64,000 nt of DNA from an uncultured Chlamydiae bacterium (GCA_963830365.1 CAWHMU010000035.1:1-64000), one strand, 5' to 3'; numbered from the stretch's first letter, positions 1 to 64,000 are shown. Notes: generated by a model from the sequence alone, not told the origin. Numbers and translations: made by a program.

Positions 1-1205
1 CATCGTGCAAATGAGTACCTAACTTTGTGTAAACTATAGAGACGTAATTTAAAATACTCCATATCTCGAAATCCGTAAGCTTGGCGCTTCATTGTTTTAA
101 TCTTGTTATTGATCCCCTCAGTCTTTGCATTGGTGATGGGATGTTTAAAATAGTTTACCAATCCTTGCCAATGCCTAAGCAGGGTTTTTCCTGCCTTCTC
201 CAGCTCATGTATCCCTGACTCCATAGTATCCATTATCCACCAAGCAAGAAATCTAGCCCCCTCTTTCACCGTCTGTTTAGACCAAAATTGACGAATTTGC
301 TCCTTCATTGCATGAGCCAAGGCTATCGGTTGATTTACTTCTAAAAGGCATTCCAAACTACTTTTTCTCTTAGAATCAAGTTTTTCATAGTTCCTTAAAA
401 GTAAAAATCTCATTCCTTTAATGACTCTTAAGCCAACTTCATTGCATTTTGCCTGCTGATCTCTCCGGATTTCCTCGATTGCCGTATTCAATAATGCCAC
501 GACATGAAATCGATCAAATACTATGTCAACATCCGGTAAATGATTTTGTACAGCTGATGCATAGGCTGCATTCATGTCCATAGCCATCGCTTTGAGCTGT
601 AAAGCCTTTTCCTTCAACTCTAAGAGGAATGGGATTACGCTTCCCATGCTTTTACCTTCTACGGCGTGAATGATTTCTCCTGTCTCAAGGTTGATGAAAA
701 TCGTCATGTATTCATGCCCTTTTCGAATACTAAACTCATCGATGCCCACGTATCGAAGGGATGTAAAATCGAAACTCTTATACTCCCTCTGAAGATATGC
801 TTTATGTATACCCTTCACGAGACTCCAAGAAACCCCAAGGAATTTTGCCACATGTTCTATTGTTGCAAACCCCATAAGATTAATGACAAACTTCTCAAAG
901 GAAGTGGTATAACGCTTTCTGGGCTTGACAAAGGGAATCGGGGGCCACCAAACGTGTAGGCAATTGACGCATTGAAGACGATGTAGCCGCAGGTTGAGAA
1001 AAGCCATTTTGTTCCCTAGAGGGGCCATGCGAAGCCTACGTAACTTCAGTCCCTTCGATATGGATTCACTGTTCCCACAGCAAGGACAAAGTGTTTTTTT
1101 GGGTTGAAGAAGCGCCTCGAAAAGTATTTTGTCTTCATGATATTCACGATTCAGGACTTGAACATCTTCGATCTGATTGGTATGGTAAAGCAGTGAAGCA
1201 GGCAT
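1..1205 (-). CDS. ISL3-family DDE transposase (~400 aa; stop codon just outside the window, so absent from the ORF track)
   Basis: Manual translation from ATG 1205 with GGAG RBS: zinc-finger CPCCG/CVNC, GIDEFSIRKGHEYMT, AMDMNAAY, VFDRFHVV, TNAKTEGINNKIKTMKRQAYGFRD. Confidence 0.93.
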   Translation of the reverse strand, partial: MPASLLYHTNQIEDVQVLNREYHEDKILFEALLQPKKTLCPCCGNSESISKGLKLRRLRMAPLGNKMAFLNLRLHRLQCVNCLHVWWPPIPFVKPRKRYTTSFEKFVINLMGFATIEHVAKFLGVSWSLVKGIHKAYLQREYKSFDFTSLRYVGIDEFSIRKGHEYMTIFINLETGEIIHAVEGKSMGSVIPFLLELKEKALQLKAMAMDMNAAYASAVQNHLPDVDIVFDRFHVVALLNTAIEEIRRDQQAKCNEVGLRVIKGMRFLLLRNYEKLDSKRKSSLECLLEVNQPIALAHAMKEQIRQFWSKQTVKEGARFLAWWIMDTMESGIHELEKAGKTLLRHWQGLVNYFKHPITNAKTEGINNKIKTMKRQAYGFRDMEYFKLRLYSLHKVRYSFAR

Positions 1206-1323
1206 ATTAAATCTCCTTTTTTGTCGAAGGATTTAATAAATTGTCTGCTTCTCTTTTTCAACTAGTTAAACTAGCCCCATTTCTTCGTTCTCCTCGGCTA
1301 GGTACTCATTTGCGCGATGAGCC
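1..1323 (-). mobile_element. ISL3-family insertion sequence, one end truncated by about 4 bp at the window edge
   Basis: Terminal IR at 1299-1323 reads GGCTCATCGCGCAAATGAGTACCTA on the minus strand and matches the window start CATCGTGCAAATGAGTACCTA; GGCTC ends are typical of ISL3; encloses a transposase. Confidence 0.92.
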
Positions 1324-1330
1324 ATAACTC

Positions 1331-2131
1331 ATGCGCTGGAACTGGAAATCTTCTGATTACCAAATAAAATGCTTGGGTAATGGTATTTTAGGTAATTTTC
1401 TCATCATCTTCTTTTCTGTTTATGCCTGGCAACTGCATGGTGATAGTCATATAGCACAGGCGAAACAGCAAAAGGGTACCATCATCATTTTGAACGGACC
1501 GCCTGCGGCGGGGAAGACAAGCATCCAAAATGCCATCCAAAAGAAGTTTGATCAGCTATATTTGAAGATGGGCATCGATGCGTTCTTTGAAGAACTGATC
1601 CCGATTCCCGATTTATCATCTTTTGAAACAACACAGAAATTCGCGCAGTACACCAATGACGGGGTGCTAATCCGAAGTGTAAAAATCAATAAAGACGATG
1701 AAGGAAATCAGGTTTTCACTTATGGATTCGGTCCTGCCGGTGATAAAATTTTCTCGGGGATGCATTATGCGATCGCCGCCTACTCGAACCAAGGCAACAA
1801 TGTCGTCGTCGACTATATCCTATTCAAGCCTGACTGGCTTCCGGATCTTGTGGAGGCTTTGAAAGATCACACCGTTTATCTAGTCGGCTTAAGAGCGCCT
1901 ATAGAGGTATTGGAAAAAAGAGAGAAAAATAGAGGCACATCACCTGTCGGACAAGCCAGAAGCCTTTATCAGACAGTGCATAAAGGCTTGATCTACGATC
2001 TGGCACTCGATGTCGGCAAGCTGACGCCCGAGCAAAGCGCCCAAAAAATCCAAGCCTTCATTAAAGAAAATCCCCAGCCAACAGCTCTTAAGAGGCTGGT
2101 TAAACAATTCGAAAACCAAAAGAAGACATAG
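1331..2131 (+). CDS. Chloramphenicol phosphotransferase-like (CPT family) P-loop kinase with hydrophobic N-terminal segment
   Basis: IIILNGPPAAGKTS Walker A, GIDAF, NVVVDY, EKREKNRG..GQARS, YDLALD. Confidence 0.8.
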   Translation: MRWNWKSSDYQIKCLGNGILGNFLIIFFSVYAWQLHGDSHIAQAKQQKGTIIILNGPPAAGKTSIQNAIQKKFDQLYLKMGIDAFFEELIPIPDLSSFETTQKFAQYTNDGVLIRSVKINKDDEGNQVFTYGFGPAGDKIFSGMHYAIAAYSNQGNNVVVDYILFKPDWLPDLVEALKDHTVYLVGLRAPIEVLEKREKNRGTSPVGQARSLYQTVHKGLIYDLALDVGKLTPEQSAQKIQAFIKENPQPTALKRLVKQFENQKKT

Positions 2132-2139
2132 AGAACCTT

Positions 2140-2562
2140 ATGGCATCGATTAGGGCGACAATTTTTTATGACAAACGCTATTGGGTAGGCGTTTTTGAAC
2201 GCACGGATGTCGAAGGCTATGCCGTCGCAAGGCACATCTTTGGGGCCGAACCCAAAGACCCCGAGGTGTACGCATTTGTCTTGAATCATTTTCACGAACT
2301 GAACTTCGGTAAACTTAAAGAATTGAAGCTGGAAATAAAGCGCATGAATCCCAAAAGGGTGCAGCGCGAAGTCCGCCGCGAAATGCAGAAAATCAAAGAA
2401 ACGACAAAACCCTCCACGCTTGCCCATGATTATATGCGCGAAGAACTGGAAAAGAAAAAGATCGAAAAAATCCATCAAAGCAGTGCCGAAAAGCAAGCGC
2501 GCAAAGATGAACAGTTTGATGTTAAACAACAAAAACGAAAAGAAAAACATCGCGGCCATTAG
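2140..2562 (+). CDS. YjdF-family (DUF2992) protein
   Basis: YWVGVFER, FGAEPKDPEVY, NPKRVQRE, C-terminal KEKHRGH. Confidence 0.88.
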   Translation: MASIRATIFYDKRYWVGVFERTDVEGYAVARHIFGAEPKDPEVYAFVLNHFHELNFGKLKELKLEIKRMNPKRVQREVRREMQKIKETTKPSTLAHDYMREELEKKKIEKIHQSSAEKQARKDEQFDVKQQKRKEKHRGH

Positions 2563-2690
2563 CCGCAGCAATCCTATTTCGCCGATGGCTGTTAATTAAT
2601 GACGCTTAAAATATGGATGGACCCCCCATGGCCGCAGGCTATTTAGTGGCGGCCAATATTGCCCGTCTCTTACTTCTACAGCCTTAAAAT

Positions 2691-3602
2691 TTAATAGAAG
2701 GACCAAGCAAAATTGACGTTGAGGGCATAGTCAAACTTCTGTTGATAGCCGAAGAGATGCTGGCTTATGGGAAGGCTAACGCCGAACTGGATGATGATTT
2801 CATTCGATGAGATCCATAGCGAGGGGGTGGCATAGACCACGTTGCCGCCTGAATTTGCATCAAGCACACCATTGACCCTGTTTTTTTTGGTATATTGCCC
2901 GTCAATTTCTACCAGCCATGCATATATCCATCCTTCAGGGCTCGCTATATTTCTACCGATGCCAAATTGATAAAGGAATTGATCCCCGAATTTTGTACGT
3001 TGTTCGGAATTTGTTAAAATAGCTCCCGGCGCCGTAAAAAAAAACCAATCGACCATCGTGCGATAAAAGGTGGCGCCTATAAAGACACTTGGCGAGCCAA
3101 ATCCTGTCGGTGGATTTTTGCGGGCCGAGCCGGTTGGAAAGGTGATATTGGCCAATACCGTGGCTTGATCGATATAGGATATAGTCGATTTGTTATAGAA
3201 AGCATATTCCAGCTGGATAAGAAAATCCTCAAGACCGCTCGCTGTATAGCCATTACTCCTAATCAAGGGTGTAAAAGGAAGAGCGTACAGAATGGACCAC
3301 TCAGCCGTAATACCGAAGACCACATTTGGAAAAAGATCGATGGTGGTCTTATTTCTCCCCACAAATTCGTCGGCAAAGAAATTGACCAGGATTTCACCTT
3401 TATCGATGATGTTGCCGCCGAAACCAAAAAGCGCTGCAGGCTGCTGAGAGGTTGGCAAGGCGAAATTTCCGATTTTGGGAGGCTGCTCTTCACCCAGCAG
3501 TAGGACAGGGCTAAAGAGAAGCCACCACGCCACGAGCTGCGCAAACTTCAGCCTTAAAGCCCTGCCGGATTGTATTTCACCTCTTCCGGAATAAGATGGC
3601 AT
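2691..3602 (-). CDS. Putative outer-membrane beta-barrel protein; true start uncertain
   Basis: Hydrophobic signal-like segment, alternating beta-strand pattern, FPTG..PTGFGS, C-terminal NVNFAWSFY. Confidence 0.6.
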   Translation of the reverse strand: MPSYSGRGEIQSGRALRLKFAQLVAWWLLFSPVLLLGEEQPPKIGNFALPTSQQPAALFGFGGNIIDKGEILVNFFADEFVGRNKTTIDLFPNVVFGITAEWSILYALPFTPLIRSNGYTASGLEDFLIQLEYAFYNKSTISYIDQATVLANITFPTGSARKNPPTGFGSPSVFIGATFYRTMVDWFFFTAPGAILTNSEQRTKFGDQFLYQFGIGRNIASPEGWIYAWLVEIDGQYTKKNRVNGVLDANSGGNVVYATPSLWISSNEIIIQFGVSLPISQHLFGYQQKFDYALNVNFAWSFY

Positions 3603-4341
3603 TCTCGTCCTCTATCATCGAAATCATGTCACATGCCGCATAGAGGGCGCAGAAAGCGTCTTTTTTAGGCTGCTGCCCGTTAATTGTGATAAACACATTA
3701 GACATCAAAATGTAGCCATGGCGATTGACTTTGGGAAGATATAAATTCACATCTTGTAGAGATATTTGCTTTGAATAATCGCCATCCAAATGCAAAAAAT
3801 CAATTCCTTCATTGACACCAGAAGCAGCCGCTTGAGAGGTCTTCTGGATGATGGTGCAATATTTCTCCAGCTTCCATTGGCGCAGCAGCGTTTTAAATTG
3901 CTGTTTTATACTTGTCATGTCGACATGTTCCCACCAAGACCTGTTTGCATCCGATGGATCCATATATTTGACAGCTTCGCTATTAGACCAGGCATCGATG
4001 GCATAGACTTTACCCTTTTGGATGTATTTGAGCGCGGCAGCGATGGGAAGCGTTGAGGAGCCGGCAAAAACGCCTATGTCGACGCACACCCTTGGCTTAG
4101 TGAGCACCACTAAATCCATAATGAGTTGAGCTTTTTCATTGGAACACCAGCTTCCAGTCAGATACGCCGATACATCAGCTTTCAAATTAATGAAATCGTC
4201 ATTATTGAGAACCGTGGCAGCTTTATTCGATATGCACTCAGGATCCCATGCTGCGATTAAATTTGTAAAGGTCGACAACAGCAAAACGACGAGTATAGTT
4301 TTTGTTTGGACAGCCTTGATAAAATCGCTTTTTAGCCTCAT
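3577..4341 (-). CDS. Class I SAM-dependent methyltransferase (Methyltransf_24-like) with signal-peptide-like N-terminus
   Basis: VDIGVFAGSS, AIDAW, DFLHLDGDYS; ATG 4341 overlaps the upstream TGA (ATGA). Confidence 0.82.
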   Translation of the reverse strand: MRLKSDFIKAVQTKTILVVLLLSTFTNLIAAWDPECISNKAATVLNNDDFINLKADVSAYLTGSWCSNEKAQLIMDLVVLTKPRVCVDIGVFAGSSTLPIAAALKYIQKGKVYAIDAWSNSEAVKYMDPSDANRSWWEHVDMTSIKQQFKTLLRQWKLEKYCTIIQKTSQAAASGVNEGIDFLHLDGDYSKQISLQDVNLYLPKVNRHGYILMSNVFITINGQQPKKDAFCALYAACDMISMIEDENAILFRKR

Positions 4342-5318
4342 AGACCTTCCTGGATACTGCCATTCAAATGAACTGATGTTTGTGAATTTATTACCCATTG
4401 GGTCACAAGGTCTATTAAATTATTCCTAATTGGAATATATGCTTCTGGATTTGGGCCTGGGTGATCGAAATCAAACTCAAACTCGCCACGCAGAAATTCA
4501 TCACGGGTACAGTTGCGCACAAGTTCTTTTAGCCCATCAAAGCGGGCAGAGCCCTTCTGATTGATCAACAATACTGGTGTCTCCAAGGCCAGATTGGGCA
4601 GGGTGGCATGCAACCTTGTGGTGACGACGCATTTAGCCCTTTTATACTTTTCCAAAAGGTTTTCGGCGTAGTTTAGCCTTTGTTGATTCGTGAGGAAGGT
4701 TATGAACTTAAGGCCGTGATGCACCACCTCGACTTTAGACTGTGTTTTCGACTTCAGATATGCCAGGCACGCACTGTCTATATCCACGGCATAAATGATG
4801 TCTCCCCTCTCTTGGCAGTCGTTTTCTAACGTCAGGGTAAGGCAGCCTGAAAAGTAAGATGGGATATTTTGCGCCTGCAGCAGATGCAGGGTAGGATAAT
4901 CTCTAGCGCCTACTGGCCCATGCTGTTTAAGATAGGCGATGCCTTCATCGGATAAGGCTTCAGGTACAAAGCCTGGGTCAAGATGGATAGATATTAAGAG
5001 TGGATCTATTGAGGGCGGAGGCGGCCAGCATTTATCGGGCGGAGGAACATCATTTACATACCAGCAGTAGTCTTTGGTATGCATATACCAGCCATTCATT
5101 AGCGTTTTAACGGCTCCGGCATGCTCAAAAGCGCCTATAAATTCCCGATCGATGGCAATACTGTTTTCGGGTAAAAACCTTTTGGCAGCGACAGCTTGGA
5201 TATCATCCCCGATATTATAGCTGGAATAGGAAATATATCCAAAATCGGTTTGCGCATAGATACATGCATAAATTAGGACAAGTGGAAGAAATGCCGATAT
5301 TGTCTTTTTTTTCATCAA
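4338..5318 (-). CDS. Polysaccharide pyruvyltransferase-family protein with signal-peptide-like N-terminus
   Basis: NIGDDIQ, VGARD, FSGCLTLTL, VVTTRLHATLP motifs; MMKKKTISAFLPLVLIYACIYA. Confidence 0.85.
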   Translation of the reverse strand: MMKKKTISAFLPLVLIYACIYAQTDFGYISYSSYNIGDDIQAVAAKRFLPENSIAIDREFIGAFEHAGAVKTLMNGWYMHTKDYCWYVNDVPPPDKCWPPPPSIDPLLISIHLDPGFVPEALSDEGIAYLKQHGPVGARDYPTLHLLQAQNIPSYFSGCLTLTLENDCQERGDIIYAVDIDSACLAYLKSKTQSKVEVVHHGLKFITFLTNQQRLNYAENLLEKYKRAKCVVTTRLHATLPNLALETPVLLINQKGSARFDGLKELVRNCTRDEFLRGEFEFDFDHPGPNPEAYIPIRNNLIDLVTQWVINSQTSVHLNGSIQEGL

Positions 5319-5321
5319 ATT

Positions 5322-6827
5322 CTACGTTGGATTCAGGTCTGGAAGCTTCTCGTTTTTGTCTTTTTTAGGCACTTGTTTGGCAGGCTTTGCATATTGCAGA
5401 TATTTTTCTCTATTATCAATATCTTTCGAAACTACAGCCGTTTTTTTTTGTCGCATGACTCTTCTCTGCAGAGAGATCCCCCAGAATACAGCTACAAACA
5501 GCAATATTGCCAAGACGGCGATTAGAACGTACAGCAACGGATTATTTTGGACTACCGCCGTCTGGGGGGCAGCAGTAGTAGTGTGCGCCTCATCAGACAC
5601 CGTCTCAGGCTTGGTAGAAAGGACCTTATTTGGCGATGGTGCAAGCTGCAGCGTCCTGGAAGGTATGCGGGCGTAGGCTTTTTCGCTCTTTTTGACGTCC
5701 CACCAGGCTATTGAGATTTCAGGCAGCGTCAGGGTGCCTGATTGCTGCGGAATGATGGTGTACTGCTCTTTGCGGAAGCTGTGGATGCTGCCATCTTTTA
5801 CTTCATCGCCAAATTCCGGTTTGTCGGCATAGATTTTAAAGTCTTTGTCAGTGATTAGCAGCTCGTTTAAACTGGGTAACTGGCTTGAAGTTAGCCCCTC
5901 TGCGCTAATTTTAAAGCTGCGGATGAACGGCTCCCCCTCTTGCAGAGGTTGGGAGGCATTCCATATTTCTTCGATTTTCAAGGATTTAGCCGGCAGCCAA
6001 GGGTTCAGGCCGGCTATGGCAGGTTGAATCTCCAAAATCTTTTCCTCTGTCGCCAATCCAAAAGGATGCAGCCGGTCAAATCCCTGCATGACAGCAAAGG
6101 GATCATAATCATCATCGAAGAACGACCCATGACGAGTTTTCCTTTTTACGAGCATTCCTCCGTGAACTACAGTAGAGGGAATCTTCAAAGTGCCTGCCTT
6201 CAAAGGCGTGATGATATAACCGAACTCGACGACATTGACTCTTGCCCCATTGACGACTTTCTCAAAGGTTATCGGTTCGCCGTTTACTTCAACAATGGCG
6301 TCATCGACGTTAAGCTTCTGGGTCTGGATATTTGCCAAGGCACGCTTTGAAGAGAGTCTCACGGTATAGATGATCGGCTCGTTTTTATAAGGCTTGGCAG
6401 TGCTTACATCCACGCTCAGGATCACGGCATTGTCATCGGTTGCATTGCTGACAGCGGCAGCACCTTTAATCGTACGGATGGCAATGGGCTCGCTTGATAG
6501 GGACCCTGCTGATGTCTGTATGGAAATCGACGGGATTAAAGTCTCCCCTTCCTTTTGGGGAATGAGGATGATCTTCCACATCGTGCTTGAAGTAACTTTT
6601 CCGTTGACAATGGCAACATTGGAAGATTGCTGATGGGAATTAATAACGAAGGCATTGTTCAATGCATCTATGGAAGGGGCTCCGTTGGCTGAGGCTTCCT
6701 TTAGAGTGAGATTTAAGGTCACGCTTTCCCCAAGAGGGATCTCAGTACGGCTGACGCTGGCTGTAAATTCCCCTGAAATGAGGTACAAGGGCAGCAGCAA
6801 ACATACATAAAATAGATGCATCACCAT
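5322..6827 (-). CDS. batD: BatD-family protein
   Basis: Signal peptide, FTASVSRTEI, repeated beta domains, WWDV motif, C-terminal TM; position in the Bat operon. Confidence 0.85.
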   Translation of the reverse strand: MVMHLFYVCLLLPLYLISGEFTASVSRTEIPLGESVTLNLTLKEASANGAPSIDALNNAFVINSHQQSSNVAIVNGKVTSSTMWKIILIPQKEGETLIPSISIQTSAGSLSSEPIAIRTIKGAAAVSNATDDNAVILSVDVSTAKPYKNEPIIYTVRLSSKRALANIQTQKLNVDDAIVEVNGEPITFEKVVNGARVNVVEFGYIITPLKAGTLKIPSTVVHGGMLVKRKTRHGSFFDDDYDPFAVMQGFDRLHPFGLATEEKILEIQPAIAGLNPWLPAKSLKIEEIWNASQPLQEGEPFIRSFKISAEGLTSSQLPSLNELLITDKDFKIYADKPEFGDEVKDGSIHSFRKEQYTIIPQQSGTLTLPEISIAWWDVKKSEKAYARIPSRTLQLAPSPNKVLSTKPETVSDEAHTTTAAPQTAVVQNNPLLYVLIAVLAILLFVAVFWGISLQRRVMRQKKTAVVSKDIDNREKYLQYAKPAKQVPKKDKNEKLPDLNPT

Positions 6828-8758
6828 GGATCAACCCCCGCTTTGGTGCCATTTCTCTTTGATTCAAGATAGAATTTGTTCTTCATAAATGTTTTTGGAT
6901 CATTGGAAATCCGGTTGAGCCACAGGTCTGCATCATGATCGGCTTGTGATTTGGCTGCTTTAGCATCTTTATCTTCGTTATTAGAGTCTTCATTTTTAGG
7001 GGCTGCTACTTCTAGCCCCTCCTTTACCTCTTCATTCCCTTCGTCAGCATCCGTATCATTTTCCTTCTGCGCTCCCTGCTGCTGCTCCGCCTCTTTAGAC
7101 TCTGCTTGCCGTTCCTCATCTTTTTCAGTATTTTGCGGTTGGTCTTTCCCCTGCTGCGACTCTTGCTTATTAGCGTCTTGCTTGTTAGACGCTTTAGAAT
7201 CCTGCTTTCCACCCTTCTCTTGGTTCTCGGAGCCATCCTGATCTTGGCCATGCTGGTCTTGGCCATCCTGGTCTTGGCCATCCTGGTCTTGTCCGTCTTC
7301 TTCTTGATTGTCTTGTTGATCGGACTTTTGCGAATTAGAGTCCTTTTGCTGTTTCTCTGCCTTTTGCTCGGCCAGCATTTTTTTTACAAGTTCAAGGTTG
7401 TCTTTGGCTTTGGTATGTTCGGGCCATTGTTTGAGGACCTCTTCATAAGCCGCAACAGCCTCCTTCAACTTTTGCTGCTGTACGAGGGAGTTGCCTAAAT
7501 TGTAGGCAGCACTTGCGGCGACATTTTCGCGGGAGGATTGCCGGAACATCATTTCAGCTTCAGTGAAATTGCCGGCCTTATAGTAAGCCACACCCTTGCG
7601 GTAAGGATCATGCAGTGTGCTGATAGCCTTTTCATAATCGCCATCATCCAGCGCCTGTTTGCCAACCGCTGCAGAGTTCTTGAAATAATCGTCGATGGCT
7701 GCAGCTTGAAGAGTATAGGCCGGGGTTAAAAGGATGAGCATCATAGCAAAGATATGGCCCCTGCTGAACCACCATAGCAAGACGGGCAAGACCGGCAGGA
7801 TTAGCAAATAGAAATGTTCATCCCAAAACTGGTTTTTCTTGCTAAGCTCCTTCTGCGCATCGGCACGCTTTTCAAGCTCCTTAAGTATGCCAGACTCCTC
7901 ATGATCAGAATAATGCACTTCCAGATAACGTCCATGGGCAGCTGTGCTGATCTCGCCGAGCCTTTCTCGATCCAGCTTTGAAATGATGGGCGCCCCATTT
8001 TTCTTCATGACATTTCCTGCATGATCTTGCAAGGGAGCGCCTTCAGCCGAACCGATACCCATAGTATGGATCACGATACCTCTTTGAGCAAGTGCCCGTG
8101 CTGTCGCGATGGCGCCCGCATCTTCAAAGCCCCCGTCGCTGATGACAAGCAGCGCCTTATTGTTGCCCGGTTCGGCCTCCAACATGGTGGCTGCCATATC
8201 GAGCGCAGGCGATAACCTGCTGCCTTGGATATGGACTAGATCTGTGTCCAGCGAAGGCAGCAGATGGCGGATGGTCTCTTTATCATCTGTCACCGGCGTG
8301 ATCATATGCGGATCGGCTGCAAAAGCGATGAGCCCTACTTTGACTCCCTTGGAGAGGTTGATAAGATCCTCTATCTTTTGTTTTGCGCGTACCAGACGTG
8401 AAGGCTTAACATCCCGTCCATTCATTGACTCCGACAGGTCGAGCAAAATCACAAGGCTTTGATCCCGAGAATACGTCTCCATTTCACGGAAGCTCCATCT
8501 GGGGCCTGCCAAGGCCAGGGTAAGACAAAGCCAGACGGCAGACCACAGCAGCAGAGCCTTCCAGAGAGATTTCTTTTTTTCTGTGCCATTCACCAATAGG
8601 TACGGGAGCAGGTGGCGATCAATAAAATTTTCCAGCTGATGTTGGGGGCGGTTGGGTTGATAAAAGAGAAAAAAGACCGTCCATATCAAAGGGATGACAA
8701 GCCCTCCCCACAGCCACCACGGGTGAGAAAAATGCAGTTGACTAAGCTCCACAGGCAA
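6821..8758 (-). CDS. BatB/BatC-like VWA + TPR protein with acidic Q/D/E-rich tail
   Basis: LALAGPRW, MIDAS DLSESM, ISDGG, TPR AAYNLGN..AKDNLE, low-complexity tail, terminal DPW. Confidence 0.88.
   Translation of the reverse strand: MPVELSQLHFSHPWWLWGGLVIPLIWTVFFLFYQPNRPQHQLENFIDRHLLPYLLVNGTEKKKSLWKALLLWSAVWLCLTLALAGPRWSFREMETYSRDQSLVILLDLSESMNGRDVKPSRLVRAKQKIEDLINLSKGVKVGLIAFAADPHMITPVTDDKETIRHLLPSLDTDLVHIQGSRLSPALDMAATMLEAEPGNNKALLVISDGGFEDAGAIATARALAQRGIVIHTMGIGSAEGAPLQDHAGNVMKKNGAPIISKLDRERLGEISTAAHGRYLEVHYSDHEESGILKELEKRADAQKELSKKNQFWDEHFYLLILPVLPVLLWWFSRGHIFAMMLILLTPAYTLQAAAIDDYFKNSAAVGKQALDDGDYEKAISTLHDPYRKGVAYYKAGNFTEAEMMFRQSSRENVAASAAYNLGNSLVQQQKLKEAVAAYEEVLKQWPEHTKAKDNLELVKKMLAEQKAEKQQKDSNSQKSDQQDNQEEDGQDQDGQDQDGQDQHGQDQDGSENQEKGGKQDSKASNKQDANKQESQQGKDQPQNTEKDEERQAESKEAEQQQGAQKENDTDADEGNEEVKEGLEVAAPKNEDSNNEDKDAKAAKSQADHDADLWLNRISNDPKTFMKNKFYLESKRNGTKAGVDPW
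7232..7291. repeat. Four tandem 15-bp units encoding QDQDG repeats
   Basis: GCCATCCTGGTCTTG x4 with two substitutions. Confidence 0.9.
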
Positions 8759-9758
8759 TTCTCCTATAAAGAAGCTGGTATAAAGAAAGAATAAGCAAAA
8801 GCGCCATACCTACCCCTAAAGGGTAATAATAGAGGGGTTCGCGAATCAAAAATATCGTTTCATTAGATTCTGTCTTCTCCAGTTCATCGATTTTGCCATA
8901 TATTGACTTCAGCGCCTTTTGATCCGTTGCCAGGAAATATTGCCCTCCGGTGAGGGCGGCGATTTCCTTCAATAACCCCTCATCAATGGACACCTCAACC
9001 ATGCTATACCCTCCGAATTGATTCGGAAAAGGCACCTGCCCTTTCTTGCCGACACCGATAGTATAGATTCTGATGCCATACTGTTTGGCAAGCTTAGCCG
9101 CTTCCAGCGGAGGGATACTGCTGGCATTGTCTTCGCCATCAGTCAACAGCACAAGCACACGGGAACCTTCAGGCCGCTCGCGCAAGGTTTTGACGCTCAG
9201 TCCGATGGCATCGCCGATAGCCGTTGCATTCCCCGCCATGCCGGAGACCGTATCATTAAGCATCCGGCTAACTGCCACTGTATCAAGGGTGAGAGGGACG
9301 TGCAGGTAGGCGTTTTCGCCGAATGCGACAAGCCCTACGCGGTCCCCTTGCCTGCCCAAGACGAACTTACCGACAACATCCTTGGTGGCATCCAGGCGGC
9401 TGATGACCTTGGTTTGAGTCGAGAAATCCACCGCCTGCATCGATGCTGAGATGTCGACGGCGAGCATGAGATCATAACCCTTATTCTTCTGTTGCCTGAA
9501 TTGATCTACGATCTCAGGCTGCATCAGCGCAAGCACCAAACAAAGCCATGCTAAGGAAAAAAGGATTAAAAATGGACGATCCGAGCGCTTTGAAACAGCG
9601 CCATAGGCAGGGAAGACACCCTTCAGCCTATGAAGGGCAGGAAACATAATTTCAGGTGATTCGTCTGCATCATCTTTTCCTATAGCTGGTGCAAGCCTCC
9701 TCACAACAAAAGGCAGCGGTAGAAGTAGGGCAAACCAAGGCCAATAAAAATTAAACAT
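8742..9758 (-). CDS. batA: BatA-like VWA domain protein
   Basis: AVDISASM MIDAS, DRVGLVAFG, TAIGDAIG, LLTDGEDN, TGGQYF. Confidence 0.88.
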   Translation of the reverse strand: MFNFYWPWFALLLPLPFVVRRLAPAIGKDDADESPEIMFPALHRLKGVFPAYGAVSKRSDRPFLILFSLAWLCLVLALMQPEIVDQFRQQKNKGYDLMLAVDISASMQAVDFSTQTKVISRLDATKDVVGKFVLGRQGDRVGLVAFGENAYLHVPLTLDTVAVSRMLNDTVSGMAGNATAIGDAIGLSVKTLRERPEGSRVLVLLTDGEDNASSIPPLEAAKLAKQYGIRIYTIGVGKKGQVPFPNQFGGYSMVEVSIDEGLLKEIAALTGGQYFLATDQKALKSIYGKIDELEKTESNETIFLIREPLYYYPLGVGMALLLILSLYQLLYRRIACGA

Positions 9759-10229
9759 TTAATGTACCCAATCTCTGACAGCTTGTATTAAGTCTTTTAT
9801 CTGAGGAATAGATAGTCTGCTATCCACCGGAGCATAAGGCACCTCGATCATAACAGCCCCCCTCTTCTCCCAGTCGAAGCTTTTCGGATCATGCTTGGCA
9901 AGCCATTTCAGCCAAGCCTCTCCGGATAGGCCGGCACATGCGCCGCGTGAAAAACGCTTGAGGGCGATACGCTTTAAATATTCGGAAAGGACGATGATAG
10001 TGTCCCTGGCCGTGGCTTCCGTTAGATTTTCCTCCAGCCGGGCAAGTTTTTTAAAGGTGTCATATTTCCAGCTGCGCATAAATGCCAACCTTGAGACCGC
10101 AAAATATATCGCCGCAGTTATAACGCACCCCCCAATGATAATAAGCACCCACCACCCGATAGCCAGCGGCCACCAGCTGATGGGGTCCAATCCTTCAATA
10201 TCGTGAAGCTGCTCCAACAGCGGACTCAT
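9759..10229 (-). CDS. DUF4381 domain protein
   Basis: LHDI...ISWWPLAIGWW, LSGEAWLKWL; operon position. Confidence 0.85.
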   Translation of the reverse strand: MSPLLEQLHDIEGLDPISWWPLAIGWWVLIIIGGCVITAAIYFAVSRLAFMRSWKYDTFKKLARLEENLTEATARDTIIVLSEYLKRIALKRFSRGACAGLSGEAWLKWLAKHDPKSFDWEKRGAVMIEVPYAPVDSRLSIPQIKDLIQAVRDWVH

Positions 10230-11164
10230 CGCTTTTTCCTTTTGCCAATACTTTTTAATCCCATCGCAAGGTCCCTTCGGATATCGGATTCGGTAGTCAA
10301 TTCTATCATCGGAATCTTCAACCTGGAGGTGATCTCATTCAGTCGTCGCCTATTTCTCAGCCACTTAGCTGCATACGCATCTCTTCCAGCCGCGCTATCG
10401 GTATTAACATAAATCTTTTCGGCGCCAAAGGCCGAAAGCCCGATCTTGCCGACAGGATGGATGGCTTTGTCTGCCGGATCATTGATCGCGATGAAGACCA
10501 CATCGCACCTTTTATTGAGCCGGCTGATGGCAACTTCATGCTGAAAATCCTTATCTATATCCATGAAGTCGCTGATGAAATACACCAAAGATCCCGTCTG
10601 CACGGCTTTGCCGACATGCTGCACGGCATCTTCCAATGTAGTCTGATGTTGCTCAAAGGGCGGCTCGGCAAGCATTTTCAATAGGCCGCAGAATGAACTC
10701 TTAGTGCGCTTGGGGGCAAAATATTGTATTCCGCCGGCCACATCGCCAAAGAGGCAGGCGCTAATGCGATCCTGAAAGGCTATGCCGTGCCAACCCAAAA
10801 GGGCTGCCGCGCGCGCGGCTTGGACAGATTTGAAGGTATTCCTTGTGCCAAAGCGCATGCCGGCATTCATATCGACGCAGATGACGATGTGGCGTTCGCG
10901 CTCTTCCTTGAAAATCTTTAGATGCGGCGATCCTGTTCTGGCAGTCACCCGCCAGTCGATATTTCTGATATCATCCCCGGGCACATATTCCCTGACGGAA
11001 TCAAATTCCAGCCCCTGCCCGCGGAAGGGGGAATGGTGATTTCCCGGCACGGAAGATTTGACAGATCTGCTTGAGGGATGGTGCAGATCCGATTTACGGT
11101 CCTTGAATGAAACCAGATCATTAAAGTCGGGATAAAGCATGCGAACCTCAAGGGATGGCGACAA
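10226..11164 (-). CDS. DUF58 domain protein
   Basis: GQGLEFDSVREYVPGDDIRNIDWRVTAR, FISDF. Confidence 0.92.
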   Translation of the reverse strand: MSPSLEVRMLYPDFNDLVSFKDRKSDLHHPSSRSVKSSVPGNHHSPFRGQGLEFDSVREYVPGDDIRNIDWRVTARTGSPHLKIFKEERERHIVICVDMNAGMRFGTRNTFKSVQAARAAALLGWHGIAFQDRISACLFGDVAGGIQYFAPKRTKSSFCGLLKMLAEPPFEQHQTTLEDAVQHVGKAVQTGSLVYFISDFMDIDKDFQHEVAISRLNKRCDVVFIAINDPADKAIHPVGKIGLSAFGAEKIYVNTDSAAGRDAYAAKWLRNRRRLNEITSRLKIPMIELTTESDIRRDLAMGLKSIGKRKKR

Positions 11165-12143
11165 CTTCCAATAATCTATTCACGATATCGTTTCGTGATA
11201 TTCCATCGGCTTCCGACTCAAACGACGGGATGATGCGATGCCTTAAAATAGGCGCGGCCACACTGTGGATGTGGGCCGGTGTGACATAACCATCCCCTCT
11301 AAGCCAGGCGAGCGCTTTTGCGCAGCGAATCATGGCAATGCTGGCCCTTGGCGAAGCCCCATGTTCTATCCACTTGGCAAGCTCGCGGTCATATTTCTCA
11401 GGCGTCCTGGTGGCGCTGACCAGCGAGACGACATATTTCTTCAGGTTTTCGGCCACAAAGACCTCTGACACGGCTCTGCGCGCTTGCAAGACTTCCTCTC
11501 TGGTGGTTACAGGCACAACATTGGCAGTGGTGTTGTATTGCCTTCTCTCATCCAGCTCGACAATCAGCAGCTCCTCCTGGGGAGTTGGATAGTCGACCTC
11601 AAGATGCATCATAAACCTATCTAGCTGGGCTTCCGGCAGGTTGTATGTCCCCTCTTGCTCAACAGGGTTCTGCGTGGCTATCACCATGTATAATTCCGGC
11701 AGCGGATAACTTTTATGCCCTACGGTCACCTGTTTTTCTTCCATCGCCTCGAGCAATGCCGACTGCACCTTGGCCGGCGCACGGTTGATTTCATCTGCCA
11801 GCAGGATGTTGTTGAAAAGGGGCCCCTTGCGGAAGATGAAATCGCTTTTATCGTGGATATAGATTTCGGTGCCGATGAGGTCCGAGGGCAGAAGATCGGG
11901 CGTAAATTGGATGCGATGGAAGTCCCCTTCAATGGCATCGGCGATGGCCTTGGCAGAGCGGGTTTTGGCCAGCCCTGGCATGCCTTCAAGCAGCACATGC
12001 CCGTCGGCAAGCAGCGTGACCAGCATATGTTCGATCAGTTGATGCTGACCGATGATCTTACTTTGGACCGATTGTAGAAGGTTGGATAATGGGTGTTGTC
12101 GAACTTTAATATTTTCTTTGTCTAGCGTCTGCATGATACTCAT
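11148..12143 (-). CDS. moxR: MoxR-family AAA+ ATPase
   Basis: LEGMPGLAKT, RIQFTPDLLPSD, LADEINRA, ATQNPVEQEGTY, GASPRA. Confidence 0.95.
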   Translation of the reverse strand: MSIMQTLDKENIKVRQHPLSNLLQSVQSKIIGQHQLIEHMLVTLLADGHVLLEGMPGLAKTRSAKAIADAIEGDFHRIQFTPDLLPSDLIGTEIYIHDKSDFIFRKGPLFNNILLADEINRAPAKVQSALLEAMEEKQVTVGHKSYPLPELYMVIATQNPVEQEGTYNLPEAQLDRFMMHLEVDYPTPQEELLIVELDERRQYNTTANVVPVTTREEVLQARRAVSEVFVAENLKKYVVSLVSATRTPEKYDRELAKWIEHGASPRASIAMIRCAKALAWLRGDGYVTPAHIHSVAAPILRHRIIPSFESEADGISRNDIVNRLLEVVAIP

Positions 12144-12300
12144 ACCTCACCACCTGTTATAATAAAATTCTAACCGCAATATTACATGATCCATCTTTTA
12201 AGACGCAAGAAAAAATGCTGGCAAAACCTCTTTACCATATACCTCCAAGGCAAACATGGTGTTTATGTGGTCAGATACTTAGCTTCTCGCCTACTTTGAA

Positions 12301-12640
12301 AAAGAAAAAAGAAGAACCGGTCCCCGGTTAGGCTGTATCGTTCATGATTCCCACACCTGCGCTGCGCTTGGTGTGGGCTACAGAATGAGAGAAAAAGGGC
12401 AAAAAAGAAGGCAACAACACCAACCAGGAAACCGTTTTGTTTTTAAACATTTTTATGTGAACGTATTTCTTATTTTGCTTTTTCTCCCCTTATAAGAGAA
12501 ATTAAGACATAATTGTCATCTTTTTTGCCCTTTTTCTCTCATTCTGTAGCCCATACCAAGGCGAAGCGGTAGCGGAGCCGCAGGTGTGGGAACACGAATG
12601 TTCTCAAATAAACCCCGGACAGGGTTATTCTTTTTTTTCG
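12301..12640. repeat. Inverted REP-like doublet (REPIN/MITE-like element)
   Basis: 42-bp inverted arms 12367-12408 and 12519-12560 with 1 mismatch; each arm carries GTAG followed by a CCCAYACC...GGTGTGGG palindrome; weaker outer symmetry to 12301 and 12640. Confidence 0.75.
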
Positions 12641-12678
12641 TATATTGAAAGAAATTAAACCAATAGCCAAAATGTTGG

Positions 12679-13221
12679 CTATTTCATTTTGGAGGGCAGC
12701 ACGATCTGCTTGCCATCGACCACGAAAACTCCTTCACCGCAATGGTGGATAGTGCGCGGTCGTTTCCTTGAAGGAGTCTTCCAGGCCGTAAGAACTTCAA
12801 GAATGAACATGTTATATTTATCCATCATTTTCATATCGATGACTTTGCATTCAAGATTTGCATAGCATTCGCCGATCAGCGGCGCAGCCACGTGGGAGGC
12901 TGCCTCAGGAGTAAGATGGAATTTCTTGAATTTGTCGACCTTGCGGCCAGTGGTATTGCCGATACCGACCACTTCTTTAACTAGCTCGACAGTCGGAATA
13001 TTGATCACGCACTGTTTAGTCGCCTTCAGCATTTCAAACGTATGGTTTCTGTTGCTTACCACACAGCCTATGATGGGCGGTTCGAAATCGATCATCATAT
13101 GCCATGACATCGTCATGATATTGGATTTCCCCTCGCAAGCCGTCGTCAGCAATACAACAGGGCCCGGCTCAAGCAGCTTGTACACCTGCGACAAAGGCAG
13201 AGATTTCTTGGCCATTGCCAC
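12679..13221 (-). CDS. Flavin reductase-family protein
   Basis: LLEPGPVVLLTT, NIMTMSWH, VINIP, GRKVDKF, APLIGECYANLEC. Confidence 0.9.
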   Translation of the reverse strand: MAMAKKSLPLSQVYKLLEPGPVVLLTTACEGKSNIMTMSWHMMIDFEPPIIGCVVSNRNHTFEMLKATKQCVINIPTVELVKEVVGIGNTTGRKVDKFKKFHLTPEAASHVAAPLIGECYANLECKVIDMKMMDKYNMFILEVLTAWKTPSRKRPRTIHHCGEGVFVVDGKQIVLPSKMK

Positions 13222-13373
13222 CTCAATTATATTTTACTTTTACCATAACACAGAAGTTGTTTTTAAAATCGCTAGACACCGGAAATATGAACGCTTTTTT
13301 TTATTTAGCACATCTGTTCATTTTTACCATGCATAAGGTTATAATTCTCAGAAAACCACACAAAATATAACCC

Positions 13374-13490
13374 ATGTTTTGCTCCCGGCTAATGTTATTC
13401 ATCATTGCTTTTAGTGCTATCCAAGCGCATATCATGACCGATGAATCCTATTGAGATGATCAACTGGTAAGAGCTTATAACCATCAAATG
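13374..13490 (+). pseudogene. Possible N-terminal remnant of a signal-peptide-bearing gene (methyltransferase-like)
   Basis: MFCSRLMLFIIAFSAIQAHIMTDESY*DDQLVRAYNH; in-frame TGA at 13452 where Trp would fit; no continuation. Confidence 0.3.
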
Positions 13491-13795
13491 GCTTTGTAAA
13501 CGGTATTGACCTCACCAGTGCTAAGCGCAATTGGGCAAGCTGGCAATGGGTCATCATTTTCAAGATTGGCATAATTGAATTCAAAGCTATAAAAACTAAT
13601 CTCCATTTCGGAACAATCTTGAACCAGTTTGCTCGCTGTATCTCTGCGACTCGGCGGTAAATATTCTACTTAAAATGGTCTTTCTTTGCGCCTTTGCGCT
13701 CTTGCCGTTGAATCGAATTCGCACGTATTACCCCGCCAAAAACGAGTTTATTTATCTACACAGATTTAAATTATTTATTTGCATAATTTCTCGCC

Positions 13796-14851
13796 ATGCC
13801 TTATTTTAAAAAAATAAATACAGGCGAAAACATGCGGCATATAGAAACCAATAAGCCAGTGCACCACCTTTCTGAGAATACAAAAAATCAACGCGACCTA
13901 TTGGTGAAACAGGTTAGGTTATGGGGGGATTTAAATACGGATGCGATATTGGATCCCCGCTGCCAAACCTTTACTTTTCCTGGGATTAAAGGCCTTATCG
14001 GCTACCGGATTGAATCCAATTGTGCCATCGTTTTTGGCGATCCCATCTGCGCTCCGGCCGATAAGCTGCCTTTAGCGCAGGCCTTTGACAACTATTGCAG
14101 GGAGAAAAGTTTAAAGGTCGTTTATGCTATCGCTTCGGCCGGATTTTCCGATTTGGCTATGCAAGGTTGCTGCAATGTTTCCATCCAATTTGGCCACAAA
14201 CTGATCATTGATCCCAGCTCCAACCCACTTGAAAAAACCGGCTCTAAAGGGGTATTGCTGCGCAAGAAAGTAAAACATGCTTCAAACGAAGGCATTACAG
14301 TAAAAGAATATATTCCCCATGATCCGCAAATGGAACTGGCCATCGAACACATTGGGTCGGCTTGGTTGCAAGCGCGGCGCGGACCGCAAGTGTATATTTC
14401 CCATCTCAGCTTCTTCAACGACCGAGAAGGCAAACGCTGGTTTTATGCACAAAAAGATGGACACATCGTTGGAATCCTATTGCTCAATGAAATTCAAGCC
14501 AGTGCAGGCTGGCTGCTCAACAATTTGATCCTCACGGCAAATGCACCGAATGGCACCTCAGAGCTGCTTATCACCTCGGCATTTAAAGCATTGGAAGCAG
14601 AAAAATGCAGCTTTGTGGCCATAGGTCCAGTCACTACGAAGAAATTAGACAATATTGTCGGCCTAGGAACTGTATCGACCTGGCTGATAAAAGCTGTTTT
14701 CAATCTTTCAAAAAGAGTTTTCCGGCTGGATGGCCAAACATTATTTTGGGAAAAATTCCAACCGGAAAACGAGCCCTCATATCTACTCTTCAAGGACCTT
14801 GATTTCTCCTCCATCAAAGCCCTGATGCTTGCCATGAATGTAAAGATTTAG
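13796..14851 (+). CDS. Stand-alone DUF2156 / MprF C-terminal-like aminoacyl-tRNA-dependent transferase domain
   Basis: AIVFGDPICAP, APNGTSELLI, FWEKFQP..EPSYL; no TM flippase domain. Confidence 0.8.
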   Translation: MPYFKKINTGENMRHIETNKPVHHLSENTKNQRDLLVKQVRLWGDLNTDAILDPRCQTFTFPGIKGLIGYRIESNCAIVFGDPICAPADKLPLAQAFDNYCREKSLKVVYAIASAGFSDLAMQGCCNVSIQFGHKLIIDPSSNPLEKTGSKGVLLRKKVKHASNEGITVKEYIPHDPQMELAIEHIGSAWLQARRGPQVYISHLSFFNDREGKRWFYAQKDGHIVGILLLNEIQASAGWLLNNLILTANAPNGTSELLITSAFKALEAEKCSFVAIGPVTTKKLDNIVGLGTVSTWLIKAVFNLSKRVFRLDGQTLFWEKFQPENEPSYLLFKDLDFSSIKALMLAMNVKI

Positions 14852-15942
14852 AACCCTACATTTAATGCCAGATAAGGGCCTGCCAGTGCGAAGTTGCTGA
14901 TGGTTCTATGAAAAGTACGTGCGAACACACCGATGGTGTCGGGTGCAACAGGCGGCGTGTTAACTTCGCTGCCCATATCCACCGATTGGAGGGCGTTGAA
15001 ATATACTTGCGCCTGATAGCCGGCTTCAAGGCTTACAGTGAAGTCATTGCAGAAGGTATAGGCATAGGCCAATCCGAGCCTGCCTTCAAATGCCGGCACG
15101 AGTTGTGTCCGCTTGTGCACGCTTATATGCTGTGTATTTGGAGGCGTGATGTCTAATAGTGACAGCGCCGGCGAAAGCGCTTGATAGGTGGTATGATTTT
15201 TCTGTGTACCGACCAGCAACGATGCTTTCGTTGCACCGGTGAAGGTAAAATCGTCCATGATTAGATAAGCAAAATCCAATCCGACTTGCGGCCCTGCCCC
15301 TATGAATGAGGAAGGCACTTCAATCGATCGTACAACTGTCTTATCGGCATTTGAATACTCTGAAAACATCGTCTGTTTAATATGTACCCCATTTACACCG
15401 GCATATAAATTTGTCTTTAAGCACTCGCCGAAATTGACAAATACCCCATAGTCCAGGTTAACCCCATCAAAATGGAACGTGGCGTGACCTTTAGTCTCCG
15501 TATATAGCGCAGCATCGGGGCCAATTTCAAAAAACGGCCCAACCATATCGTTGGTAGCCACCACGTACGAAGCCGTATCTTTGGAGTAGAAATGCTCCCA
15601 GTTCAGTATTACACTGCTATTCCTTTCATGACAGACAACGCTTGCGCCCACGTCGAAACCAAAATGGTAATCCGGTTTGATATCAAATATTTCCCAATTT
15701 GGTGATGGGAGCGGAAGCGGGAATGCCTCGGCGGCATAATTGAGATTGCTGCTCATTGGCTGCAGATAAAGCGCTGTGAATTGCCCATCAAACGTATATG
15801 AAGGACAGCCCAGAGATACATAAGCAGGACAGCAGCCCTCCGTCCCAAACTCATCATATTGCGCGCCAGCCTGAACCTGACCGAAAGTAGTTAATAGATA
15901 TGCCAATGACATGGCTACACCACATCTTAGATAGTTTTTCAC
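14848..15942 (-). CDS. Lpg1974/MOMP-family pore-forming outer membrane protein
   Basis: Signal peptide, ALYLQP, PDYHFGFDVG, FIGAGPQVG, EAGYQ, terminal GPYLALNVGF. Confidence 0.8.
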   Translation of the reverse strand: MKNYLRCGVAMSLAYLLTTFGQVQAGAQYDEFGTEGCCPAYVSLGCPSYTFDGQFTALYLQPMSSNLNYAAEAFPLPLPSPNWEIFDIKPDYHFGFDVGASVVCHERNSSVILNWEHFYSKDTASYVVATNDMVGPFFEIGPDAALYTETKGHATFHFDGVNLDYGVFVNFGECLKTNLYAGVNGVHIKQTMFSEYSNADKTVVRSIEVPSSFIGAGPQVGLDFAYLIMDDFTFTGATKASLLVGTQKNHTTYQALSPALSLLDITPPNTQHISVHKRTQLVPAFEGRLGLAYAYTFCNDFTVSLEAGYQAQVYFNALQSVDMGSEVNTPPVAPDTIGVFARTFHRTISNFALAGPYLALNVGF

Positions 15943-16129
15943 GCCTTCTCCTTGGATCGTATAATTTAATGGATGGAACTAGCAAAGTAAAAGTAATGAA
16001 ATATTTTTACAACAATTTTTATATGCCTATTGGGACTATGGCACGCTGGTTGCGCTAATGAGAAATTCAAAAAACTTGATGAAAACACGATTTTATATAA
16101 TGGTAATCCATCATTTAATAGGAGGCACG

Positions 16130-16840
16130 ATGAAAAAGCTTTTTTCCATTTATTTTCTGCTGACAACTGCCATAGGCTTTGCTTTAGCTGCGTCAGACAA
16201 GCTCGCAACCACTAGCACTGTTGTATCTATCCCTAATAAAGTTTTGATGAAAATTCACAATCACATTTGCACCAATAGTTGGGTGAAATTATATTATGAT
16301 GTACTGCCAAGAGTCATCCAGCAACAAAAATACAAGACCATGGTTGAAGTCGGTGTAGCCATGGGCGGCAATGCAGAATCCATTCTACAAAATACAAACA
16401 TCGACATGTATTACGGCGTAGATCCATATCTATACAACTACGATCCCAATGACAGCTTCAGCGCCGATGTGGCCGCCTATAGTTCAGCCGAAGGGCAGAA
16501 AAATTTCGATTATCTATACCAATGGGTGAAAAACTATAGATTGGCACCCTATCAGCAGCGGTCTCAACTTATCAGAGAAAAATCCGTGAATGCTTCACTA
16601 TTGTTTGATGATGACTCGCTGGATTGTATTTTCATCGACGGCGATCACCGCTACGAAGCTGTCTTGCAGGATCTGGCAGCATGGTATCCAAAATTAAAAC
16701 CAGGCTGCATGATGCTGGGTGATGACTACTGGATGGATAATGTCGCTCGTGCTGTCGATGAATTCTCCATTTCACAAGACAAAGATGTTTTTTTCTTCGT
16801 GTCAGATGCAGGATATCGGATATGGGCCATTTATAAGTAG
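16130..16840 (+). CDS. Class I SAM methyltransferase (Methyltransf_24-like) with signal peptide
   Basis: GGAGG RBS then MKKLFSIYFLLTTAIGFALA; VEVGVAMG, GVDPY, FIDGDHRYE, GDDY. Confidence 0.88.
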   Translation: MKKLFSIYFLLTTAIGFALAASDKLATTSTVVSIPNKVLMKIHNHICTNSWVKLYYDVLPRVIQQQKYKTMVEVGVAMGGNAESILQNTNIDMYYGVDPYLYNYDPNDSFSADVAAYSSAEGQKNFDYLYQWVKNYRLAPYQQRSQLIREKSVNASLLFDDDSLDCIFIDGDHRYEAVLQDLAAWYPKLKPGCMMLGDDYWMDNVARAVDEFSISQDKDVFFFVSDAGYRIWAIYK

Positions 16841-17020
16841 CTGGACAGGCATCCGGTTGCAATCTTTTGCATCTATACCAGGATCTAGGTGAAAACGTTT
16901 TGATTTCCAGTATACAGATAGCCGGTAACTTTTCATCGAACTGTGAAAAATACACTCTAAAACCATCGTCTTTTAAGAATCCGCCCTTCTTACAAGCGCA
17001 AAAACAACAAAGGTCCGACT

Positions 17021-17860
17021 ATGCGAAAACAAATTACACTTTTCTTATGCTCCCTATGCCTCACTTCAGGCGCTTTGTTTAGCGAAGAAAAACCAAGACT
17101 TGCCGACTTTAAGTACAACGTCTTTTCCCAATTTGGTGAAGATGGAATCACCCAGCAAATCTTCGATACCATCGGAACGACATCTAAAGTCGTTATCGAA
17201 TTTGGCGCAGATGATGGATTCCAGTCCTCAAATACCGCCAACCTGTGGTCCAAAGATTCAAGCTGGCAAGGGATAATGATCGAATGCAGCGACTCAGCCT
17301 ATGCAAAGCTTGTCGAAAACCTAAAAGCCTTTAACTGCCTTCTCATAAATCGCAAAGTTGGCATTGGCCAGGATGATACCCTAGAAGCCATTCTGGAGGA
17401 CAATGACATAGACTTTAACATTGATCTGCTCTCTATCGATATCGATGGAAATGATTATTACATCTTTCGAAGCCTCAACCGCCTGCGCCCTAGAGTCATT
17501 ATCTGCGAATATAATCCAACGTTCCCCGCTGATCTGGATGTCTACCATGATTATGACGTCTATGCCGGGTGCTCGGTCGGGGCTCTTATACGGATAGGCA
17601 AAGCCAAAGGTTACTCTTTGGTAGCGATCACGGACACAAACTGCTTTTTTGTCCGCAATGAAGATTTCCCCAAATTTGACGCCTTTGAAACGCAACTGGA
17701 TAAAATACGAATCAACAAATACCTCCGCTATATCATCACGGGATATAACGGGGTCTACACCGTAATCGGACAAAGTGATTTTATAAATCCTTACGGTCTT
17801 TTCTACCCCTCTCCAAACACACCTAAAGGAAATATTACTGTACTGCCCAACCCTAGATAG
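17021..17860 (+). CDS. FkbM-like methyltransferase-fold protein with signal peptide
   Basis: SQFGEDGI, IEFGADDG, LLSIDIDGNDY, RVIICEYN, NCFFVR. Confidence 0.8.
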   Translation: MRKQITLFLCSLCLTSGALFSEEKPRLADFKYNVFSQFGEDGITQQIFDTIGTTSKVVIEFGADDGFQSSNTANLWSKDSSWQGIMIECSDSAYAKLVENLKAFNCLLINRKVGIGQDDTLEAILEDNDIDFNIDLLSIDIDGNDYYIFRSLNRLRPRVIICEYNPTFPADLDVYHDYDVYAGCSVGALIRIGKAKGYSLVAITDTNCFFVRNEDFPKFDAFETQLDKIRINKYLRYIITGYNGVYTVIGQSDFINPYGLFYPSPNTPKGNITVLPNPR

Positions 17861-17955
17861 ATTGATTCTGGATTGTGGGGAGCCTATTTAAACAATAATT
17901 CCAATATGGAATAGGTCTCCCCTGCCTTCCTTTACAACTAGATGCTGGTATACAA

Positions 17956-17994
17956 CGCAGACGCAAAGTTTTTACGATCTTCTTTGCGTCTGCG
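17956..17994. repeat. Perfect 13-bp inverted repeat between convergent genes (dyad-repeat family; possible terminator)
   Basis: CGCAGACGCAAAG / CTTTGCGTCTGCG. Confidence 0.6.
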
Positions 17995-18016
17995 CCCTTC
18001 ACTTTTGCAAATGATA

Positions 18017-19084
18017 CTAGTTGGAATTGTTGTATAATTTTATCTGCTCTTCGATCCAGGGATAAAGCTGCTTAAGCCCAGCTTCCAAACTTTGCGTCGG
18101 CTTCCAACCCAGTGTTTTTTCAATTAAGTCGTTATCGGAATTTCTTCCCCTGACACCTTCCGGCCCTGGCACGTTTTTAATGACGACTTGTTTGCCCGTT
18201 ATCTTGGCAATAAGCAAGACCAGGTCGTTAATTGAGATCAACTCCTCTGAGCCTACATTCAACACGGGAATGCCTTTTTCTGCATTCATCATGCGCCTTA
18301 TGCCTTCCACACATTCGTCGATGTAAAGAAATGAACGCGTCTGATCGCCTTTACCCCAAATTTCGATGACCCCGCCCTCATTTGCTAAAGCCACCTTGCG
18401 GCACAATGCAGCTGGCGCTTTCTCACGACCTCCATGCCATGATCCCAAAGGCCCAAAGACATTGTGAAAACGGGCGATACGAACATCCATGCCATAATCG
18501 CGCACATAGGATTGATACAAACGTTCGCTAAAGAGCTTCTCCCATCCGTATTCTGTATCAGGAGCTGCTGGGTATGCTGTATCTTCGGCACACTTGGGAT
18601 TTTGAGGGTCTAGCTGATTGCGTTCTGGATAAATACATGCCGAAGATGAATAGAAGATTTTCTTAACACCGGTGAGACGGCATTCTTCGGCTACATTGAG
18701 ATTGATTAAGGCAGAATCGTGCATAATTTCTGCATCATGGGAACTAATATAGCCCATGCCACCCATATTGGCAGCTAGTTGGCAGACCTCATCAAAAGGA
18801 GATTCTCCGGCAGCCTGTGCAAAAGCTTTGCTGGTCGCATCAGGATTTCGCAGATCTGCAATAATAAATTCATCAGCATCAGTTTCTTCATACTCAGGAT
18901 ATTTGATGTCGACGCCGCGCACCCAAAACCCTTCCGACTTGTAGCGTTTCACTAAATGATGACCAATAAAGCCGCCGGCACCGCAGACAACTACTTTTTT
19001 TGAATTCGGCACCGCTGGGGCTTCAGCACTTAACGGAATGCAGAATCCCAATGTGATGAGCAATAACAAGAATCTCTGAATCAT
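18017..19084 (-). CDS. GDP-mannose 3,5-epimerase-like extended SDR with signal-peptide-like N-terminus
   Basis: GAGGFIG, AANMGGMGYI, SSSACIYPE, YGWEK, GGREKAPAALCRK, GPEGVRGRNSDN match GME signature segments; start MIQRFLLLLITLGFCIPLSA with GGAG RBS. Confidence 0.85.
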   Translation of the reverse strand: MIQRFLLLLITLGFCIPLSAEAPAVPNSKKVVVCGAGGFIGHHLVKRYKSEGFWVRGVDIKYPEYEETDADEFIIADLRNPDATSKAFAQAAGESPFDEVCQLAANMGGMGYISSHDAEIMHDSALINLNVAEECRLTGVKKIFYSSSACIYPERNQLDPQNPKCAEDTAYPAAPDTEYGWEKLFSERLYQSYVRDYGMDVRIARFHNVFGPLGSWHGGREKAPAALCRKVALANEGGVIEIWGKGDQTRSFLYIDECVEGIRRMMNAEKGIPVLNVGSEELISINDLVLLIAKITGKQVVIKNVPGPEGVRGRNSDNDLIEKTLGWKPTQSLEAGLKQLYPWIEEQIKLYNNSN

Positions 19085-19247
19085 GTGTCGATCTCCTTTT
19101 AGTTTGATATTAAGCTCCATATCAGCCTGTAGCGGCATACAAGTAAGCTCTACGAAAACTACAAAAAGAAAACACATTGACAAAAAAAAATATTTTTTGC
19201 AAAAGGATTTGTTTTTTAAATATCTTTACCGCAGCAAGGAGCAATAT

Positions 19248-19604
19248 ATGCATTATTTTTTAATAACAATGCTTTCGTTTTTCGCTCCTCTTGCTGCAGA
19301 GATGGCCCATGAACAAATAGCAAATGATGAATATTCTTTGGCTTATGTGCATATCGGCCCCCTGTTGCCAACATATCTTTCCACAGCTATAGCTCAGGCA
19401 CGTCTTTTCAACCCTGATTGTCCGATTTTCCTCATCGGTCAAAAGAACGCTTTATCCAAATATGACTGTACGGCTGAAAATGTGACACCCATTGCTATGG
19501 AAGAATTGGTGCCTGAAGAATTGGTGCCTACTGCGCAACATCAATCTTTCACACGGAATGTTCCACTACAGGGCCAACCCCGTTTTGGTCCGGCTTACCA
19601 TTAA
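19248..19604 (+). pseudogene. Short, probably truncated signal-peptide protein (putative glycosyltransferase N-terminus)
   Basis: AAGGAG RBS, MHYFLITMLSFFAPLAA, VHIGPLLPTYL..AQARLFNP; 15-bp tandem duplication at 19500-19529 (EELVP x2); ends after about 118 aa. Confidence 0.5.
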
Positions 19605-19609
19605 ACTAA

Positions 19610-20596
19610 ATGACAAAGGTTTTTATGTTACCAAAATTTCTCGTGGTATGTCTACTTTGCTTAACCAAGTTGTCTGCCGACTCGGCAGTCACTTATGATT
19701 TCAGTGGCGGACGTTTTGGGGACAACGTGCTTGCATATCTGCATACAAAATGGCTTTCATATCACTATGACATTCCTCTGCTTTACAAACCATTTGCCTA
19801 TTCATCCGAGCTGCTATTAGATGGTAATGAAATCCCTTACAGCGCAGCCTGCCACAACTACGCACTCCAACGGACTTTAAGTGAGAAGGCACCAGAACCT
19901 CTTTTAGACAATTGTCTTTTTGTCTGCCCCTATTTCCCTGAAATCGAATGGGAATTGAAGAAAGAACATTATTTCACTTTTCCTATCGATTGGAAAAACC
20001 CGGAATTCAGAAAGCTTGCCAACGAAATGGTTTCATTAAAGAACGAACGACCTCTCACATATCCTCCTGGAGACACTCTTTCTATAGCCATTCATATGCG
20101 TGAGGGAGGAGGATTTGATGATGAAGAACACAAAATCAAACATCCCTTAAAAACACCTCCGGTGACTTTTTATATTGACAGTCTCAAAAGCGTGTTGGAT
20201 TTATTTCCAGGTCAACCGCTGTACTGCTACATCTTTACGGATGCATTACACCCGGATGTATGGATCGATAAAATCCAGCAAGCACTTCCAGAGGCTCCGA
20301 TTACATTCGCATATCGCAGTCAAGGCAACAGGCATGATTCGAATGTTTTAGAAGATTTCTTTTCACTATTCAATTTTGACATTCTCATCCGTGCAGAATC
20401 CAACTACAGTATTGTTCCTTCGCTAATTCACGATTATGCGGTTGTTTGTTATCCAAAGACCTATTCAATCAAAAGCAGAGTTGTCACGATCGAACAAATC
20501 ATCGTCGATATCGATGACGAATGCTTGCAAAAATGTCTGGATAAATATGTGGACAATTCAACTGTCACGATAGGAGACAATAATGAAAGGAAATAG
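19610..20596 (+). CDS. GT11 / alpha-1,2-fucosyltransferase-like protein with signal peptide
   Basis: GGRFGDN, AIHMREGG (HxR), YIFTD, EDFFSL, ESNYS resemble GT11 motifs. Confidence 0.62.
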   Translation: MTKVFMLPKFLVVCLLCLTKLSADSAVTYDFSGGRFGDNVLAYLHTKWLSYHYDIPLLYKPFAYSSELLLDGNEIPYSAACHNYALQRTLSEKAPEPLLDNCLFVCPYFPEIEWELKKEHYFTFPIDWKNPEFRKLANEMVSLKNERPLTYPPGDTLSIAIHMREGGGFDDEEHKIKHPLKTPPVTFYIDSLKSVLDLFPGQPLYCYIFTDALHPDVWIDKIQQALPEAPITFAYRSQGNRHDSNVLEDFFSLFNFDILIRAESNYSIVPSLIHDYAVVCYPKTYSIKSRVVTIEQIIVDIDDECLQKCLDKYVDNSTVTIGDNNERK

Positions 20597-21258
20597 TTTT
20601 AGAATTCTAGCGGCACTGTACATGCTATTTTAAATAATTGTTCATGTCTATGACGGCGATGTAAATGAAAAATGGCCGAGTCCCACACCATGGCTTAAGG
20701 ATCGCTGCACTGACTTTTTAGAAGAGATGCCGCACAATGCGCGTGTCGCTGAAATCTGAGTGCAATGCGGAGGCTTCGCAAGTGTTATATTGCGACAAAC
20801 AAATCTAAAAAAGCTTATTCTCATTGATTTCTGGGAACAACAAGACCCGACTATTTATGATGATCCCGAAGCCAATGTTCCAGACCACCTGCAAGAACAC
20901 CTATATCAAGAAACAAAAAACCGTTTTGCTGTCGATTCACGAGTCGTTATTTTGAAAAAATATTCCAAAGATGCCGTAAAACTATTCAAAGACGAGTATT
21001 TTGATTGGGTATATATCGATGCCAATCATGGCTACGATTCGGCCAGTGAAGACATCGCTCTTTGGTGGCCAAAGGTCAAAAAAGAGGGCTATTTGGCGGG
21101 TCATGACTACATCGTCAGAGAATCTTTCGGTGTTTTGCAGGCTGTTAATGAGTTTCTCAATGAACAGGATCTCAATTTCAGCTTTCTGACCAACGAAAAC
21201 AGTGCAGCCACTCACAATGACTTATGACAGCTGGGCAATTCAAAAACCAATTGATTAA
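20583..21258 (+). pseudogene. Methyltransf_24-like methyltransferase pseudogene
   Basis: ATG 20583; in-frame TAA 20631 and TGA 20757 (VAEI*VQCG = broken EIGV motif); YIDANHGY, GHDY; frameshift before terminal YDSWAIQKPID. Confidence 0.82.
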
Positions 21259-21282
21259 GAAAGTTGATTGATCACGCCCTCT

Positions 21283-21352
21283 CCTCTGTGATCTCTGCTG
21301 ACGCTGTGGTGGTAAATATTTAAAACCAGAGTCCGCAGAGATTGCAGCGAAG
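21283..21352. repeat. Imperfect palindromic dyad-family repeat
   Basis: CTCTGTGATCTCTGC...GCAGAGATTGCAGCG; similar to 13632-13665. Confidence 0.5.
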
Positions 21353-21589
21353 GGAATTAATCCAAGCTTAATCAGGGGCATTATCGGTTAGATTCGACAG
21401 TCTACAGAGCTGCCGCAGTCATCCATAATCTACTCTTGAGTGCATTCAGGAATAAAAAATCGCTGACACTCCTAACAAGGTTATTCTTTAATGAAGGTGG
21501 ACTTGGAGTGGCTCGAATGACCGTTTGACAAGAAAAAAATTATACTGCATACAGATTGGTTCATTAATTTCCTGTGCCTTCTTATAATC

Positions 21590-22372
21590 ATGGAGATATT
21601 CATGCGTAACTTTCTTTCAAATCTGACACTCCTGTGCCTTTTTGCCGCCGACGCGACCGCCTCCGATTATCCTTTCTACCGCTTTGAACTTCCCGAAAGC
21701 TCGCTTGCTATTATCCAAAAATTCCTGCCAGAAGACCCCGTCATTATCGATGCCGGAGCTTTTGATGGGAAGGAAAGTGTCGTCATGTCCAAGCTCTGGC
21801 CGAATGGCACAATCCACTCATTTGAACCCGTCCCTTACTTATACAAAATACTTTTGCGCAACACCAAAAGTGCACCTAATATCTATGCCTACAATTTTGC
21901 TTTAAGTTCAACTAATGGGATGGCAGAAATGCACTTATCGGTAAACGATAATGCTCCGAACATACCTGTGATGTCCAGCTCGCTGCTTCCTCCAAAAGAT
22001 CATTTTCTTTTTTCTCCGGAAGTCATTTTCCCAACTGTTATTCCTGTATATACCTATAACTTGGACAGCTGGGCAAAAGCCTTTGATATCGACAGGATAG
22101 ATCTAATGTGGCTCGACATGCAGGGTGTTGAACTCAACGTATTAAAATCCTGTCCCGATATTTTAAATACAACCAGCGTTATCCTAACGGAAGTTGAATT
22201 CACTGAAGCCTATGACGGACAATATTTATATCAAGATGTAAGGGATTTTTTGGAAGAACAGGGATTTGTCCTGATCGGAGGAAATTTCAACCCTGAAAAC
22301 CCCCGTGAAAACGGCTCATTTTTTGGCGACGCACTCTTCATCCGTTTTGAACTTTTACTCCCCAAATGGTAA
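21590..22372 (+). CDS. FkbM-family methyltransferase with signal peptide
   Basis: IDAGAFDG, HSFEPVP, MWLDMQGVEL, LTEVEF, FGDALF. Confidence 0.9.
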   Translation: MEIFMRNFLSNLTLLCLFAADATASDYPFYRFELPESSLAIIQKFLPEDPVIIDAGAFDGKESVVMSKLWPNGTIHSFEPVPYLYKILLRNTKSAPNIYAYNFALSSTNGMAEMHLSVNDNAPNIPVMSSSLLPPKDHFLFSPEVIFPTVIPVYTYNLDSWAKAFDIDRIDLMWLDMQGVELNVLKSCPDILNTTSVILTEVEFTEAYDGQYLYQDVRDFLEEQGFVLIGGNFNPENPRENGSFFGDALFIRFELLLPKW

Positions 22373-22820
22373 CGCAATGACGACTATGTTTTCCTTCACC
22401 ATTTCGTATCACTAAGCGCTTGAAGATCAATATTTCTCCATGGGAGCAGCCACCCACATCCGATTTCTCATCAGTCAGTATAATGTTGCTGAGCTTCATA
22501 GGAGCCGCCATAGCTTTAGCCCATGCCATAGCGCCATACGGTGCAAACCGCGGGTTACAAATATAACAGCTTCCAAGGAGCACAGCCACAAACACATAAC
22601 GGCTAAAGGGAAATTAGGATGCAGCAACTTTCCTTAGCGCTGTAATGCCTGCATTGCCACCTGAATTTATCGTCGGGCTTGAGGCGCACCTTGTCGAAAA
22701 CTCCTGGGCGCAGCTATACGCCTAAAGGGGTTCGTTGAAGATTTATAAATCGTGAAAGATAAAAACCTTTGTTTATATTTATAAAACTCTAGTCACAGGC
22801 TTTTTTGCTAAAGCCGCACA

Positions 22821-23711
22821 CTATTTAACCCTAATTTGTTGATTCATCAGCATTGAAATCTGGTCAATATAAGACCAACCATTGATCGCCTTTTCTCTTT
22901 GTTCCTCAATATGCTTTAGACACGAATCTTCAAGCAGCGGCCTGATTGATAAAATTGTATCAAAGAAGTCTATCCCGATGCGATTCGTTGTAGACTCTCG
23001 CGTGTAATAGCCACCTACGTCGACACGATGCCAATAATAGGTTCCAGGCAAATATGTCATTTTCGATCCGGTGAGCACCTGCCTAAGTCCAAACGAAAAG
23101 GTGTCTGTTGTCAACCGTGGGGGATACCCTCCTGCATTGTCGAAGCTGGTGCGGGTATAAAGGTAATTCCCTGACCATGGCGGCGTATTTTCATTTGCCA
23201 AAAGGGCTTCGAGGTCATAATAGCCATCGGCAGTAGCATATTGCACGGTTGACAAAGGGACGAAATCACATTTGAAATATCGCATGCCACCAAAGGAAAC
23301 AACGTCGGCTGATGTTTCATCCATCCTTTCAATCAACCCTTGGATGGAATCGGGACAAAGGACATTATCTGAATCCAAACAGAAAATCAAATCGCCCCGG
23401 GAATGATAAACACAGGTATTGCGTGTAAGGCTGCCTCCCTGATTTCTCAAATGCCTATACACCTTGATTTCAGGAAACGCCGATGCCAATCTATCTAAGA
23501 TGGAATGGGTGCTATCTGTAGAGCCATCGTCTGTACAAACGATCTCAAAAGGGCATTGCAGATCATTTTGGAGATAGATCGAATTGATGGTCTCTTCTAT
23601 CCAATTCTCGCAGTTATAACATGGTATGATATAGCTCAAAAAGTGTTCGGAAGATTCAACTTGTCCGCAAAAACACAAGTAAGCCAATACACATGCAACA
23701 AAACGTCTCAT
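22821..23711 (-). CDS. GT2-family glycosyltransferase with signal-peptide-like N-terminus
   Basis: SYIIPCYN, TDDGSTD, NQGGSLTRN, CLDSDN (DxD). Confidence 0.9.
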   Translation of the reverse strand: MRRFVACVLAYLCFCGQVESSEHFLSYIIPCYNCENWIEETINSIYLQNDLQCPFEIVCTDDGSTDSTHSILDRLASAFPEIKVYRHLRNQGGSLTRNTCVYHSRGDLIFCLDSDNVLCPDSIQGLIERMDETSADVVSFGGMRYFKCDFVPLSTVQYATADGYYDLEALLANENTPPWSGNYLYTRTSFDNAGGYPPRLTTDTFSFGLRQVLTGSKMTYLPGTYYWHRVDVGGYYTRESTTNRIGIDFFDTILSIRPLLEDSCLKHIEEQREKAINGWSYIDQISMLMNQQIRVK

Positions 23712-23822
23712 CTTATCATCCTTAAAAATTAAAAAGTCTCTGCCGAGTCAAGGGGACATATATTTTGTGATAATGGAATTTTTTCTCAAATATTCTAAAA
23801 ACAGGATTATCCAAATCCGCTG

Positions 23823-25367
23823 TCACCATCTGACAACTCCATTGCCGTCTACTATGGCATTTTGAATAATATTCAAAAACTCACCTACAGGAATACCCCA
23901 CGCCGTGCTCTTGCTGCCAAACGACACGAGACCATGCAACGCAGGGGCCATAACGGTTCTGGCAAGCAACAGCTGGTCTTCGGGGATCATCTCCAAAAAG
24001 CCATCCTGGCTGATTACTAAATCATAAATTTCAGGTTCACCAGCCTTAAGGGTACTAATAAAATTCACATTTGTTATCCCATTTTTGTTGAGGAAGGCCG
24101 CTTTAGAAAGCAAAAACGGAGGACGATCATAACAGGTATAACTGGAGAAGCCGGATATGTCGTATAGAATTTTACATAAAATTCCATCTTTACCACCAAT
24201 TTCAGCAATCTTCATCTCCCGAAGGCTATCCCCATATTGATTAAGGATATCGCAAGCTATCTTCACATACCTAAGGACAGGAGGTGAAATCAATATTCCT
24301 TTGTCGTCATAATGGACATCCAATCCTTGCATAAAGCCGAATTCAACCGATTGCACGAGATAATTTTCGATTAATGGATATGTCATTTTGGCTTCTTCCC
24401 TGAATTTCAAACCTTCATTCAGACTGTATTTAGAGATTAGTCTTTGACATCCGGTAATGAAATGAATGTGGTGCCCGGTCACTAGCTCGTCCTGCATTTC
24501 CATCACACGGTCAAACCAATAAGGGGCATAAAGTTTTTCTCTAGACCATTCCATGCCTTCAAATTCTTGGATTTTCCGCAACAGAAACTCTTCAGTCACC
24601 TCTTCCCATGTATCAATAATTACAATGGGAAGATCTTTATATAACGGATTTAAAGTCGTACTCTTAACGATCGGATAACATCCCATCAAAAGGGCTTCCC
24701 AAGTGCGATGGCAATCCAAACCATTTCCCGGTGGGCTCACAACAAATATTGTATCGGAAAGATCGTGGAGATATTCACTAAATGGTTTGGGATTTTCTTT
24801 GCGGCAAAAAGGGCAATTCTCGAAATACTTCCTACAAGGGTACCGCGAAGCTATATTTGTACTTGTGCTGAAATTTAAATAACTAAGAAAGAGTTTTGAT
24901 TCTATTCGCTTTTCCAGTGAATTAGGTATGTAAAAATCGAGAAGGGAAACATCCCCGTGTGACCAGACAGTATTGGCGAGCCCAATTGGAATTGGAATCA
25001 ATTTATCTGTGGGTTCACAGTCGATATTTTGCACCAACCACCGGTAGACCATTGGACTTTCCAGAATGGGGCGATGAATGCCGGGCAAAGGATCGTCCCC
25101 CCCCTGCTCGGAATTGGCAGTGACCAAGATAAACTTATTTTGGATATAAGGGAGATAAGATTCTAGGAATTTTGATAATGAATCATGCTCACAAAAAATC
25201 GTATCGCCTAACTGAACTTTGGCAGGGTCGAACGTGCTATAAATTGACAGCTCCCAGTCACAAAAAAAACGCCATGTGTCCCCGGCAAGGTAGGGATAGC
25301 TTGAACTTCGTTCTTTTGCACAAACAATTGAAATCGGCAGCAAAATCAGCAAGATCCATCTCAGCAT
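23823..25367 (-). CDS. Exostosin/GT47-like domain fused to a divergent sugar O-methyltransferase-like domain, with signal peptide
   Basis: PIPIGLAN, SPPGNGLDCHRTWEALLMGCYPIV; C-terminal SPPVLRYVK, IAEIGGKDG, YDLVIS. Confidence 0.68.
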   Translation of the reverse strand: MLRWILLILLPISIVCAKERSSSYPYLAGDTWRFFCDWELSIYSTFDPAKVQLGDTIFCEHDSLSKFLESYLPYIQNKFILVTANSEQGGDDPLPGIHRPILESPMVYRWLVQNIDCEPTDKLIPIPIGLANTVWSHGDVSLLDFYIPNSLEKRIESKLFLSYLNFSTSTNIASRYPCRKYFENCPFCRKENPKPFSEYLHDLSDTIFVVSPPGNGLDCHRTWEALLMGCYPIVKSTTLNPLYKDLPIVIIDTWEEVTEEFLLRKIQEFEGMEWSREKLYAPYWFDRVMEMQDELVTGHHIHFITGCQRLISKYSLNEGLKFREEAKMTYPLIENYLVQSVEFGFMQGLDVHYDDKGILISPPVLRYVKIACDILNQYGDSLREMKIAEIGGKDGILCKILYDISGFSSYTCYDRPPFLLSKAAFLNKNGITNVNFISTLKAGEPEIYDLVISQDGFLEMIPEDQLLLARTVMAPALHGLVSFGSKSTAWGIPVGEFLNIIQNAIVDGNGVVRW

Positions 25368-25747
25368 ATAATTTCCTGTCTTGAATTTGATATGAAAAAA
25401 GATTCCAGGTTACCAAGCCAAAGCAGTTAACCACGGCATACGCTCAATTTGTAAGTTGAAAAGCTGTCTGCCATCAAATAGCTCCTGAACACAGCTTAGA
25501 GTCGATTTACTCGATAATTTCAGGCTTGTGCGCTAAACCATAGTCATTCAAGATTCAAATGTCAATAATTCTTGATATTCAGCGTAGGGGAACTTTTACT
25601 CGCACTTGCATGCACAAAATTTTCCGGAATAATCTTTCAATCCCTTTACTCTGTTGTGGGGCTACGAAATAATGTTCGCATTCACACCTTTTAAAAAAAA
25701 CACCTTTCCTAAAATCTGTCATTTTCAGCATAAATTGCGAAAGAAAA

Positions 25748-25858
25748 GTCCGTGATTGGTTAGAGGCATGAGGATTTGTTCTCTGGGCCGGCAATTTTTA
25801 ATTTCCACGGGCTAAAACTCAATGGTTTGGAGACTGGTTATTTGTCGTAAAGAACTAG
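25748..25858 (+). pseudogene. C-terminal remnant of an FkbM methyltransferase
   Basis: VRDWLEA*GFVLWAGNF*FPRAKTQWFGDWLFV aligns by eye with VRDFLEEQGFVLIGGNF...FFGDALFI of 21590-22372. Confidence 0.7.
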
Positions 25859-26366
25859 TGGATCGCTGACCAGTTTCATAAAAATATTCTCTTATGACTA
25901 TACCAAGCTCTTTACTTATTGATACAGCGCATCGGCGGTGTGGAACCGTCTATCTGCCAGCGGTATTCATCTAAACAGTCTATTAATAAAGGAAAAACGA
26001 TTATGAAACGAATATTATGTCTTTTTCTTTTGGCTATAACCACATTGCTATCATCTCATGAATACAGTCAAAACCATGCAATTTCTTATCAGGGGGGAGA
26101 TCGCTTTGGGGATCGGATGTTGGTATATGCACAGGCCCGTTACTTAAGCTACATTACCTCGGTGCCTTTTTTATATCGGTCTTTCATTTATAGCGATCTC
26201 ATCACAGCTGACCATGAAGCGGACTTATTTGATGATCAAAAAACGAACTTCCAGCAAACTCTGGTAATTAATTCATTCGATTCATTAAACGAATTTTTCC
26301 ATCGCATAGATAATCCAGAATCACCATCGACGCTCTTTATTGTCGGCTATTTTCCTTCGGATATAA

Positions 26367-28082
26367 CCTCATTTCCCGTAAGAATTATAACTAGGTACAA
26401 TACAAGTCATTAAACAACAATGCTTTGACACTTAACTTTAAAACTTCTTTCCTTTTTTCATGGTTATAATTATAACCATGAAAAAAGGAAATCATATGAC
26501 CTATCGAGTACATCAGATAAACAAGAAAACTGGCATTACATATGTTTATGAGGCTGTTTCATGCTGGGATAAGAAAAAAAAACAAGCGCGCAATAAACAG
26601 GTGTGCATTGGCAAACTTGATCCTGCCAACGGAGAATTCGTTCCGGCTAAGCGTCTTGCGCCTGAACAAGCTGCTGTTAGAGATCCGATTGTCACAGCAT
26701 CTGCCGAGATAGTAGGATCTTCGATTATTCTCGACACCATCACCGACCAGTTAGGTCTGGAAGGGCTGCTAAAATCCAGCTTTCCTAAGGAGTACCGACA
26801 GATTCTAACAATGGCTTACTATCTCGTTTCCCAAGGTGGTCCTTTGAGCCATTGTGGGGCGTGGTGCAAAAGTCATGCACATCCTTTTGGAACACCATTA
26901 ACGAGCCAGTGCATCACTGAGATCCTTCGTGCAATTAGCATCGACAAGAAACAAACTTTTTTCACGAAATGGATGAATAAGGTTTTGGAGGATGATTACC
27001 TTTGTTACGATATCACTTCCATCTCATCATACTCAGAACTCAATGAATACATCAAATACGGCCACAACCGTGACTTAGACAAGTTACCGCAGCTGAATCT
27101 TGCCATACTCTTCGGCCAAAAGGGACGCTTGCCCGTGTATTTCGAACGGATTCCAGGAAACATCACCGATGTCACTACATTACACAACCTTCTAAAGACC
27201 TTCAAAGCTTTGGAGACAAAGACCCTTCACTATGTGATGGACAAGGGGTTCTACAGCAAGAAAAACGTTGATGAACTGCTTGCTTCTAGAGACAAGTTCA
27301 TGCTATCGGTTCCTCTGAACAATAAATGGGTACAGCACGCTATTGATGATATCTATGAGGTCATTCACGGGCCTGAGGGATACCAAAAGCTTGATGATGA
27401 AATCCTTTATGTCCACTCTCGCCTCTACCCATGGGGAAAGGACAACCGTCGCTGCTACCTACATCTTTACTACAATGCACATGCACGGGCTAATGCAGTC
27501 GATCGGTTTAGCGAGGAACTGGTTGGATACAAGAAGGAACTGGAATCAGGAAAAGCCATAAATGAGCACCAAGAAGCATATGATACATTTTTTGTGGTGA
27601 AGACAACCCCTAAACGGGGAATTCAAGTTTCGTACAACACCCAGGCTGTAAACCAGTACATTAATCGCTATGCTGGATTCCAAGCATTGCTGACCAATAG
27701 CATCAAAAGCCCAACGGAATCTCTACAGATCTATCGAGACAAAGACATCGTGGAAAAGTGCTTCGATGATCTTAAAAATCAGTTAGACATGAAGCGTCTG
27801 CGTATGCACAGCTCTGCAACTGTTGATGGCAGGCTCTTCGTTCAGTTCATTGCTCTTATCTATGTAAGCGCTTTACGTAGAGAGATGAGAAAGTCTACGC
27901 TTATTGAGCGCTACACAGTTCGCGAGCTTCTGCAAGAAATGGACACGCTAACCAAAGTGAAGTATTCCGGCAAGTACGGGCACATTCTCACAGAGATGAC
28001 GAAACCACAGCGAGATATTTTGAAAGACCTGAACATTACCCTGCCTAGCAAGACCTAGTTATAATTTTTACGGGAAATGAGG
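26367..28082 (+). mobile_element. IS1634-family insertion sequence, 1716 bp, complete
   Basis: 30-bp terminal IRs (26367-26396 and 28053-28082, 1 mismatch) and 6-bp target duplication ATATAA (26361-26366 and 28083-28088). Confidence 0.95.
26460..28058 (+). CDS. IS1634-family DDE transposase
   Basis: YDITSISSYS, YGHNRD, GNITDV, VMDKGFYS, YRDKDIVEKCFDDLKN. Confidence 0.93.
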   Translation: MVIIITMKKGNHMTYRVHQINKKTGITYVYEAVSCWDKKKKQARNKQVCIGKLDPANGEFVPAKRLAPEQAAVRDPIVTASAEIVGSSIILDTITDQLGLEGLLKSSFPKEYRQILTMAYYLVSQGGPLSHCGAWCKSHAHPFGTPLTSQCITEILRAISIDKKQTFFTKWMNKVLEDDYLCYDITSISSYSELNEYIKYGHNRDLDKLPQLNLAILFGQKGRLPVYFERIPGNITDVTTLHNLLKTFKALETKTLHYVMDKGFYSKKNVDELLASRDKFMLSVPLNNKWVQHAIDDIYEVIHGPEGYQKLDDEILYVHSRLYPWGKDNRRCYLHLYYNAHARANAVDRFSEELVGYKKELESGKAINEHQEAYDTFFVVKTTPKRGIQVSYNTQAVNQYINRYAGFQALLTNSIKSPTESLQIYRDKDIVEKCFDDLKNQLDMKRLRMHSSATVDGRLFVQFIALIYVSALRREMRKSTLIERYTVRELLQEMDTLTKVKYSGKYGHILTEMTKPQRDILKDLNITLPSKT

Positions 28083-28900
28083 ATATAACCGAATGGGATC
28101 AAGACAAAAGTAATTGCCTTCTATTGAATATTTCCTGGTATGAGGAAGGCTTTCACGAATATCTGAAAAATTCAGCCTCTCCGCGCATCCAAATCCCTGA
28201 TTTGACAAAAAAGGGCGTTTTAAATGTTGCCGATCATGTCCGCGCCTTAAGCGGGAATGACACACCTGAGACTTCCATTCAGTTCTTACCATTAAAGGTT
28301 CCGAATCTGGACTACCATAAAAATCAGATCAGAAGGGTTTATGAATTAAATCAGCATCGGCCGATGCATGTGTTTCTCTTTAGTGATACAAAAAAACCTG
28401 AAGCTCTTATCGAGGAATTCCGCAATAGCTTTATTGGTTATGATATTGAATTCGGAATCCAATACTTGGAAAATCCCGATACCAATTATGCCGTCCAAGA
28501 TTTTTTTGCGATGCAGAAATTTGATGTGTTGATTGCTACACAATCAAACTTCTCGATGATGGCATCCAGAATAGGCACGCCCGGTATGGTAATTTTTCCT
28601 ATTAGAGTCCAAGGAACATACCCAAACGCCTGGGTTGACAGAATTCAACTCATCTCGAAAAAATCTGAGTGGTTTCCCTACGACTTAGATATTACAGTTA
28701 AGGATTATAAAAAATGATTTTCAAACCAACGTAACTGAGTACATGTTCATGAGGCAGGGTGGTGTATTCTCCTTGTGGAGTGCCCGCAACACTTTCTGTA
28801 AAGGCACGCGCACAAGCACAAAAACGCACTACTCCTTCAGCGGATTTGGCAGGCAATTTCCAAGCTAATAAAATATAATTCTACAACCATATTGACGATG

Positions 28901-29563
28901 CTACGATTGCTTTGATCTTTCCAGCACGTGTCTAGCTTCATTTTCGTCGATCACGACGAATTGATTAAGATCCGGCTCGTAGCAATAGACATCGGCTTGA
29001 GCGATATCGAACCACCAACCATGCAGGCGCAGCTGTTTTTTCTCGATGCGCTCCTGAATAAAGGGGTAGCTTGCAATATGCTGCAATTGTTGCAGCACAT
29101 TGACTTGGGAAAGTTGATTATGCTCGGCTAAGCCGGGACTGATGACAAATCCATTTCTCACTTTTTTTAAAGCTTCTTCCCCATATTTAAGCCAAGATCC
29201 GAGGTGCGGACAGCATTGCGTATCGGTCCCATGCGCAAGCGCCTGCATGGCACCGCACTCTGAATGGCCACATACAATGATGTCAGAAATATTTAGAGAA
29301 AATATAGAAAATTCAATGACGGCCGAAGCGCCATTGTCATGTTGAGTGGCAGATGACGGAGGGATCATATTGCCGATATTTCGCAAAACGAATAAGTCAC
29401 CGGGATTTGTTGAGGCAAAAAGATTTGGCACGACACGGCTATCGGAACAGGCAATGAATAGGGTGTCCGGTTTTTGTCCAAGCGCAAGCTTAGCAAAGAG
29501 CTCGCGAGACTCTTCGGTGAGGTTATTTCTAAAATCGACAATCCCCTGTATAAGCTTCTTCAT
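28901..29563 (-). CDS. Beta-class carbonic anhydrase
   Basis: GQKP, IACSDSRV, PGDLFVLRNIGN, CGHSECGAM. Confidence 0.95.
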   Translation of the reverse strand: MKKLIQGIVDFRNNLTEESRELFAKLALGQKPDTLFIACSDSRVVPNLFASTNPGDLFVLRNIGNMIPPSSATQHDNGASAVIEFSIFSLNISDIIVCGHSECGAMQALAHGTDTQCCPHLGSWLKYGEEALKKVRNGFVISPGLAEHNQLSQVNVLQQLQHIASYPFIQERIEKKQLRLHGWWFDIAQADVYCYEPDLNQFVVIDENEARHVLERSKQS

Positions 29564-29772
29564 CCTGCAAATATCTTCCTTAAATTAGTCCGGGTACTAA
29601 TGCATAGTATAGATGACTTCTTCAATTTGCTGGAATTAGAAAATCCATACTATCTAGTTCGCTGGTGCGTATGCCGATCGGCGCAAAAAAACAAGACCTG
29701 CGCAAATCAGTAGCCACACCCCAATCCTCAAACTCCAATGACGTCATATTTTTTTTCGAAGTTAAGAAAAAT

Positions 29773-32700
29773 CTAAACCGTCGCGTCCACCAGACTCTTT
29801 GAAAAATCCATGGTAAGGATTTTGGAGACGCCTTTTTCTTCCATGGAGACCCCGACAAGTACATCTGCGATGGCCATGGTGCGTTTGTTGTGCGTGATGA
29901 TGATGAATTGGCAACGGTCGACAAATTCCTTAACGATATTAACAAAACGCTCGACATTGGTATCGTCAAGTGGTGCATCGATTTCATCTAGGATGCAGAA
30001 AGGGGCAGGCTTGACTTCGAAGATGGCGAACAATAAGGCCATGGCTGTCAGGCATTTCTCGCCGCCGGAAAGCAGGTTGATGGAGCGCATCTGTTTGCCC
30101 GGAGGCTGGGCGATGATATCGATGCCCGCTTCAAGGATATCTGATGTTTCGGTAAATTGTAAATCGGCCTCGCCGCCATTGAACAGAATTTTAAAATTCT
30201 TTTTGAAATTGGCACTGATCTGATCAAAGGTGTCTTTGAATATTTTGCGGCTTTCCCCGTCGAGCTGGGCGATGATGGCCACAAGCTCCTGTTTGGAAAG
30301 ATCCAGATCATCGATTTGCTGATTCAAGAAGGTGTAGCGAGTTTTGTGTTTGTCGCACTCTTCAATCGATGTCATATTGATATCACCGGCATTTTCGATC
30401 TGTTGGCGTAAGGCTCGCATCTGCTTTTCTATTTGATCGACAGATTTGTCCAAGCTGCCGCAGGCGGCGAGGGCGTCTTTGACCGATAGGCGGTGGCGCT
30501 CCTGCAATTCATTCTCAAGCGACTGCATCGTCGATTCCAGCTGGGCCAGCTGGATGCCTACTTGGTGGCGGTCATTCTCATGTTTTTTCAAGATATTGCG
30601 GCGGTCATTGATTTTGGCTTCCAGATGTTCCAAAGCCTTTTTGCGTACCGCCACCTGCTGGTCGAGCTCGCTGCAGGCCGCGGTGACATCCGCCAGCACA
30701 TGTTCGACCTCATGCAGCAGCTTATCTACTTCAACACCCTGATGCTCGATTTGGGACTGCGAGGCGCGCCCCATTTCAATTTCATCCTGCAGGCGCTTTT
30801 GCTGCTGCGTACTTTCCAGATCTTTGACTTCAAGCACATTGAGCGCATGCGCCTGTTTGCGCTGTTCATCGGAGGCCTGCTGCCAGGCGGCCTCTTTTTC
30901 ACGCAGTTCATGGGCTTGCTGCTTCAGATCTGCCGCCAGCTTGTTGAGCTGTTCATTCAAGGCTTCGCCATCTTTCTGAGCTTTGGAGGCTAGCGCCTTG
31001 GCTTTAGCATGACGCATTTTAAGTTCGCCTAGCGCCTCTGAGAGATCGCCGATGATCCTTTCCACGCCCTGTTGTTCAAGCTGCTGCTGTTTGCTTTCGG
31101 CGCGCATTTTATCAAGATCTGTGGTGGCCTTTTGCAGAGAGAAATTCGTTTCTACCAGGCGCATCTCGGCGCGCCTTATCGTTTTATCCAATTCTGTGCG
31201 TTGGCCCTGCAGGTGGGCGCGTTTTTGCTGGATGGCACGCAGGACGTTATCCCATTGCAGCCTTTGTTCTTCAGACTCCAGTAACTTTTTATCAAGCGCC
31301 TTAAGTTCAGCTTCGCGCAGGAAAATATTGTTTTCTCCTGGCGTGGCATAAAAGACCACCGAGCGCCGATCAACCAGCACACCGTCAGCAAGACAGATTT
31401 CGACACCCTCTCCATTTTTAACCGCTTCCATGGGAGACAGCAGCTCCTTAGAAAAGAACACCCCATCTAAAAAGCAACGGGACACTTCATTTTCAATCAC
31501 ATGCAAGGCTAGTGGCACCAAGGCTTTGTTATTGACGGACTTGGCAGCTTTAAGATTTGCCATCAGCTCAAGGCAGAGCAGGGAAATATCTTTTATCTTA
31601 TTTTTCTTGGCAAAAGCTACCACGGCCTCGAAGTCGGCTTCCTTTTCAACGACCAGTGTTTGCGCATAGGGACGCATCACGGCTGCCAGTGCGGCCTCTT
31701 TGCCTTTTTCCGGTGTGAAATATTCGTAGAGACCTTTTATTTTATCGAAGAGCGGACTATCCTTTTTTGAAGCCTCTTCGAGCAGGCTTTTGCTACCGGC
31801 GGAAAACCCCTCGCGGTCATCGCGCAATCTTTGCAGAGCGCGCTGGCGGGCTTTGGCATCCGTTATTTCCTGATTTATGCGCTCAAATTCGATCTGAGCC
31901 TTGTCCATTTCTTCAGCGATCTCTTGCAGATCTTTTTCCATAGCGCTGAAGAGCTGTTTTTGCCCTTCCAAAGCCCGTGATGATTCGTCAAGCTGCCGTT
32001 TCTGCTCTGCCAGCTGCGCCACCAGTTCCTTTTCCAATGCCGTCAGACGGGCTTTGCGCTCATGCAGGTGGCTTTGCTTTTCCATGGCATTTTCCAAACG
32101 CACATGCGATTGCCGGCTGTCGCTTTCACATTGATTTTCGCTGTGTACAAGCTTAAGGCATTCCCTTTGCTGGTTTTGCTGATGGTCGCGCAGCTTAGCC
32201 AACTCTTCTTCGAGGACTTTGACCTTTTCGCGTTGTTTTTGGACGATGCTATCAAGTTCTGCACAGCGGTTATCAAGGACTTTCTGAGAGCTTTGAATCG
32301 TCCTACGTTCTTTTTCCCGCAGTTCGCGCCTTGCGTCCATGCCCTCAACTTCCTGCTGCCAGCGCTGTTCTTTAGCATGCAGATCTTTCAGGCGCTCTTG
32401 ATTGGACTGCTTTTCTTTTGACTTAATTTCTTTGGCGCTGCGGGCCTTAAAAACCTCTTCGCCACGTATGCGTAGGATCTTTTCGGCTTCAGCGACACCA
32501 TGTTTAGCTTCAGCCAGTTCGTTTTGCAGCGCTTCGATCTGGGAATGCGTATCCGTGATGCGCACATCTTGTTCACAGCCTTTTTTCTGGCCATCGCCGA
32601 AGCGTACTTGCAGTGTATTCCACTTAGTCGCCAGCAGTGTTTTCTCCAGAATTTCCAAGGCATTTTTATTCTCTTTATATTCGCGGGCTTTTTCGGCTTG

Positions 32701-33321
32701 CTGCTCTAATACGATGATTTGCCGTTCCACCTCCTTATGGATATCTTTGATACGCGATACATTGAGATCCGTCTGTTCCAGCTTGCGCAAGGCTTCTTTT
32801 TTGCGCTGCAAGAAGCGCAAGATGCCGGCAGCCTCTTCAAAGATATAGCGGCGTTCTAATGGAGAAAGATTGATTATTTGATCGATTTTACCCTGTTCAA
32901 AGATGGAGTAGGCATCTTTACCCATGCCGGAATCGAGGAATAGCCCTTGCACATCTTTTAAGCGCACCAGATGACGGTTGATGAAATATTCGGATTCACC
33001 ACTTCGATGCAGTCGGCGCGTGACGGATACTTCGTCATAGTCAATAGGCAACTTGCCATCGATATCGGTCAGGGTGATCGTCACTTCGGCAAAGTTGAGG
33101 GGCTTGCGATGCGTCGTGCCGGCGAAAATCACGTCGGGCATCTTATGGCCGCGCATGGATTTAGCCGATTGTTCCCCCAGCACCCAGCGGAAAGCATCGG
33201 CGATATTGGATTTTCCACAACCGTTGGGGCCGACGACGGCGGTGATGCCCGGATCGAATTCAAACTTGGTCTTATCGGCAAAGGATTTGAATCCCAGAAT
33301 TTCCAGTCTTTTAAGTCGCAC
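29773..33321 (-). CDS. smc: Chromosome segregation protein SMC
   Basis: GFKSF, GPNGCGKSN, long coiled coils with hinge, LSGGEK, ILDEIDAPLD, ITHNK. Confidence 0.97.
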   Translation of the reverse strand: MRLKRLEILGFKSFADKTKFEFDPGITAVVGPNGCGKSNIADAFRWVLGEQSAKSMRGHKMPDVIFAGTTHRKPLNFAEVTITLTDIDGKLPIDYDEVSVTRRLHRSGESEYFINRHLVRLKDVQGLFLDSGMGKDAYSIFEQGKIDQIINLSPLERRYIFEEAAGILRFLQRKKEALRKLEQTDLNVSRIKDIHKEVERQIIVLEQQAEKAREYKENKNALEILEKTLLATKWNTLQVRFGDGQKKGCEQDVRITDTHSQIEALQNELAEAKHGVAEAEKILRIRGEEVFKARSAKEIKSKEKQSNQERLKDLHAKEQRWQQEVEGMDARRELREKERRTIQSSQKVLDNRCAELDSIVQKQREKVKVLEEELAKLRDHQQNQQRECLKLVHSENQCESDSRQSHVRLENAMEKQSHLHERKARLTALEKELVAQLAEQKRQLDESSRALEGQKQLFSAMEKDLQEIAEEMDKAQIEFERINQEITDAKARQRALQRLRDDREGFSAGSKSLLEEASKKDSPLFDKIKGLYEYFTPEKGKEAALAAVMRPYAQTLVVEKEADFEAVVAFAKKNKIKDISLLCLELMANLKAAKSVNNKALVPLALHVIENEVSRCFLDGVFFSKELLSPMEAVKNGEGVEICLADGVLVDRRSVVFYATPGENNIFLREAELKALDKKLLESEEQRLQWDNVLRAIQQKRAHLQGQRTELDKTIRRAEMRLVETNFSLQKATTDLDKMRAESKQQQLEQQGVERIIGDLSEALGELKMRHAKAKALASKAQKDGEALNEQLNKLAADLKQQAHELREKEAAWQQASDEQRKQAHALNVLEVKDLESTQQQKRLQDEIEMGRASQSQIEHQGVEVDKLLHEVEHVLADVTAACSELDQQVAVRKKALEHLEAKINDRRNILKKHENDRHQVGIQLAQLESTMQSLENELQERHRLSVKDALAACGSLDKSVDQIEKQMRALRQQIENAGDINMTSIEECDKHKTRYTFLNQQIDDLDLSKQELVAIIAQLDGESRKIFKDTFDQISANFKKNFKILFNGGEADLQFTETSDILEAGIDIIAQPPGKQMRSINLLSGGEKCLTAMALLFAIFEVKPAPFCILDEIDAPLDDTNVERFVNIVKEFVDRCQFIIITHNKRTMAIADVLVGVSMEEKGVSKILTMDFSKSLVDATV

Positions 33322-33673
33322 AATAATCTCCCCAGCAGCAGCGCTTTGTATTTTGCTAAGAAAGATAAAAGAAGAGGCTATAAAGAAAAAAGCAAAAAGG
33401 TGTGTTCCTTAAGAATTTTTCGCCACCGAGCCACCGAGACACAGACAAACAATAGGGCTAAATCTTTAATGTTCTCCCGTTCTAATTAGGTAGCATATTC
33501 GGCCATCTAATTCACTTCTTCCTCAGTGTTGTGCAAAAACAAACAGGATGCATATGATCGCAAGCGGCAGGGTTGTCAACATAAACCCATGATGCGATGG
33601 CTGTGAGGTATCCCCCTTTCTTTGCCTTAGCAATCCGATGGGTGGATATTGATCTCAGAAAAGGTTTCCTGCT

Positions 33674-33826
33674 TTAGATGGCGCCTTCGGGAGTATTTAC
33701 GTAGGGAGAGCCTGCCCCGGGATATTGAAAAACATGTTGAAAGAAGGCAGGTTGATAAAAATAGAAGTATACCAGCAAGAGAAGCAGCCCTACCCAAACC
33801 AAAATAATCCATGATTTCGTCATCAT
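33674..33826 (-). CDS. Putative 50-aa single-TM small protein (not in ORF track)
   Basis: MMTKSWIILVWVGLLLLLVYFYFYQPAFFQHVFQYPGAGSPYVNTPEGAI; purine-rich RBS; starts 18 nt after the emrB stop. Confidence 0.55.
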   Translation of the reverse strand: MMTKSWIILVWVGLLLLLVYFYFYQPAFFQHVFQYPGAGSPYVNTPEGAI

Positions 33827-33844
33827 TCCCCCTTTTCCTTATGT

Positions 33845-35383
33845 TTACTCTCCGACCACGACATCCTTGCTCATGACCACGCGCTTACAAAGCATTGGCA
33901 GCGGTGTAATCAAAAGGAATATCCAGGCCCCCATCCATGAAAGATCATTGGTCGATAGCATGAAGGCTTGCTGATCTACTAGCCCATTTATGAGGCGGTT
34001 AACAACTTCCGGCACAAAGTTGATGTTTACATGACTCAAAGACTCATATAACTGGGTCGTTAATGGTCTATATGCTGTCACATCCTCACTCAATCGCTCG
34101 TGATGGAAAATTTGCAGACGGTTCCACATTTGTATCGATATTGAAGTGCCAAAACCTGTACCAATTAAAATCCGGATGAAATTAAACAAGCCGGCAGCAC
34201 TGGCATAGCGTTCTTTAGGAATTGCGCCTAAAGACAACTGTACTAAAGGTAAAAAGAAGATTACCAGTCCAAAGCCTTGATAGAAACGTGCCAGCATGAC
34301 ATCAAACAGGGAGGCTTGCGAAGTTAAACTGGCTTGATAGAAAAAACCCAGCGCAAAAAGAAAAAAGCTCGTGGCCGCGACTTTGCGCAGATCGAAGCGG
34401 TTCAGATTTTTTCCCATCGGCGCCGTTAATAAAATGGATGCGATCCCGATGGGAGCCACGGCCACGCCCGCCCAAAACGCTGTATAAGATTGTACCGTCT
34501 GTAGCCAGAGGGGAATGACGACGGTGCTGCCGAAGATTAACAGATAGGCCACAGTAACGCAGAATGTGCCGATAGCGAAATTGCGATCTTTGAAGAATGA
34601 AAAGTCTACGATAGGGTATTTTTGGAATTTCGTCCATATCGCAAAATAAGCCAGCGAGATGACTGAGATAGCCGTCAAGGCGATGATGACATTGGATTCA
34701 AACCAGTCCAGATCTTTGCCCTTATCAAGCATAATCTGTAGGCAACAGACCCCTGTGGACAGCAAAATAAGCCCCCACCAATCGATGGGATTGCGCACAA
34801 GCTTGCTTTCGTGTTTGCTAAGCATCGCCCATATCACCGTGGCCGAAAAGATGCCGATAGGGACGTTGATATAAAAGATCCACGGCCAGGAATATACATC
34901 CGTCAGATAGCCCCCCAAGATAGGCCCGATAACGGGAGCTACAATGACAATAATAACCCAGAATCCCAATGCCACCCCTTGCTTTTCGGGAGGATTGAAA
35001 TCCATGATCAAGCTTTGAGACAGAGGAATTAAGGAGCCGGCCACAGCTCCCTGCAAAACCCTGCATACTACCAACATGGTTAAGCTGGAGGAAAATCCGC
35101 ACAGGAAAGACATCAAAGCAAACAGCAAGACAGAATACACGAACAGGCGCACCCGCCCGAAATAATCGGAAAGCCATCCTGTAAGGGGTAATACGATGGC
35201 ATTACTGACGGCAAATGATGTAATTACCCATGTGCCTTGATCGACACTGACGCTGAGATTTCCGGCGATATATGGGATAGCCACATTGGCAATTGACGTA
35301 TCAAGCACCTGGATGAATGTGCCCAAGCCTAAAGCCAGATTGATCAGTATCAGGCGTCCGCCTTTTTCGTATTCTTGAGCCAT
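33845..35383 (-). CDS. emrB: DHA2-family MFS efflux permease (EmrB-like)
   Basis: QVLDTSIANVA, WVITSF, GPILGG, WIFYINVP, MLDKG; about 14 TM segments. Confidence 0.92.
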   Translation of the reverse strand: MAQEYEKGGRLILINLALGLGTFIQVLDTSIANVAIPYIAGNLSVSVDQGTWVITSFAVSNAIVLPLTGWLSDYFGRVRLFVYSVLLFALMSFLCGFSSSLTMLVVCRVLQGAVAGSLIPLSQSLIMDFNPPEKQGVALGFWVIIVIVAPVIGPILGGYLTDVYSWPWIFYINVPIGIFSATVIWAMLSKHESKLVRNPIDWWGLILLSTGVCCLQIMLDKGKDLDWFESNVIIALTAISVISLAYFAIWTKFQKYPIVDFSFFKDRNFAIGTFCVTVAYLLIFGSTVVIPLWLQTVQSYTAFWAGVAVAPIGIASILLTAPMGKNLNRFDLRKVAATSFFLFALGFFYQASLTSQASLFDVMLARFYQGFGLVIFFLPLVQLSLGAIPKERYASAAGLFNFIRILIGTGFGTSISIQMWNRLQIFHHERLSEDVTAYRPLTTQLYESLSHVNINFVPEVVNRLINGLVDQQAFMLSTNDLSWMGAWIFLLITPLPMLCKRVVMSKDVVVGE

Positions 35384-35389
35384 ATGATG

Positions 35390-36661
35390 TTATGGTTTTT
35401 CTTGATTGAGGTTGGCGCGGATCACGTCATTGATAACCTTATTAACTTTTTCCAAATGGATATCAAAGACAGGTGTTGATGCCACGGCTTTAGTCGATGG
35501 TGTCGGTGCCAGCATCGGTAAATCACGGTTGGCGATATCGACAGACGCTTCAGCCGAAATTCCAAGCCTGATGGGATAATCCTTCAGCATCTTGGCATCC
35601 AGGCTGATGCGCACAGGCAGGCGCTGTACAATTTTAATCCAATTGCCGGTGGCGTTCTGCGCAGGAATGATCGAGAATACGCTGCCGGTGCCGGATGCGA
35701 TACCGATGACTGTGCCTTCGAATTTGACATCAGAGCCATAGATATCAAATTTCACCGTGGCTGGCTGTCCGATGCGCATATGTGCCAGCTGAGTTTCCTT
35801 GAAATTTGCATCTACCCACACATAATCTGTGGGGATAACAGCCATCATAGCTGTATTCGGTGTGACGGTTTGTCCCACTTCGACAGCGCGTTGGGCTACA
35901 TAGCCTGTCGCCGGTGCATAGATTGAGCAGTGCTGCAAGTTGTAATACGCCTGCTTTACGGTAGCTATCTGCTGTTCGATGTTGGGATGTTTTTCCAATG
36001 GAGTGTTGCCGGTGGCATCCAGGGCAACTTTAAGTTCGGATTCGGCTTGCTTTAGGTTAAGCTCCGCCACCGATAAATCGTCCTTAGAGTGAGAAAACTC
36101 CTCGTTAGACACGGCCTTAGAACCAATCAATCCGGATCGGTTTTGGAAATCATAACGCGTCCTTTCCACCATAGTGCGCTTGCTTGCCACAGCTGCGCGG
36201 CGCGCATCGACGCTGTCATACAGTTGCCTGACTTGCAATACTGTTGATGCTAGGCCGGCGATAGCCTTATCATATTCCATCTGATATTTCGTACTGTCCA
36301 ACAGCACCAATAGCTGACCTTCATTCACAAGATCGGTATTGTCGGCATAGAAAGACACCACAGACCCCGGGATGGCGGCATTGATGCTGATCATACTGCC
36401 ATTGGCATAGGCATCATCGGTAGTCTCATAAAAGCGCAGATAGAAAAACCACCAGCTGAACCAGGCTGCCGTGGCGGCGATAAGAATAAAGGTGAACCAC
36501 CACAAGGCGTGATTTCTTTTATGGTTGTCGGCCTGCGCTGATGGCTCATGCGACGGATTTGTTGATGGCGCATCATTTTCAGCTGTTAAGCTAGTGCCGG
36601 CATGGGATTCATTCCGAGTCGCTTGGCGTTCATTTGAATTTTCGTTTTGAGAGGCAGTCAT
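35390..36661 (-). CDS. emrA: EmrA-like periplasmic adaptor (HlyD family)
   Basis: TDDAY, WVDANFKETQL, IPAQNATGNWIKIVQRLPVRI. Confidence 0.93.
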   Translation of the reverse strand: MTASQNENSNERQATRNESHAGTSLTAENDAPSTNPSHEPSAQADNHKRNHALWWFTFILIAATAAWFSWWFFYLRFYETTDDAYANGSMISINAAIPGSVVSFYADNTDLVNEGQLLVLLDSTKYQMEYDKAIAGLASTVLQVRQLYDSVDARRAAVASKRTMVERTRYDFQNRSGLIGSKAVSNEEFSHSKDDLSVAELNLKQAESELKVALDATGNTPLEKHPNIEQQIATVKQAYYNLQHCSIYAPATGYVAQRAVEVGQTVTPNTAMMAVIPTDYVWVDANFKETQLAHMRIGQPATVKFDIYGSDVKFEGTVIGIASGTGSVFSIIPAQNATGNWIKIVQRLPVRISLDAKMLKDYPIRLGISAEASVDIANRDLPMLAPTPSTKAVASTPVFDIHLEKVNKVINDVIRANLNQEKP

Positions 36662-36664
36662 TTT

Positions 36665-38182
36665 TCACCTTTCTATATTACAGACGTCGTATCCGCCGCC
36701 AAGAGCTTTTATCAATGATAGCATGGCCTGGATGGTTCTTCCTTGGGCAACGACTTGTTGGTCGAGCGCCATCAGCATATTTTCTTCACTGGTCAAATAA
36801 TCTAAATCCGAATTCAAGTTAAACTGCACGCGCAGTTTGGAAATATCAAAGAGTTCCTGCTGATATCCGGTCATCTTTTTGGTTTCGTTAAGCTGCTGTT
36901 CTCTTATGCGCAGCACGGCGATGCCATCAAGCACTTCTTTAGCGGCATTGATGACTAAATTGTTATACTGGAAAATGGCCGCATCGTAGCTAACTTCGGA
37001 TCCGCGCAGATTGGCAATCAGGCGACCGCCTTCAAAAATAGGCAGGCTGAAGGCTGGATCGACGTTGAAAAATTTGCTGCGCCCCCAAAACAGCTCGTGC
37101 AGATGGATCGTTTGGAAGCCTAGGAAGGCTGTCAAATTGACGTCGGGGTAAAATCCGGCTTTTGCCACTTCGATATGTCTGTCGGCAGATTCTATCATCC
37201 ATAGCTGGGCGATGATGTCCGGGCGGCGTGCAATCAGGCGCAGTGGCAGATCGCAAGGCAATAACACTTTTGGCAGCGGCTGCAAAGCCACTTTGGCATC
37301 GACGATCTGTTCATCGAAATCACCTGCAAGATAGGCTTTAAGCTGATATTCATTGACCGCGATGTCGCCTTGAATCTCCAGCAGCTTTTGTTTTACCGCG
37401 GTCACATTGACTTGTGCGGCATTGATCGTCTGGATGTTATTTAAGTTGCCATTAAGGCGTTTTTGCACAATTTCCAGATAGCTGGCCTTGTTATCCACCA
37501 GTGCTTGGGCAATTTCTTGACGTTTATAGCCTATCTGCAATTGGAAATAGACTTGTGCCACTGCCATGCCAAGCTGCAAATGCGAAAATGCATCATCGGC
37601 GATGTTGGCCTGCACTTCTCCCAAGGCCGCGCGCAGCGTATGGCGATTTTTCCCCCATATATCGAAGTCATATTTGAGGGCCAGCTCGGTTTCTGTCTGG
37701 GTGAAATATACTGGTATGAAGTTAGTAATTGGTGGTAGCGGCAGGCTGGAGCCTCCCGGTGTCGCCGACAATGCGTTGGCAGAACCGAAAGGAATAAGGC
37801 CTGTCTCGCTCAGCTTCTGGCGGGAGACGTCCCCTCCCCATCCCAGGGTTGGATAGAGCGTCGACCGCATCCTATCGGCATTATATGTCGCCTGTAAAAC
37901 CTTAGCCTCGGAGGCTTGTAAAGAAGGGTTTCTTGCAAAAGCAGTCTCTATGAATTCACTGAGCTGGCAGTCGTTGAACAGCGTCCACCATGAATCCGGC
38001 ACATACTCGGTGAGTTCTATCAAAGCGTCAGAACCTGCCAATTGCGTAGCACTTTCCAGCACCCTGCCTGGAGGCTCGATAGGCTGTGCGCGCGGGCCAG
38101 AACTGCAACTGCATGCTGCTGCCAGTAGGATAGCAAGCCAACATTGGCGATGTGACTTCACATTATTTAAATTCCGATCCAT
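36665..38182 (-). CDS. Efflux outer-membrane factor lipoprotein (NodT family)
   Basis: Lipobox-like LAAAC, WWTLFND, RRPDI, FYPDVNL, LPIFEGGRL, LIKALGGG. Confidence 0.9.
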   Translation of the reverse strand: MDRNLNNVKSHRQCWLAILLAAACSCSSGPRAQPIEPPGRVLESATQLAGSDALIELTEYVPDSWWTLFNDCQLSEFIETAFARNPSLQASEAKVLQATYNADRMRSTLYPTLGWGGDVSRQKLSETGLIPFGSANALSATPGGSSLPLPPITNFIPVYFTQTETELALKYDFDIWGKNRHTLRAALGEVQANIADDAFSHLQLGMAVAQVYFQLQIGYKRQEIAQALVDNKASYLEIVQKRLNGNLNNIQTINAAQVNVTAVKQKLLEIQGDIAVNEYQLKAYLAGDFDEQIVDAKVALQPLPKVLLPCDLPLRLIARRPDIIAQLWMIESADRHIEVAKAGFYPDVNLTAFLGFQTIHLHELFWGRSKFFNVDPAFSLPIFEGGRLIANLRGSEVSYDAAIFQYNNLVINAAKEVLDGIAVLRIREQQLNETKKMTGYQQELFDISKLRVQFNLNSDLDYLTSEENMLMALDQQVVAQGRTIQAMLSLIKALGGGYDVCNIER

Positions 38183-38319
38183 GAGAATAGTTAAGCCGCT
38201 CTAAAAATGTTTTAAAAATTTCAACATACCTACATATGTTTTTTTTTCTAACAAAGAAATCAAAAAAAACTCTAAGTTGTGGCTTCACACTAATGTTTAT
38301 AAAAAATTAATGAGGAAAG

Positions 38320-40021
38320 ATGATACTTCGCACACTGCATAATCTCTTCGTTTTTTTAAGCTGCGCCTGCCTATGCCTGCCTGCTGGCTTATTTGCGGCC
38401 GGACATAAAATCAAAATCACCGATCGCGGCAGCACCTACCATGCTGATTACATCGTTGTCGGCGTTGGCGCGGCCGGCTCTGTGGTGGCCAAGATGCTCA
38501 CTGATGATATGAAAACTTCTGTACTAGCGCTTGAAGCCGGCGAGAACCACAATGCCGATCCGGACATCCAACTGGCCATCAATGCCCCGTTAGTAGGTTA
38601 TGAAGATAAAGCCGAATATTTCTGGCCGGGGGAAACCATTGGCGAGCCTGGACTTAACGGACGCGCTACCGATTGGACAACCGGACGCCTGCTGGGTGGA
38701 GGTTCTGCCGTCAATACCCTATTCTACTGCCGCGGCACAGGCCAGTTGTATAAAGGCTGGGAACAAGTTGCCGGTGCGCGCTGGTCCGCCGACAACATGT
38801 TCAACATTGCCAAGTCATTGGAAAACTTCTCCGGCCTGCCAGGTAATTTCAATCCTGCTGCCCACGGCAGCGGCGGATTGGTTGACATCCGCCAAGCTCC
38901 GGCGCAGCCCACAGCGTTGGCATTGGCACTAACCAATACACTGGCCACTGCGGCCGCTGTGCCAATCCTTACCGACTACAATGACCCTGCCACTCCCATC
39001 GGCGTCAGCCCCTACATGCAATATTTCCAAAATGGCCCAGCCGGACAATACCGCGTGAGTGCGGCCACGGCCTTTCTGAATGACAGGGTAATGGCAGCCA
39101 ATGGCATCGGCATCGATAAACGGCGGCTGCTGGTGCTAATGCGCTCTACCGCCTTAAAGATTTTATGGAGTAGAAATACAGCCAGCGGCATCGAATTTTT
39201 GAAAGACGGCGTGCTCTTAAAAGCCTATGCCAACAAAGGCGTCATCCTGTGTGCAGGCATCAACAGCTGCACACTGCTGCAGCATTCAGGCATCGGCCCT
39301 GAAAGAACTGCTCGCCGCTTATAGTATCCCCCTCAAATTTGCCAATCCCAATGTCGGGGAAAATGTCAAAGACCACGCCAACATGGTCGTGCTCTTCGAC
39401 ACACCGCCCGAAACACCTCTCGTGCCACCAAACGATCCCAATGCCTTTGCCCAACTCGTTGGCTGGCTGCCCGACCCGGCAGCAAATGCCGATAAAAATG
39501 CCCGTGCCGTCGAAATCATCACCTATGCTTTCCTGCCAAATACGCTGGCCTTGGGAGTTATCCCATTAAACCCTCAAAGCCTGGGCAGCGTGCGCATTCA
39601 AAGCTCAGACCCGCTGCAATTGCCCCTGGCTGATCCTTGCATTTTCAGCCAAACGGCCGATATGGACTTGCTGGTACGGGTCTTTAGAGCTTATATACAG
39701 CCGATCATGAATTATCTCATCAGCCAGAGCTTCACTCCCATAGGACTGACCAATGCCATCATCGACGATACCGTCCAGCTGGAACAATTTATCCGCAACC
39801 AGATCAACCTTTATGGTGGCATTCACAACTACATGGGCATGGCGCGCATGGCACCCTTGGGCCAAGGCGGCGTTGTCGATCAGTACGGACGGGTTTATGG
39901 CGTGAAAAATCTGTTTGTAGCCGATAATTCGATAGCCCCGGCCATCATAGACGGATCAACCACCTCTCCCGCCCTCATCATTGGCTATAATATTGCCCAG
40001 GGCATCCTGGAGCTGCAGTGA
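38320..40021 (+). pseudogene. GMC-family oxidoreductase with signal peptide, split by a single frameshift near 39301-39304
   Basis: DYIVVGVGAAG, GRLLGGGSAVN, LQHSGIGP in ORF 38320-39324; ELL...NVGENVKDH, GVVD..GRVYGVKNLFVADNS in ORF 39227-40021. Confidence 0.85.
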
Positions 40022-40074
40022 AAAAACAATGAGAGGCAAAAGGTTTTTCTGAAGTGCTTATATATATAAAAAAC

Positions 40075-40312
40075 AACGCAAGGGAACAGCCAAAAGACGC
40101 AAAGGTGCAGAGGAAAGCAATTCACCACAGAGGCACCGAGACACAGAGAAACAAGCCGCATATAACAGGATGGCAAGATAGACAGGATAAGCGTAGCAGG
40201 ATAGAAAAAAGCCATCCTGTTATATGCGGCTTGCTTCTCTGTGTCTCGGTGCCTCTGTGGTTTGAATTGCCTTCCTTAGCGTCTTTTGCGCCTTATGCCG
40301 CTTTGCGTTGAA
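40075..40312. repeat. Long intergenic palindrome between convergent genes
   Basis: 50-bp arms 40125-40174 and 40211-40260 with 1 mismatch, 36-nt loop, degenerate outer arms. Confidence 0.88.
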
Positions 40313-40469
40313 TTTTTTTGCAAACAAGCACTCCCTACAACCAGATGTTGTTATATTTTTGAGGTGGTCGGTATTTGATGTGAAGAATGGATGGCAATGA
40401 TAGAATGACAAAAAATAGGCACAGATTTTTAGCGGCAATTGTCGCTAGAAATCCGTGCCTGTTTACGGT

Positions 40470-42224
40470 TTAGAAGTGGTTCTTGGCATAGGCTTCAAGT
40501 AATGCCTTGGCATCGCCGACTCTTACCATCGCATCGTTTGTATTCAAACCGGGATTTTTATCCGGATGCATTTCAACAGCCGTTTTACGGTACATTTTTT
40601 TCAGATAACTCATCCCTTCGGCTTTGAAGGTCTCCATATCGAAAGTGGCGGAAAGAATTAAGCCGGCATGTTCAGGACATTTCGGATTAAGATCTTGATG
40701 CATCACCCGCGCTAGCGTCGGCAAGCCTGCAACATCTTTGGTAGCTACATTGGCGCAATTTGCAGCCGGTACCGTTTCGTTTGGATCGAAGTTATGACGG
40801 CTTCGCATAAACTCCATAAATTCGGCTTGCGCTTCAAGAAAAGCCTCTTCGTCGGTAGCTGTCGCCATTTTATAAAGATACGGAGCCATTAGAGCTAATT
40901 CATAAGTAGCCGCACATGTTTGCCAAAGGTTATGAATGGAATGCGAAGCATTGACGGCATGCACCACCACATTACGGGCTACGGCCCAAGTGCGGTTGCC
41001 AACGTTATGCCAACACTTTTTCAGTCCATCAAATGCGTTACGGACCACATGATAAGTACGCCACGCCTGAAAGCCGATATTTAACGGTGGTATTGCCGCA
41101 AGGCCAAGGTGGCAGACCCAAGCCACGACCTTTTTCCATGATTTATCCAGATTTTGTACTAACACGGCAAATTCAGACCAGTTCATACCGATTATAGCTG
41201 CTAAATTCACTACCGCAGCGGTAAGTTTTGCCTGATCTGTAGTCACCCAGCCCCCAGCGTCGGCCATGGTCGAAAGCCAGTAGAGCGCGGTAGTGGCAAA
41301 TAGCACAACCTGTGTTTTGGAGAGGGCTAATGGATCGCGCTCATGTGCGCTTGCGCCAATTAAAGATAAAGGCGACATCCCGTTACTAGCTAGAAGATGG
41401 GGATTAGCTCCCTTTTTAACCAATGTCTCAACATGTAATAGGTTGTCCGTCGCAGCCGCATAGTGCAGCGGAGTTTCGCCTTTGCTGTTCTTATGATTAG
41501 GATCAACGCCCAAGCTGATTAATTTATTGAGAATGTCTATTGACCCACTAATAGCGGCAAAGTGCAACAGATTGTCGCCTTCACTAGTAAGCGTCTGCGC
41601 TGAGCAGAATTCGAGGAAGCTATCGACAGCTTTGGGCTGGTTGCTTAAAATTGCATAATGGATAGGAGCCAGACCATTAGCATCCAACACATTAATATTT
41701 TGTGGCGTCACATATTTAAGCGCTTCGGGAAGATTGCCCTGAAAGACAGCCTGACTAAGAGGAGCCAATTTTCCGATATCGACAGTCGTCAGCTTTTGGA
41801 GCTTAGTTTTAAGCTCCTCAATATGCGAAGCAGAGCCTTTGCATTTTATCTGCTCATGGACTTCTTTCAGGTCCTTGCCAATTTTATGACCCAAAATCAC
41901 AGCTAGCAAACTTTCACTTTTCATCAAAGCGGCATGGTCGATAGCACTTAAATTCTGAAAGTCTTTTATTTCCGGATCAGCCCCGTTGGCAAGCAATAGT
42001 GTCATGATATTTGGCTGATTTGTTCGCAGGGCTAGATGAAGCGGCAACTCTCCGTTCGGAAGCGCCGCATTTACAAAAGTTCCTTCTCCAACCATTTTTT
42101 TTACCAGACTTTCATTGCCATTTTTGATGGCATTCTGAAAATCCAAAGAAGAAGGCGCTATGGCAGCAGATCCAGGAAAGCTTGTATTTGCAGATTGTAA
42201 ATGAACAGATAACGAAACACTCAT
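40470..42224 (-). CDS. Ankyrin-repeat protein with central hydrophobic segments and C-terminal DnaJ-like J-domain (candidate effector)
   Basis: GELPLHLA, GLAPIHYA, GDNLLHFA, GETPLHYAA repeats; hydrophobic helices at about aa 305-385; KMYRKTAVEMHPDKNPG. Confidence 0.85.
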   Translation of the reverse strand: MSVSLSVHLQSANTSFPGSAAIAPSSLDFQNAIKNGNESLVKKMVGEGTFVNAALPNGELPLHLALRTNQPNIMTLLLANGADPEIKDFQNLSAIDHAALMKSESLLAVILGHKIGKDLKEVHEQIKCKGSASHIEELKTKLQKLTTVDIGKLAPLSQAVFQGNLPEALKYVTPQNINVLDANGLAPIHYAILSNQPKAVDSFLEFCSAQTLTSEGDNLLHFAAISGSIDILNKLISLGVDPNHKNSKGETPLHYAAATDNLLHVETLVKKGANPHLLASNGMSPLSLIGASAHERDPLALSKTQVVLFATTALYWLSTMADAGGWVTTDQAKLTAAVVNLAAIIGMNWSEFAVLVQNLDKSWKKVVAWVCHLGLAAIPPLNIGFQAWRTYHVVRNAFDGLKKCWHNVGNRTWAVARNVVVHAVNASHSIHNLWQTCAATYELALMAPYLYKMATATDEEAFLEAQAEFMEFMRSRHNFDPNETVPAANCANVATKDVAGLPTLARVMHQDLNPKCPEHAGLILSATFDMETFKAEGMSYLKKMYRKTAVEMHPDKNPGLNTNDAMVRVGDAKALLEAYAKNHF

Positions 42225-42438
42225 AAAACCACATAGTTAATAATTAAAAAACACATATTACAACATCCACATTAAGATTCGATAAAGAAACCAGTTATAC
42301 TTGCAATAGTACAAAAATAATTAGTTCCTCCAAAGTTCCGCCATGCGTGACCCGGAAAAGCTAAAGAGTTAAACATAAATCTATCTAAAAAATCCAGCAA
42401 TTTTTCGAAGTTACAAGGACGCCATCACATCGAATTGG

Positions 42439-42467
42439 TTGAGGTATTCAAGGAATGCTGGTATAAA
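42439..42467 (+). promoter_or_regulatory. Possible sigma70/sigma66-type promoter for serS
   Basis: TTGAGG-17nt-TATAAA about 55 nt upstream of the probable start. Confidence 0.3.
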
Positions 42468-42523
42468 ATGGGGAATTCTAAGTATATTTGACATATGCCC
42501 ACGTTATCACAAGGAATGACACC

Positions 42524-43819
42524 ATGATAGATATCCGACTTATCCGCAAAAACCGCCAGGAAATCGAAGCCAAGCTAAGGACCAAAGAGCCGTCGATCGA
42601 TCTATCGCTGGTCGTGCAGCTTGATGAACGCGTGCGGGACATAAAGACTAAAGTAGAGCAGCTTAAAGCCGTGCGCAACGAAAGCTCGCAACAGATCGGC
42701 GCCCTCAAACGCCAGGGCAAAGATGTGTCCGGGATCATGGCCGAAGTCGCCCGCCATGCCGACGAGATCCATGCCCTAGACCAGGAGCTTGGGCCTTTGG
42801 AAGAGCAGTTCACGCATGAGCTTGCCAAGCTGCCAAATCTGCCTATGGATGATATCAAGATCTCGCAAAATCCCCAAGATAATGTCGCCATCAAAGAAGT
42901 CGGTAAAAAGCCAACTTTCGATTTCGAATTCAAAAATCATATGCAGCTCAACGACACACTTAATCTGTTCGATTTCAAACGCGGCGCCAAAATCGCCGGC
43001 GCCGGCTGGCCCCTCTACCGCGGCATGGGCGCAAGGCTCGAATGGGCACTGATCAACTATATGATCGGGATCCATATCAAAAATGGCTTCGAACAATGGA
43101 TGCCGCCGGCCGTCGTGCGCCGCGAAGTCATGTTCGGCTCAGGACAACTGCCAAAATTTGAAAACCAGCAGTTTAAAATCCAGGATGACGACTTCCACCT
43201 CTACCTCATTCCCACGGCAGAAATCCCGCTTAACGGCATCCATTTAGACGAGATCATCCCCGAAGAATCCCTCCCCTTGAAATATATCGCCTACACCCCC
43301 TGCTTCCGCCGCGAGGCCGGTGCCGCCGGCTCGCAAGAGCGCGGCCTAATCCGCACGCATCAATTCAACAAGGTAGAAATGTTCTGCTTCACCAAGCCAG
43401 AAGATAGCATGGCCATGTTCGACAAGATGCTGGCCAGTGCCGAAGAAATCCTGCAAGGCTTAGGCTTGCACTACCGCAATGCCCTGCTGGTCACCGGAGA
43501 TATGTCTTTTGCCGCCGCCCGCACGGTGGATATCGAAGTATGGCTGCCTGGCCAAAATCGTTATTATGAAGTATCATCAGTCTCCAACTGCACAGACTAC
43601 CAAGCGCGCCGCTCGCATACCCGCTATAGAAATGCTGAAGACAAGCTGGAATTCGTCCACACCCTAAACGGCTCGGGCCTGGCGACATCACGCCTGATGG
43701 TGGGCTTGTTGGAAAACAACCAGAATGCCGATGGTTCTGTCAACATCCCGGCGGTACTGCAGCCCTATTTGGGCGGCATCAATAAAATTGAGCCTGTTGG
43801 CGCGCACGCCACAGCCTAA
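42524..43819 (+). CDS. serS: Seryl-tRNA synthetase
   Basis: LIPTAE, TPCFRREAG, GLIRTHQFNKVE, EVSSVSNCTDYQARR, HTLNGSGLA. Confidence 0.98.
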   Translation: MIDIRLIRKNRQEIEAKLRTKEPSIDLSLVVQLDERVRDIKTKVEQLKAVRNESSQQIGALKRQGKDVSGIMAEVARHADEIHALDQELGPLEEQFTHELAKLPNLPMDDIKISQNPQDNVAIKEVGKKPTFDFEFKNHMQLNDTLNLFDFKRGAKIAGAGWPLYRGMGARLEWALINYMIGIHIKNGFEQWMPPAVVRREVMFGSGQLPKFENQQFKIQDDDFHLYLIPTAEIPLNGIHLDEIIPEESLPLKYIAYTPCFRREAGAAGSQERGLIRTHQFNKVEMFCFTKPEDSMAMFDKMLASAEEILQGLGLHYRNALLVTGDMSFAAARTVDIEVWLPGQNRYYEVSSVSNCTDYQARRSHTRYRNAEDKLEFVHTLNGSGLATSRLMVGLLENNQNADGSVNIPAVLQPYLGGINKIEPVGAHATA

Positions 43820-43973
43820 GGTGCAGAAATCACAATTATAACGCCTCCTTTGGGGTCGGATTGTTTTTTTTGTGCGAGCCACGGTTTGCGCCTAATGGGT
43901 ATGCGTCGAATCTAGGCATATTGACAGCCGCCCCAGATGGGGGGAACCACCTAATACTTATTTAAGAAGCAAT

Positions 43974-45023
43974 ATGGCCGAAATACTTTCACTGGCAGAC
44001 TTCATCAAAGCCCCCGGGGTGGCGCTCGACGTGCGCAGCCCGGGCGAATACTGCCACGCCCATATTCCCGGAGCCTTAAGCCTGCCCCTCTTCACCAACG
44101 CTGAACGCGCCGAAGTCGGCACGGCCTACAAACAGCAAGGACAAAAAGAAGCCATCGCCCTCGGCCTAAAACTCGTCGGCCCCAAACTCGCCGAGCTTAT
44201 GGCTCAAGCCCACGCCCTCACAAACGGCCAGCCGGCCAAAGTCTATTGCTGGCGCGGCGGCATGCGCAGCAACTCCATGGCCTGGCTGCTGAACCTCGGC
44301 GGCATCCCTACGACATTGCTGCAAGGGGGATACAAGACCTTCCGCCGCTGGGCTTTGGATCTCATCCCCCTCCCCTACCGATTCATCGTCATCGGGGGCA
44401 TGACAGGCAGCGGAAAAACGACAATACTGCATGCCCTGCGATCCCTCGATGAACAGATTTTAGACCTCGAAGCCTTAGCCAACCACCGCGGCAGCGCCTA
44501 CGGCAGGGTCGGCATGTCAGAACAACAACCTTCCAATGAACAATTCGAAAATGACATCGCCATAAAGCTAAGCACCCTGGACCCGCAGCGGCCCATATGG
44601 ATCGAAGATGAAAGCCGCATGATCGGCACCTGCCACGTGCCCCCGCCCATCTTTAGCCAGATGAGCGCCGCCCCATTCATCGCCATCAATATCCCCTTTG
44701 AAGAACGTCTGAAAAGGCTGCTGACCGACTACGGCCACACGCCGCTGGAACATCTTGCCGCAGCCACAAACCGGATCAGCAGACAGCTCGGCGGACAGCG
44801 CACCAAAGAGGTGCTGGCAAATTTAAGCGAAGGCAACCTGCTTGATGCCATGATCACCGTTTTACAGTACTATGATAGCGCCTATGCCTACGCCTTGACA
44901 AGGCGCTCTGCGCCATGCGCCAGCCTCTCCGCGGAAAATATTTCCCCGCTGGAATGGGCCAGGCGTCTGAAACAACAAGCGCCCCAACTATTGCTTCAAC
45001 TTCCATTAGAGGCTGCACTATGA
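43974..45023 (+). CDS. mnmH: tRNA 2-selenouridine(34) synthase
   Basis: Rhodanese DVRSPGEY..HIPGA, YCWRGGMRS, P-loop GMTGSGKT, DLEALANHRGS, EDESRMIG. Confidence 0.95.
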   Translation: MAEILSLADFIKAPGVALDVRSPGEYCHAHIPGALSLPLFTNAERAEVGTAYKQQGQKEAIALGLKLVGPKLAELMAQAHALTNGQPAKVYCWRGGMRSNSMAWLLNLGGIPTTLLQGGYKTFRRWALDLIPLPYRFIVIGGMTGSGKTTILHALRSLDEQILDLEALANHRGSAYGRVGMSEQQPSNEQFENDIAIKLSTLDPQRPIWIEDESRMIGTCHVPPPIFSQMSAAPFIAINIPFEERLKRLLTDYGHTPLEHLAAATNRISRQLGGQRTKEVLANLSEGNLLDAMITVLQYYDSAYAYALTRRSAPCASLSAENISPLEWARRLKQQAPQLLLQLPLEAAL

Positions 45024-46318
45024 CCACAAAAAACCAACCGGAAATTGCCCACCTTCTAGCCTTCCTGGACAGCTCCCCCACCGCCTGGCATGCCGTAGAC
45101 AACTGTGCCAATGAGCTTAAAGTGCATGGCTTCAAAGAACTGAAAGAGGACGAAGCCTGGCAGCTCAAAGCCGGCGGCCGCTACTATGTCATCCGCAACG
45201 GCTCATCAATATGCGCTTTTGTGCTCCCCAAAAAAGCCCCCAATGCGCTAAATGTGGCAGCCTCGCATACCGACAGCCCCTCATTCAAACTCAAGCCCAA
45301 CGCAGAATTCCATAAAGAAAACATGCTGATGCTTGGCCTTGAAGTATACGGCTCCCCCATGCTTGCCTCGTGGCTCAACCGCGATCTGGGCATCGCCGGC
45401 CGCGTCATCTTCAATGATAAAAAAGGCAAGCAACACGAAAAACTTGTGACGCTTGCAGATTGTCCGCTCGTCATCCCCCAGCTGGCCATCCACTTGGACC
45501 GCAACGTCAATGACAGCGGCCCTGTGCTCAACAAGCAGGAGCATCTGGCAGCATTGGCAGGACTTGAAATTGAGAAGAAAGACAAGACTCCATTTCTTGA
45601 GCGCCTGTTGAAAAAGAGCCTCCCCTTGCATGAACTGCTAAGCTTCGATCTGTTTGTGTATCCATTGGAAAAAGCGCGCCTGATCGGCGAACACCATGAG
45701 CTAATCTCGGCCTATCGCATCGACAGCCTGTCCAGCGTACATGCCATCATGCAGGGATTTGTTAAAGCTTTGCAACCGGACCTGCATATGATCAAAATGG
45801 TGGTGTTTTGGGATAACGAGGAAATCGGTTCCAATACCGCCCAAGGGGCCGGCTCCCCTTTCCTGCCGCATGTCGTCGAACGCATCACGCTGGCTTTAAA
45901 TATGCCACGCGAGGAGTATTTCCGCCTGTTAAGCCGCTCCCTATGCGCCTCAGTCGATCTCGCCCATGCCCTGCATCCAAACTATGCCGACAAACACGAA
46001 CCGCGCCACCAGGCGTTGATGAATAAAGGCATCGTCATTAAAAGCAGCGCCCAATACCGCTACGCCTCCGATGCCCGCTCATCGGCCGCCATCGTCGCTT
46101 TGTGCCATCAGCATAAAATTCCATTCCAGCGCTATGTCGCCCGTGGCGATATCCCCTGCGGTACAACCGTCGGACCGATCCATGCCAATTTGACAGGTAT
46201 GCCGACGGTTGATATCGGCTGCACACAGCTATCCATGCATTCCAGCCGCGAAGTTGCCGGCACTGTCGACCACCACACCATGTGCCGCCTAATAGCCGCC
46301 TTTCTTGATGGCCGCTAA
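45020..46318 (+). CDS. M18-family aspartyl aminopeptidase
   Basis: SHTDSP, WLNRDLG, IPQLAIHL, DNEEIGS, DLAHALHPNY, SMHSSRE; ATGA overlap with mnmH. Confidence 0.93.
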   Translation: MTTKNQPEIAHLLAFLDSSPTAWHAVDNCANELKVHGFKELKEDEAWQLKAGGRYYVIRNGSSICAFVLPKKAPNALNVAASHTDSPSFKLKPNAEFHKENMLMLGLEVYGSPMLASWLNRDLGIAGRVIFNDKKGKQHEKLVTLADCPLVIPQLAIHLDRNVNDSGPVLNKQEHLAALAGLEIEKKDKTPFLERLLKKSLPLHELLSFDLFVYPLEKARLIGEHHELISAYRIDSLSSVHAIMQGFVKALQPDLHMIKMVVFWDNEEIGSNTAQGAGSPFLPHVVERITLALNMPREEYFRLLSRSLCASVDLAHALHPNYADKHEPRHQALMNKGIVIKSSAQYRYASDARSSAAIVALCHQHKIPFQRYVARGDIPCGTTVGPIHANLTGMPTVDIGCTQLSMHSSREVAGTVDHHTMCRLIAAFLDGR

Positions 46319-46442
46319 ACAGTCCCTTACATAGCATGTAGCCACAGATGTCAAAATAAAAAACATTGCATGTGTATTTCCTTGCGTAGTCGCGCCTCCT
46401 CCGCATCTCTGCGCTAAATTTTTTAGAAAGTAGCACTAATAG

Positions 46443-47477
46443 GAAAACTTGAATCATTGTACCCAGTCAATGGTCTGTGAATCCGATTCCAACGCAGAGA
46501 CGCAGAGGAAACGCGACGACGCAACGAACTGCCGAGATGTGGAGTTTAACTGGATCTTTATGAATTAGAACGATGCAACGCAGAGGCACAGAGGACACGA
46601 AGAGTAGACTAAGGTATGTATGTGGACGTGTTTCATACTCTTAACATGGCAGCAGTTTGCCTGCCATCGTCTCTCCGTGTTCTCTGTGCCTCTGTGTTTC
46701 AAACTTTAGAAAAACTTGAATCATTAAGTTTAGTCAATGGTCTGTAAATCCGATTCCAACGCAGAGACGCAGAGGAAACGCGACGACGCAATGAACTGCC
46801 GAGATGTGGAGTTTAACTGGATCTTTATGAATTAGAACGATGCAACACAGAGGCACAGAGGACACGGAGAGTAGACTAAGGTATGAGTGTGGGCATGTTT
46901 CATACTCGTAACATGGCAGCAGTTTGCCTGCCATCGTCTCTCAGTGTTCTCTCTGCCTCTGTGTTTCAAACTTTAGAAAAACTTGAATCATTAAGTTTAG
47001 TCAATGGTCTGTGAATCCGATTCCAACGCAGAGACGCAGAGGAAACGCGACGACGCAACGAACTGCCGAGATGTGGAGTTTAACTGGATCTTTATGAATT
47101 AGAACGATGAAACACAGAGGCACAGAGGACACGGAGAGTAGACTAAGGTATGTGTGTGGGCATGTTTCATACTCTTAACATGGCAGCAGTTTGCCTGCCA
47201 TCGTCTCTCCGTGTTCTCTGTGCCTCTGTGTTTCAAACTTTAGAAAAACTTGAATCATTAAGTTTAGTCAATGGTCTGTGAATCCGATTCCAACGCAGAG
47301 ACGCAGAGGACACGGAGAGTAGACTAAGGTATGTATGTGGACGTGTTTCATACTCTTAACATGGCAGCAGTTTGCCTGCCATCGTCTCTCCGTGTTCTCT
47401 GTGCCTCTGTGTTTCAAACTTTAAAAAAACTTGAATCATTAAGTTTAGTCAATGGTCTGTGTATCCGATTCCAACGC
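46443..47477. repeat. Tandem array of 267-bp non-coding structured units
   Basis: AGTCAATGGTCTG recurs at 46465, 46732, 46999, 47266 and 47447 (periods 267, 267, 267, 181); units nearly identical, each with an ~31-bp internal stem. Confidence 0.97.
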
Positions 47478-47673
47478 CGTATTCACGGCTAACTTAAAAT
47501 TCTTAACGCTTGATTTTTAGATGCACGAAATTAAACCAATAGACCACGCATCGGGGATGTATTTATTGGACGATCCTGAATTTTCCCTGTTTTGCTGTTG
47601 TTTAATATTTTTAAATCTATTAGCTTGGCTTTTTTAAAAGATTTTTAGCGTTTCTCACAGACTGTTTTACGCT

Positions 47674-48720
47674 ATGATAATTGAAAGTTCCCTAATTTCA
47701 TTTACCAAGTCGAGATGTCTACACATGATTATGAATATGAAGAGAAAATTTCATTTCCTGATAGCAGCGCTTTTGATAGCGAATACCCTCTGTTCGGCCG
47801 CATTAGACCCTATGCCTACAGATGCAGCCTTCCCATGGAATTTTGATTTACCGGATAACACCTATCACAAGTTCTGTAAAAACATATATTCCCAGAATGG
47901 CGAAGACGGCATTATCGAGCAGCTGTTAAAAGAGTTGGAAATCCATGAAGGGACCTTCTGTGAATTCGGTGCCTCAAATGGCATAGCTTCCAGCAACACC
48001 TACAACCTGATTAAAAATTTCAATTTTTCCGGGATAGAGATTGAAATGAACAGATCGCGCTTCCAACAATGCGTCAATAATTATAAAGCGTATCCCAATG
48101 TTCAAGTATTTCATGGTCCAGTTTTATACGGCCATAAGAAATTCAACCTTAATACCTGGTTGAAAAAGGGGAATTTGCCATCCGATCTCGACCTGCTCAG
48201 CATTGATATCGATTGCGATGACTATTACGTTTGGGATGATCTAACTGAATATGCGCCAAAAATTGTTGTCATTGAGGCGAATTCCTACCGGGACCCAGTC
48301 TACCAAGAACTGCCAAGAAAGCCTTCACAGGAATACAACCTAGACCCGCTCAAGCAATGGTTTCCGGAACGCATTGCCCTTGGTTGCAGTTTCATATCAG
48401 CCGTTGAACTGGGCCTGAAAAAAGGCTATATTCCCGTGTCTTTCACCGGCAATCTTACCTTTGTAAGAAAAGATTTAATCCATAAACTGCATGATTTTCC
48501 ATATATCATCTCTGACGATCCATATGACTATATCACGCTTTATACCCCCTTGGTACTATGGGGCGACAAGTGGTACACCAACACAGGCTTGCTTTTCAAT
48601 ACGGCCATACGCGACTACTACCAGATATTTAAAATTAAACATATTGATGCAGATTGGATAAAAGCCAGAATGAATCAAATATTGAATAGCAGCAACGATA
48701 CCAGTCGGATTGGCTTTTAG
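47674..48720 (+). CDS. FkbM-like methyltransferase-fold protein with signal peptide (paralog of 17021-17860; start probably 47737)
   Basis: SQNGEDGI, CEFGASNG, LLSIDIDCDDY, NLTFVR; MKRKFHFLIAALLIANTLCSA. Confidence 0.8.
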   Translation: MIIESSLISFTKSRCLHMIMNMKRKFHFLIAALLIANTLCSAALDPMPTDAAFPWNFDLPDNTYHKFCKNIYSQNGEDGIIEQLLKELEIHEGTFCEFGASNGIASSNTYNLIKNFNFSGIEIEMNRSRFQQCVNNYKAYPNVQVFHGPVLYGHKKFNLNTWLKKGNLPSDLDLLSIDIDCDDYYVWDDLTEYAPKIVVIEANSYRDPVYQELPRKPSQEYNLDPLKQWFPERIALGCSFISAVELGLKKGYIPVSFTGNLTFVRKDLIHKLHDFPYIISDDPYDYITLYTPLVLWGDKWYTNTGLLFNTAIRDYYQIFKIKHIDADWIKARMNQILNSSNDTSRIGF

Positions 48721-48735
48721 TTTAGAGGGGACATT

Positions 48736-49587
48736 GTGAGCTATTTGATTTTTTGTTTTTTCATGCCAGCTTTAATCTTCGCAACCCCCACGCAGGATCA
48801 TCAGGCTTCCTGGAGCAGTGCAGACAGCCAAGCCTTTTTTGGCCAGCATCTGCCGCTTAGCGATAGCGGGAAAATAAATATCCCCGCCAACATCAAGCAT
48901 GTAAAATTGGATATCGGACTGTCATGGTGTGCTCCGATGTCCCAGGTATGGCTGGCAAAAGAGGATGACCTGATCGTTTTCGGTTTTGAGCCACATCCAA
49001 AGTCTATAGCTTCGATAAAAAATGGCAGCTGCGTGCCAGACGCTTGGGCTAGGGATTATCTTGATCCCCTCCATCCCATTCGGCATAAAAGTGAAATCCC
49101 GAAACTTTTCGGGACGCACTTTTTCCTTATTCCTTGCGCCTTAGGCTTGTCACAAGATAAAACGGCGACGTTTTACCTGACAGGAAACGATTGCGGCTGT
49201 TCAAGCCTCTTTGCCCCAGTAACGATACCTGTCATCGATATCATTGAGGTGCCGGTTTTGCCCTTGGCAAGTTTTTTTGACATCTTCCCCTTTGACACCC
49301 ATCCATTTATTGATTATATCAAAATCGATGCGCAAGGCGCAGACCTGGATATCGCCAAAAGCGCTGGAGCCTACTTGACAGAGCGAGTCGTTTGCATTAC
49401 CCTTGAACCGGAAAATAACGCATATGAAGGCACCAAAAATTCCCTAAATGATGTGGATGCATATATGTCAGCCATGGGCTTTCAAAAATACGATTCTAAG
49501 AACACCGGCGATCCCACGTACGTAAATATTAAGTTTATGCAGTATTTTTTGGATCACCAGGAACTGCACATCTTCCAGCAGGGTTAA
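48736..49587 (+). CDS. FkbM-family methyltransferase with signal peptide
   Basis: LDIGLS, FGFEP, PCALG, IKIDAQGADL; GTG start with GAGGGG RBS. Confidence 0.82.
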   Translation: MSYLIFCFFMPALIFATPTQDHQASWSSADSQAFFGQHLPLSDSGKINIPANIKHVKLDIGLSWCAPMSQVWLAKEDDLIVFGFEPHPKSIASIKNGSCVPDAWARDYLDPLHPIRHKSEIPKLFGTHFFLIPCALGLSQDKTATFYLTGNDCGCSSLFAPVTIPVIDIIEVPVLPLASFFDIFPFDTHPFIDYIKIDAQGADLDIAKSAGAYLTERVVCITLEPENNAYEGTKNSLNDVDAYMSAMGFQKYDSKNTGDPTYVNIKFMQYFLDHQELHIFQQG

Positions 49588-49883
49588 CGTGGTATAGGTT
49601 GCGCACATTTTTCAAGGCACTGACGCGAGCAAAAACTGCCAAACCAAGGCGCGTGTGGCGTAAGAAGCTACGCTAATATTTCCTAATTGAGATCTCATCA
49701 GGGCCTATAACATCCCTTCTATTTACCACTATTAAACCGTCTTCGGAACAGCTTTCAGCCATGGTATGTTCAGCTAGAATGATGCAATCATGCTCTTTAA
49801 AAAATTGCAAGGAGGTCAAATCTCGTGCCTTGAGAGAAACAATGGTCACTAGCTCCATACAAAAATTTCGAGCAGCCTCCTTG

Positions 49884-50606
49884 TCAAAATTCCAATTTTT
49901 GAACCACGTTCGGTATAAATTCAAGTTCTGCTAATCGCAAACTTTCAGGCGTGCCGATATCCCGGTGGTAGCCCATATTGCGAAAGATCTGCATCCTGGC
50001 TAAATAATGCGGCAGAACCTCGGTGCTAAAGTCAAGGATCTCTTTGTTCTGCAATGCTATAAATTCAATGACGCTAGGTTCGATGATATAGACGGCGGCA
50101 TTGGCCTCGTCGCCTGGAGGATGAAGAACTTTTTCATGGAATCCGATGACGATATTGTCTTTATCGCATTCCACAATGCCGCAACTCTGCGGGGTATCTG
50201 TCATGAATGTCATCATCGTAATCTCTACGCCTTGCTTGCGCATCTCATGCGCTTTCAAAAACGCCTGGATATCAAACCGCGTCAAGTTGTCTGCATGGGC
50301 CAATAGAAACGGCCCTTCTTCCAGCCACTTTCTATTTTTCAACACAGTTCCCGCAGTGCCAAGCAGTACTTTTTCATGGACCAACCTTACCTTGTCCTTC
50401 CATCGATGCGATTGTACGAAATCCTGTACGCGTTCCGGCAAATAGTGGGTATTGATTAAAACATGATCGATGTCTGTCGACAATAACATGTCCAGCCAAT
50501 AGCCTAAAAGTGGTTTCCCATGGATGGGAACAAGACATTTCGGTACTTTATTCGTGATTGGTCTCAACCGAGTGCCTAAACCAGCAGCGAGCAAAACAGC
50601 TTTCAA
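49884..50606 (-). CDS. Sugar-1-phosphate nucleotidyltransferase (HddC/ManC-like)
   Basis: LLAAGLGTRLRPIT..PKCL, LLGTAGT, DIGTPESL; TTG start overlapping the upstream TGA. Confidence 0.9.
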   Translation of the reverse strand: MKAVLLAAGLGTRLRPITNKVPKCLVPIHGKPLLGYWLDMLLSTDIDHVLINTHYLPERVQDFVQSHRWKDKVRLVHEKVLLGTAGTVLKNRKWLEEGPFLLAHADNLTRFDIQAFLKAHEMRKQGVEITMMTFMTDTPQSCGIVECDKDNIVIGFHEKVLHPPGDEANAAVYIIEPSVIEFIALQNKEILDFSTEVLPHYLARMQIFRNMGYHRDIGTPESLRLAELEFIPNVVQKLEF

Positions 50607-52090
50607 TGGACTAATTCCTTTTGGAGTTCCGTTTGACTTAAAGGCAAATTCCCCATCCGGCCCACCTGACAGGCTGCGGCGATAGAACCTAAATATGCGC
50701 TTTCCCAAATTGTGGCGCCGGCAACCAAAGACATCGAAGCACAGATCAGCAAGCAATCGCCTGCGCCGGCTAAGTCTTTTGGTTCGAGATTAAATGCGGG
50801 CAATTCATCGGTGTGGACATTCGTTGTCCCGTTATTTGGGGAGTAAATAAGCACTCCTTCGGACCCTAGGGTAACTAAGACATGTTTTGCATTTATCTTC
50901 CGCTTCAGCATATCGGCAACTGCTATAAGCCCTGAATGGGGATTGCGAATTGCCAGCCTTGCTTCCCGCTCGGTAGGAGTAATCAGCAACATGTTTTTAA
51001 ACCGCCCGATATCACCAACTTGCGATGAGGATTGACTGTCTGCCACCATAGGAATCCCCCGCTTCAAGCAAAATGCGACGATCTTATTGATCAGGTGCTG
51101 AGGAAGACAGCCGTAACTAAAATCAGAAAAAACAAGTAAATGGGCATTTTCGAGCGCTTTGACTATTTCAGCCATCATTTGCTCTTGCTGCTCGTGGTTC
51201 ATATGATGCTGGCGAAGCTCGGAGACCCTAAGAAGAGTTTTCCCTTGCGTACGAAAACGCTGCTTCAAGGTCGTCGGTCTGCTCTCATCCACAATCAAAC
51301 AGGATTTTACGCCATACTCCTTCAATTTGCCTCTTGCATAATTAGCCGTAGCATCATTGCCGACAACGCTAAAAAAATCCACCTGTGCGCCAAGGCTTTT
51401 GGCATGCGCTGCGACAATGCCAGCTCCCCCTAGAAAAAGATCCCGTTTGATTGGAGTGACAACAATTGTGGGATCTTCCTGCGACATCCCTAATGGATCG
51501 CAATAAACATACTCATCGATGATCAAATCCCCTAAAACAACCACGCTAAGATCGGGGAAATGGCTGACAATGCCTGATAATTTTTTAATATCCGTAGAAT
51601 GGCGTTTCAAATAAGCGATCGGCTTATTGATGGAATGTAAAGGAGGTTTTTGCAATTCTTTCTTCAAATGATTCAAGGAAGAGAACCAAGTCTCGCCAGA
51701 AGCAAAAATCAATTGCCCTCCGTAACTTTCCACTGCCGCCTGTTCGACGTTTGGCTGCAATTCATGCTCTTTTCCCTTAACGACGATGTCAGGTTTTAAA
51801 CCGGCAATAAATTCTTGCACAGGCACTGTCATCACATAGGCAAAATCGACCAGGCCTATCGCTTTGACACTCTCGAGACGCAGCTCCTCTGGAACGAATA
51901 TATCGGGATGACCATCTGGCGTGATCCCGACGATCAAAGAATCTGCGCTTTCGGCCGCAAAATTGAGCAGGCGAATATGGCCTGGATGGACCACATTAAA
52001 ATTCCCTGAAATGAAAGCAATCTTTTTGCCCTTTTTTATCTTGCTTCGAATTTCACTGATCAGAGACGAGGCCTTCTTTTTCACTAGCAT
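50603..52090 (-). CDS. HldE-like bifunctional protein, N-terminal nucleotidyltransferase + C-terminal PfkB kinase
   Basis: SGNFNVVHPGHIRLL, PDIVVKG; GDLIIDEY, GGAGIVA, FSDFSYG, TPTEREA, DLAGAGD. Confidence 0.88.
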   Translation of the reverse strand: MLVKKKASSLISEIRSKIKKGKKIAFISGNFNVVHPGHIRLLNFAAESADSLIVGITPDGHPDIFVPEELRLESVKAIGLVDFAYVMTVPVQEFIAGLKPDIVVKGKEHELQPNVEQAAVESYGGQLIFASGETWFSSLNHLKKELQKPPLHSINKPIAYLKRHSTDIKKLSGIVSHFPDLSVVVLGDLIIDEYVYCDPLGMSQEDPTIVVTPIKRDLFLGGAGIVAAHAKSLGAQVDFFSVVGNDATANYARGKLKEYGVKSCLIVDESRPTTLKQRFRTQGKTLLRVSELRQHHMNHEQQEQMMAEIVKALENAHLLVFSDFSYGCLPQHLINKIVAFCLKRGIPMVADSQSSSQVGDIGRFKNMLLITPTEREARLAIRNPHSGLIAVADMLKRKINAKHVLVTLGSEGVLIYSPNNGTTNVHTDELPAFNLEPKDLAGAGDCLLICASMSLVAGATIWESAYLGSIAAACQVGRMGNLPLSQTELQKELVH

Positions 52091-52102
52091 ACTTTCTCTC
52101 CT

Positions 52103-53155
52103 TTATTTCATGGCGATCAGGCATCGCCCCTTTGTTGTTCCGTCGCGCATCGATTGAATGGCCTGATTGATCTCTTCTAATGGATAAGTTTCGGTGATGA
52201 ACTCCTTCAACTTGATCCGCCCTGCCTGCAGCAAAGTATAATAACGGGGGATGTCGATATGCGGAAGCGCCTCCCCGCCATGAGAACCTGTGATCTGCTT
52301 GCCAAAGTGCAAAGGCAGCGAGTAAATGGAAATATCGTGGCCTTTGGGAGGAACGCCGACCAGGACGACACGCCCTTGAGGCTTTGTCGCATGATATCCC
52401 AGCTTGATGATCTCTGGATTTCCTGTATTGTCGACGAAACAATCGACCCCTTGAGGACCTGCAATCTTTTCGATCGACTGGCCAGCATCCTGGTCCCTCG
52501 TGTTGATCAGATGGGTGGCGCCTGCGGTTTTTGCGAGATGAAGTCGCGCATCAAAACGATCGACGGCGATGATCGGATAAGCAGAAACAAGGCTGGCCGC
52601 TTGAATGATGTTAAGGCCGACCCCGCCCGCACCAAAGACGACGATCGATTCCCCGATTTTTAATTTGGCATTGTTCACGATCACGCCAAAGCCCGTGGTG
52701 ACAGCGCAGCCGAACAATGCGGCCACTTCAAGGTCAGCCTCTTTGGGGATCGGCGTCAAGCGGTTTTCCGAGACAATGGCGTACTCATTAAATGTGGTGA
52801 TGCATCCGGCATTCAAACTTTTTCCGCGCCATTGATAGACAGGGGGCTTGGCCTCGATCCCAAGCCCTTTGCGCCAATGCATGACGACGGTATCGTAGGG
52901 TTTGACATGGGTAACACCGGGTCCGGTCGCGAGAACCTCTCCAGAAGCTTCGTGCCCAAGCAAATGGGGAAGATACTTATCTTCTCCCTTGACACCATCG
53001 ATTTCGCCAAGTTGCGACCCGCAAATGCCGCTGAAATGCACTTTGACAAGCACTTGTCCTACCTGCAAAGACTCGGGCAAACTGATCTCGTCGATGACAA
53101 GCGGAGAGCATTGACTGACGAGGATCGCTGCTTTGATTGTACGTGGTATTTCCAT
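52103..53155 (-). CDS. Zinc-dependent alcohol dehydrogenase (MDR family)
   Basis: GICGSQ, LGHEASG, FGCAVTTG, GAGGVG. Confidence 0.92.
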   Translation of the reverse strand: MEIPRTIKAAILVSQCSPLVIDEISLPESLQVGQVLVKVHFSGICGSQLGEIDGVKGEDKYLPHLLGHEASGEVLATGPGVTHVKPYDTVVMHWRKGLGIEAKPPVYQWRGKSLNAGCITTFNEYAIVSENRLTPIPKEADLEVAALFGCAVTTGFGVIVNNAKLKIGESIVVFGAGGVGLNIIQAASLVSAYPIIAVDRFDARLHLAKTAGATHLINTRDQDAGQSIEKIAGPQGVDCFVDNTGNPEIIKLGYHATKPQGRVVLVGVPPKGHDISIYSLPLHFGKQITGSHGGEALPHIDIPRYYTLLQAGRIKLKEFITETYPLEEINQAIQSMRDGTTKGRCLIAMK

Positions 53156-53160
53156 ATGGC

Positions 53161-53832
53161 CTATTCAAAATAGATTAAGGAGTGATCACCTGAGTAACCC
53201 GTTTGCTTGAACCACCAGTCCCACTCTTCCGGCGTGCAAAAGGCCTCACATGTGACCTGCCAATAGAGGAGATTGGCTTTTTCGCTTTCATTGCGGTAAG
53301 ACTCAACGCAAATGTACTTGTTTTTCTTTCCAACCCGCTCAATTTCTCGCAAGGCATTCTCCAGATCGTAGTTGTGTAAAGTATGCAAGGCATTGATAGA
53401 GATCACCAGATCGAAGAAGTGGTTGGGGTAAGGCAAAGCAATAGCATTGCCCACTTGAAGCCTATCCCTGATCTCTTCTTTTGCATTGGCGATCGCGTAA
53501 TCGGAAACGTCGATCCCCCATAATTCAAGCCCGGGAACAACTTTAGTGAAGTCGTAAAGCAAGAACCCTTTACCGCACCCTACATCGAGAATTTTATCTC
53601 CCGGTTTAAGGCCATAATGATCGGCAAGAGCCTTCGCGACCGTCTCCCAGCGCCCTTCCATATACCTATAACCGCCATAGCAAATGCGTCGGTCCCCATC
53701 CCAATAGTCGAAATCCCACTTCTTTGCCAATTCTGCGGCCTTCGCCTTGGGATAATCGGGGTCATTGACACGGGCTAGATAGTTGCGCTTGGTGCTATTA
53801 TGCACAGCGGACATAAAGTCTTTATAGGCCAT
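53161..53832 (-). CDS. Class I SAM-dependent methyltransferase
   Basis: ILDVGCGKGF, GIDVS, FDLVISIN. Confidence 0.9.
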   Translation of the reverse strand: MAYKDFMSAVHNSTKRNYLARVNDPDYPKAKAAELAKKWDFDYWDGDRRICYGGYRYMEGRWETVAKALADHYGLKPGDKILDVGCGKGFLLYDFTKVVPGLELWGIDVSDYAIANAKEEIRDRLQVGNAIALPYPNHFFDLVISINALHTLHNYDLENALREIERVGKKNKYICVESYRNESEKANLLYWQVTCEAFCTPEEWDWWFKQTGYSGDHSLIYFE

Positions 53833-53904
53833 ATTTTCCCTTTAGATTTTTCATCGCTTGGTGTGGAAGAAAGAGATTAAGTACAATACAGAACCATTGC
53901 CAAA

Positions 53905-54891
53905 TTATTGTTTGTGAACGTAGTCAAAATTTTGAGAACTCAGGACATTGAAATGCTCTCGAACCCACCGGATAGACTCATCGAGTCCCTGATCGAGCGA
54001 AATGAGGTCGCGCCATCCGAGTTCTCTTCTCAACTTGGTGCTGTCGAGATGATAGGAGCTGTCCTTGCCCAGCCGTTCTCCAACCACTTCGACATGGTCT
54101 TCTAACCGCACATCGAGCTTGTGGCAAATCCGCTCGACAAGGTCGTAAATGGAAATCACTTCAGGAGAAGCAATGTGATAGGTATCCCCATTGTTGCCGT
54201 TTAACATAATTCTCCACGTGGCATCGGAGACATCTTTCATGTGAATGAAGTTTCGGGTAGAAGCTCCCCCGCCGTGCAATTGGATCTTGCGCCCGAGCAG
54301 GATAAATAAAATAGTCCGAGGAATGATCCGGTAAAGCTGCTGGCCCGGGCCATACACGTTGGCAGAGCGCGTGGTGATGACAGGAAAGCGATAGGCGGCA
54401 TAAAAAGAGCGCAGGCTCATGTCTGCTGCAGCGCGAGAAACGGCATACGGTGTGCTGGGATTAAAAGGAAAGTCTTCTTTGACATTTCCGGGACAGCTTC
54501 CATATACCTCAGGAGTGGAGACATGGACATAGCGCTTTAAAAAGTCGCTTCTTTTAAGCGCATTATGGAGTGCGATGGTCGATACCGTATTCGTCATGAA
54601 CCAATCCTGCGGACGTTCCCAGCTTTCTGCTACCATGCTCTGCGCAGCAAAATTGACGATGTATTCCGGTCTTTCCTGCTCGATCCAATCGAGGATCTCA
54701 GTCAAATTTTTGTTTAGATCAAGCTGTAGAAAATGAAAACCGTCGTTTGCGCGCCATTTGTACGGCAGAAAGGCTTCGACAGGTTCTCTAGAACGGCTCA
54801 TTCCAGTCACATCGGCCTTTTTTGCAAGGGCGAAATCAACAAAACTTGCGCCTGAAAATGAATTGCTACCGATAACTAGCAGTTTCAGCAT
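53905..54891 (-). CDS. NDP-sugar 4,6-dehydratase (RmlB/Gmd-like extended SDR)
   Basis: GSNSFSG, NFAAQSMV, VSTPEVYG, PSTPYAVSR, NVYGPGQ. Confidence 0.88.
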   Translation of the reverse strand: MLKLLVIGSNSFSGASFVDFALAKKADVTGMSRSREPVEAFLPYKWRANDGFHFLQLDLNKNLTEILDWIEQERPEYIVNFAAQSMVAESWERPQDWFMTNTVSTIALHNALKRSDFLKRYVHVSTPEVYGSCPGNVKEDFPFNPSTPYAVSRAAADMSLRSFYAAYRFPVITTRSANVYGPGQQLYRIIPRTILFILLGRKIQLHGGGASTRNFIHMKDVSDATWRIMLNGNNGDTYHIASPEVISIYDLVERICHKLDVRLEDHVEVVGERLGKDSSYHLDSTKLRRELGWRDLISLDQGLDESIRWVREHFNVLSSQNFDYVHKQ

Positions 54892-55495
54892 GGATGGCCT
54901 CTTCTTTCGTTTCTAATTCAGGCCGATTGCAGTAGAGCCATTGCATCAGCATATGGCCGACGATCATTTGTAAATCTTCGGAAAGCTGCATATCATCGAC
55001 AGCAAAATGGATCGGGACATCAGCCAAGGCCTTGCATGCTCCGCCGGAAAAACCAAGGACGGCATACGATTTGATTTCCATTATTTTTGCCTCTCGGAGG
55101 ACTGCCTGAATGTTTGCAGAATTGCCGCTTCCGGAAAATACGATCAGTAAATCCCCCGATCTTCCAAGGACTGCCAATTGCTTGGCAAAGATTTGCTCAT
55201 AGCTAATATCATTGGCAAGGCATGTGATGACTGCCGGGTTGGCAGAAAGCGCTTGCACCCGCATCCCAAGATGGGAATGACCGCCGATCCCATACAGATA
55301 ATCGTTTGCCAGATGGATAGCATTCGCTGCGCTTCCGCCATTACCGCAAAGGAAAACCTGTCGGTCTCTTTCCCAACATGTATATAAGTCAAAAGCAAGT
55401 TTTTCGACTTTTCCCCAGTCGCTGGCAGCGAGGATAGTCTGCAAACGCCTTGAATAGCGCTGAAAAAAGTGCTGAGGATTCTCTTGATCGTTCAT
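54866..55495 (-). CDS. SIS-domain phosphosugar isomerase (GmhA-like)
   Basis: CGNGGSAANAIH, ANDISYEQIF, SGSGNS, EDLQ; ATG 55495 overlaps the upstream TGA. Confidence 0.9.
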   Translation of the reverse strand: MNDQENPQHFFQRYSRRLQTILAASDWGKVEKLAFDLYTCWERDRQVFLCGNGGSAANAIHLANDYLYGIGGHSHLGMRVQALSANPAVITCLANDISYEQIFAKQLAVLGRSGDLLIVFSGSGNSANIQAVLREAKIMEIKSYAVLGFSGGACKALADVPIHFAVDDMQLSEDLQMIVGHMLMQWLYCNRPELETKEEAIHAETASYR

Positions 55496-56442
55496 GCCGG
55501 TGCTCCCTCCAATACCGCTTGCTTCATCCATTTCAGATTGTAAAAACGATCTTCGTCTTGACAAACCCCCGCTTGGTATTGGGTAGTGATCTCCTGAATG
55601 GCATCTTCTACTTTTTTCTTTGGTTTGAAGCCCGTCGCAAGCAGCTTGTCTGAATTGACTCGATAGCACCTGGGATCATTAGATGGAGTCACAGCAATTT
55701 CAACGGAGACATATTTTGTGACCAATTTTGCGATGTCGAGAATGGATATGTTTTCAAATCCCGCGTTGTAGATTCCCGTGTGTTCTGGATGATCCAGCAA
55801 ATGCAAGTAAAGATCCGTGATATCATCTATATGAATATTGGGCCGGATCTGATCTCCGCCAAACACCGTGATCTTCCCTTTGGAAAGAGCCTGGATAGTC
55901 AGCATGTTCACCGCGACATCGAACCGCATCCTTGGAGAATAGCCGCATACTGTCCCTGGGCGAACGATTTGGACAACCATATCGTCTTGATAGCTCAGAA
56001 CGACGCGCTCGGCAACCATTTTGGTCTTGTTGTATTCAGAAATTGGCTCGAGCTCAATCGTTTCAATCACATCCTCTTCATCTTTCACCCCATAGACGCT
56101 TCCCGAAGAGGCATAGATGAATCGTTTAACTCCTAATCGCTTTGCGCGGTCTGCCAACTGCATGGTCGCAAGGGCGCTCACTTCCCAAGTGAGTTTGGGA
56201 TCCAAATCCCCGCATGGGTCATTGGCGATCGATGCCAAATGGATGATGCAATCCACACCATCTAAAGGAATGCTCTTTACATCGCGCACATCTCCCTTGA
56301 TCACTTCGAGCTTGGGATGCTTGTGCAGAAAATTTCCAAACCATTGTAAGTCAAAAACGATGACCTCATGACCTTGCCTGAGCAACTTAGGCACTAAGAC
56401 ATGGCCTTTGTATCCGCAACCTCCAGTAACAAGTATTTTCAT
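55492..56442 (-). CDS. NAD-dependent epimerase/dehydratase (extended SDR)
   Basis: VTGGCGYKG, HLASIANDP, ASSGSVYG, YNKTK, SPRMRFD. Confidence 0.9.
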   Translation of the reverse strand: MKILVTGGCGYKGHVLVPKLLRQGHEVIVFDLQWFGNFLHKHPKLEVIKGDVRDVKSIPLDGVDCIIHLASIANDPCGDLDPKLTWEVSALATMQLADRAKRLGVKRFIYASSGSVYGVKDEEDVIETIELEPISEYNKTKMVAERVVLSYQDDMVVQIVRPGTVCGYSPRMRFDVAVNMLTIQALSKGKITVFGGDQIRPNIHIDDITDLYLHLLDHPEHTGIYNAGFENISILDIAKLVTKYVSVEIAVTPSNDPRCYRVNSDKLLATGFKPKKKVEDAIQEITTQYQAGVCQDEDRFYNLKWMKQAVLEGAPA

Positions 56443-56488
56443 TCATCCTCCTTGGGGGTAATTTGCAAAACCCCTTATTTTTTTTGGT

Positions 56489-57712
56489 TCAGAGCAAGCC
56501 TAAAATTTCTTCCGTTTGTCTGCAGATGAATTTCGCTATAGATAGGCAAGAAGTCGCCGCAGGAGAGGGAGCGTTGAGGACATGCAGGGAGTTATGTTTC
56601 TTCACGATCGCAAAATCATCCAGCATGGTCCCGTCATTTTTCACTACTTGGGCACGGACACCCGCGCCCCCTTCGATGAAATCTTCCTCTTCTAGCTCGG
56701 GAATGAGGCGCTGAACCTCCTTGACAAACGCTTTTTTGCTCCAAGAACGGAGCATTTCCTTGCATCCAACATCCCAATAGCGGCCTGCCATTTTCCAAAA
56801 ACCCGGATAGCAGAGATAGCGCAGGCAATCCTGAAGATCGAACTGGGATTTTCGATATCCTTCTCTCGCAAAGGCGAGAACGGCATTCGGCCCCGCCACG
56901 ACTTTCCCATCGACCATGCGGCTTAAATGGACTCCCAGAAAAGGTAATTTTGGGTTGGGAACGGGGTAAATCAACCCATTGACGAGATCTCGTTTCTTTT
57001 CGACAAGTTCCCAATATTCTCCCCGAAACGGGATAATCTGGAAGGGGATTTCTTCTTTATTCAAAATCAGTGCAGCTATCCGGTCGGATTGAAGGCCTGC
57101 GCAATTGATCAGATAAGCGGTCCGATAAGTAGAGGTCGATGTCTCTATGATCACTTGTTTGTTTTCAGCAGTAATTGCCTCTGCTTTTTCCCCGAAAAAA
57201 ATCTCCCCACCATTTTTCTTAAATTGCATGAGCAGTTTTTCGACTACATCTTGAAAATTGATCGAATAGCATTCAGGAATCCATAGGGCCTGGATGCCAT
57301 TGGCGTGAGGCTCGATCTCTTTCAGCTGCTCCTTTGCAATCAGTTTCAGCCCTTTTATCCCATGGCTCTGTCCTCTTATCCACAGCTCAGACAAATAGGA
57401 AAGCTCTTTATCTTGCGTCGCGACGATCACTTTTCCCAATTGCTTTAGAGGAATCCCATTTTCCCGGCAAAACTCCAAAAGCTCAACTCTTCCCTTGATG
57501 CAATTTTGAGCCTTTAAAGACCCTGGTTTATAATAAACGCCGGAATGAACCACCCCGCTATTGCGGGTCGATTGGTGAATCCCGCTTTTGTTCTCTTTTT
57601 CCAAAATTGTGATTTTGAGATGGGGAAAAGTCTGTTGCAATCGATAAGCTGTTGCCAGGCCTATAATTCCTGCGCCGATAATCAGAATGTCTGAAGAAAG
57701 ATTGGTTTTCAT
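56489..57712 (-). CDS. lhgO: L-2-hydroxyglutarate oxidase
   Basis: IGAGIIGLA, HQSTRNSGVVHSGVYY, PFRGEY, YPVPNP..PFLGVH, GVRAQ, NAPSPAATS. Confidence 0.92.
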   Translation of the reverse strand: MKTNLSSDILIIGAGIIGLATAYRLQQTFPHLKITILEKENKSGIHQSTRNSGVVHSGVYYKPGSLKAQNCIKGRVELLEFCRENGIPLKQLGKVIVATQDKELSYLSELWIRGQSHGIKGLKLIAKEQLKEIEPHANGIQALWIPECYSINFQDVVEKLLMQFKKNGGEIFFGEKAEAITAENKQVIIETSTSTYRTAYLINCAGLQSDRIAALILNKEEIPFQIIPFRGEYWELVEKKRDLVNGLIYPVPNPKLPFLGVHLSRMVDGKVVAGPNAVLAFAREGYRKSQFDLQDCLRYLCYPGFWKMAGRYWDVGCKEMLRSWSKKAFVKEVQRLIPELEEEDFIEGGAGVRAQVVKNDGTMLDDFAIVKKHNSLHVLNAPSPAATSCLSIAKFICRQTEEILGLL

Positions 57713-57749
57713 ATTGTTTTAAGTGTAATTCTCCACTCTTTGACAACCC

Positions 57750-58532
57750 CTAAAGTTTTAACAAAATTGTTAATTCACCAGACGATCTAAGCATTGAAGT
57801 ATTATTTGGTGGGCCTCTATGGACTAATTTGTCATGAAAAAGTACGCAATAGCCATCAAAATTTGTCAAAGGACACATAAACGCTTTTTCATGATCTTCT
57901 AGCCATGATGGGTGAATCACAGGCTTATACCCATTTTTTGTTAAAACGCGATCTGTAGGTACAATTTGCAAATGGCTACCAGGGACTACTTGCAGGCTAT
58001 TTGTTTTATCGCAACCGAGCAAAGGAACCCAAATCTTCCACCTCTCATCGTAGTCAAAAGAAGAACCAACTTCAGCTGATGTTCCCTTAGCAATCTCCCA
58101 AAATTGATAATCGCAATGGGCAGCTCCTACATCAGGCTTTCCAGGTCTTACGCAGCGCCAAAAGATATCGTAAGAATCTTCGCGCAGCGCGTGATTTTTA
58201 TATCTTTCATCTTTGCACGCATAGTTAACTCCCGTTTGCGTACCCCCAAAATGATCTTTTAAGCTAGCAATCCAGTTAACTGCTAATTCAGCTACTGAAT
58301 CAGGAAATATTCTAAAAGGCTTGTCAAATTTTTTTACAAAATCCTCATCTGTATAGCTCAAAGATATTTCGGTACCTTTTTTTAGTGTTGCAGCCTCATT
58401 CAATCCATCAGTTGGAACTTCCATAAATTGAAAAATGTGGGATTTCATTGCTTTCGCTAATTCACGTGGGAAAGGAAAAATAATATACCCATTTTTTTCC
58501 ATGTCACTTGATTTTCTTATATTTACTGTCAT
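57750..58532 (-). CDS. Putative Fe(II)/2-oxoglutarate (PhyH-like) dioxygenase-fold protein
   Basis: HCD (HxD), IWVPL, LQVVPGSH, LFHDKLVHRG, distal R. Confidence 0.65.
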   Translation of the reverse strand: MTVNIRKSSDMEKNGYIIFPFPRELAKAMKSHIFQFMEVPTDGLNEAATLKKGTEISLSYTDEDFVKKFDKPFRIFPDSVAELAVNWIASLKDHFGGTQTGVNYACKDERYKNHALREDSYDIFWRCVRPGKPDVGAAHCDYQFWEIAKGTSAEVGSSFDYDERWKIWVPLLGCDKTNSLQVVPGSHLQIVPTDRVLTKNGYKPVIHPSWLEDHEKAFMCPLTNFDGYCVLFHDKLVHRGPPNNTSMLRSSGELTILLKL

Positions 58533-58535
58533 GAT

Positions 58536-59357
58536 TCATCCTTGAAGAGGTGACCAGAAATTTTTGTTTCTACGCAATTTATACATATCTGGATCATTTT
58601 CTAATGCTTTTTCTAGCTCACGTGTTCCAAAAGGATCATGGGCAACACTGAAATTTCGTCCTTTTACCCCGTTAGATGGAGTCGTTACAATCCACGTACA
58701 GCAGTCAATTACTCGATCCATATGCACCCAATCTGTTCCTTCAAGCCTAACTTTTGTTTTGTCAAAATTGATCCCAGCTTGATCTCTCCCAGCTTTCAGA
58801 GTCGATTCGTGCATTTTTGTCTTAACCCAACCTGGCCCGACTATAGAAAAATTTGTATCAGAAATTTCTGCATCTAAAAATTCACACATTTTTATTAGCG
58901 CAATTTTCGAAATGGTGTAACTTGAGTAATTGACAACCGCATTGTTCGTTCCCCCTCCAGCAAAGAAAAGGACACTAGGCTTATGATTGTTCTTATTTCT
59001 AACTGGAAGAAGGCTGTGCAAAATACGGATTTGCTGAGTAAAATTGACCTGTAAAGATTGTTCCCATTCTTCAAAATCGACAGTTTCGAAAGGACCAATG
59101 GGATCCAGAGTTCCTGCAGCAAAAACCAATATATCCCATTGACCGCAAATCAATTTCAGCTGATTGCAGACGTTTTGAACAGATGAAATAGAAGCTAGAT
59201 CACATGGGACCAATGTGATTCCATACTCATGTTCTAATGTTGCCACTGCGGAAGAGTGAGAGCGGTATGTCCCAAATACCTTCCATCCCTTTTTAGCCCA
59301 TGATTTACAAAGCTCTTCCCCTATACCAGAAGTAGCAGACACAATAATGACTTTCAA
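58536..59357 (-). CDS. Short-chain dehydrogenase/reductase
   Basis: SATSGIG, CDL, YTISK (YxxxK), GPGWVKT. Confidence 0.88.
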   Translation of the reverse strand: MKVIIVSATSGIGEELCKSWAKKGWKVFGTYRSHSSAVATLEHEYGITLVPCDLASISSVQNVCNQLKLICGQWDILVFAAGTLDPIGPFETVDFEEWEQSLQVNFTQQIRILHSLLPVRNKNNHKPSVLFFAGGGTNNAVVNYSSYTISKIALIKMCEFLDAEISDTNFSIVGPGWVKTKMHESTLKAGRDQAGINFDKTKVRLEGTDWVHMDRVIDCCTWIVTTPSNGVKGRNFSVAHDPFGTRELEKALENDPDMYKLRRNKNFWSPLQG

Positions 59358-60049
59358 ATCTTTAAGCCTCTTTTTTCAGTTCCAACCGACCAAATATAGT
59401 GACACATTGCATGATAGCCTATGTGAAGGACCTCATCATTCATCCCGAACATAAACGCATGCTTAAAATATTTTGAGGTTAATTCCCTAAGAGTTTGCTG
59501 ACTCTTAAGATTAATGTGCTGCACTTCACTTCTTTTGCTTGCATACGGACTTGCTGTAATATTTGGCGTGCCAGTGATTAATACCGATGAAGGTTTTAAA
59601 AATGCACAAATGTTTTGCATGAACTGAGCTTCTAAAGAGGGGTCTACATGTTCGATGACATCGATAGAATAGGCGGCATCTGCCTGTATTTTTAGAGTGT
59701 TTTTATTCAGATCGATATGTTCATAAGTCACATTTTTCAAGTGTTTTAGTCTTTTTGCGCACCCCTCCAAGTTACGCTCGTCCCAATCAATACAGTGAAG
59801 GTGTTTCACAGCATTGGCCATAATAGGCACGCCAAATCCATCTCCGCACCCGATTTCTACAACTGTATCAGTGCCTTCCAACATTTTTGCACAAAATTTA
59901 TATCGTGCTAAGACAAAGGTTAGATGTTTCGGATCATGGATATAACTATATGACGTCCATGGTCCTAATAAAAGCTCTTCACATGAAAATTGTTCATCAG
60001 TTCCTTCCTGGTAGCAGTCCCAAGCTGTGGTTAATTTATCTTTTAACAT
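59354..60049 (-). CDS. Class I SAM-dependent methyltransferase
   Basis: LARYKF, VEIGCGDGFG, IDVIEHV, GTPN. Confidence 0.88.
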   Translation of the reverse strand: MLKDKLTTAWDCYQEGTDEQFSCEELLLGPWTSYSYIHDPKHLTFVLARYKFCAKMLEGTDTVVEIGCGDGFGVPIMANAVKHLHCIDWDERNLEGCAKRLKHLKNVTYEHIDLNKNTLKIQADAAYSIDVIEHVDPSLEAQFMQNICAFLKPSSVLITGTPNITASPYASKRSEVQHINLKSQQTLRELTSKYFKHAFMFGMNDEVLHIGYHAMCHYIWSVGTEKRGLKI

Positions 60050-60070
60050 TCTTAATACCTTCCCTTAAAT

Positions 60071-61882
60071 TTATTTCCAGTCTGCAGTATAAGTACAACA
60101 CGGTTCGTGGATAGACTCCAGGTTGATTTTTTGACATTCATGCACAATTAAATCCAACTCATCTTTGGAGATTTTCGGATCTAAGTCTTCGATTCCTGAA
60201 CCGAACTTAAGCATCGGTTCAATTTTTTGGCTTTCGATAATCTGTACATCACAAAGAAAGGGTCCTTTCTGCGACCAAATTTGTGGTAATTTTTTTAAGT
60301 CATTATTCGATTTCAAAACAAAATACGGAATTTTAAAGGCCTCAGCTACTTTTTGATAATCAGGAAAATACAATCCACTAGCTTCATCCACTGCTGCATA
60401 ATGGGAATTTAACCAATTATCAATTGTTTGCTTTTGAATGGCATGTCCTGCATTGTTGAACAAAAAAATACGGACCGGAAGATTATGTCGTCTGATTGTG
60501 GCCAACTCTTGCATACACATCATAAAACCACCATCTCCAATGAGACATATTATCTCCCGATCAGATGCAAAAGCCGCTCCTACGCTCGCCGGCAAAGAAT
60601 ACCCCATGGGGGTTTGATTCCATGCGGAAAAAATTCGTTGGTTAGGTTTAGTTTCAAATGATTGGAGAGCCCAGGACAGATTGGCACCCGTGTCACCTAT
60701 AATAATATCGCCTTCTTTAGCTAAGGCAGAAAGTTTTTTTATAAATAGGTGGGGCTGGACCTTGTTTTCTGAGTCTTCAACTTCTGAAGGACAAATTGAG
60801 TACCTGGACATCCAAGATCTTATCAATGACCGCCAAGAAAAATAGTTGTCTCTATTTGGTTTATTATGCGTGGATTTAAATTGCAGAAAAAAGTCTTTAA
60901 GATCAGCACAAATAGGCAAATCTAATATAAATGTATCAGCGTCAAATTTAGATAGTTCTTCCGCATCAATATCGACCATAACTTTCTTTGCATTAGGAGC
61001 GAACAAATTCTGTTTTCCTCCAGTCACATTGGGAGATAAACGGGTTCCTAGCGCAATTACCAAATCGGAATTTTGGATTACAAAGTTACCGGCGCGGGGT
61101 CCACATATTCCTATACACCCCATATTCAATGGATGCAAATGAGAAATCACGTCTGCTCCGCCCCATGTACAAACCACTGGAATATTTAAAGATTCAGCAA
61201 ACTGGAGTGCTTCTTTTGCCGCTTTAGCATATTGGATTCCGGCCCCAAAAATCAAAACAGGTTTTTTTGCCTGCACAATCATTTGATTAAGTTCTTTTAT
61301 TTCATTGGCTATGTTCGGCTTAAGTTTTTCTGGCGGATTAAATCCTCGGAGTGTTTGGGGATCAATATCGACTCTTTGTAGATCGTCAGGAATATCTAGT
61401 AAGGAGGGCCCGGGCCTACCCTCTTTTGCAAAGTATATAGCTTTCTCTAGTTCGTATCTAATGTCCTCTGGATTGAGCACTAAATTACAATACTTAGTAA
61501 TGCTTTTAAATATGGAGACTGTATCTGTTTCCTGAAAACCTCTTTGACGAAGTTTTTTGCTTTTTCTAATTCTAAAACGAGCTACCTGTCCTGTGATACA
61601 AAGCATCGGAATTGAGTCGTAAAAAGCATTAGCGACGCTGGTTACGATATTTGTTGCACCTGGGCCGCTCGTAGTCATGACTAAACCAATATTTCCAGTC
61701 ACTCGGGAGTACATGTCCGCGGCAGCTGCACTATGTTCTTCATGTTGACCACAAATGTAATCCATTTGAGGATGTTTGGATGTGGAATCAACTAGATGGA
61801 TAACAGCACCACCGGAAACTAGAAAGTTATGCTTAATTTCTTGAGATGCTAATAAATCTATTACGTAATCTGCCAATTTCAT
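60071..61882 (-). CDS. TPP-binding acetolactate-synthase-like carboligase (YerE-like)
   Basis: HEEH, TTSGPGATN, ITGQ, GRPGP, GDGGFMM..NN TPP motif; sugar-cluster context. Confidence 0.88.
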   Translation of the reverse strand: MKLADYVIDLLASQEIKHNFLVSGGAVIHLVDSTSKHPQMDYICGQHEEHSAAAADMYSRVTGNIGLVMTTSGPGATNIVTSVANAFYDSIPMLCITGQVARFRIRKSKKLRQRGFQETDTVSIFKSITKYCNLVLNPEDIRYELEKAIYFAKEGRPGPSLLDIPDDLQRVDIDPQTLRGFNPPEKLKPNIANEIKELNQMIVQAKKPVLIFGAGIQYAKAAKEALQFAESLNIPVVCTWGGADVISHLHPLNMGCIGICGPRAGNFVIQNSDLVIALGTRLSPNVTGGKQNLFAPNAKKVMVDIDAEELSKFDADTFILDLPICADLKDFFLQFKSTHNKPNRDNYFSWRSLIRSWMSRYSICPSEVEDSENKVQPHLFIKKLSALAKEGDIIIGDTGANLSWALQSFETKPNQRIFSAWNQTPMGYSLPASVGAAFASDREIICLIGDGGFMMCMQELATIRRHNLPVRIFLFNNAGHAIQKQTIDNWLNSHYAAVDEASGLYFPDYQKVAEAFKIPYFVLKSNNDLKKLPQIWSQKGPFLCDVQIIESQKIEPMLKFGSGIEDLDPKISKDELDLIVHECQKINLESIHEPCCTYTADWK

Positions 61883-61896
61883 GTAAAAAACCTTCT

Positions 61897-62970
61897 CTAA
61901 AAGGGTCCTGTAAATTTTTCATCCGGCACATCAAGAGGACCTTGAGTTTGTTGTTTTAGCATCTCTTCAATTAGCGATTGTGCTCGATTTGGTTTTCCCA
62001 TTATTTTAAGTGCTTCGATTGCAATATGTTTTGCAGTGGGATAGAAATGATTAGAAAGAGCCCAGCTTGTGGGAGTATGTCTATCTGGATAACTAATGCG
62101 GATGGGAGGAGATTTAAGAGATGAAAGGGCTTCTTCAGCAATGAAGGCAAGGATTTCAGAAGCTGTGCTGACGGTCTTCCAATCAGGATCAGCGACAATA
62201 ATGCGCCCCGTTTTTTTGACTGAAGTAAGAATTGTCTCTTTATCGAGAGGACGGATGGTTCGAAGATCGATGAGTTCAGCAGAAATACCATCTTTTTGTA
62301 GCAATTGGATGGCGGCAAGAGCTTCCAGAACCATATGCGAAGCGGCAACGATGGTAATATCGGTGCCAGATCGAACAATTTTGGCTTTGCCAATTGGTAT
62401 AGGGGTCGGATCTAACGAGACCTCGCCAAAAGTATTGTGCAGCCACCGATGCTCTAAATAGATAACAGGATTATCGTCTTCAATTGCAGAAATGAGCAGT
62501 CCCTTGGCATCTTGGGGGGTTGATGGCATCACTACTTTTAAACCGGGTATATGCGCAAAAAAACTGTGAAGAGACTGAGAGTGCTGTGGACCTTGGCCCC
62601 AACCGCGTCCAATGATGAGTCGAATCACAAGTGGGACTTTCATTTGGCCGCCAAACATGTAATGCCATTTTGCTGCATTGTTAATGAGTTGGTCGAGGGC
62701 TAGAATAAAAAAATCAACGCGTTGATGTATCACTATGGGACGCATGCCGAGAATGGCACTACCAATAGCAATGCCTGTCATGGCATTTTCCGATGTGGGC
62801 ATGTCCATAACACGGCTTGGCCCGTATTTCTCTGCCAGGCCCGATGTCGTGCCAAAAATCCCTTTAGGATCGGGCACGCCGAGCCCCATTAGATAAATGT
62901 TAGGATCTTGAGCCATTTTTTGATCGGTGGCTTCTCGAATCGCTTCGAAAAATTTGAGTTGTCTAGGCAT
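61897..62970 (-). CDS. TPP-dependent dehydrogenase E1 beta-like subunit
   Basis: DMPTSEN, GQGPQHSQ, PGLKVVMP, EHRWL, ELIDLRTIRPLD. Confidence 0.92.
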   Translation of the reverse strand: MPRQLKFFEAIREATDQKMAQDPNIYLMGLGVPDPKGIFGTTSGLAEKYGPSRVMDMPTSENAMTGIAIGSAILGMRPIVIHQRVDFFILALDQLINNAAKWHYMFGGQMKVPLVIRLIIGRGWGQGPQHSQSLHSFFAHIPGLKVVMPSTPQDAKGLLISAIEDDNPVIYLEHRWLHNTFGEVSLDPTPIPIGKAKIVRSGTDITIVAASHMVLEALAAIQLLQKDGISAELIDLRTIRPLDKETILTSVKKTGRIIVADPDWKTVSTASEILAFIAEEALSSLKSPPIRISYPDRHTPTSWALSNHFYPTAKHIAIEALKIMGKPNRAQSLIEEMLKQQTQGPLDVPDEKFTGPF

Positions 62971-63940
62971 ATGGCGTTTCTTTTTCTATGTCAAAATAGG
63001 GTAATGGACTTTGTTCTGCAAAAGCGAATGCTTCCTCAATTTCATTGAGGATGGGTAAACTAAGGAGTTCTATACCGTCTGTGATTGGAAAATCGGTGTT
63101 GACCCTCTCTGCTTGGAGTTTTATGGGACATTTCTTCTCCCAAAAAAGAAACTCCTCTTCTGTTCGATAGCCAATGTTATTGTCAAAGTTGGGTCCGCAA
63201 TGTTCTCGATGGCGATAGGTGTCGAATTCTAGGAAGACGGGCCCATTTCCTTCCCGAATTGAAGCAACAGCCTCTTCTGCAAGCCTGTGAACTTCTTCTA
63301 CATCATTTCCATTACCGACTTTCGCTATGATTCCATGAGCTCTCGCGATAGCTGCTCGGTCCCGCCGATCCGACTGCCGCACATTAAGAGGCGAATAAAC
63401 TGAATAAAAATTGTTCTCACAAACGAAAAGGGCAGGCAAGTTTTTAAGCGCAGCAAAATTGAGGCTTTCAACAAATACCCCTTCTTCAGTCGCGCCTTCC
63501 CCAAAAAAGATGATCGTGATGTTCTTTTCTTGTTTTAGCGCAGTTGCAAAAGCAAGACCAACACCAATCGGGATGCTGCCTCCCACAATAGGAGTAGATC
63601 CGTACATGCCAACTGAGAGGTCAACTAAATGCATCGAGCCACCCCGCCCCATACAGCAGCCGGTAGCCTTGCCGTAGATTTCAGCGATCAAGGCTTTTAA
63701 ACTGCCGCCCTTTGCAAGATAATGAGCATGTGCCCTGTGATTGCTGATGAGATAATCTGTTTGTAAAACTGCCTTGCATACCCCGACTGCCACTGCTTCT
63801 TGACCTATGCTAAGATGCACTGGGCAGCGCATTTTTTGTTCATGATAGCGGCCTGCTATGGCTTCCTCAATTAAGCGGATGCGCAGCATGTCTTTGTAGA
63901 GATCTATTGACAGAGATTGCTGTGCTAATGTGACTTCCAT
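62963..63940 (-). CDS. TPP-dependent dehydrogenase E1 alpha-like subunit (frame open to the window edge; start placed at GGAG-preceded ATG)
   Basis: HLSIGQEA, HRAHAH, GRGGSMH, FFGEGA..EG, CENN, TYRHREH. Confidence 0.92.
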   Translation of the reverse strand: MEVTLAQQSLSIDLYKDMLRIRLIEEAIAGRYHEQKMRCPVHLSIGQEAVAVGVCKAVLQTDYLISNHRAHAHYLAKGGSLKALIAEIYGKATGCCMGRGGSMHLVDLSVGMYGSTPIVGGSIPIGVGLAFATALKQEKNITIIFFGEGATEEGVFVESLNFAALKNLPALFVCENNFYSVYSPLNVRQSDRRDRAAIARAHGIIAKVGNGNDVEEVHRLAEEAVASIREGNGPVFLEFDTYRHREHCGPNFDNNIGYRTEEEFLFWEKKCPIKLQAERVNTDFPITDGIELLSLPILNEIEEAFAFAEQSPLPYFDIEKETPYA

Positions 63941-64000
63941 CCACCAACTCCAAATTTGAAGTTCGTGGATATACATCAATTCAAAAATCTTGGCAAGAAA

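Follow-up and report, generated by a model that had tools for sequence, protein, structure and literature searches.

Wzx/Wzy, ABC-transporter and synthase pathways build bacterial surface polysaccharides from cytoplasmic nucleotide sugars, and what crosses the membrane is either lipid-linked units or the polymer. In the Golgi, nucleotide-sugar transferases work in the lumen, on the non-cytosolic side, with imported donors; Golgi enzymes have a type II membrane topology, and in eukaryotes GDP-mannose epimerase and UDP-glucose dehydrogenase reside in the cytosol. The bacterial system considered here differs from the Golgi in that its epimerase and dehydrogenase also bear predicted leaders.

The nearest precedent is the type III-secreted glycogen synthase of Chlamydia, which acts on host UDP-glucose. 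According to the glycogen-related part of PMC4829429, the inclusion lumen of C. trachomatis uses host-made UDP-glucose, which SLC35D2 imports for the glycogen enzymes, and GlgA, GlgB and others are, like the enzymes proposed here, nucleotide-sugar enzymes acting outside the bacterium on a host donor. In that account the activating pyrophosphorylase stays inside, and such enzymes are likewise leaderless in the present case: those inspected as whole sequences have no true leader, the calls made on three of them by the scoring rule described below being their catalytic N-terminal strand. As described there, however, the C. trachomatis enzymes have no signal peptide, leave by type III secretion and make one storage homopolymer, with no donor interconversion, methylation or pyruvylation, whereas the present island combines Sec-type leaders with many enzyme families, extends to two phyla and would probably make a complex glycan. 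Because the island has leaders and other enzyme families, a type III-secreted glycogen system was rejected as its identity.

Other described systems share single traits with it. Chlamydial Sec/T2S cargo is alike in predicted export route and parasite group, but the members named in the relevant part of PMC6717882 (CPAF, CT311, CT795, Ptr) are proteases, nucleases and unknown proteins. Chromulinavorax, from the same parasite groups, carries signal peptides on 44% of its CDS, and the words 'glycosyl' and 'methyltransferase' do not occur in the available portion of its description (PMC6561590). The Megavirinae fibril clusters, as covered by part of PMC10117803, have the same mix of glycosyltransferases, methyl- and pyruvyltransferases and nucleotide-sugar enzymes, and coat the parasite's own surface; giant-virus enzymes, being synthesised within the host cell, can do without a leader (of 58 parsed viral dehydrogenase loci, 57 were uncalled, and the one called has a normal ATG directly before the fold), whereas the island enzymes are bacterial and leadered. 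In the literature searched, we found no report of leader-bearing exported glycan enzymes of this kind.

The window, the whole 64,000-nucleotide stretch analysed here (GCA_963830365.1 CAWHMU010000035.1:1-64000), comes from an environmental chlamydia whose genome is 82% complete. A preliminary description had singled out an island of glycan-tailoring enzymes that nearly all start with a signal peptide (Table 1). We called leaders with a home-made n/h/c-region rule rather than a validated predictor, and following an initial run the rule was re-tuned a single time (cut for hydrophobicity lowered from 2.4 to 2.2, glycine filter added against Rossmann strands), so that the counts are not blind. By this rule a Sec-type leader was called at 9/9 testable island starts (seven intact genes, one truncated and one IS-split), compared with 367 of the 1641 ORFs of at least 150 aa in the genome (22%), giving a binomial p of ~1e-6 for a home-made, tuned rule. 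The same rule called leaders on 4/4 outlying genes at 3577-5318 and 47674-49587 and on 0/14 genes of the sugar cluster at 49884-63979, bearing out both the outlying leaders and the cluster's use as an internal control; its genes are GmhA-, HldE-, nucleotidyltransferase- and dehydratase-like (NCBIfam best matches, mostly below cut-off). The near-universality of leaders stands for the island and weakens beyond it: genome-wide, FkbM matches carry a leader in 7/8 cases by the rule and in all 8 by eye, but Methyltransf_24 matches in only 5/8, plus one broken leader, and two leaderless Methyltransf_24 genes sit elsewhere in the genome.

Table 1. Features of the window (positions counted from its first nucleotide; leader calls by the home-made rule)
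Feature	Position	Strand	Size and evidence
Methyltransf_24, outlying, predicted signal peptide	3577..4341	-	PF13578 E 1e-15, leader call
Polysaccharide pyruvyltransferase, outlying, predicted signal peptide	4338..5315	-	PF04230 E 2e-11, leader call
Methyltransf_24 SAM-dependent methyltransferase, predicted signal peptide	16130..16840	+	236 aa, PF13578 E 4e-15
FkbM-like methyltransferase, predicted signal peptide	17021..17860	+	279 aa, PF05050 E 1.4e-5
GDP-mannose 3,5-epimerase (extended SDR; by similarity), predicted signal peptide	18017..19084	-	355 aa, PDB 2c59 E 3e-92
Truncated gene, leader-bearing family present in other islands	19248..19604	+	118 aa
GT11-like, fucosyltransferase-fold (GT-B) glycosyltransferase, predicted signal peptide	19625..20596	+	323 aa, fold and features
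Methyltransf_24 pseudogene	20583..21227	+	PF13578 E 8e-15 on 3' part
FkbM family methyltransferase, predicted signal peptide	21602..22372	+	256 aa, PF05050 E 3e-20
GT2 glycosyltransferase, predicted signal peptide	22821..23711	-	296 aa, PF00535 E 3e-31
GT114-like glycosyltransferase with C-terminal methyltransferase-like domain, predicted signal peptide	23823..25367	-	514 aa
FkbM-type gene remnant, 3' piece only	25742..25855	+	blastx, two L002 FkbM-type proteins, E 8e-7, 5e-6
Second GT11-like gene, 5' half, predicted signal peptide	26003..26366	+	leader call, GGxRFGD motif
IS1634-family element, terminal inverted repeats	26367..28082	+	transposase ORF 26460-28058, NF033559 E 5e-85, above cut-off
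Second GT11-like gene, 3' half beyond IS	28083..28717	+	profile A1 match 28088-28657, E 5e-30
FkbM-like protein, outlying, predicted signal peptide	47737..48720	+	33% identity to paralogue 17021, E 2e-26, leader call
FkbM methyltransferase, outlying, predicted signal peptide	48736..49587	+	PF05050 E 9e-10, leader call
Control: ordinary leaderless nucleotide-sugar cluster, outside the system	49884..63979	-	0/14 leader calls

The island is leader-rich as first described, but its gene tally needs correction, since four of its eleven genes are broken by stops, truncation, an IS or reduction to a remnant and seven are intact. The truncated product at 19248 had no Pfam match and is, over 84 aa, 38% identical to the N-terminal region of an L003 protein of 327 aa that bears a leader, while the pseudogene at 20583 has a leader-like start and, in translation, two in-frame stops in its 5' part. 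The IS1634 element is flanked by a 6-bp target duplication (26361-26366 and 28083-28088) and has five other full-length copies that are 99.4-100% identical. This partial decay, with a recent burst of near-identical IS copies, would suit a system that is real in relatives and survives in the source genome only as a remnant without current function. We regard that as very improbable, because the seven intact genes keep their catalytic motifs and leaders and because other islands of the genome hold 19 further Pfam-assigned glycan/methyl enzymes, 17 of them with leader calls.

Among the enzyme families first proposed, FkbM/Methyltransf_24, GT2 and the extended SDR were recovered, and the pyruvyltransferase lies outside the island, among the outlying genes. 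The 16130 gene has AGGAGG upstream and a called leader, and matches PDB entries only weakly, the best being sugar O-methyltransferases (E 0.006-0.03); the FkbM protein at 21602, also with a called leader, matches TIGR01444 above cut-off. The GT2 domain begins at residue 26, behind a called leader, and contains DxD-type motifs. By full-length similarity and catalytic segments, the predicted product of 18017-19084 is a GDP-mannose 3,5-epimerase: residues 28-349 align with the plant enzyme 2c59, the NAD-binding motif matches, as do the SSACIY, YxxEK and REKAP segments, and the start is preceded by AGGAG, with no further ATG ahead of the Rossmann motif. Neither proposed GT11 gene has a Pfam match. 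The product of 19625-20596 also lacks any NCBIfam or PDB sequence match, PF01531 included, and is GT11-like by fold and features only; its Atlas look-alikes are PF01531 at 0.95, and its AlphaFold model (pLDDT 94) finds FUT1, POFUT1 and FUT8 as best Foldseek matches (E 3e-7 to 4e-5, TM 0.4-0.5), so that the modelled fold is of the GDP-fucose-type GT-B class. The 23823-25367 product is, judged by its sequence, a relative of the beta-xylosyltransferase A075L (GT114) of chlorovirus PBCV-1, which is treated in part of PMC11571054. It matches PDB 8q8i/8avq/8asa with a phmmer E of 4e-20 (family profile E 4e-55) and retains the A075L donor-site residues Asn148, Arg158, Arg208 and Glu211. Opposite the catalytic base Asp73 stands Glu87 in the pairwise alignment but an insertion column in the family alignment, and an Asp close to Glu87 may act as base. 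Its C-terminal domain shows 29% identity to an L002 Methyltransf_12 protein.

The eight leaders quoted in the preliminary description proved real, being in frame with the catalytic domains and starting with ATG (16130, 17021, 19084(-), 19625, 21602, 23711(-), 25367(-), 26003); these starts and that at 19248 are preceded by ribosome-binding-like words (AGGAGG, AGGAG, GGAG, AGGA or AAGG). By the home-made rule, 9/9 island leaders have a positive n-region, a short h-region and small residues at -3/-1, and they stop just short of the first catalytic strand. No lipobox was matched in ten island starts, only one leader opens with two Arg, and TatC was not found across five genomes, all incomplete; SPII lipoproteins and Tat substrates were accordingly rejected. 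Signal peptidase I was found. Some bacterial glycosyltransferases bear N-terminal anchors, the substrates of all these enzyme families are normally cytoplasmic and the calls come from a home-made rule, all of which would fit uncleaved membrane anchors, with the enzymes tethered at the cytoplasmic side of the inner membrane, or non-functional extensions. We consider this a slim possibility. The hydrophobic runs span only 8-12 residues in the island (median 9, maximum 13 among homologues), and a 19-residue window reaches 2.2 hydrophobicity in only 3/98 and 3/99 homologues. Positive charge is on the N side, exceeding the C side in 89/98 and 85/99 called leaders (the opposite in one each), an asymmetry partly built into the rule. 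The dehydrogenase leader terminates a few residues ahead of the first strand, and independent families all carry leaders, which are gained or lost jointly across adjacent genes, entire cassettes switching as one. Leader identity among homologues is 20%, compared with 50% for the mature part.

The expected restriction of leaders to host-associated lineages was also observed: orthologues in Chlamydiota and Babelota carry them, and those from viral contigs or from free-living bacteria are leaderless. Leaders were called in 98/120 homologues of the 19625 protein and in 75/120 of the 17021 protein, named free-living ones being leaderless. Among the best 80 of 586 epimerase matches six have a leader; around these six 50/71 ORFs encode leader-bearing soluble proteins, compared with 78/811 around leaderless ones. 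Of 30 chlamydial epimerase loci 10 have a leader, and where the closely related dehydrogenase adjoins, it has one in 7/7 cases next to leader-bearing and 0/2 next to leaderless epimerases. This dehydrogenase has an N-terminal extension at 8/8 Babelota loci (six called by the rule) and a leader at 8/10 chlamydial loci. Close leaderless dehydrogenase relatives are located on giant-virus MAG contigs.

Leader-type loci resemble Wzx/Wzy, ABC and synthase loci in their clustered, strain-variable glycosyltransferase, epimerase, dehydrogenase and tailoring genes, but differ in the absence of flippase-like membrane proteins. At least seven predicted membrane helices were found at 1/6 leader loci (in a nucleotide-transporter-like gene) versus 36/74 leaderless loci, and gene and Pfam inspection of the island found no flippase, polymerase or ABC permease, for which reason a Wzx/Wzy or ABC-type locus was rejected. 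Counts of Wzx and GalU over whole genomes gave no distinction between leader and leaderless genomes, and neither an acceptor molecule nor a carrier was found.

Regarding precursors, chlamydiae import host SAM (PMC3104491), and NTT transporters gave three strong matches. The source genome encodes MetK and hence its own SAM synthesis, so that SAM need not come from the host. ManC was not found in 5/13 leader genomes, compared with 0/22 others; the remaining 8/13 have a ManC-like match, and in one Babelota genome (G401) leaderless ManC and Gmd lie ~10 kb from a leader-bearing dehydrogenase, so GDP-mannose may be the bacterium's own. Together with MetK and a transporter-like membrane gene that adjoins a second island at C35:64-65 kb, this would agree with exported enzymes that are self-supplied, cytoplasmic nucleotide sugars and SAM passing an inner-membrane transporter for periplasmic assembly. 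We find this unlikely, given the leader genomes in which ManC was not found, the lack of any GalU match among 30 chlamydial genomes and the consideration that there would be little point in exporting an epimerase and a dehydrogenase if donors were made inside.

It is equally unlikely, in our judgement, that the enzymes are effectors which, after Sec, leave by T2S or vesicles for the inclusion lumen and the cytosol of the host, where they remodel host glycans or build a matrix around the inclusion. Such a route is described in part of PMC6717882 for C. trachomatis CPAF, CT311 and CT795, Sec/T2S cargo reaching the lumen, and GspF is present in 38/40 further family genomes, as it is in each of three Babelota-type genomes examined; GspE/GspF were not found in the source genome, where absences are weak because the essential SecY was likewise missed. 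The leaderless relatives on giant-virus contigs and the one solved relative, a chlorovirus enzyme, also favour effectors, but Pfam revealed no host-targeting domains in island proteins and the variable enzyme mix is closer to surface-glycan loci, such as the giant-virus fibril clusters covered in part of PMC10117803, than to single-target effectors.

The core proposal of the preliminary description, that enzymes of a host-associated bacterium are exported by Sec and act on glycans outside its cytoplasm, agrees with every comparative test run on these sequences. We judge the arguments for and against evenly balanced that a Sec-exported nucleotide-sugar pathway uses activated sugars of the host to assemble, outside the cytoplasm, a methylated surface glycan. 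The enzymes would cross the inner membrane by Sec, have their leaders cut by signal peptidase I and, because no Tat system was found, be loaded with NAD after export. Host GDP-mannose, UDP-sugars, NAD and SAM would arrive in the periplasm, a necessary passage for host metabolites heading to inner-membrane importers. There, once exported, the epimerase and the dehydrogenase whose gene lies 40 kb downstream could interconvert donors on site to GDP-L-galactose/L-gulose and uronic acids; the GT11-like, GT114-like, GT2 and other transferases would attach sugars, and methyl- and pyruvyltransferases would cap them. A flippase would be unnecessary and the product would be a coat of the bacterium itself, made first in the periplasm and possibly in the inclusion lumen.

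There is perhaps an even chance that environmental chlamydiae and Babelota run an entire nucleotide-sugar glycan pathway beyond the cytoplasm, with the periplasm or inclusion lumen serving as a bacterial 'Golgi'. In it, Sec-exported donor-converting NAD enzymes, transferases and methylases, of families common with giant viruses of the same kind of host, would be fed by nucleotide sugars and SAM stolen from the host and would need no lipid carrier or flippase. If true, this would be an additional bacterial route of glycan assembly beside the Wzx/Wzy, ABC, synthase and sucrase routes.

The island at 16130-28717 comprises seven intact and four broken genes, the four lesions being called from the source assembly alone (2.73 Mb, 82% complete). 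The IS1634 element that splits one of them has five further full-length copies in the assembly (99.4-100%) and three contig-end pieces, and its burst in this genome is recent. The 19084 product (island proteins are named by their ATG start) aligns with plant GDP-mannose 3,5-epimerase (E 3e-92), NAD and catalytic segments being present, and the 19625 protein, for which Pfam gave no match, has a confident predicted fold (pLDDT 94) resembling FUT1, POFUT1 and FUT8. Similarity to chlorovirus A075L was found in the N-terminal domain of 25367 (E 4e-20; 4e-55 with the family profile), where the residues that PMC11571054 names for donor binding (one Asn, two Arg, one Glu) are conserved and the position of the catalytic base is ambiguous. 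Five further leader-bearing proteins remain without a family name in Pfam searches at E up to 2.

Features of the island, its surroundings and further related sites (contig C35, which holds the window, unless another contig or locus is named)
Position	Strand	Feature	State or remark
3577-5318		Outlying leader-bearing genes	
5322-12143	-	MoxR/Bat-type operon: AAA ATPase, DUF58-like, VWA, TPR, BatD-like genes	Labels by eye
14848-15942	-	Legionella_OMP-family outer-membrane protein	Directly precedes island; similar-looking gene in locus L003; could be a donor pore or acceptor
16130		Methyltransf_24	Intact
17021		FkbM-like	Intact
19084	-	GDP-mannose 3,5-epimerase	Intact
19248		Truncated gene	Broken
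19625		GT11-like enzyme	Intact
20583		Methyltransf_24 pseudogene	Two stops
21602		FkbM	Intact
23711	-	GT2	Intact
25367	-	GT114-like transferase with fused methyltransferase-like domain	Intact
25742		FkbM remnant	Broken
26367-28082		IS1634 element splitting second GT11-like gene	6-bp target duplication
38320-40021	+	GMC oxidoreductase, leader-like start	Two overlapping ORFs (frameshift)
40470-42224	-	Ankyrin-repeat protein, weak C-terminal J-domain match	Looks like a host-directed effector
47674-49587		Outlying leader-bearing genes	
49884-63979	-	Leaderless higher-sugar cluster: GmhA-, HldE-, ThDP-enzyme-, dehydratase-like genes	Low-GC middle (39% at 58-62 kb) suggests separate acquisition
64.9-73.5 kb (L123)		Second island: UDP-glucose/GDP-mannose dehydrogenase (leader call, 68.5 kb), FkbM and Methyltransf_25 protein; two leader-bearing paralogues without family; glycosyltransferase-like gene	Just past the window; last gene split by transposase-like ORF
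C18:31.2-39.1 kb (L124)		Leader-bearing genes	
C18:31223-33494 (L124:424-2695)		Two near-identical leader-bearing proteins with GxGRSGT motif	No Pfam match
C46:105-112 kb (L125)		Leader-bearing genes	
C34:43.9-45.7 kb		Leader-bearing genes	
C42:16.8 and 23.3 kb		Leader-bearing genes	
C21:35-40 kb		Leader-bearing genes	
C47:79.7 kb		Second GT114-like gene	
L001:391-3621		Related chlamydial island	Neighbours: sterol-reductase-like gene, NTT-like nucleotide transporter (labels by eye)

The preliminary description placed signal-peptide-like leaders on the island and outlying genes and none on the sugar cluster, and this was borne out by a home-made rule, not a validated predictor and adjusted once after its first run, which called leaders at 9/9 island starts, 4/4 outlying starts and 0/14 sugar-cluster genes, as compared to 367 of 1641 ORFs across the genome. 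The hydrophobic runs span 8-12 residues and in most cases net charge is positive before the run and neutral or negative after it, a test that is partly circular since the rule rejects negative n-regions. Together with the lack of a lipobox, on which lipoprotein anchoring was rejected, run length and charge pattern fit cleavable Sec leaders; by the positive-inside rule such leaders, even uncleaved, would leave the catalytic domain facing outward. Tat export was rejected as well, TatC not being found in five genomes. A further concern of the preliminary description, that the true starts lie downstream of the leaders, is contradicted by the start evidence: ribosome-binding-like words precede the island starts, the 19084 epimerase has no ATG between leader and Rossmann motif, and the leaders vary in sequence (20% identity vs 50% in the mature part) yet retain their character across hundreds of homologues, so that mis-called starts were rejected. 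At leaderless epimerase loci, 73/74 give no leader call from any in-frame upstream start. The leader feature is real and conserved, export is predicted from it, and judged on sequence the island leaders are very probably functional export signals.

Leaders were called in 98/120 GT11-like, 89/120 dehydrogenase, 104/150 GT114-like and 75/120 17021 homologues (47 of the closest 60 for the last), counts that, like those by genome, are descriptions and not statistical tests because related genomes are not independent. The idea that leaders track host-associated lineages agrees with their presence on Chlamydiota and Babelota relatives, the 17021 homologues in named Anaeromusa and Zetaproteobacteria being leaderless. 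Spread among chlamydial genomes is patchy (GT11-like 88/400 and GT114-like 47/200, with genome G005 unscored in both; FkbM 102/201), and none of the three was found in 28-30 scored genomes of one family with genomes of 1.0-1.2 Mb, likely the Chlamydiaceae. Unparsed loci (11/30 FkbM, 4/29 GT11-like) were left out of the counts.

The epimerase allowed leader-bearing and leaderless cassettes to be compared, as both kinds exist. Its three best relatives among named genomes are Chlamydiota, and leaders were recognised by eye in 6 of the best 80 of 586 such relatives (loci L001-L005 and L025); the rule fails to call one of these and wrongly calls one other. Around these six, 50/71 ORFs encode leader-bearing soluble proteins, compared to 78/811 around the other 74, and proteins with at least seven helices occur at 1/6 leader-type vs 36/74 leaderless loci. 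In a quick tree L001-L005 group with the window enzyme on a single branch (SH-aLRT 93), and L025 lies apart. A strong match was present in 32/401 genomes of the chlamydial phylum, and 10/30 chlamydial loci read carry a leader, all among the 15 closest. An adjacent, closely related dehydrogenase has a leader beside 7/7 leader-bearing and 0/2 leaderless epimerases.

The genome of locus L004 belongs to a phylum that was identified as Babelota, since proteins named Babeliales or Babeliaceae are identical to three dehydrogenases of that phylum. The dehydrogenase occurs in 8/151 Babelota genomes, with an N-terminal extension in 8/8, six of them called by the rule. A scan with a single chlamydial dehydrogenase gave no viral enzymes, and those found by alignment scan, several from giant-virus MAGs, gave one leader call in 58 parsed loci, that one with a normal start (22/80 left out as unparsed). 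In a FastTree of 59 rows, excluding viral rows above L195, leaderless dehydrogenases (L164-L167, P0194-P0240), from sources including giant-virus MAG contigs and one eukaryotic transcriptome, branch among the leader-bearing Babelota enzymes.

In regions of the same genome outside the island, picked by FkbM/Methyltransf_24 matches, leaders were called on 17/19 Pfam-assigned enzymes: GT25 (three), GT11, GT10, GT92, GT2, a pyruvyltransferase, methyltransferases and the UDP-glucose/GDP-mannose dehydrogenase at C35:68.5 kb. The sites on C18, C46, C34, C42 and C21, islands or singletons, hold glycosyl-, pyruvyl- and methyltransferases of these kinds and a DUF268 protein, and C47 carries a second GT114-like gene. 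The GxGRSGT motif of the two C18 proteins, which have relatives in 10/200 other genomes of the phylum, is presumably sulfotransferase-like; if so, PAPS would be one more donor required outside.

As to the export route, signal peptidase I is present, and a 993-aa secretin lies beside a protein kinase, which we take to be the usual type III context. GspE/GspF were not found in this 82% complete genome, an absence of little weight since SecY is missing too and GspF occurs in 38/40 genomes of the family. Three strong TLC/NTT transporter matches were found, which together with the secretin context, the best relatives of the epimerase and an exact match to a chlamydial 16S reverse primer mark the genome as that of a chlamydia; the forward primer does not match the 16S gene.

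The simplest account would be the relocation of a glycan pathway, as one unit, to the outer face of the inner membrane. Enzymes of donor activation, dependent on NTPs and sugar phosphates, would stay inside or be dispensable, and no flippase would be needed. Wzx counts are non-discriminating, with detection in 10/33 genomes and no split by leader type. Donor-converting enzymes are sensible outside only if their substrates are present and their products used there. Chlamydiae import host SAM via an inner-membrane carrier (PMC3104491) and C. trachomatis obtains host UDP-glucose in the inclusion lumen (PMC4829429), indicating that such metabolites can occur outside the bacterial cytoplasm; GDP-mannose and UDP-xylose may likewise do so. 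ManC was not found in 5/13 leader genomes as compared to 0/22 others (including G053 and G083, whose epimerase starts were not seen), and the ManC-, RmlA- and GalU-like proteins read have no true leader. The bacterium could instead supply its own precursors, and a ManC-like match in 8/13 leader genomes, as well as the presence in one Babelota genome of ManC and Gmd at a distance of about 10 kb from its island, count against strict host supply. MetK, found in this genome and in G403 and not in three others, means that host SAM is not forced. GalU is non-discriminating, being found in none of 30 chlamydial genomes of either type and in three Babelota-type genomes. We regard self-supply, one of two main rival readings, as unlikely. 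The exported enzymes might alternatively remodel the host, the other main rival, which we consider similarly improbable: the gene mix resembles that of giant-virus surface-glycan clusters (PMC10117803), and the bacterium's own coat was therefore taken as the most likely product. A Sec-exported pathway building that coat from host donors has, as a whole, about an even chance of being correct.

Bacterial nucleotide-sugar chemistry is regarded as cytoplasmic, only lipid-linked units or finished polymers crossing the membrane, as in the classification of bacterial polysaccharide routes; eukaryotic counterparts of the epimerase and dehydrogenase are cytosolic. In the literature searched, which lacks most subscription journals, no report was found of islands whose nucleotide-sugar enzymes bear signal peptides, for Chlamydiota or for Babelota, although supplementary annotation tables could list such proteins. 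The term 'signal peptide' is absent from the accessible portions of PMC9666466, PMC8242063 and PMC12172432, and that of PMC6561590 gives 44% of CDS with signal peptides without mention of glycosyl- or methyltransferases. Type III-secreted glycogen enzymes are one precedent for the working principle; for a pathway of several enzyme families, NAD enzymes among them, that is exported by Sec no precedent was found in the literature, nor a published system that explains the leader-bearing island.

An exported whole pathway with NAD-dependent epimerase and dehydrogenase would break the cytoplasmic rule and would reveal that intracellular parasites can draw on host metabolites in a novel manner, with no import step. 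The leader-bearing families are common in the phylum, and their absence from the likely Chlamydiaceae would explain why pathogen work missed the trait. The island would also be a source of soluble, secretable glycosyltransferases, and from it a methylated glycan coat, as yet undescribed, is predicted for parasites of protists.
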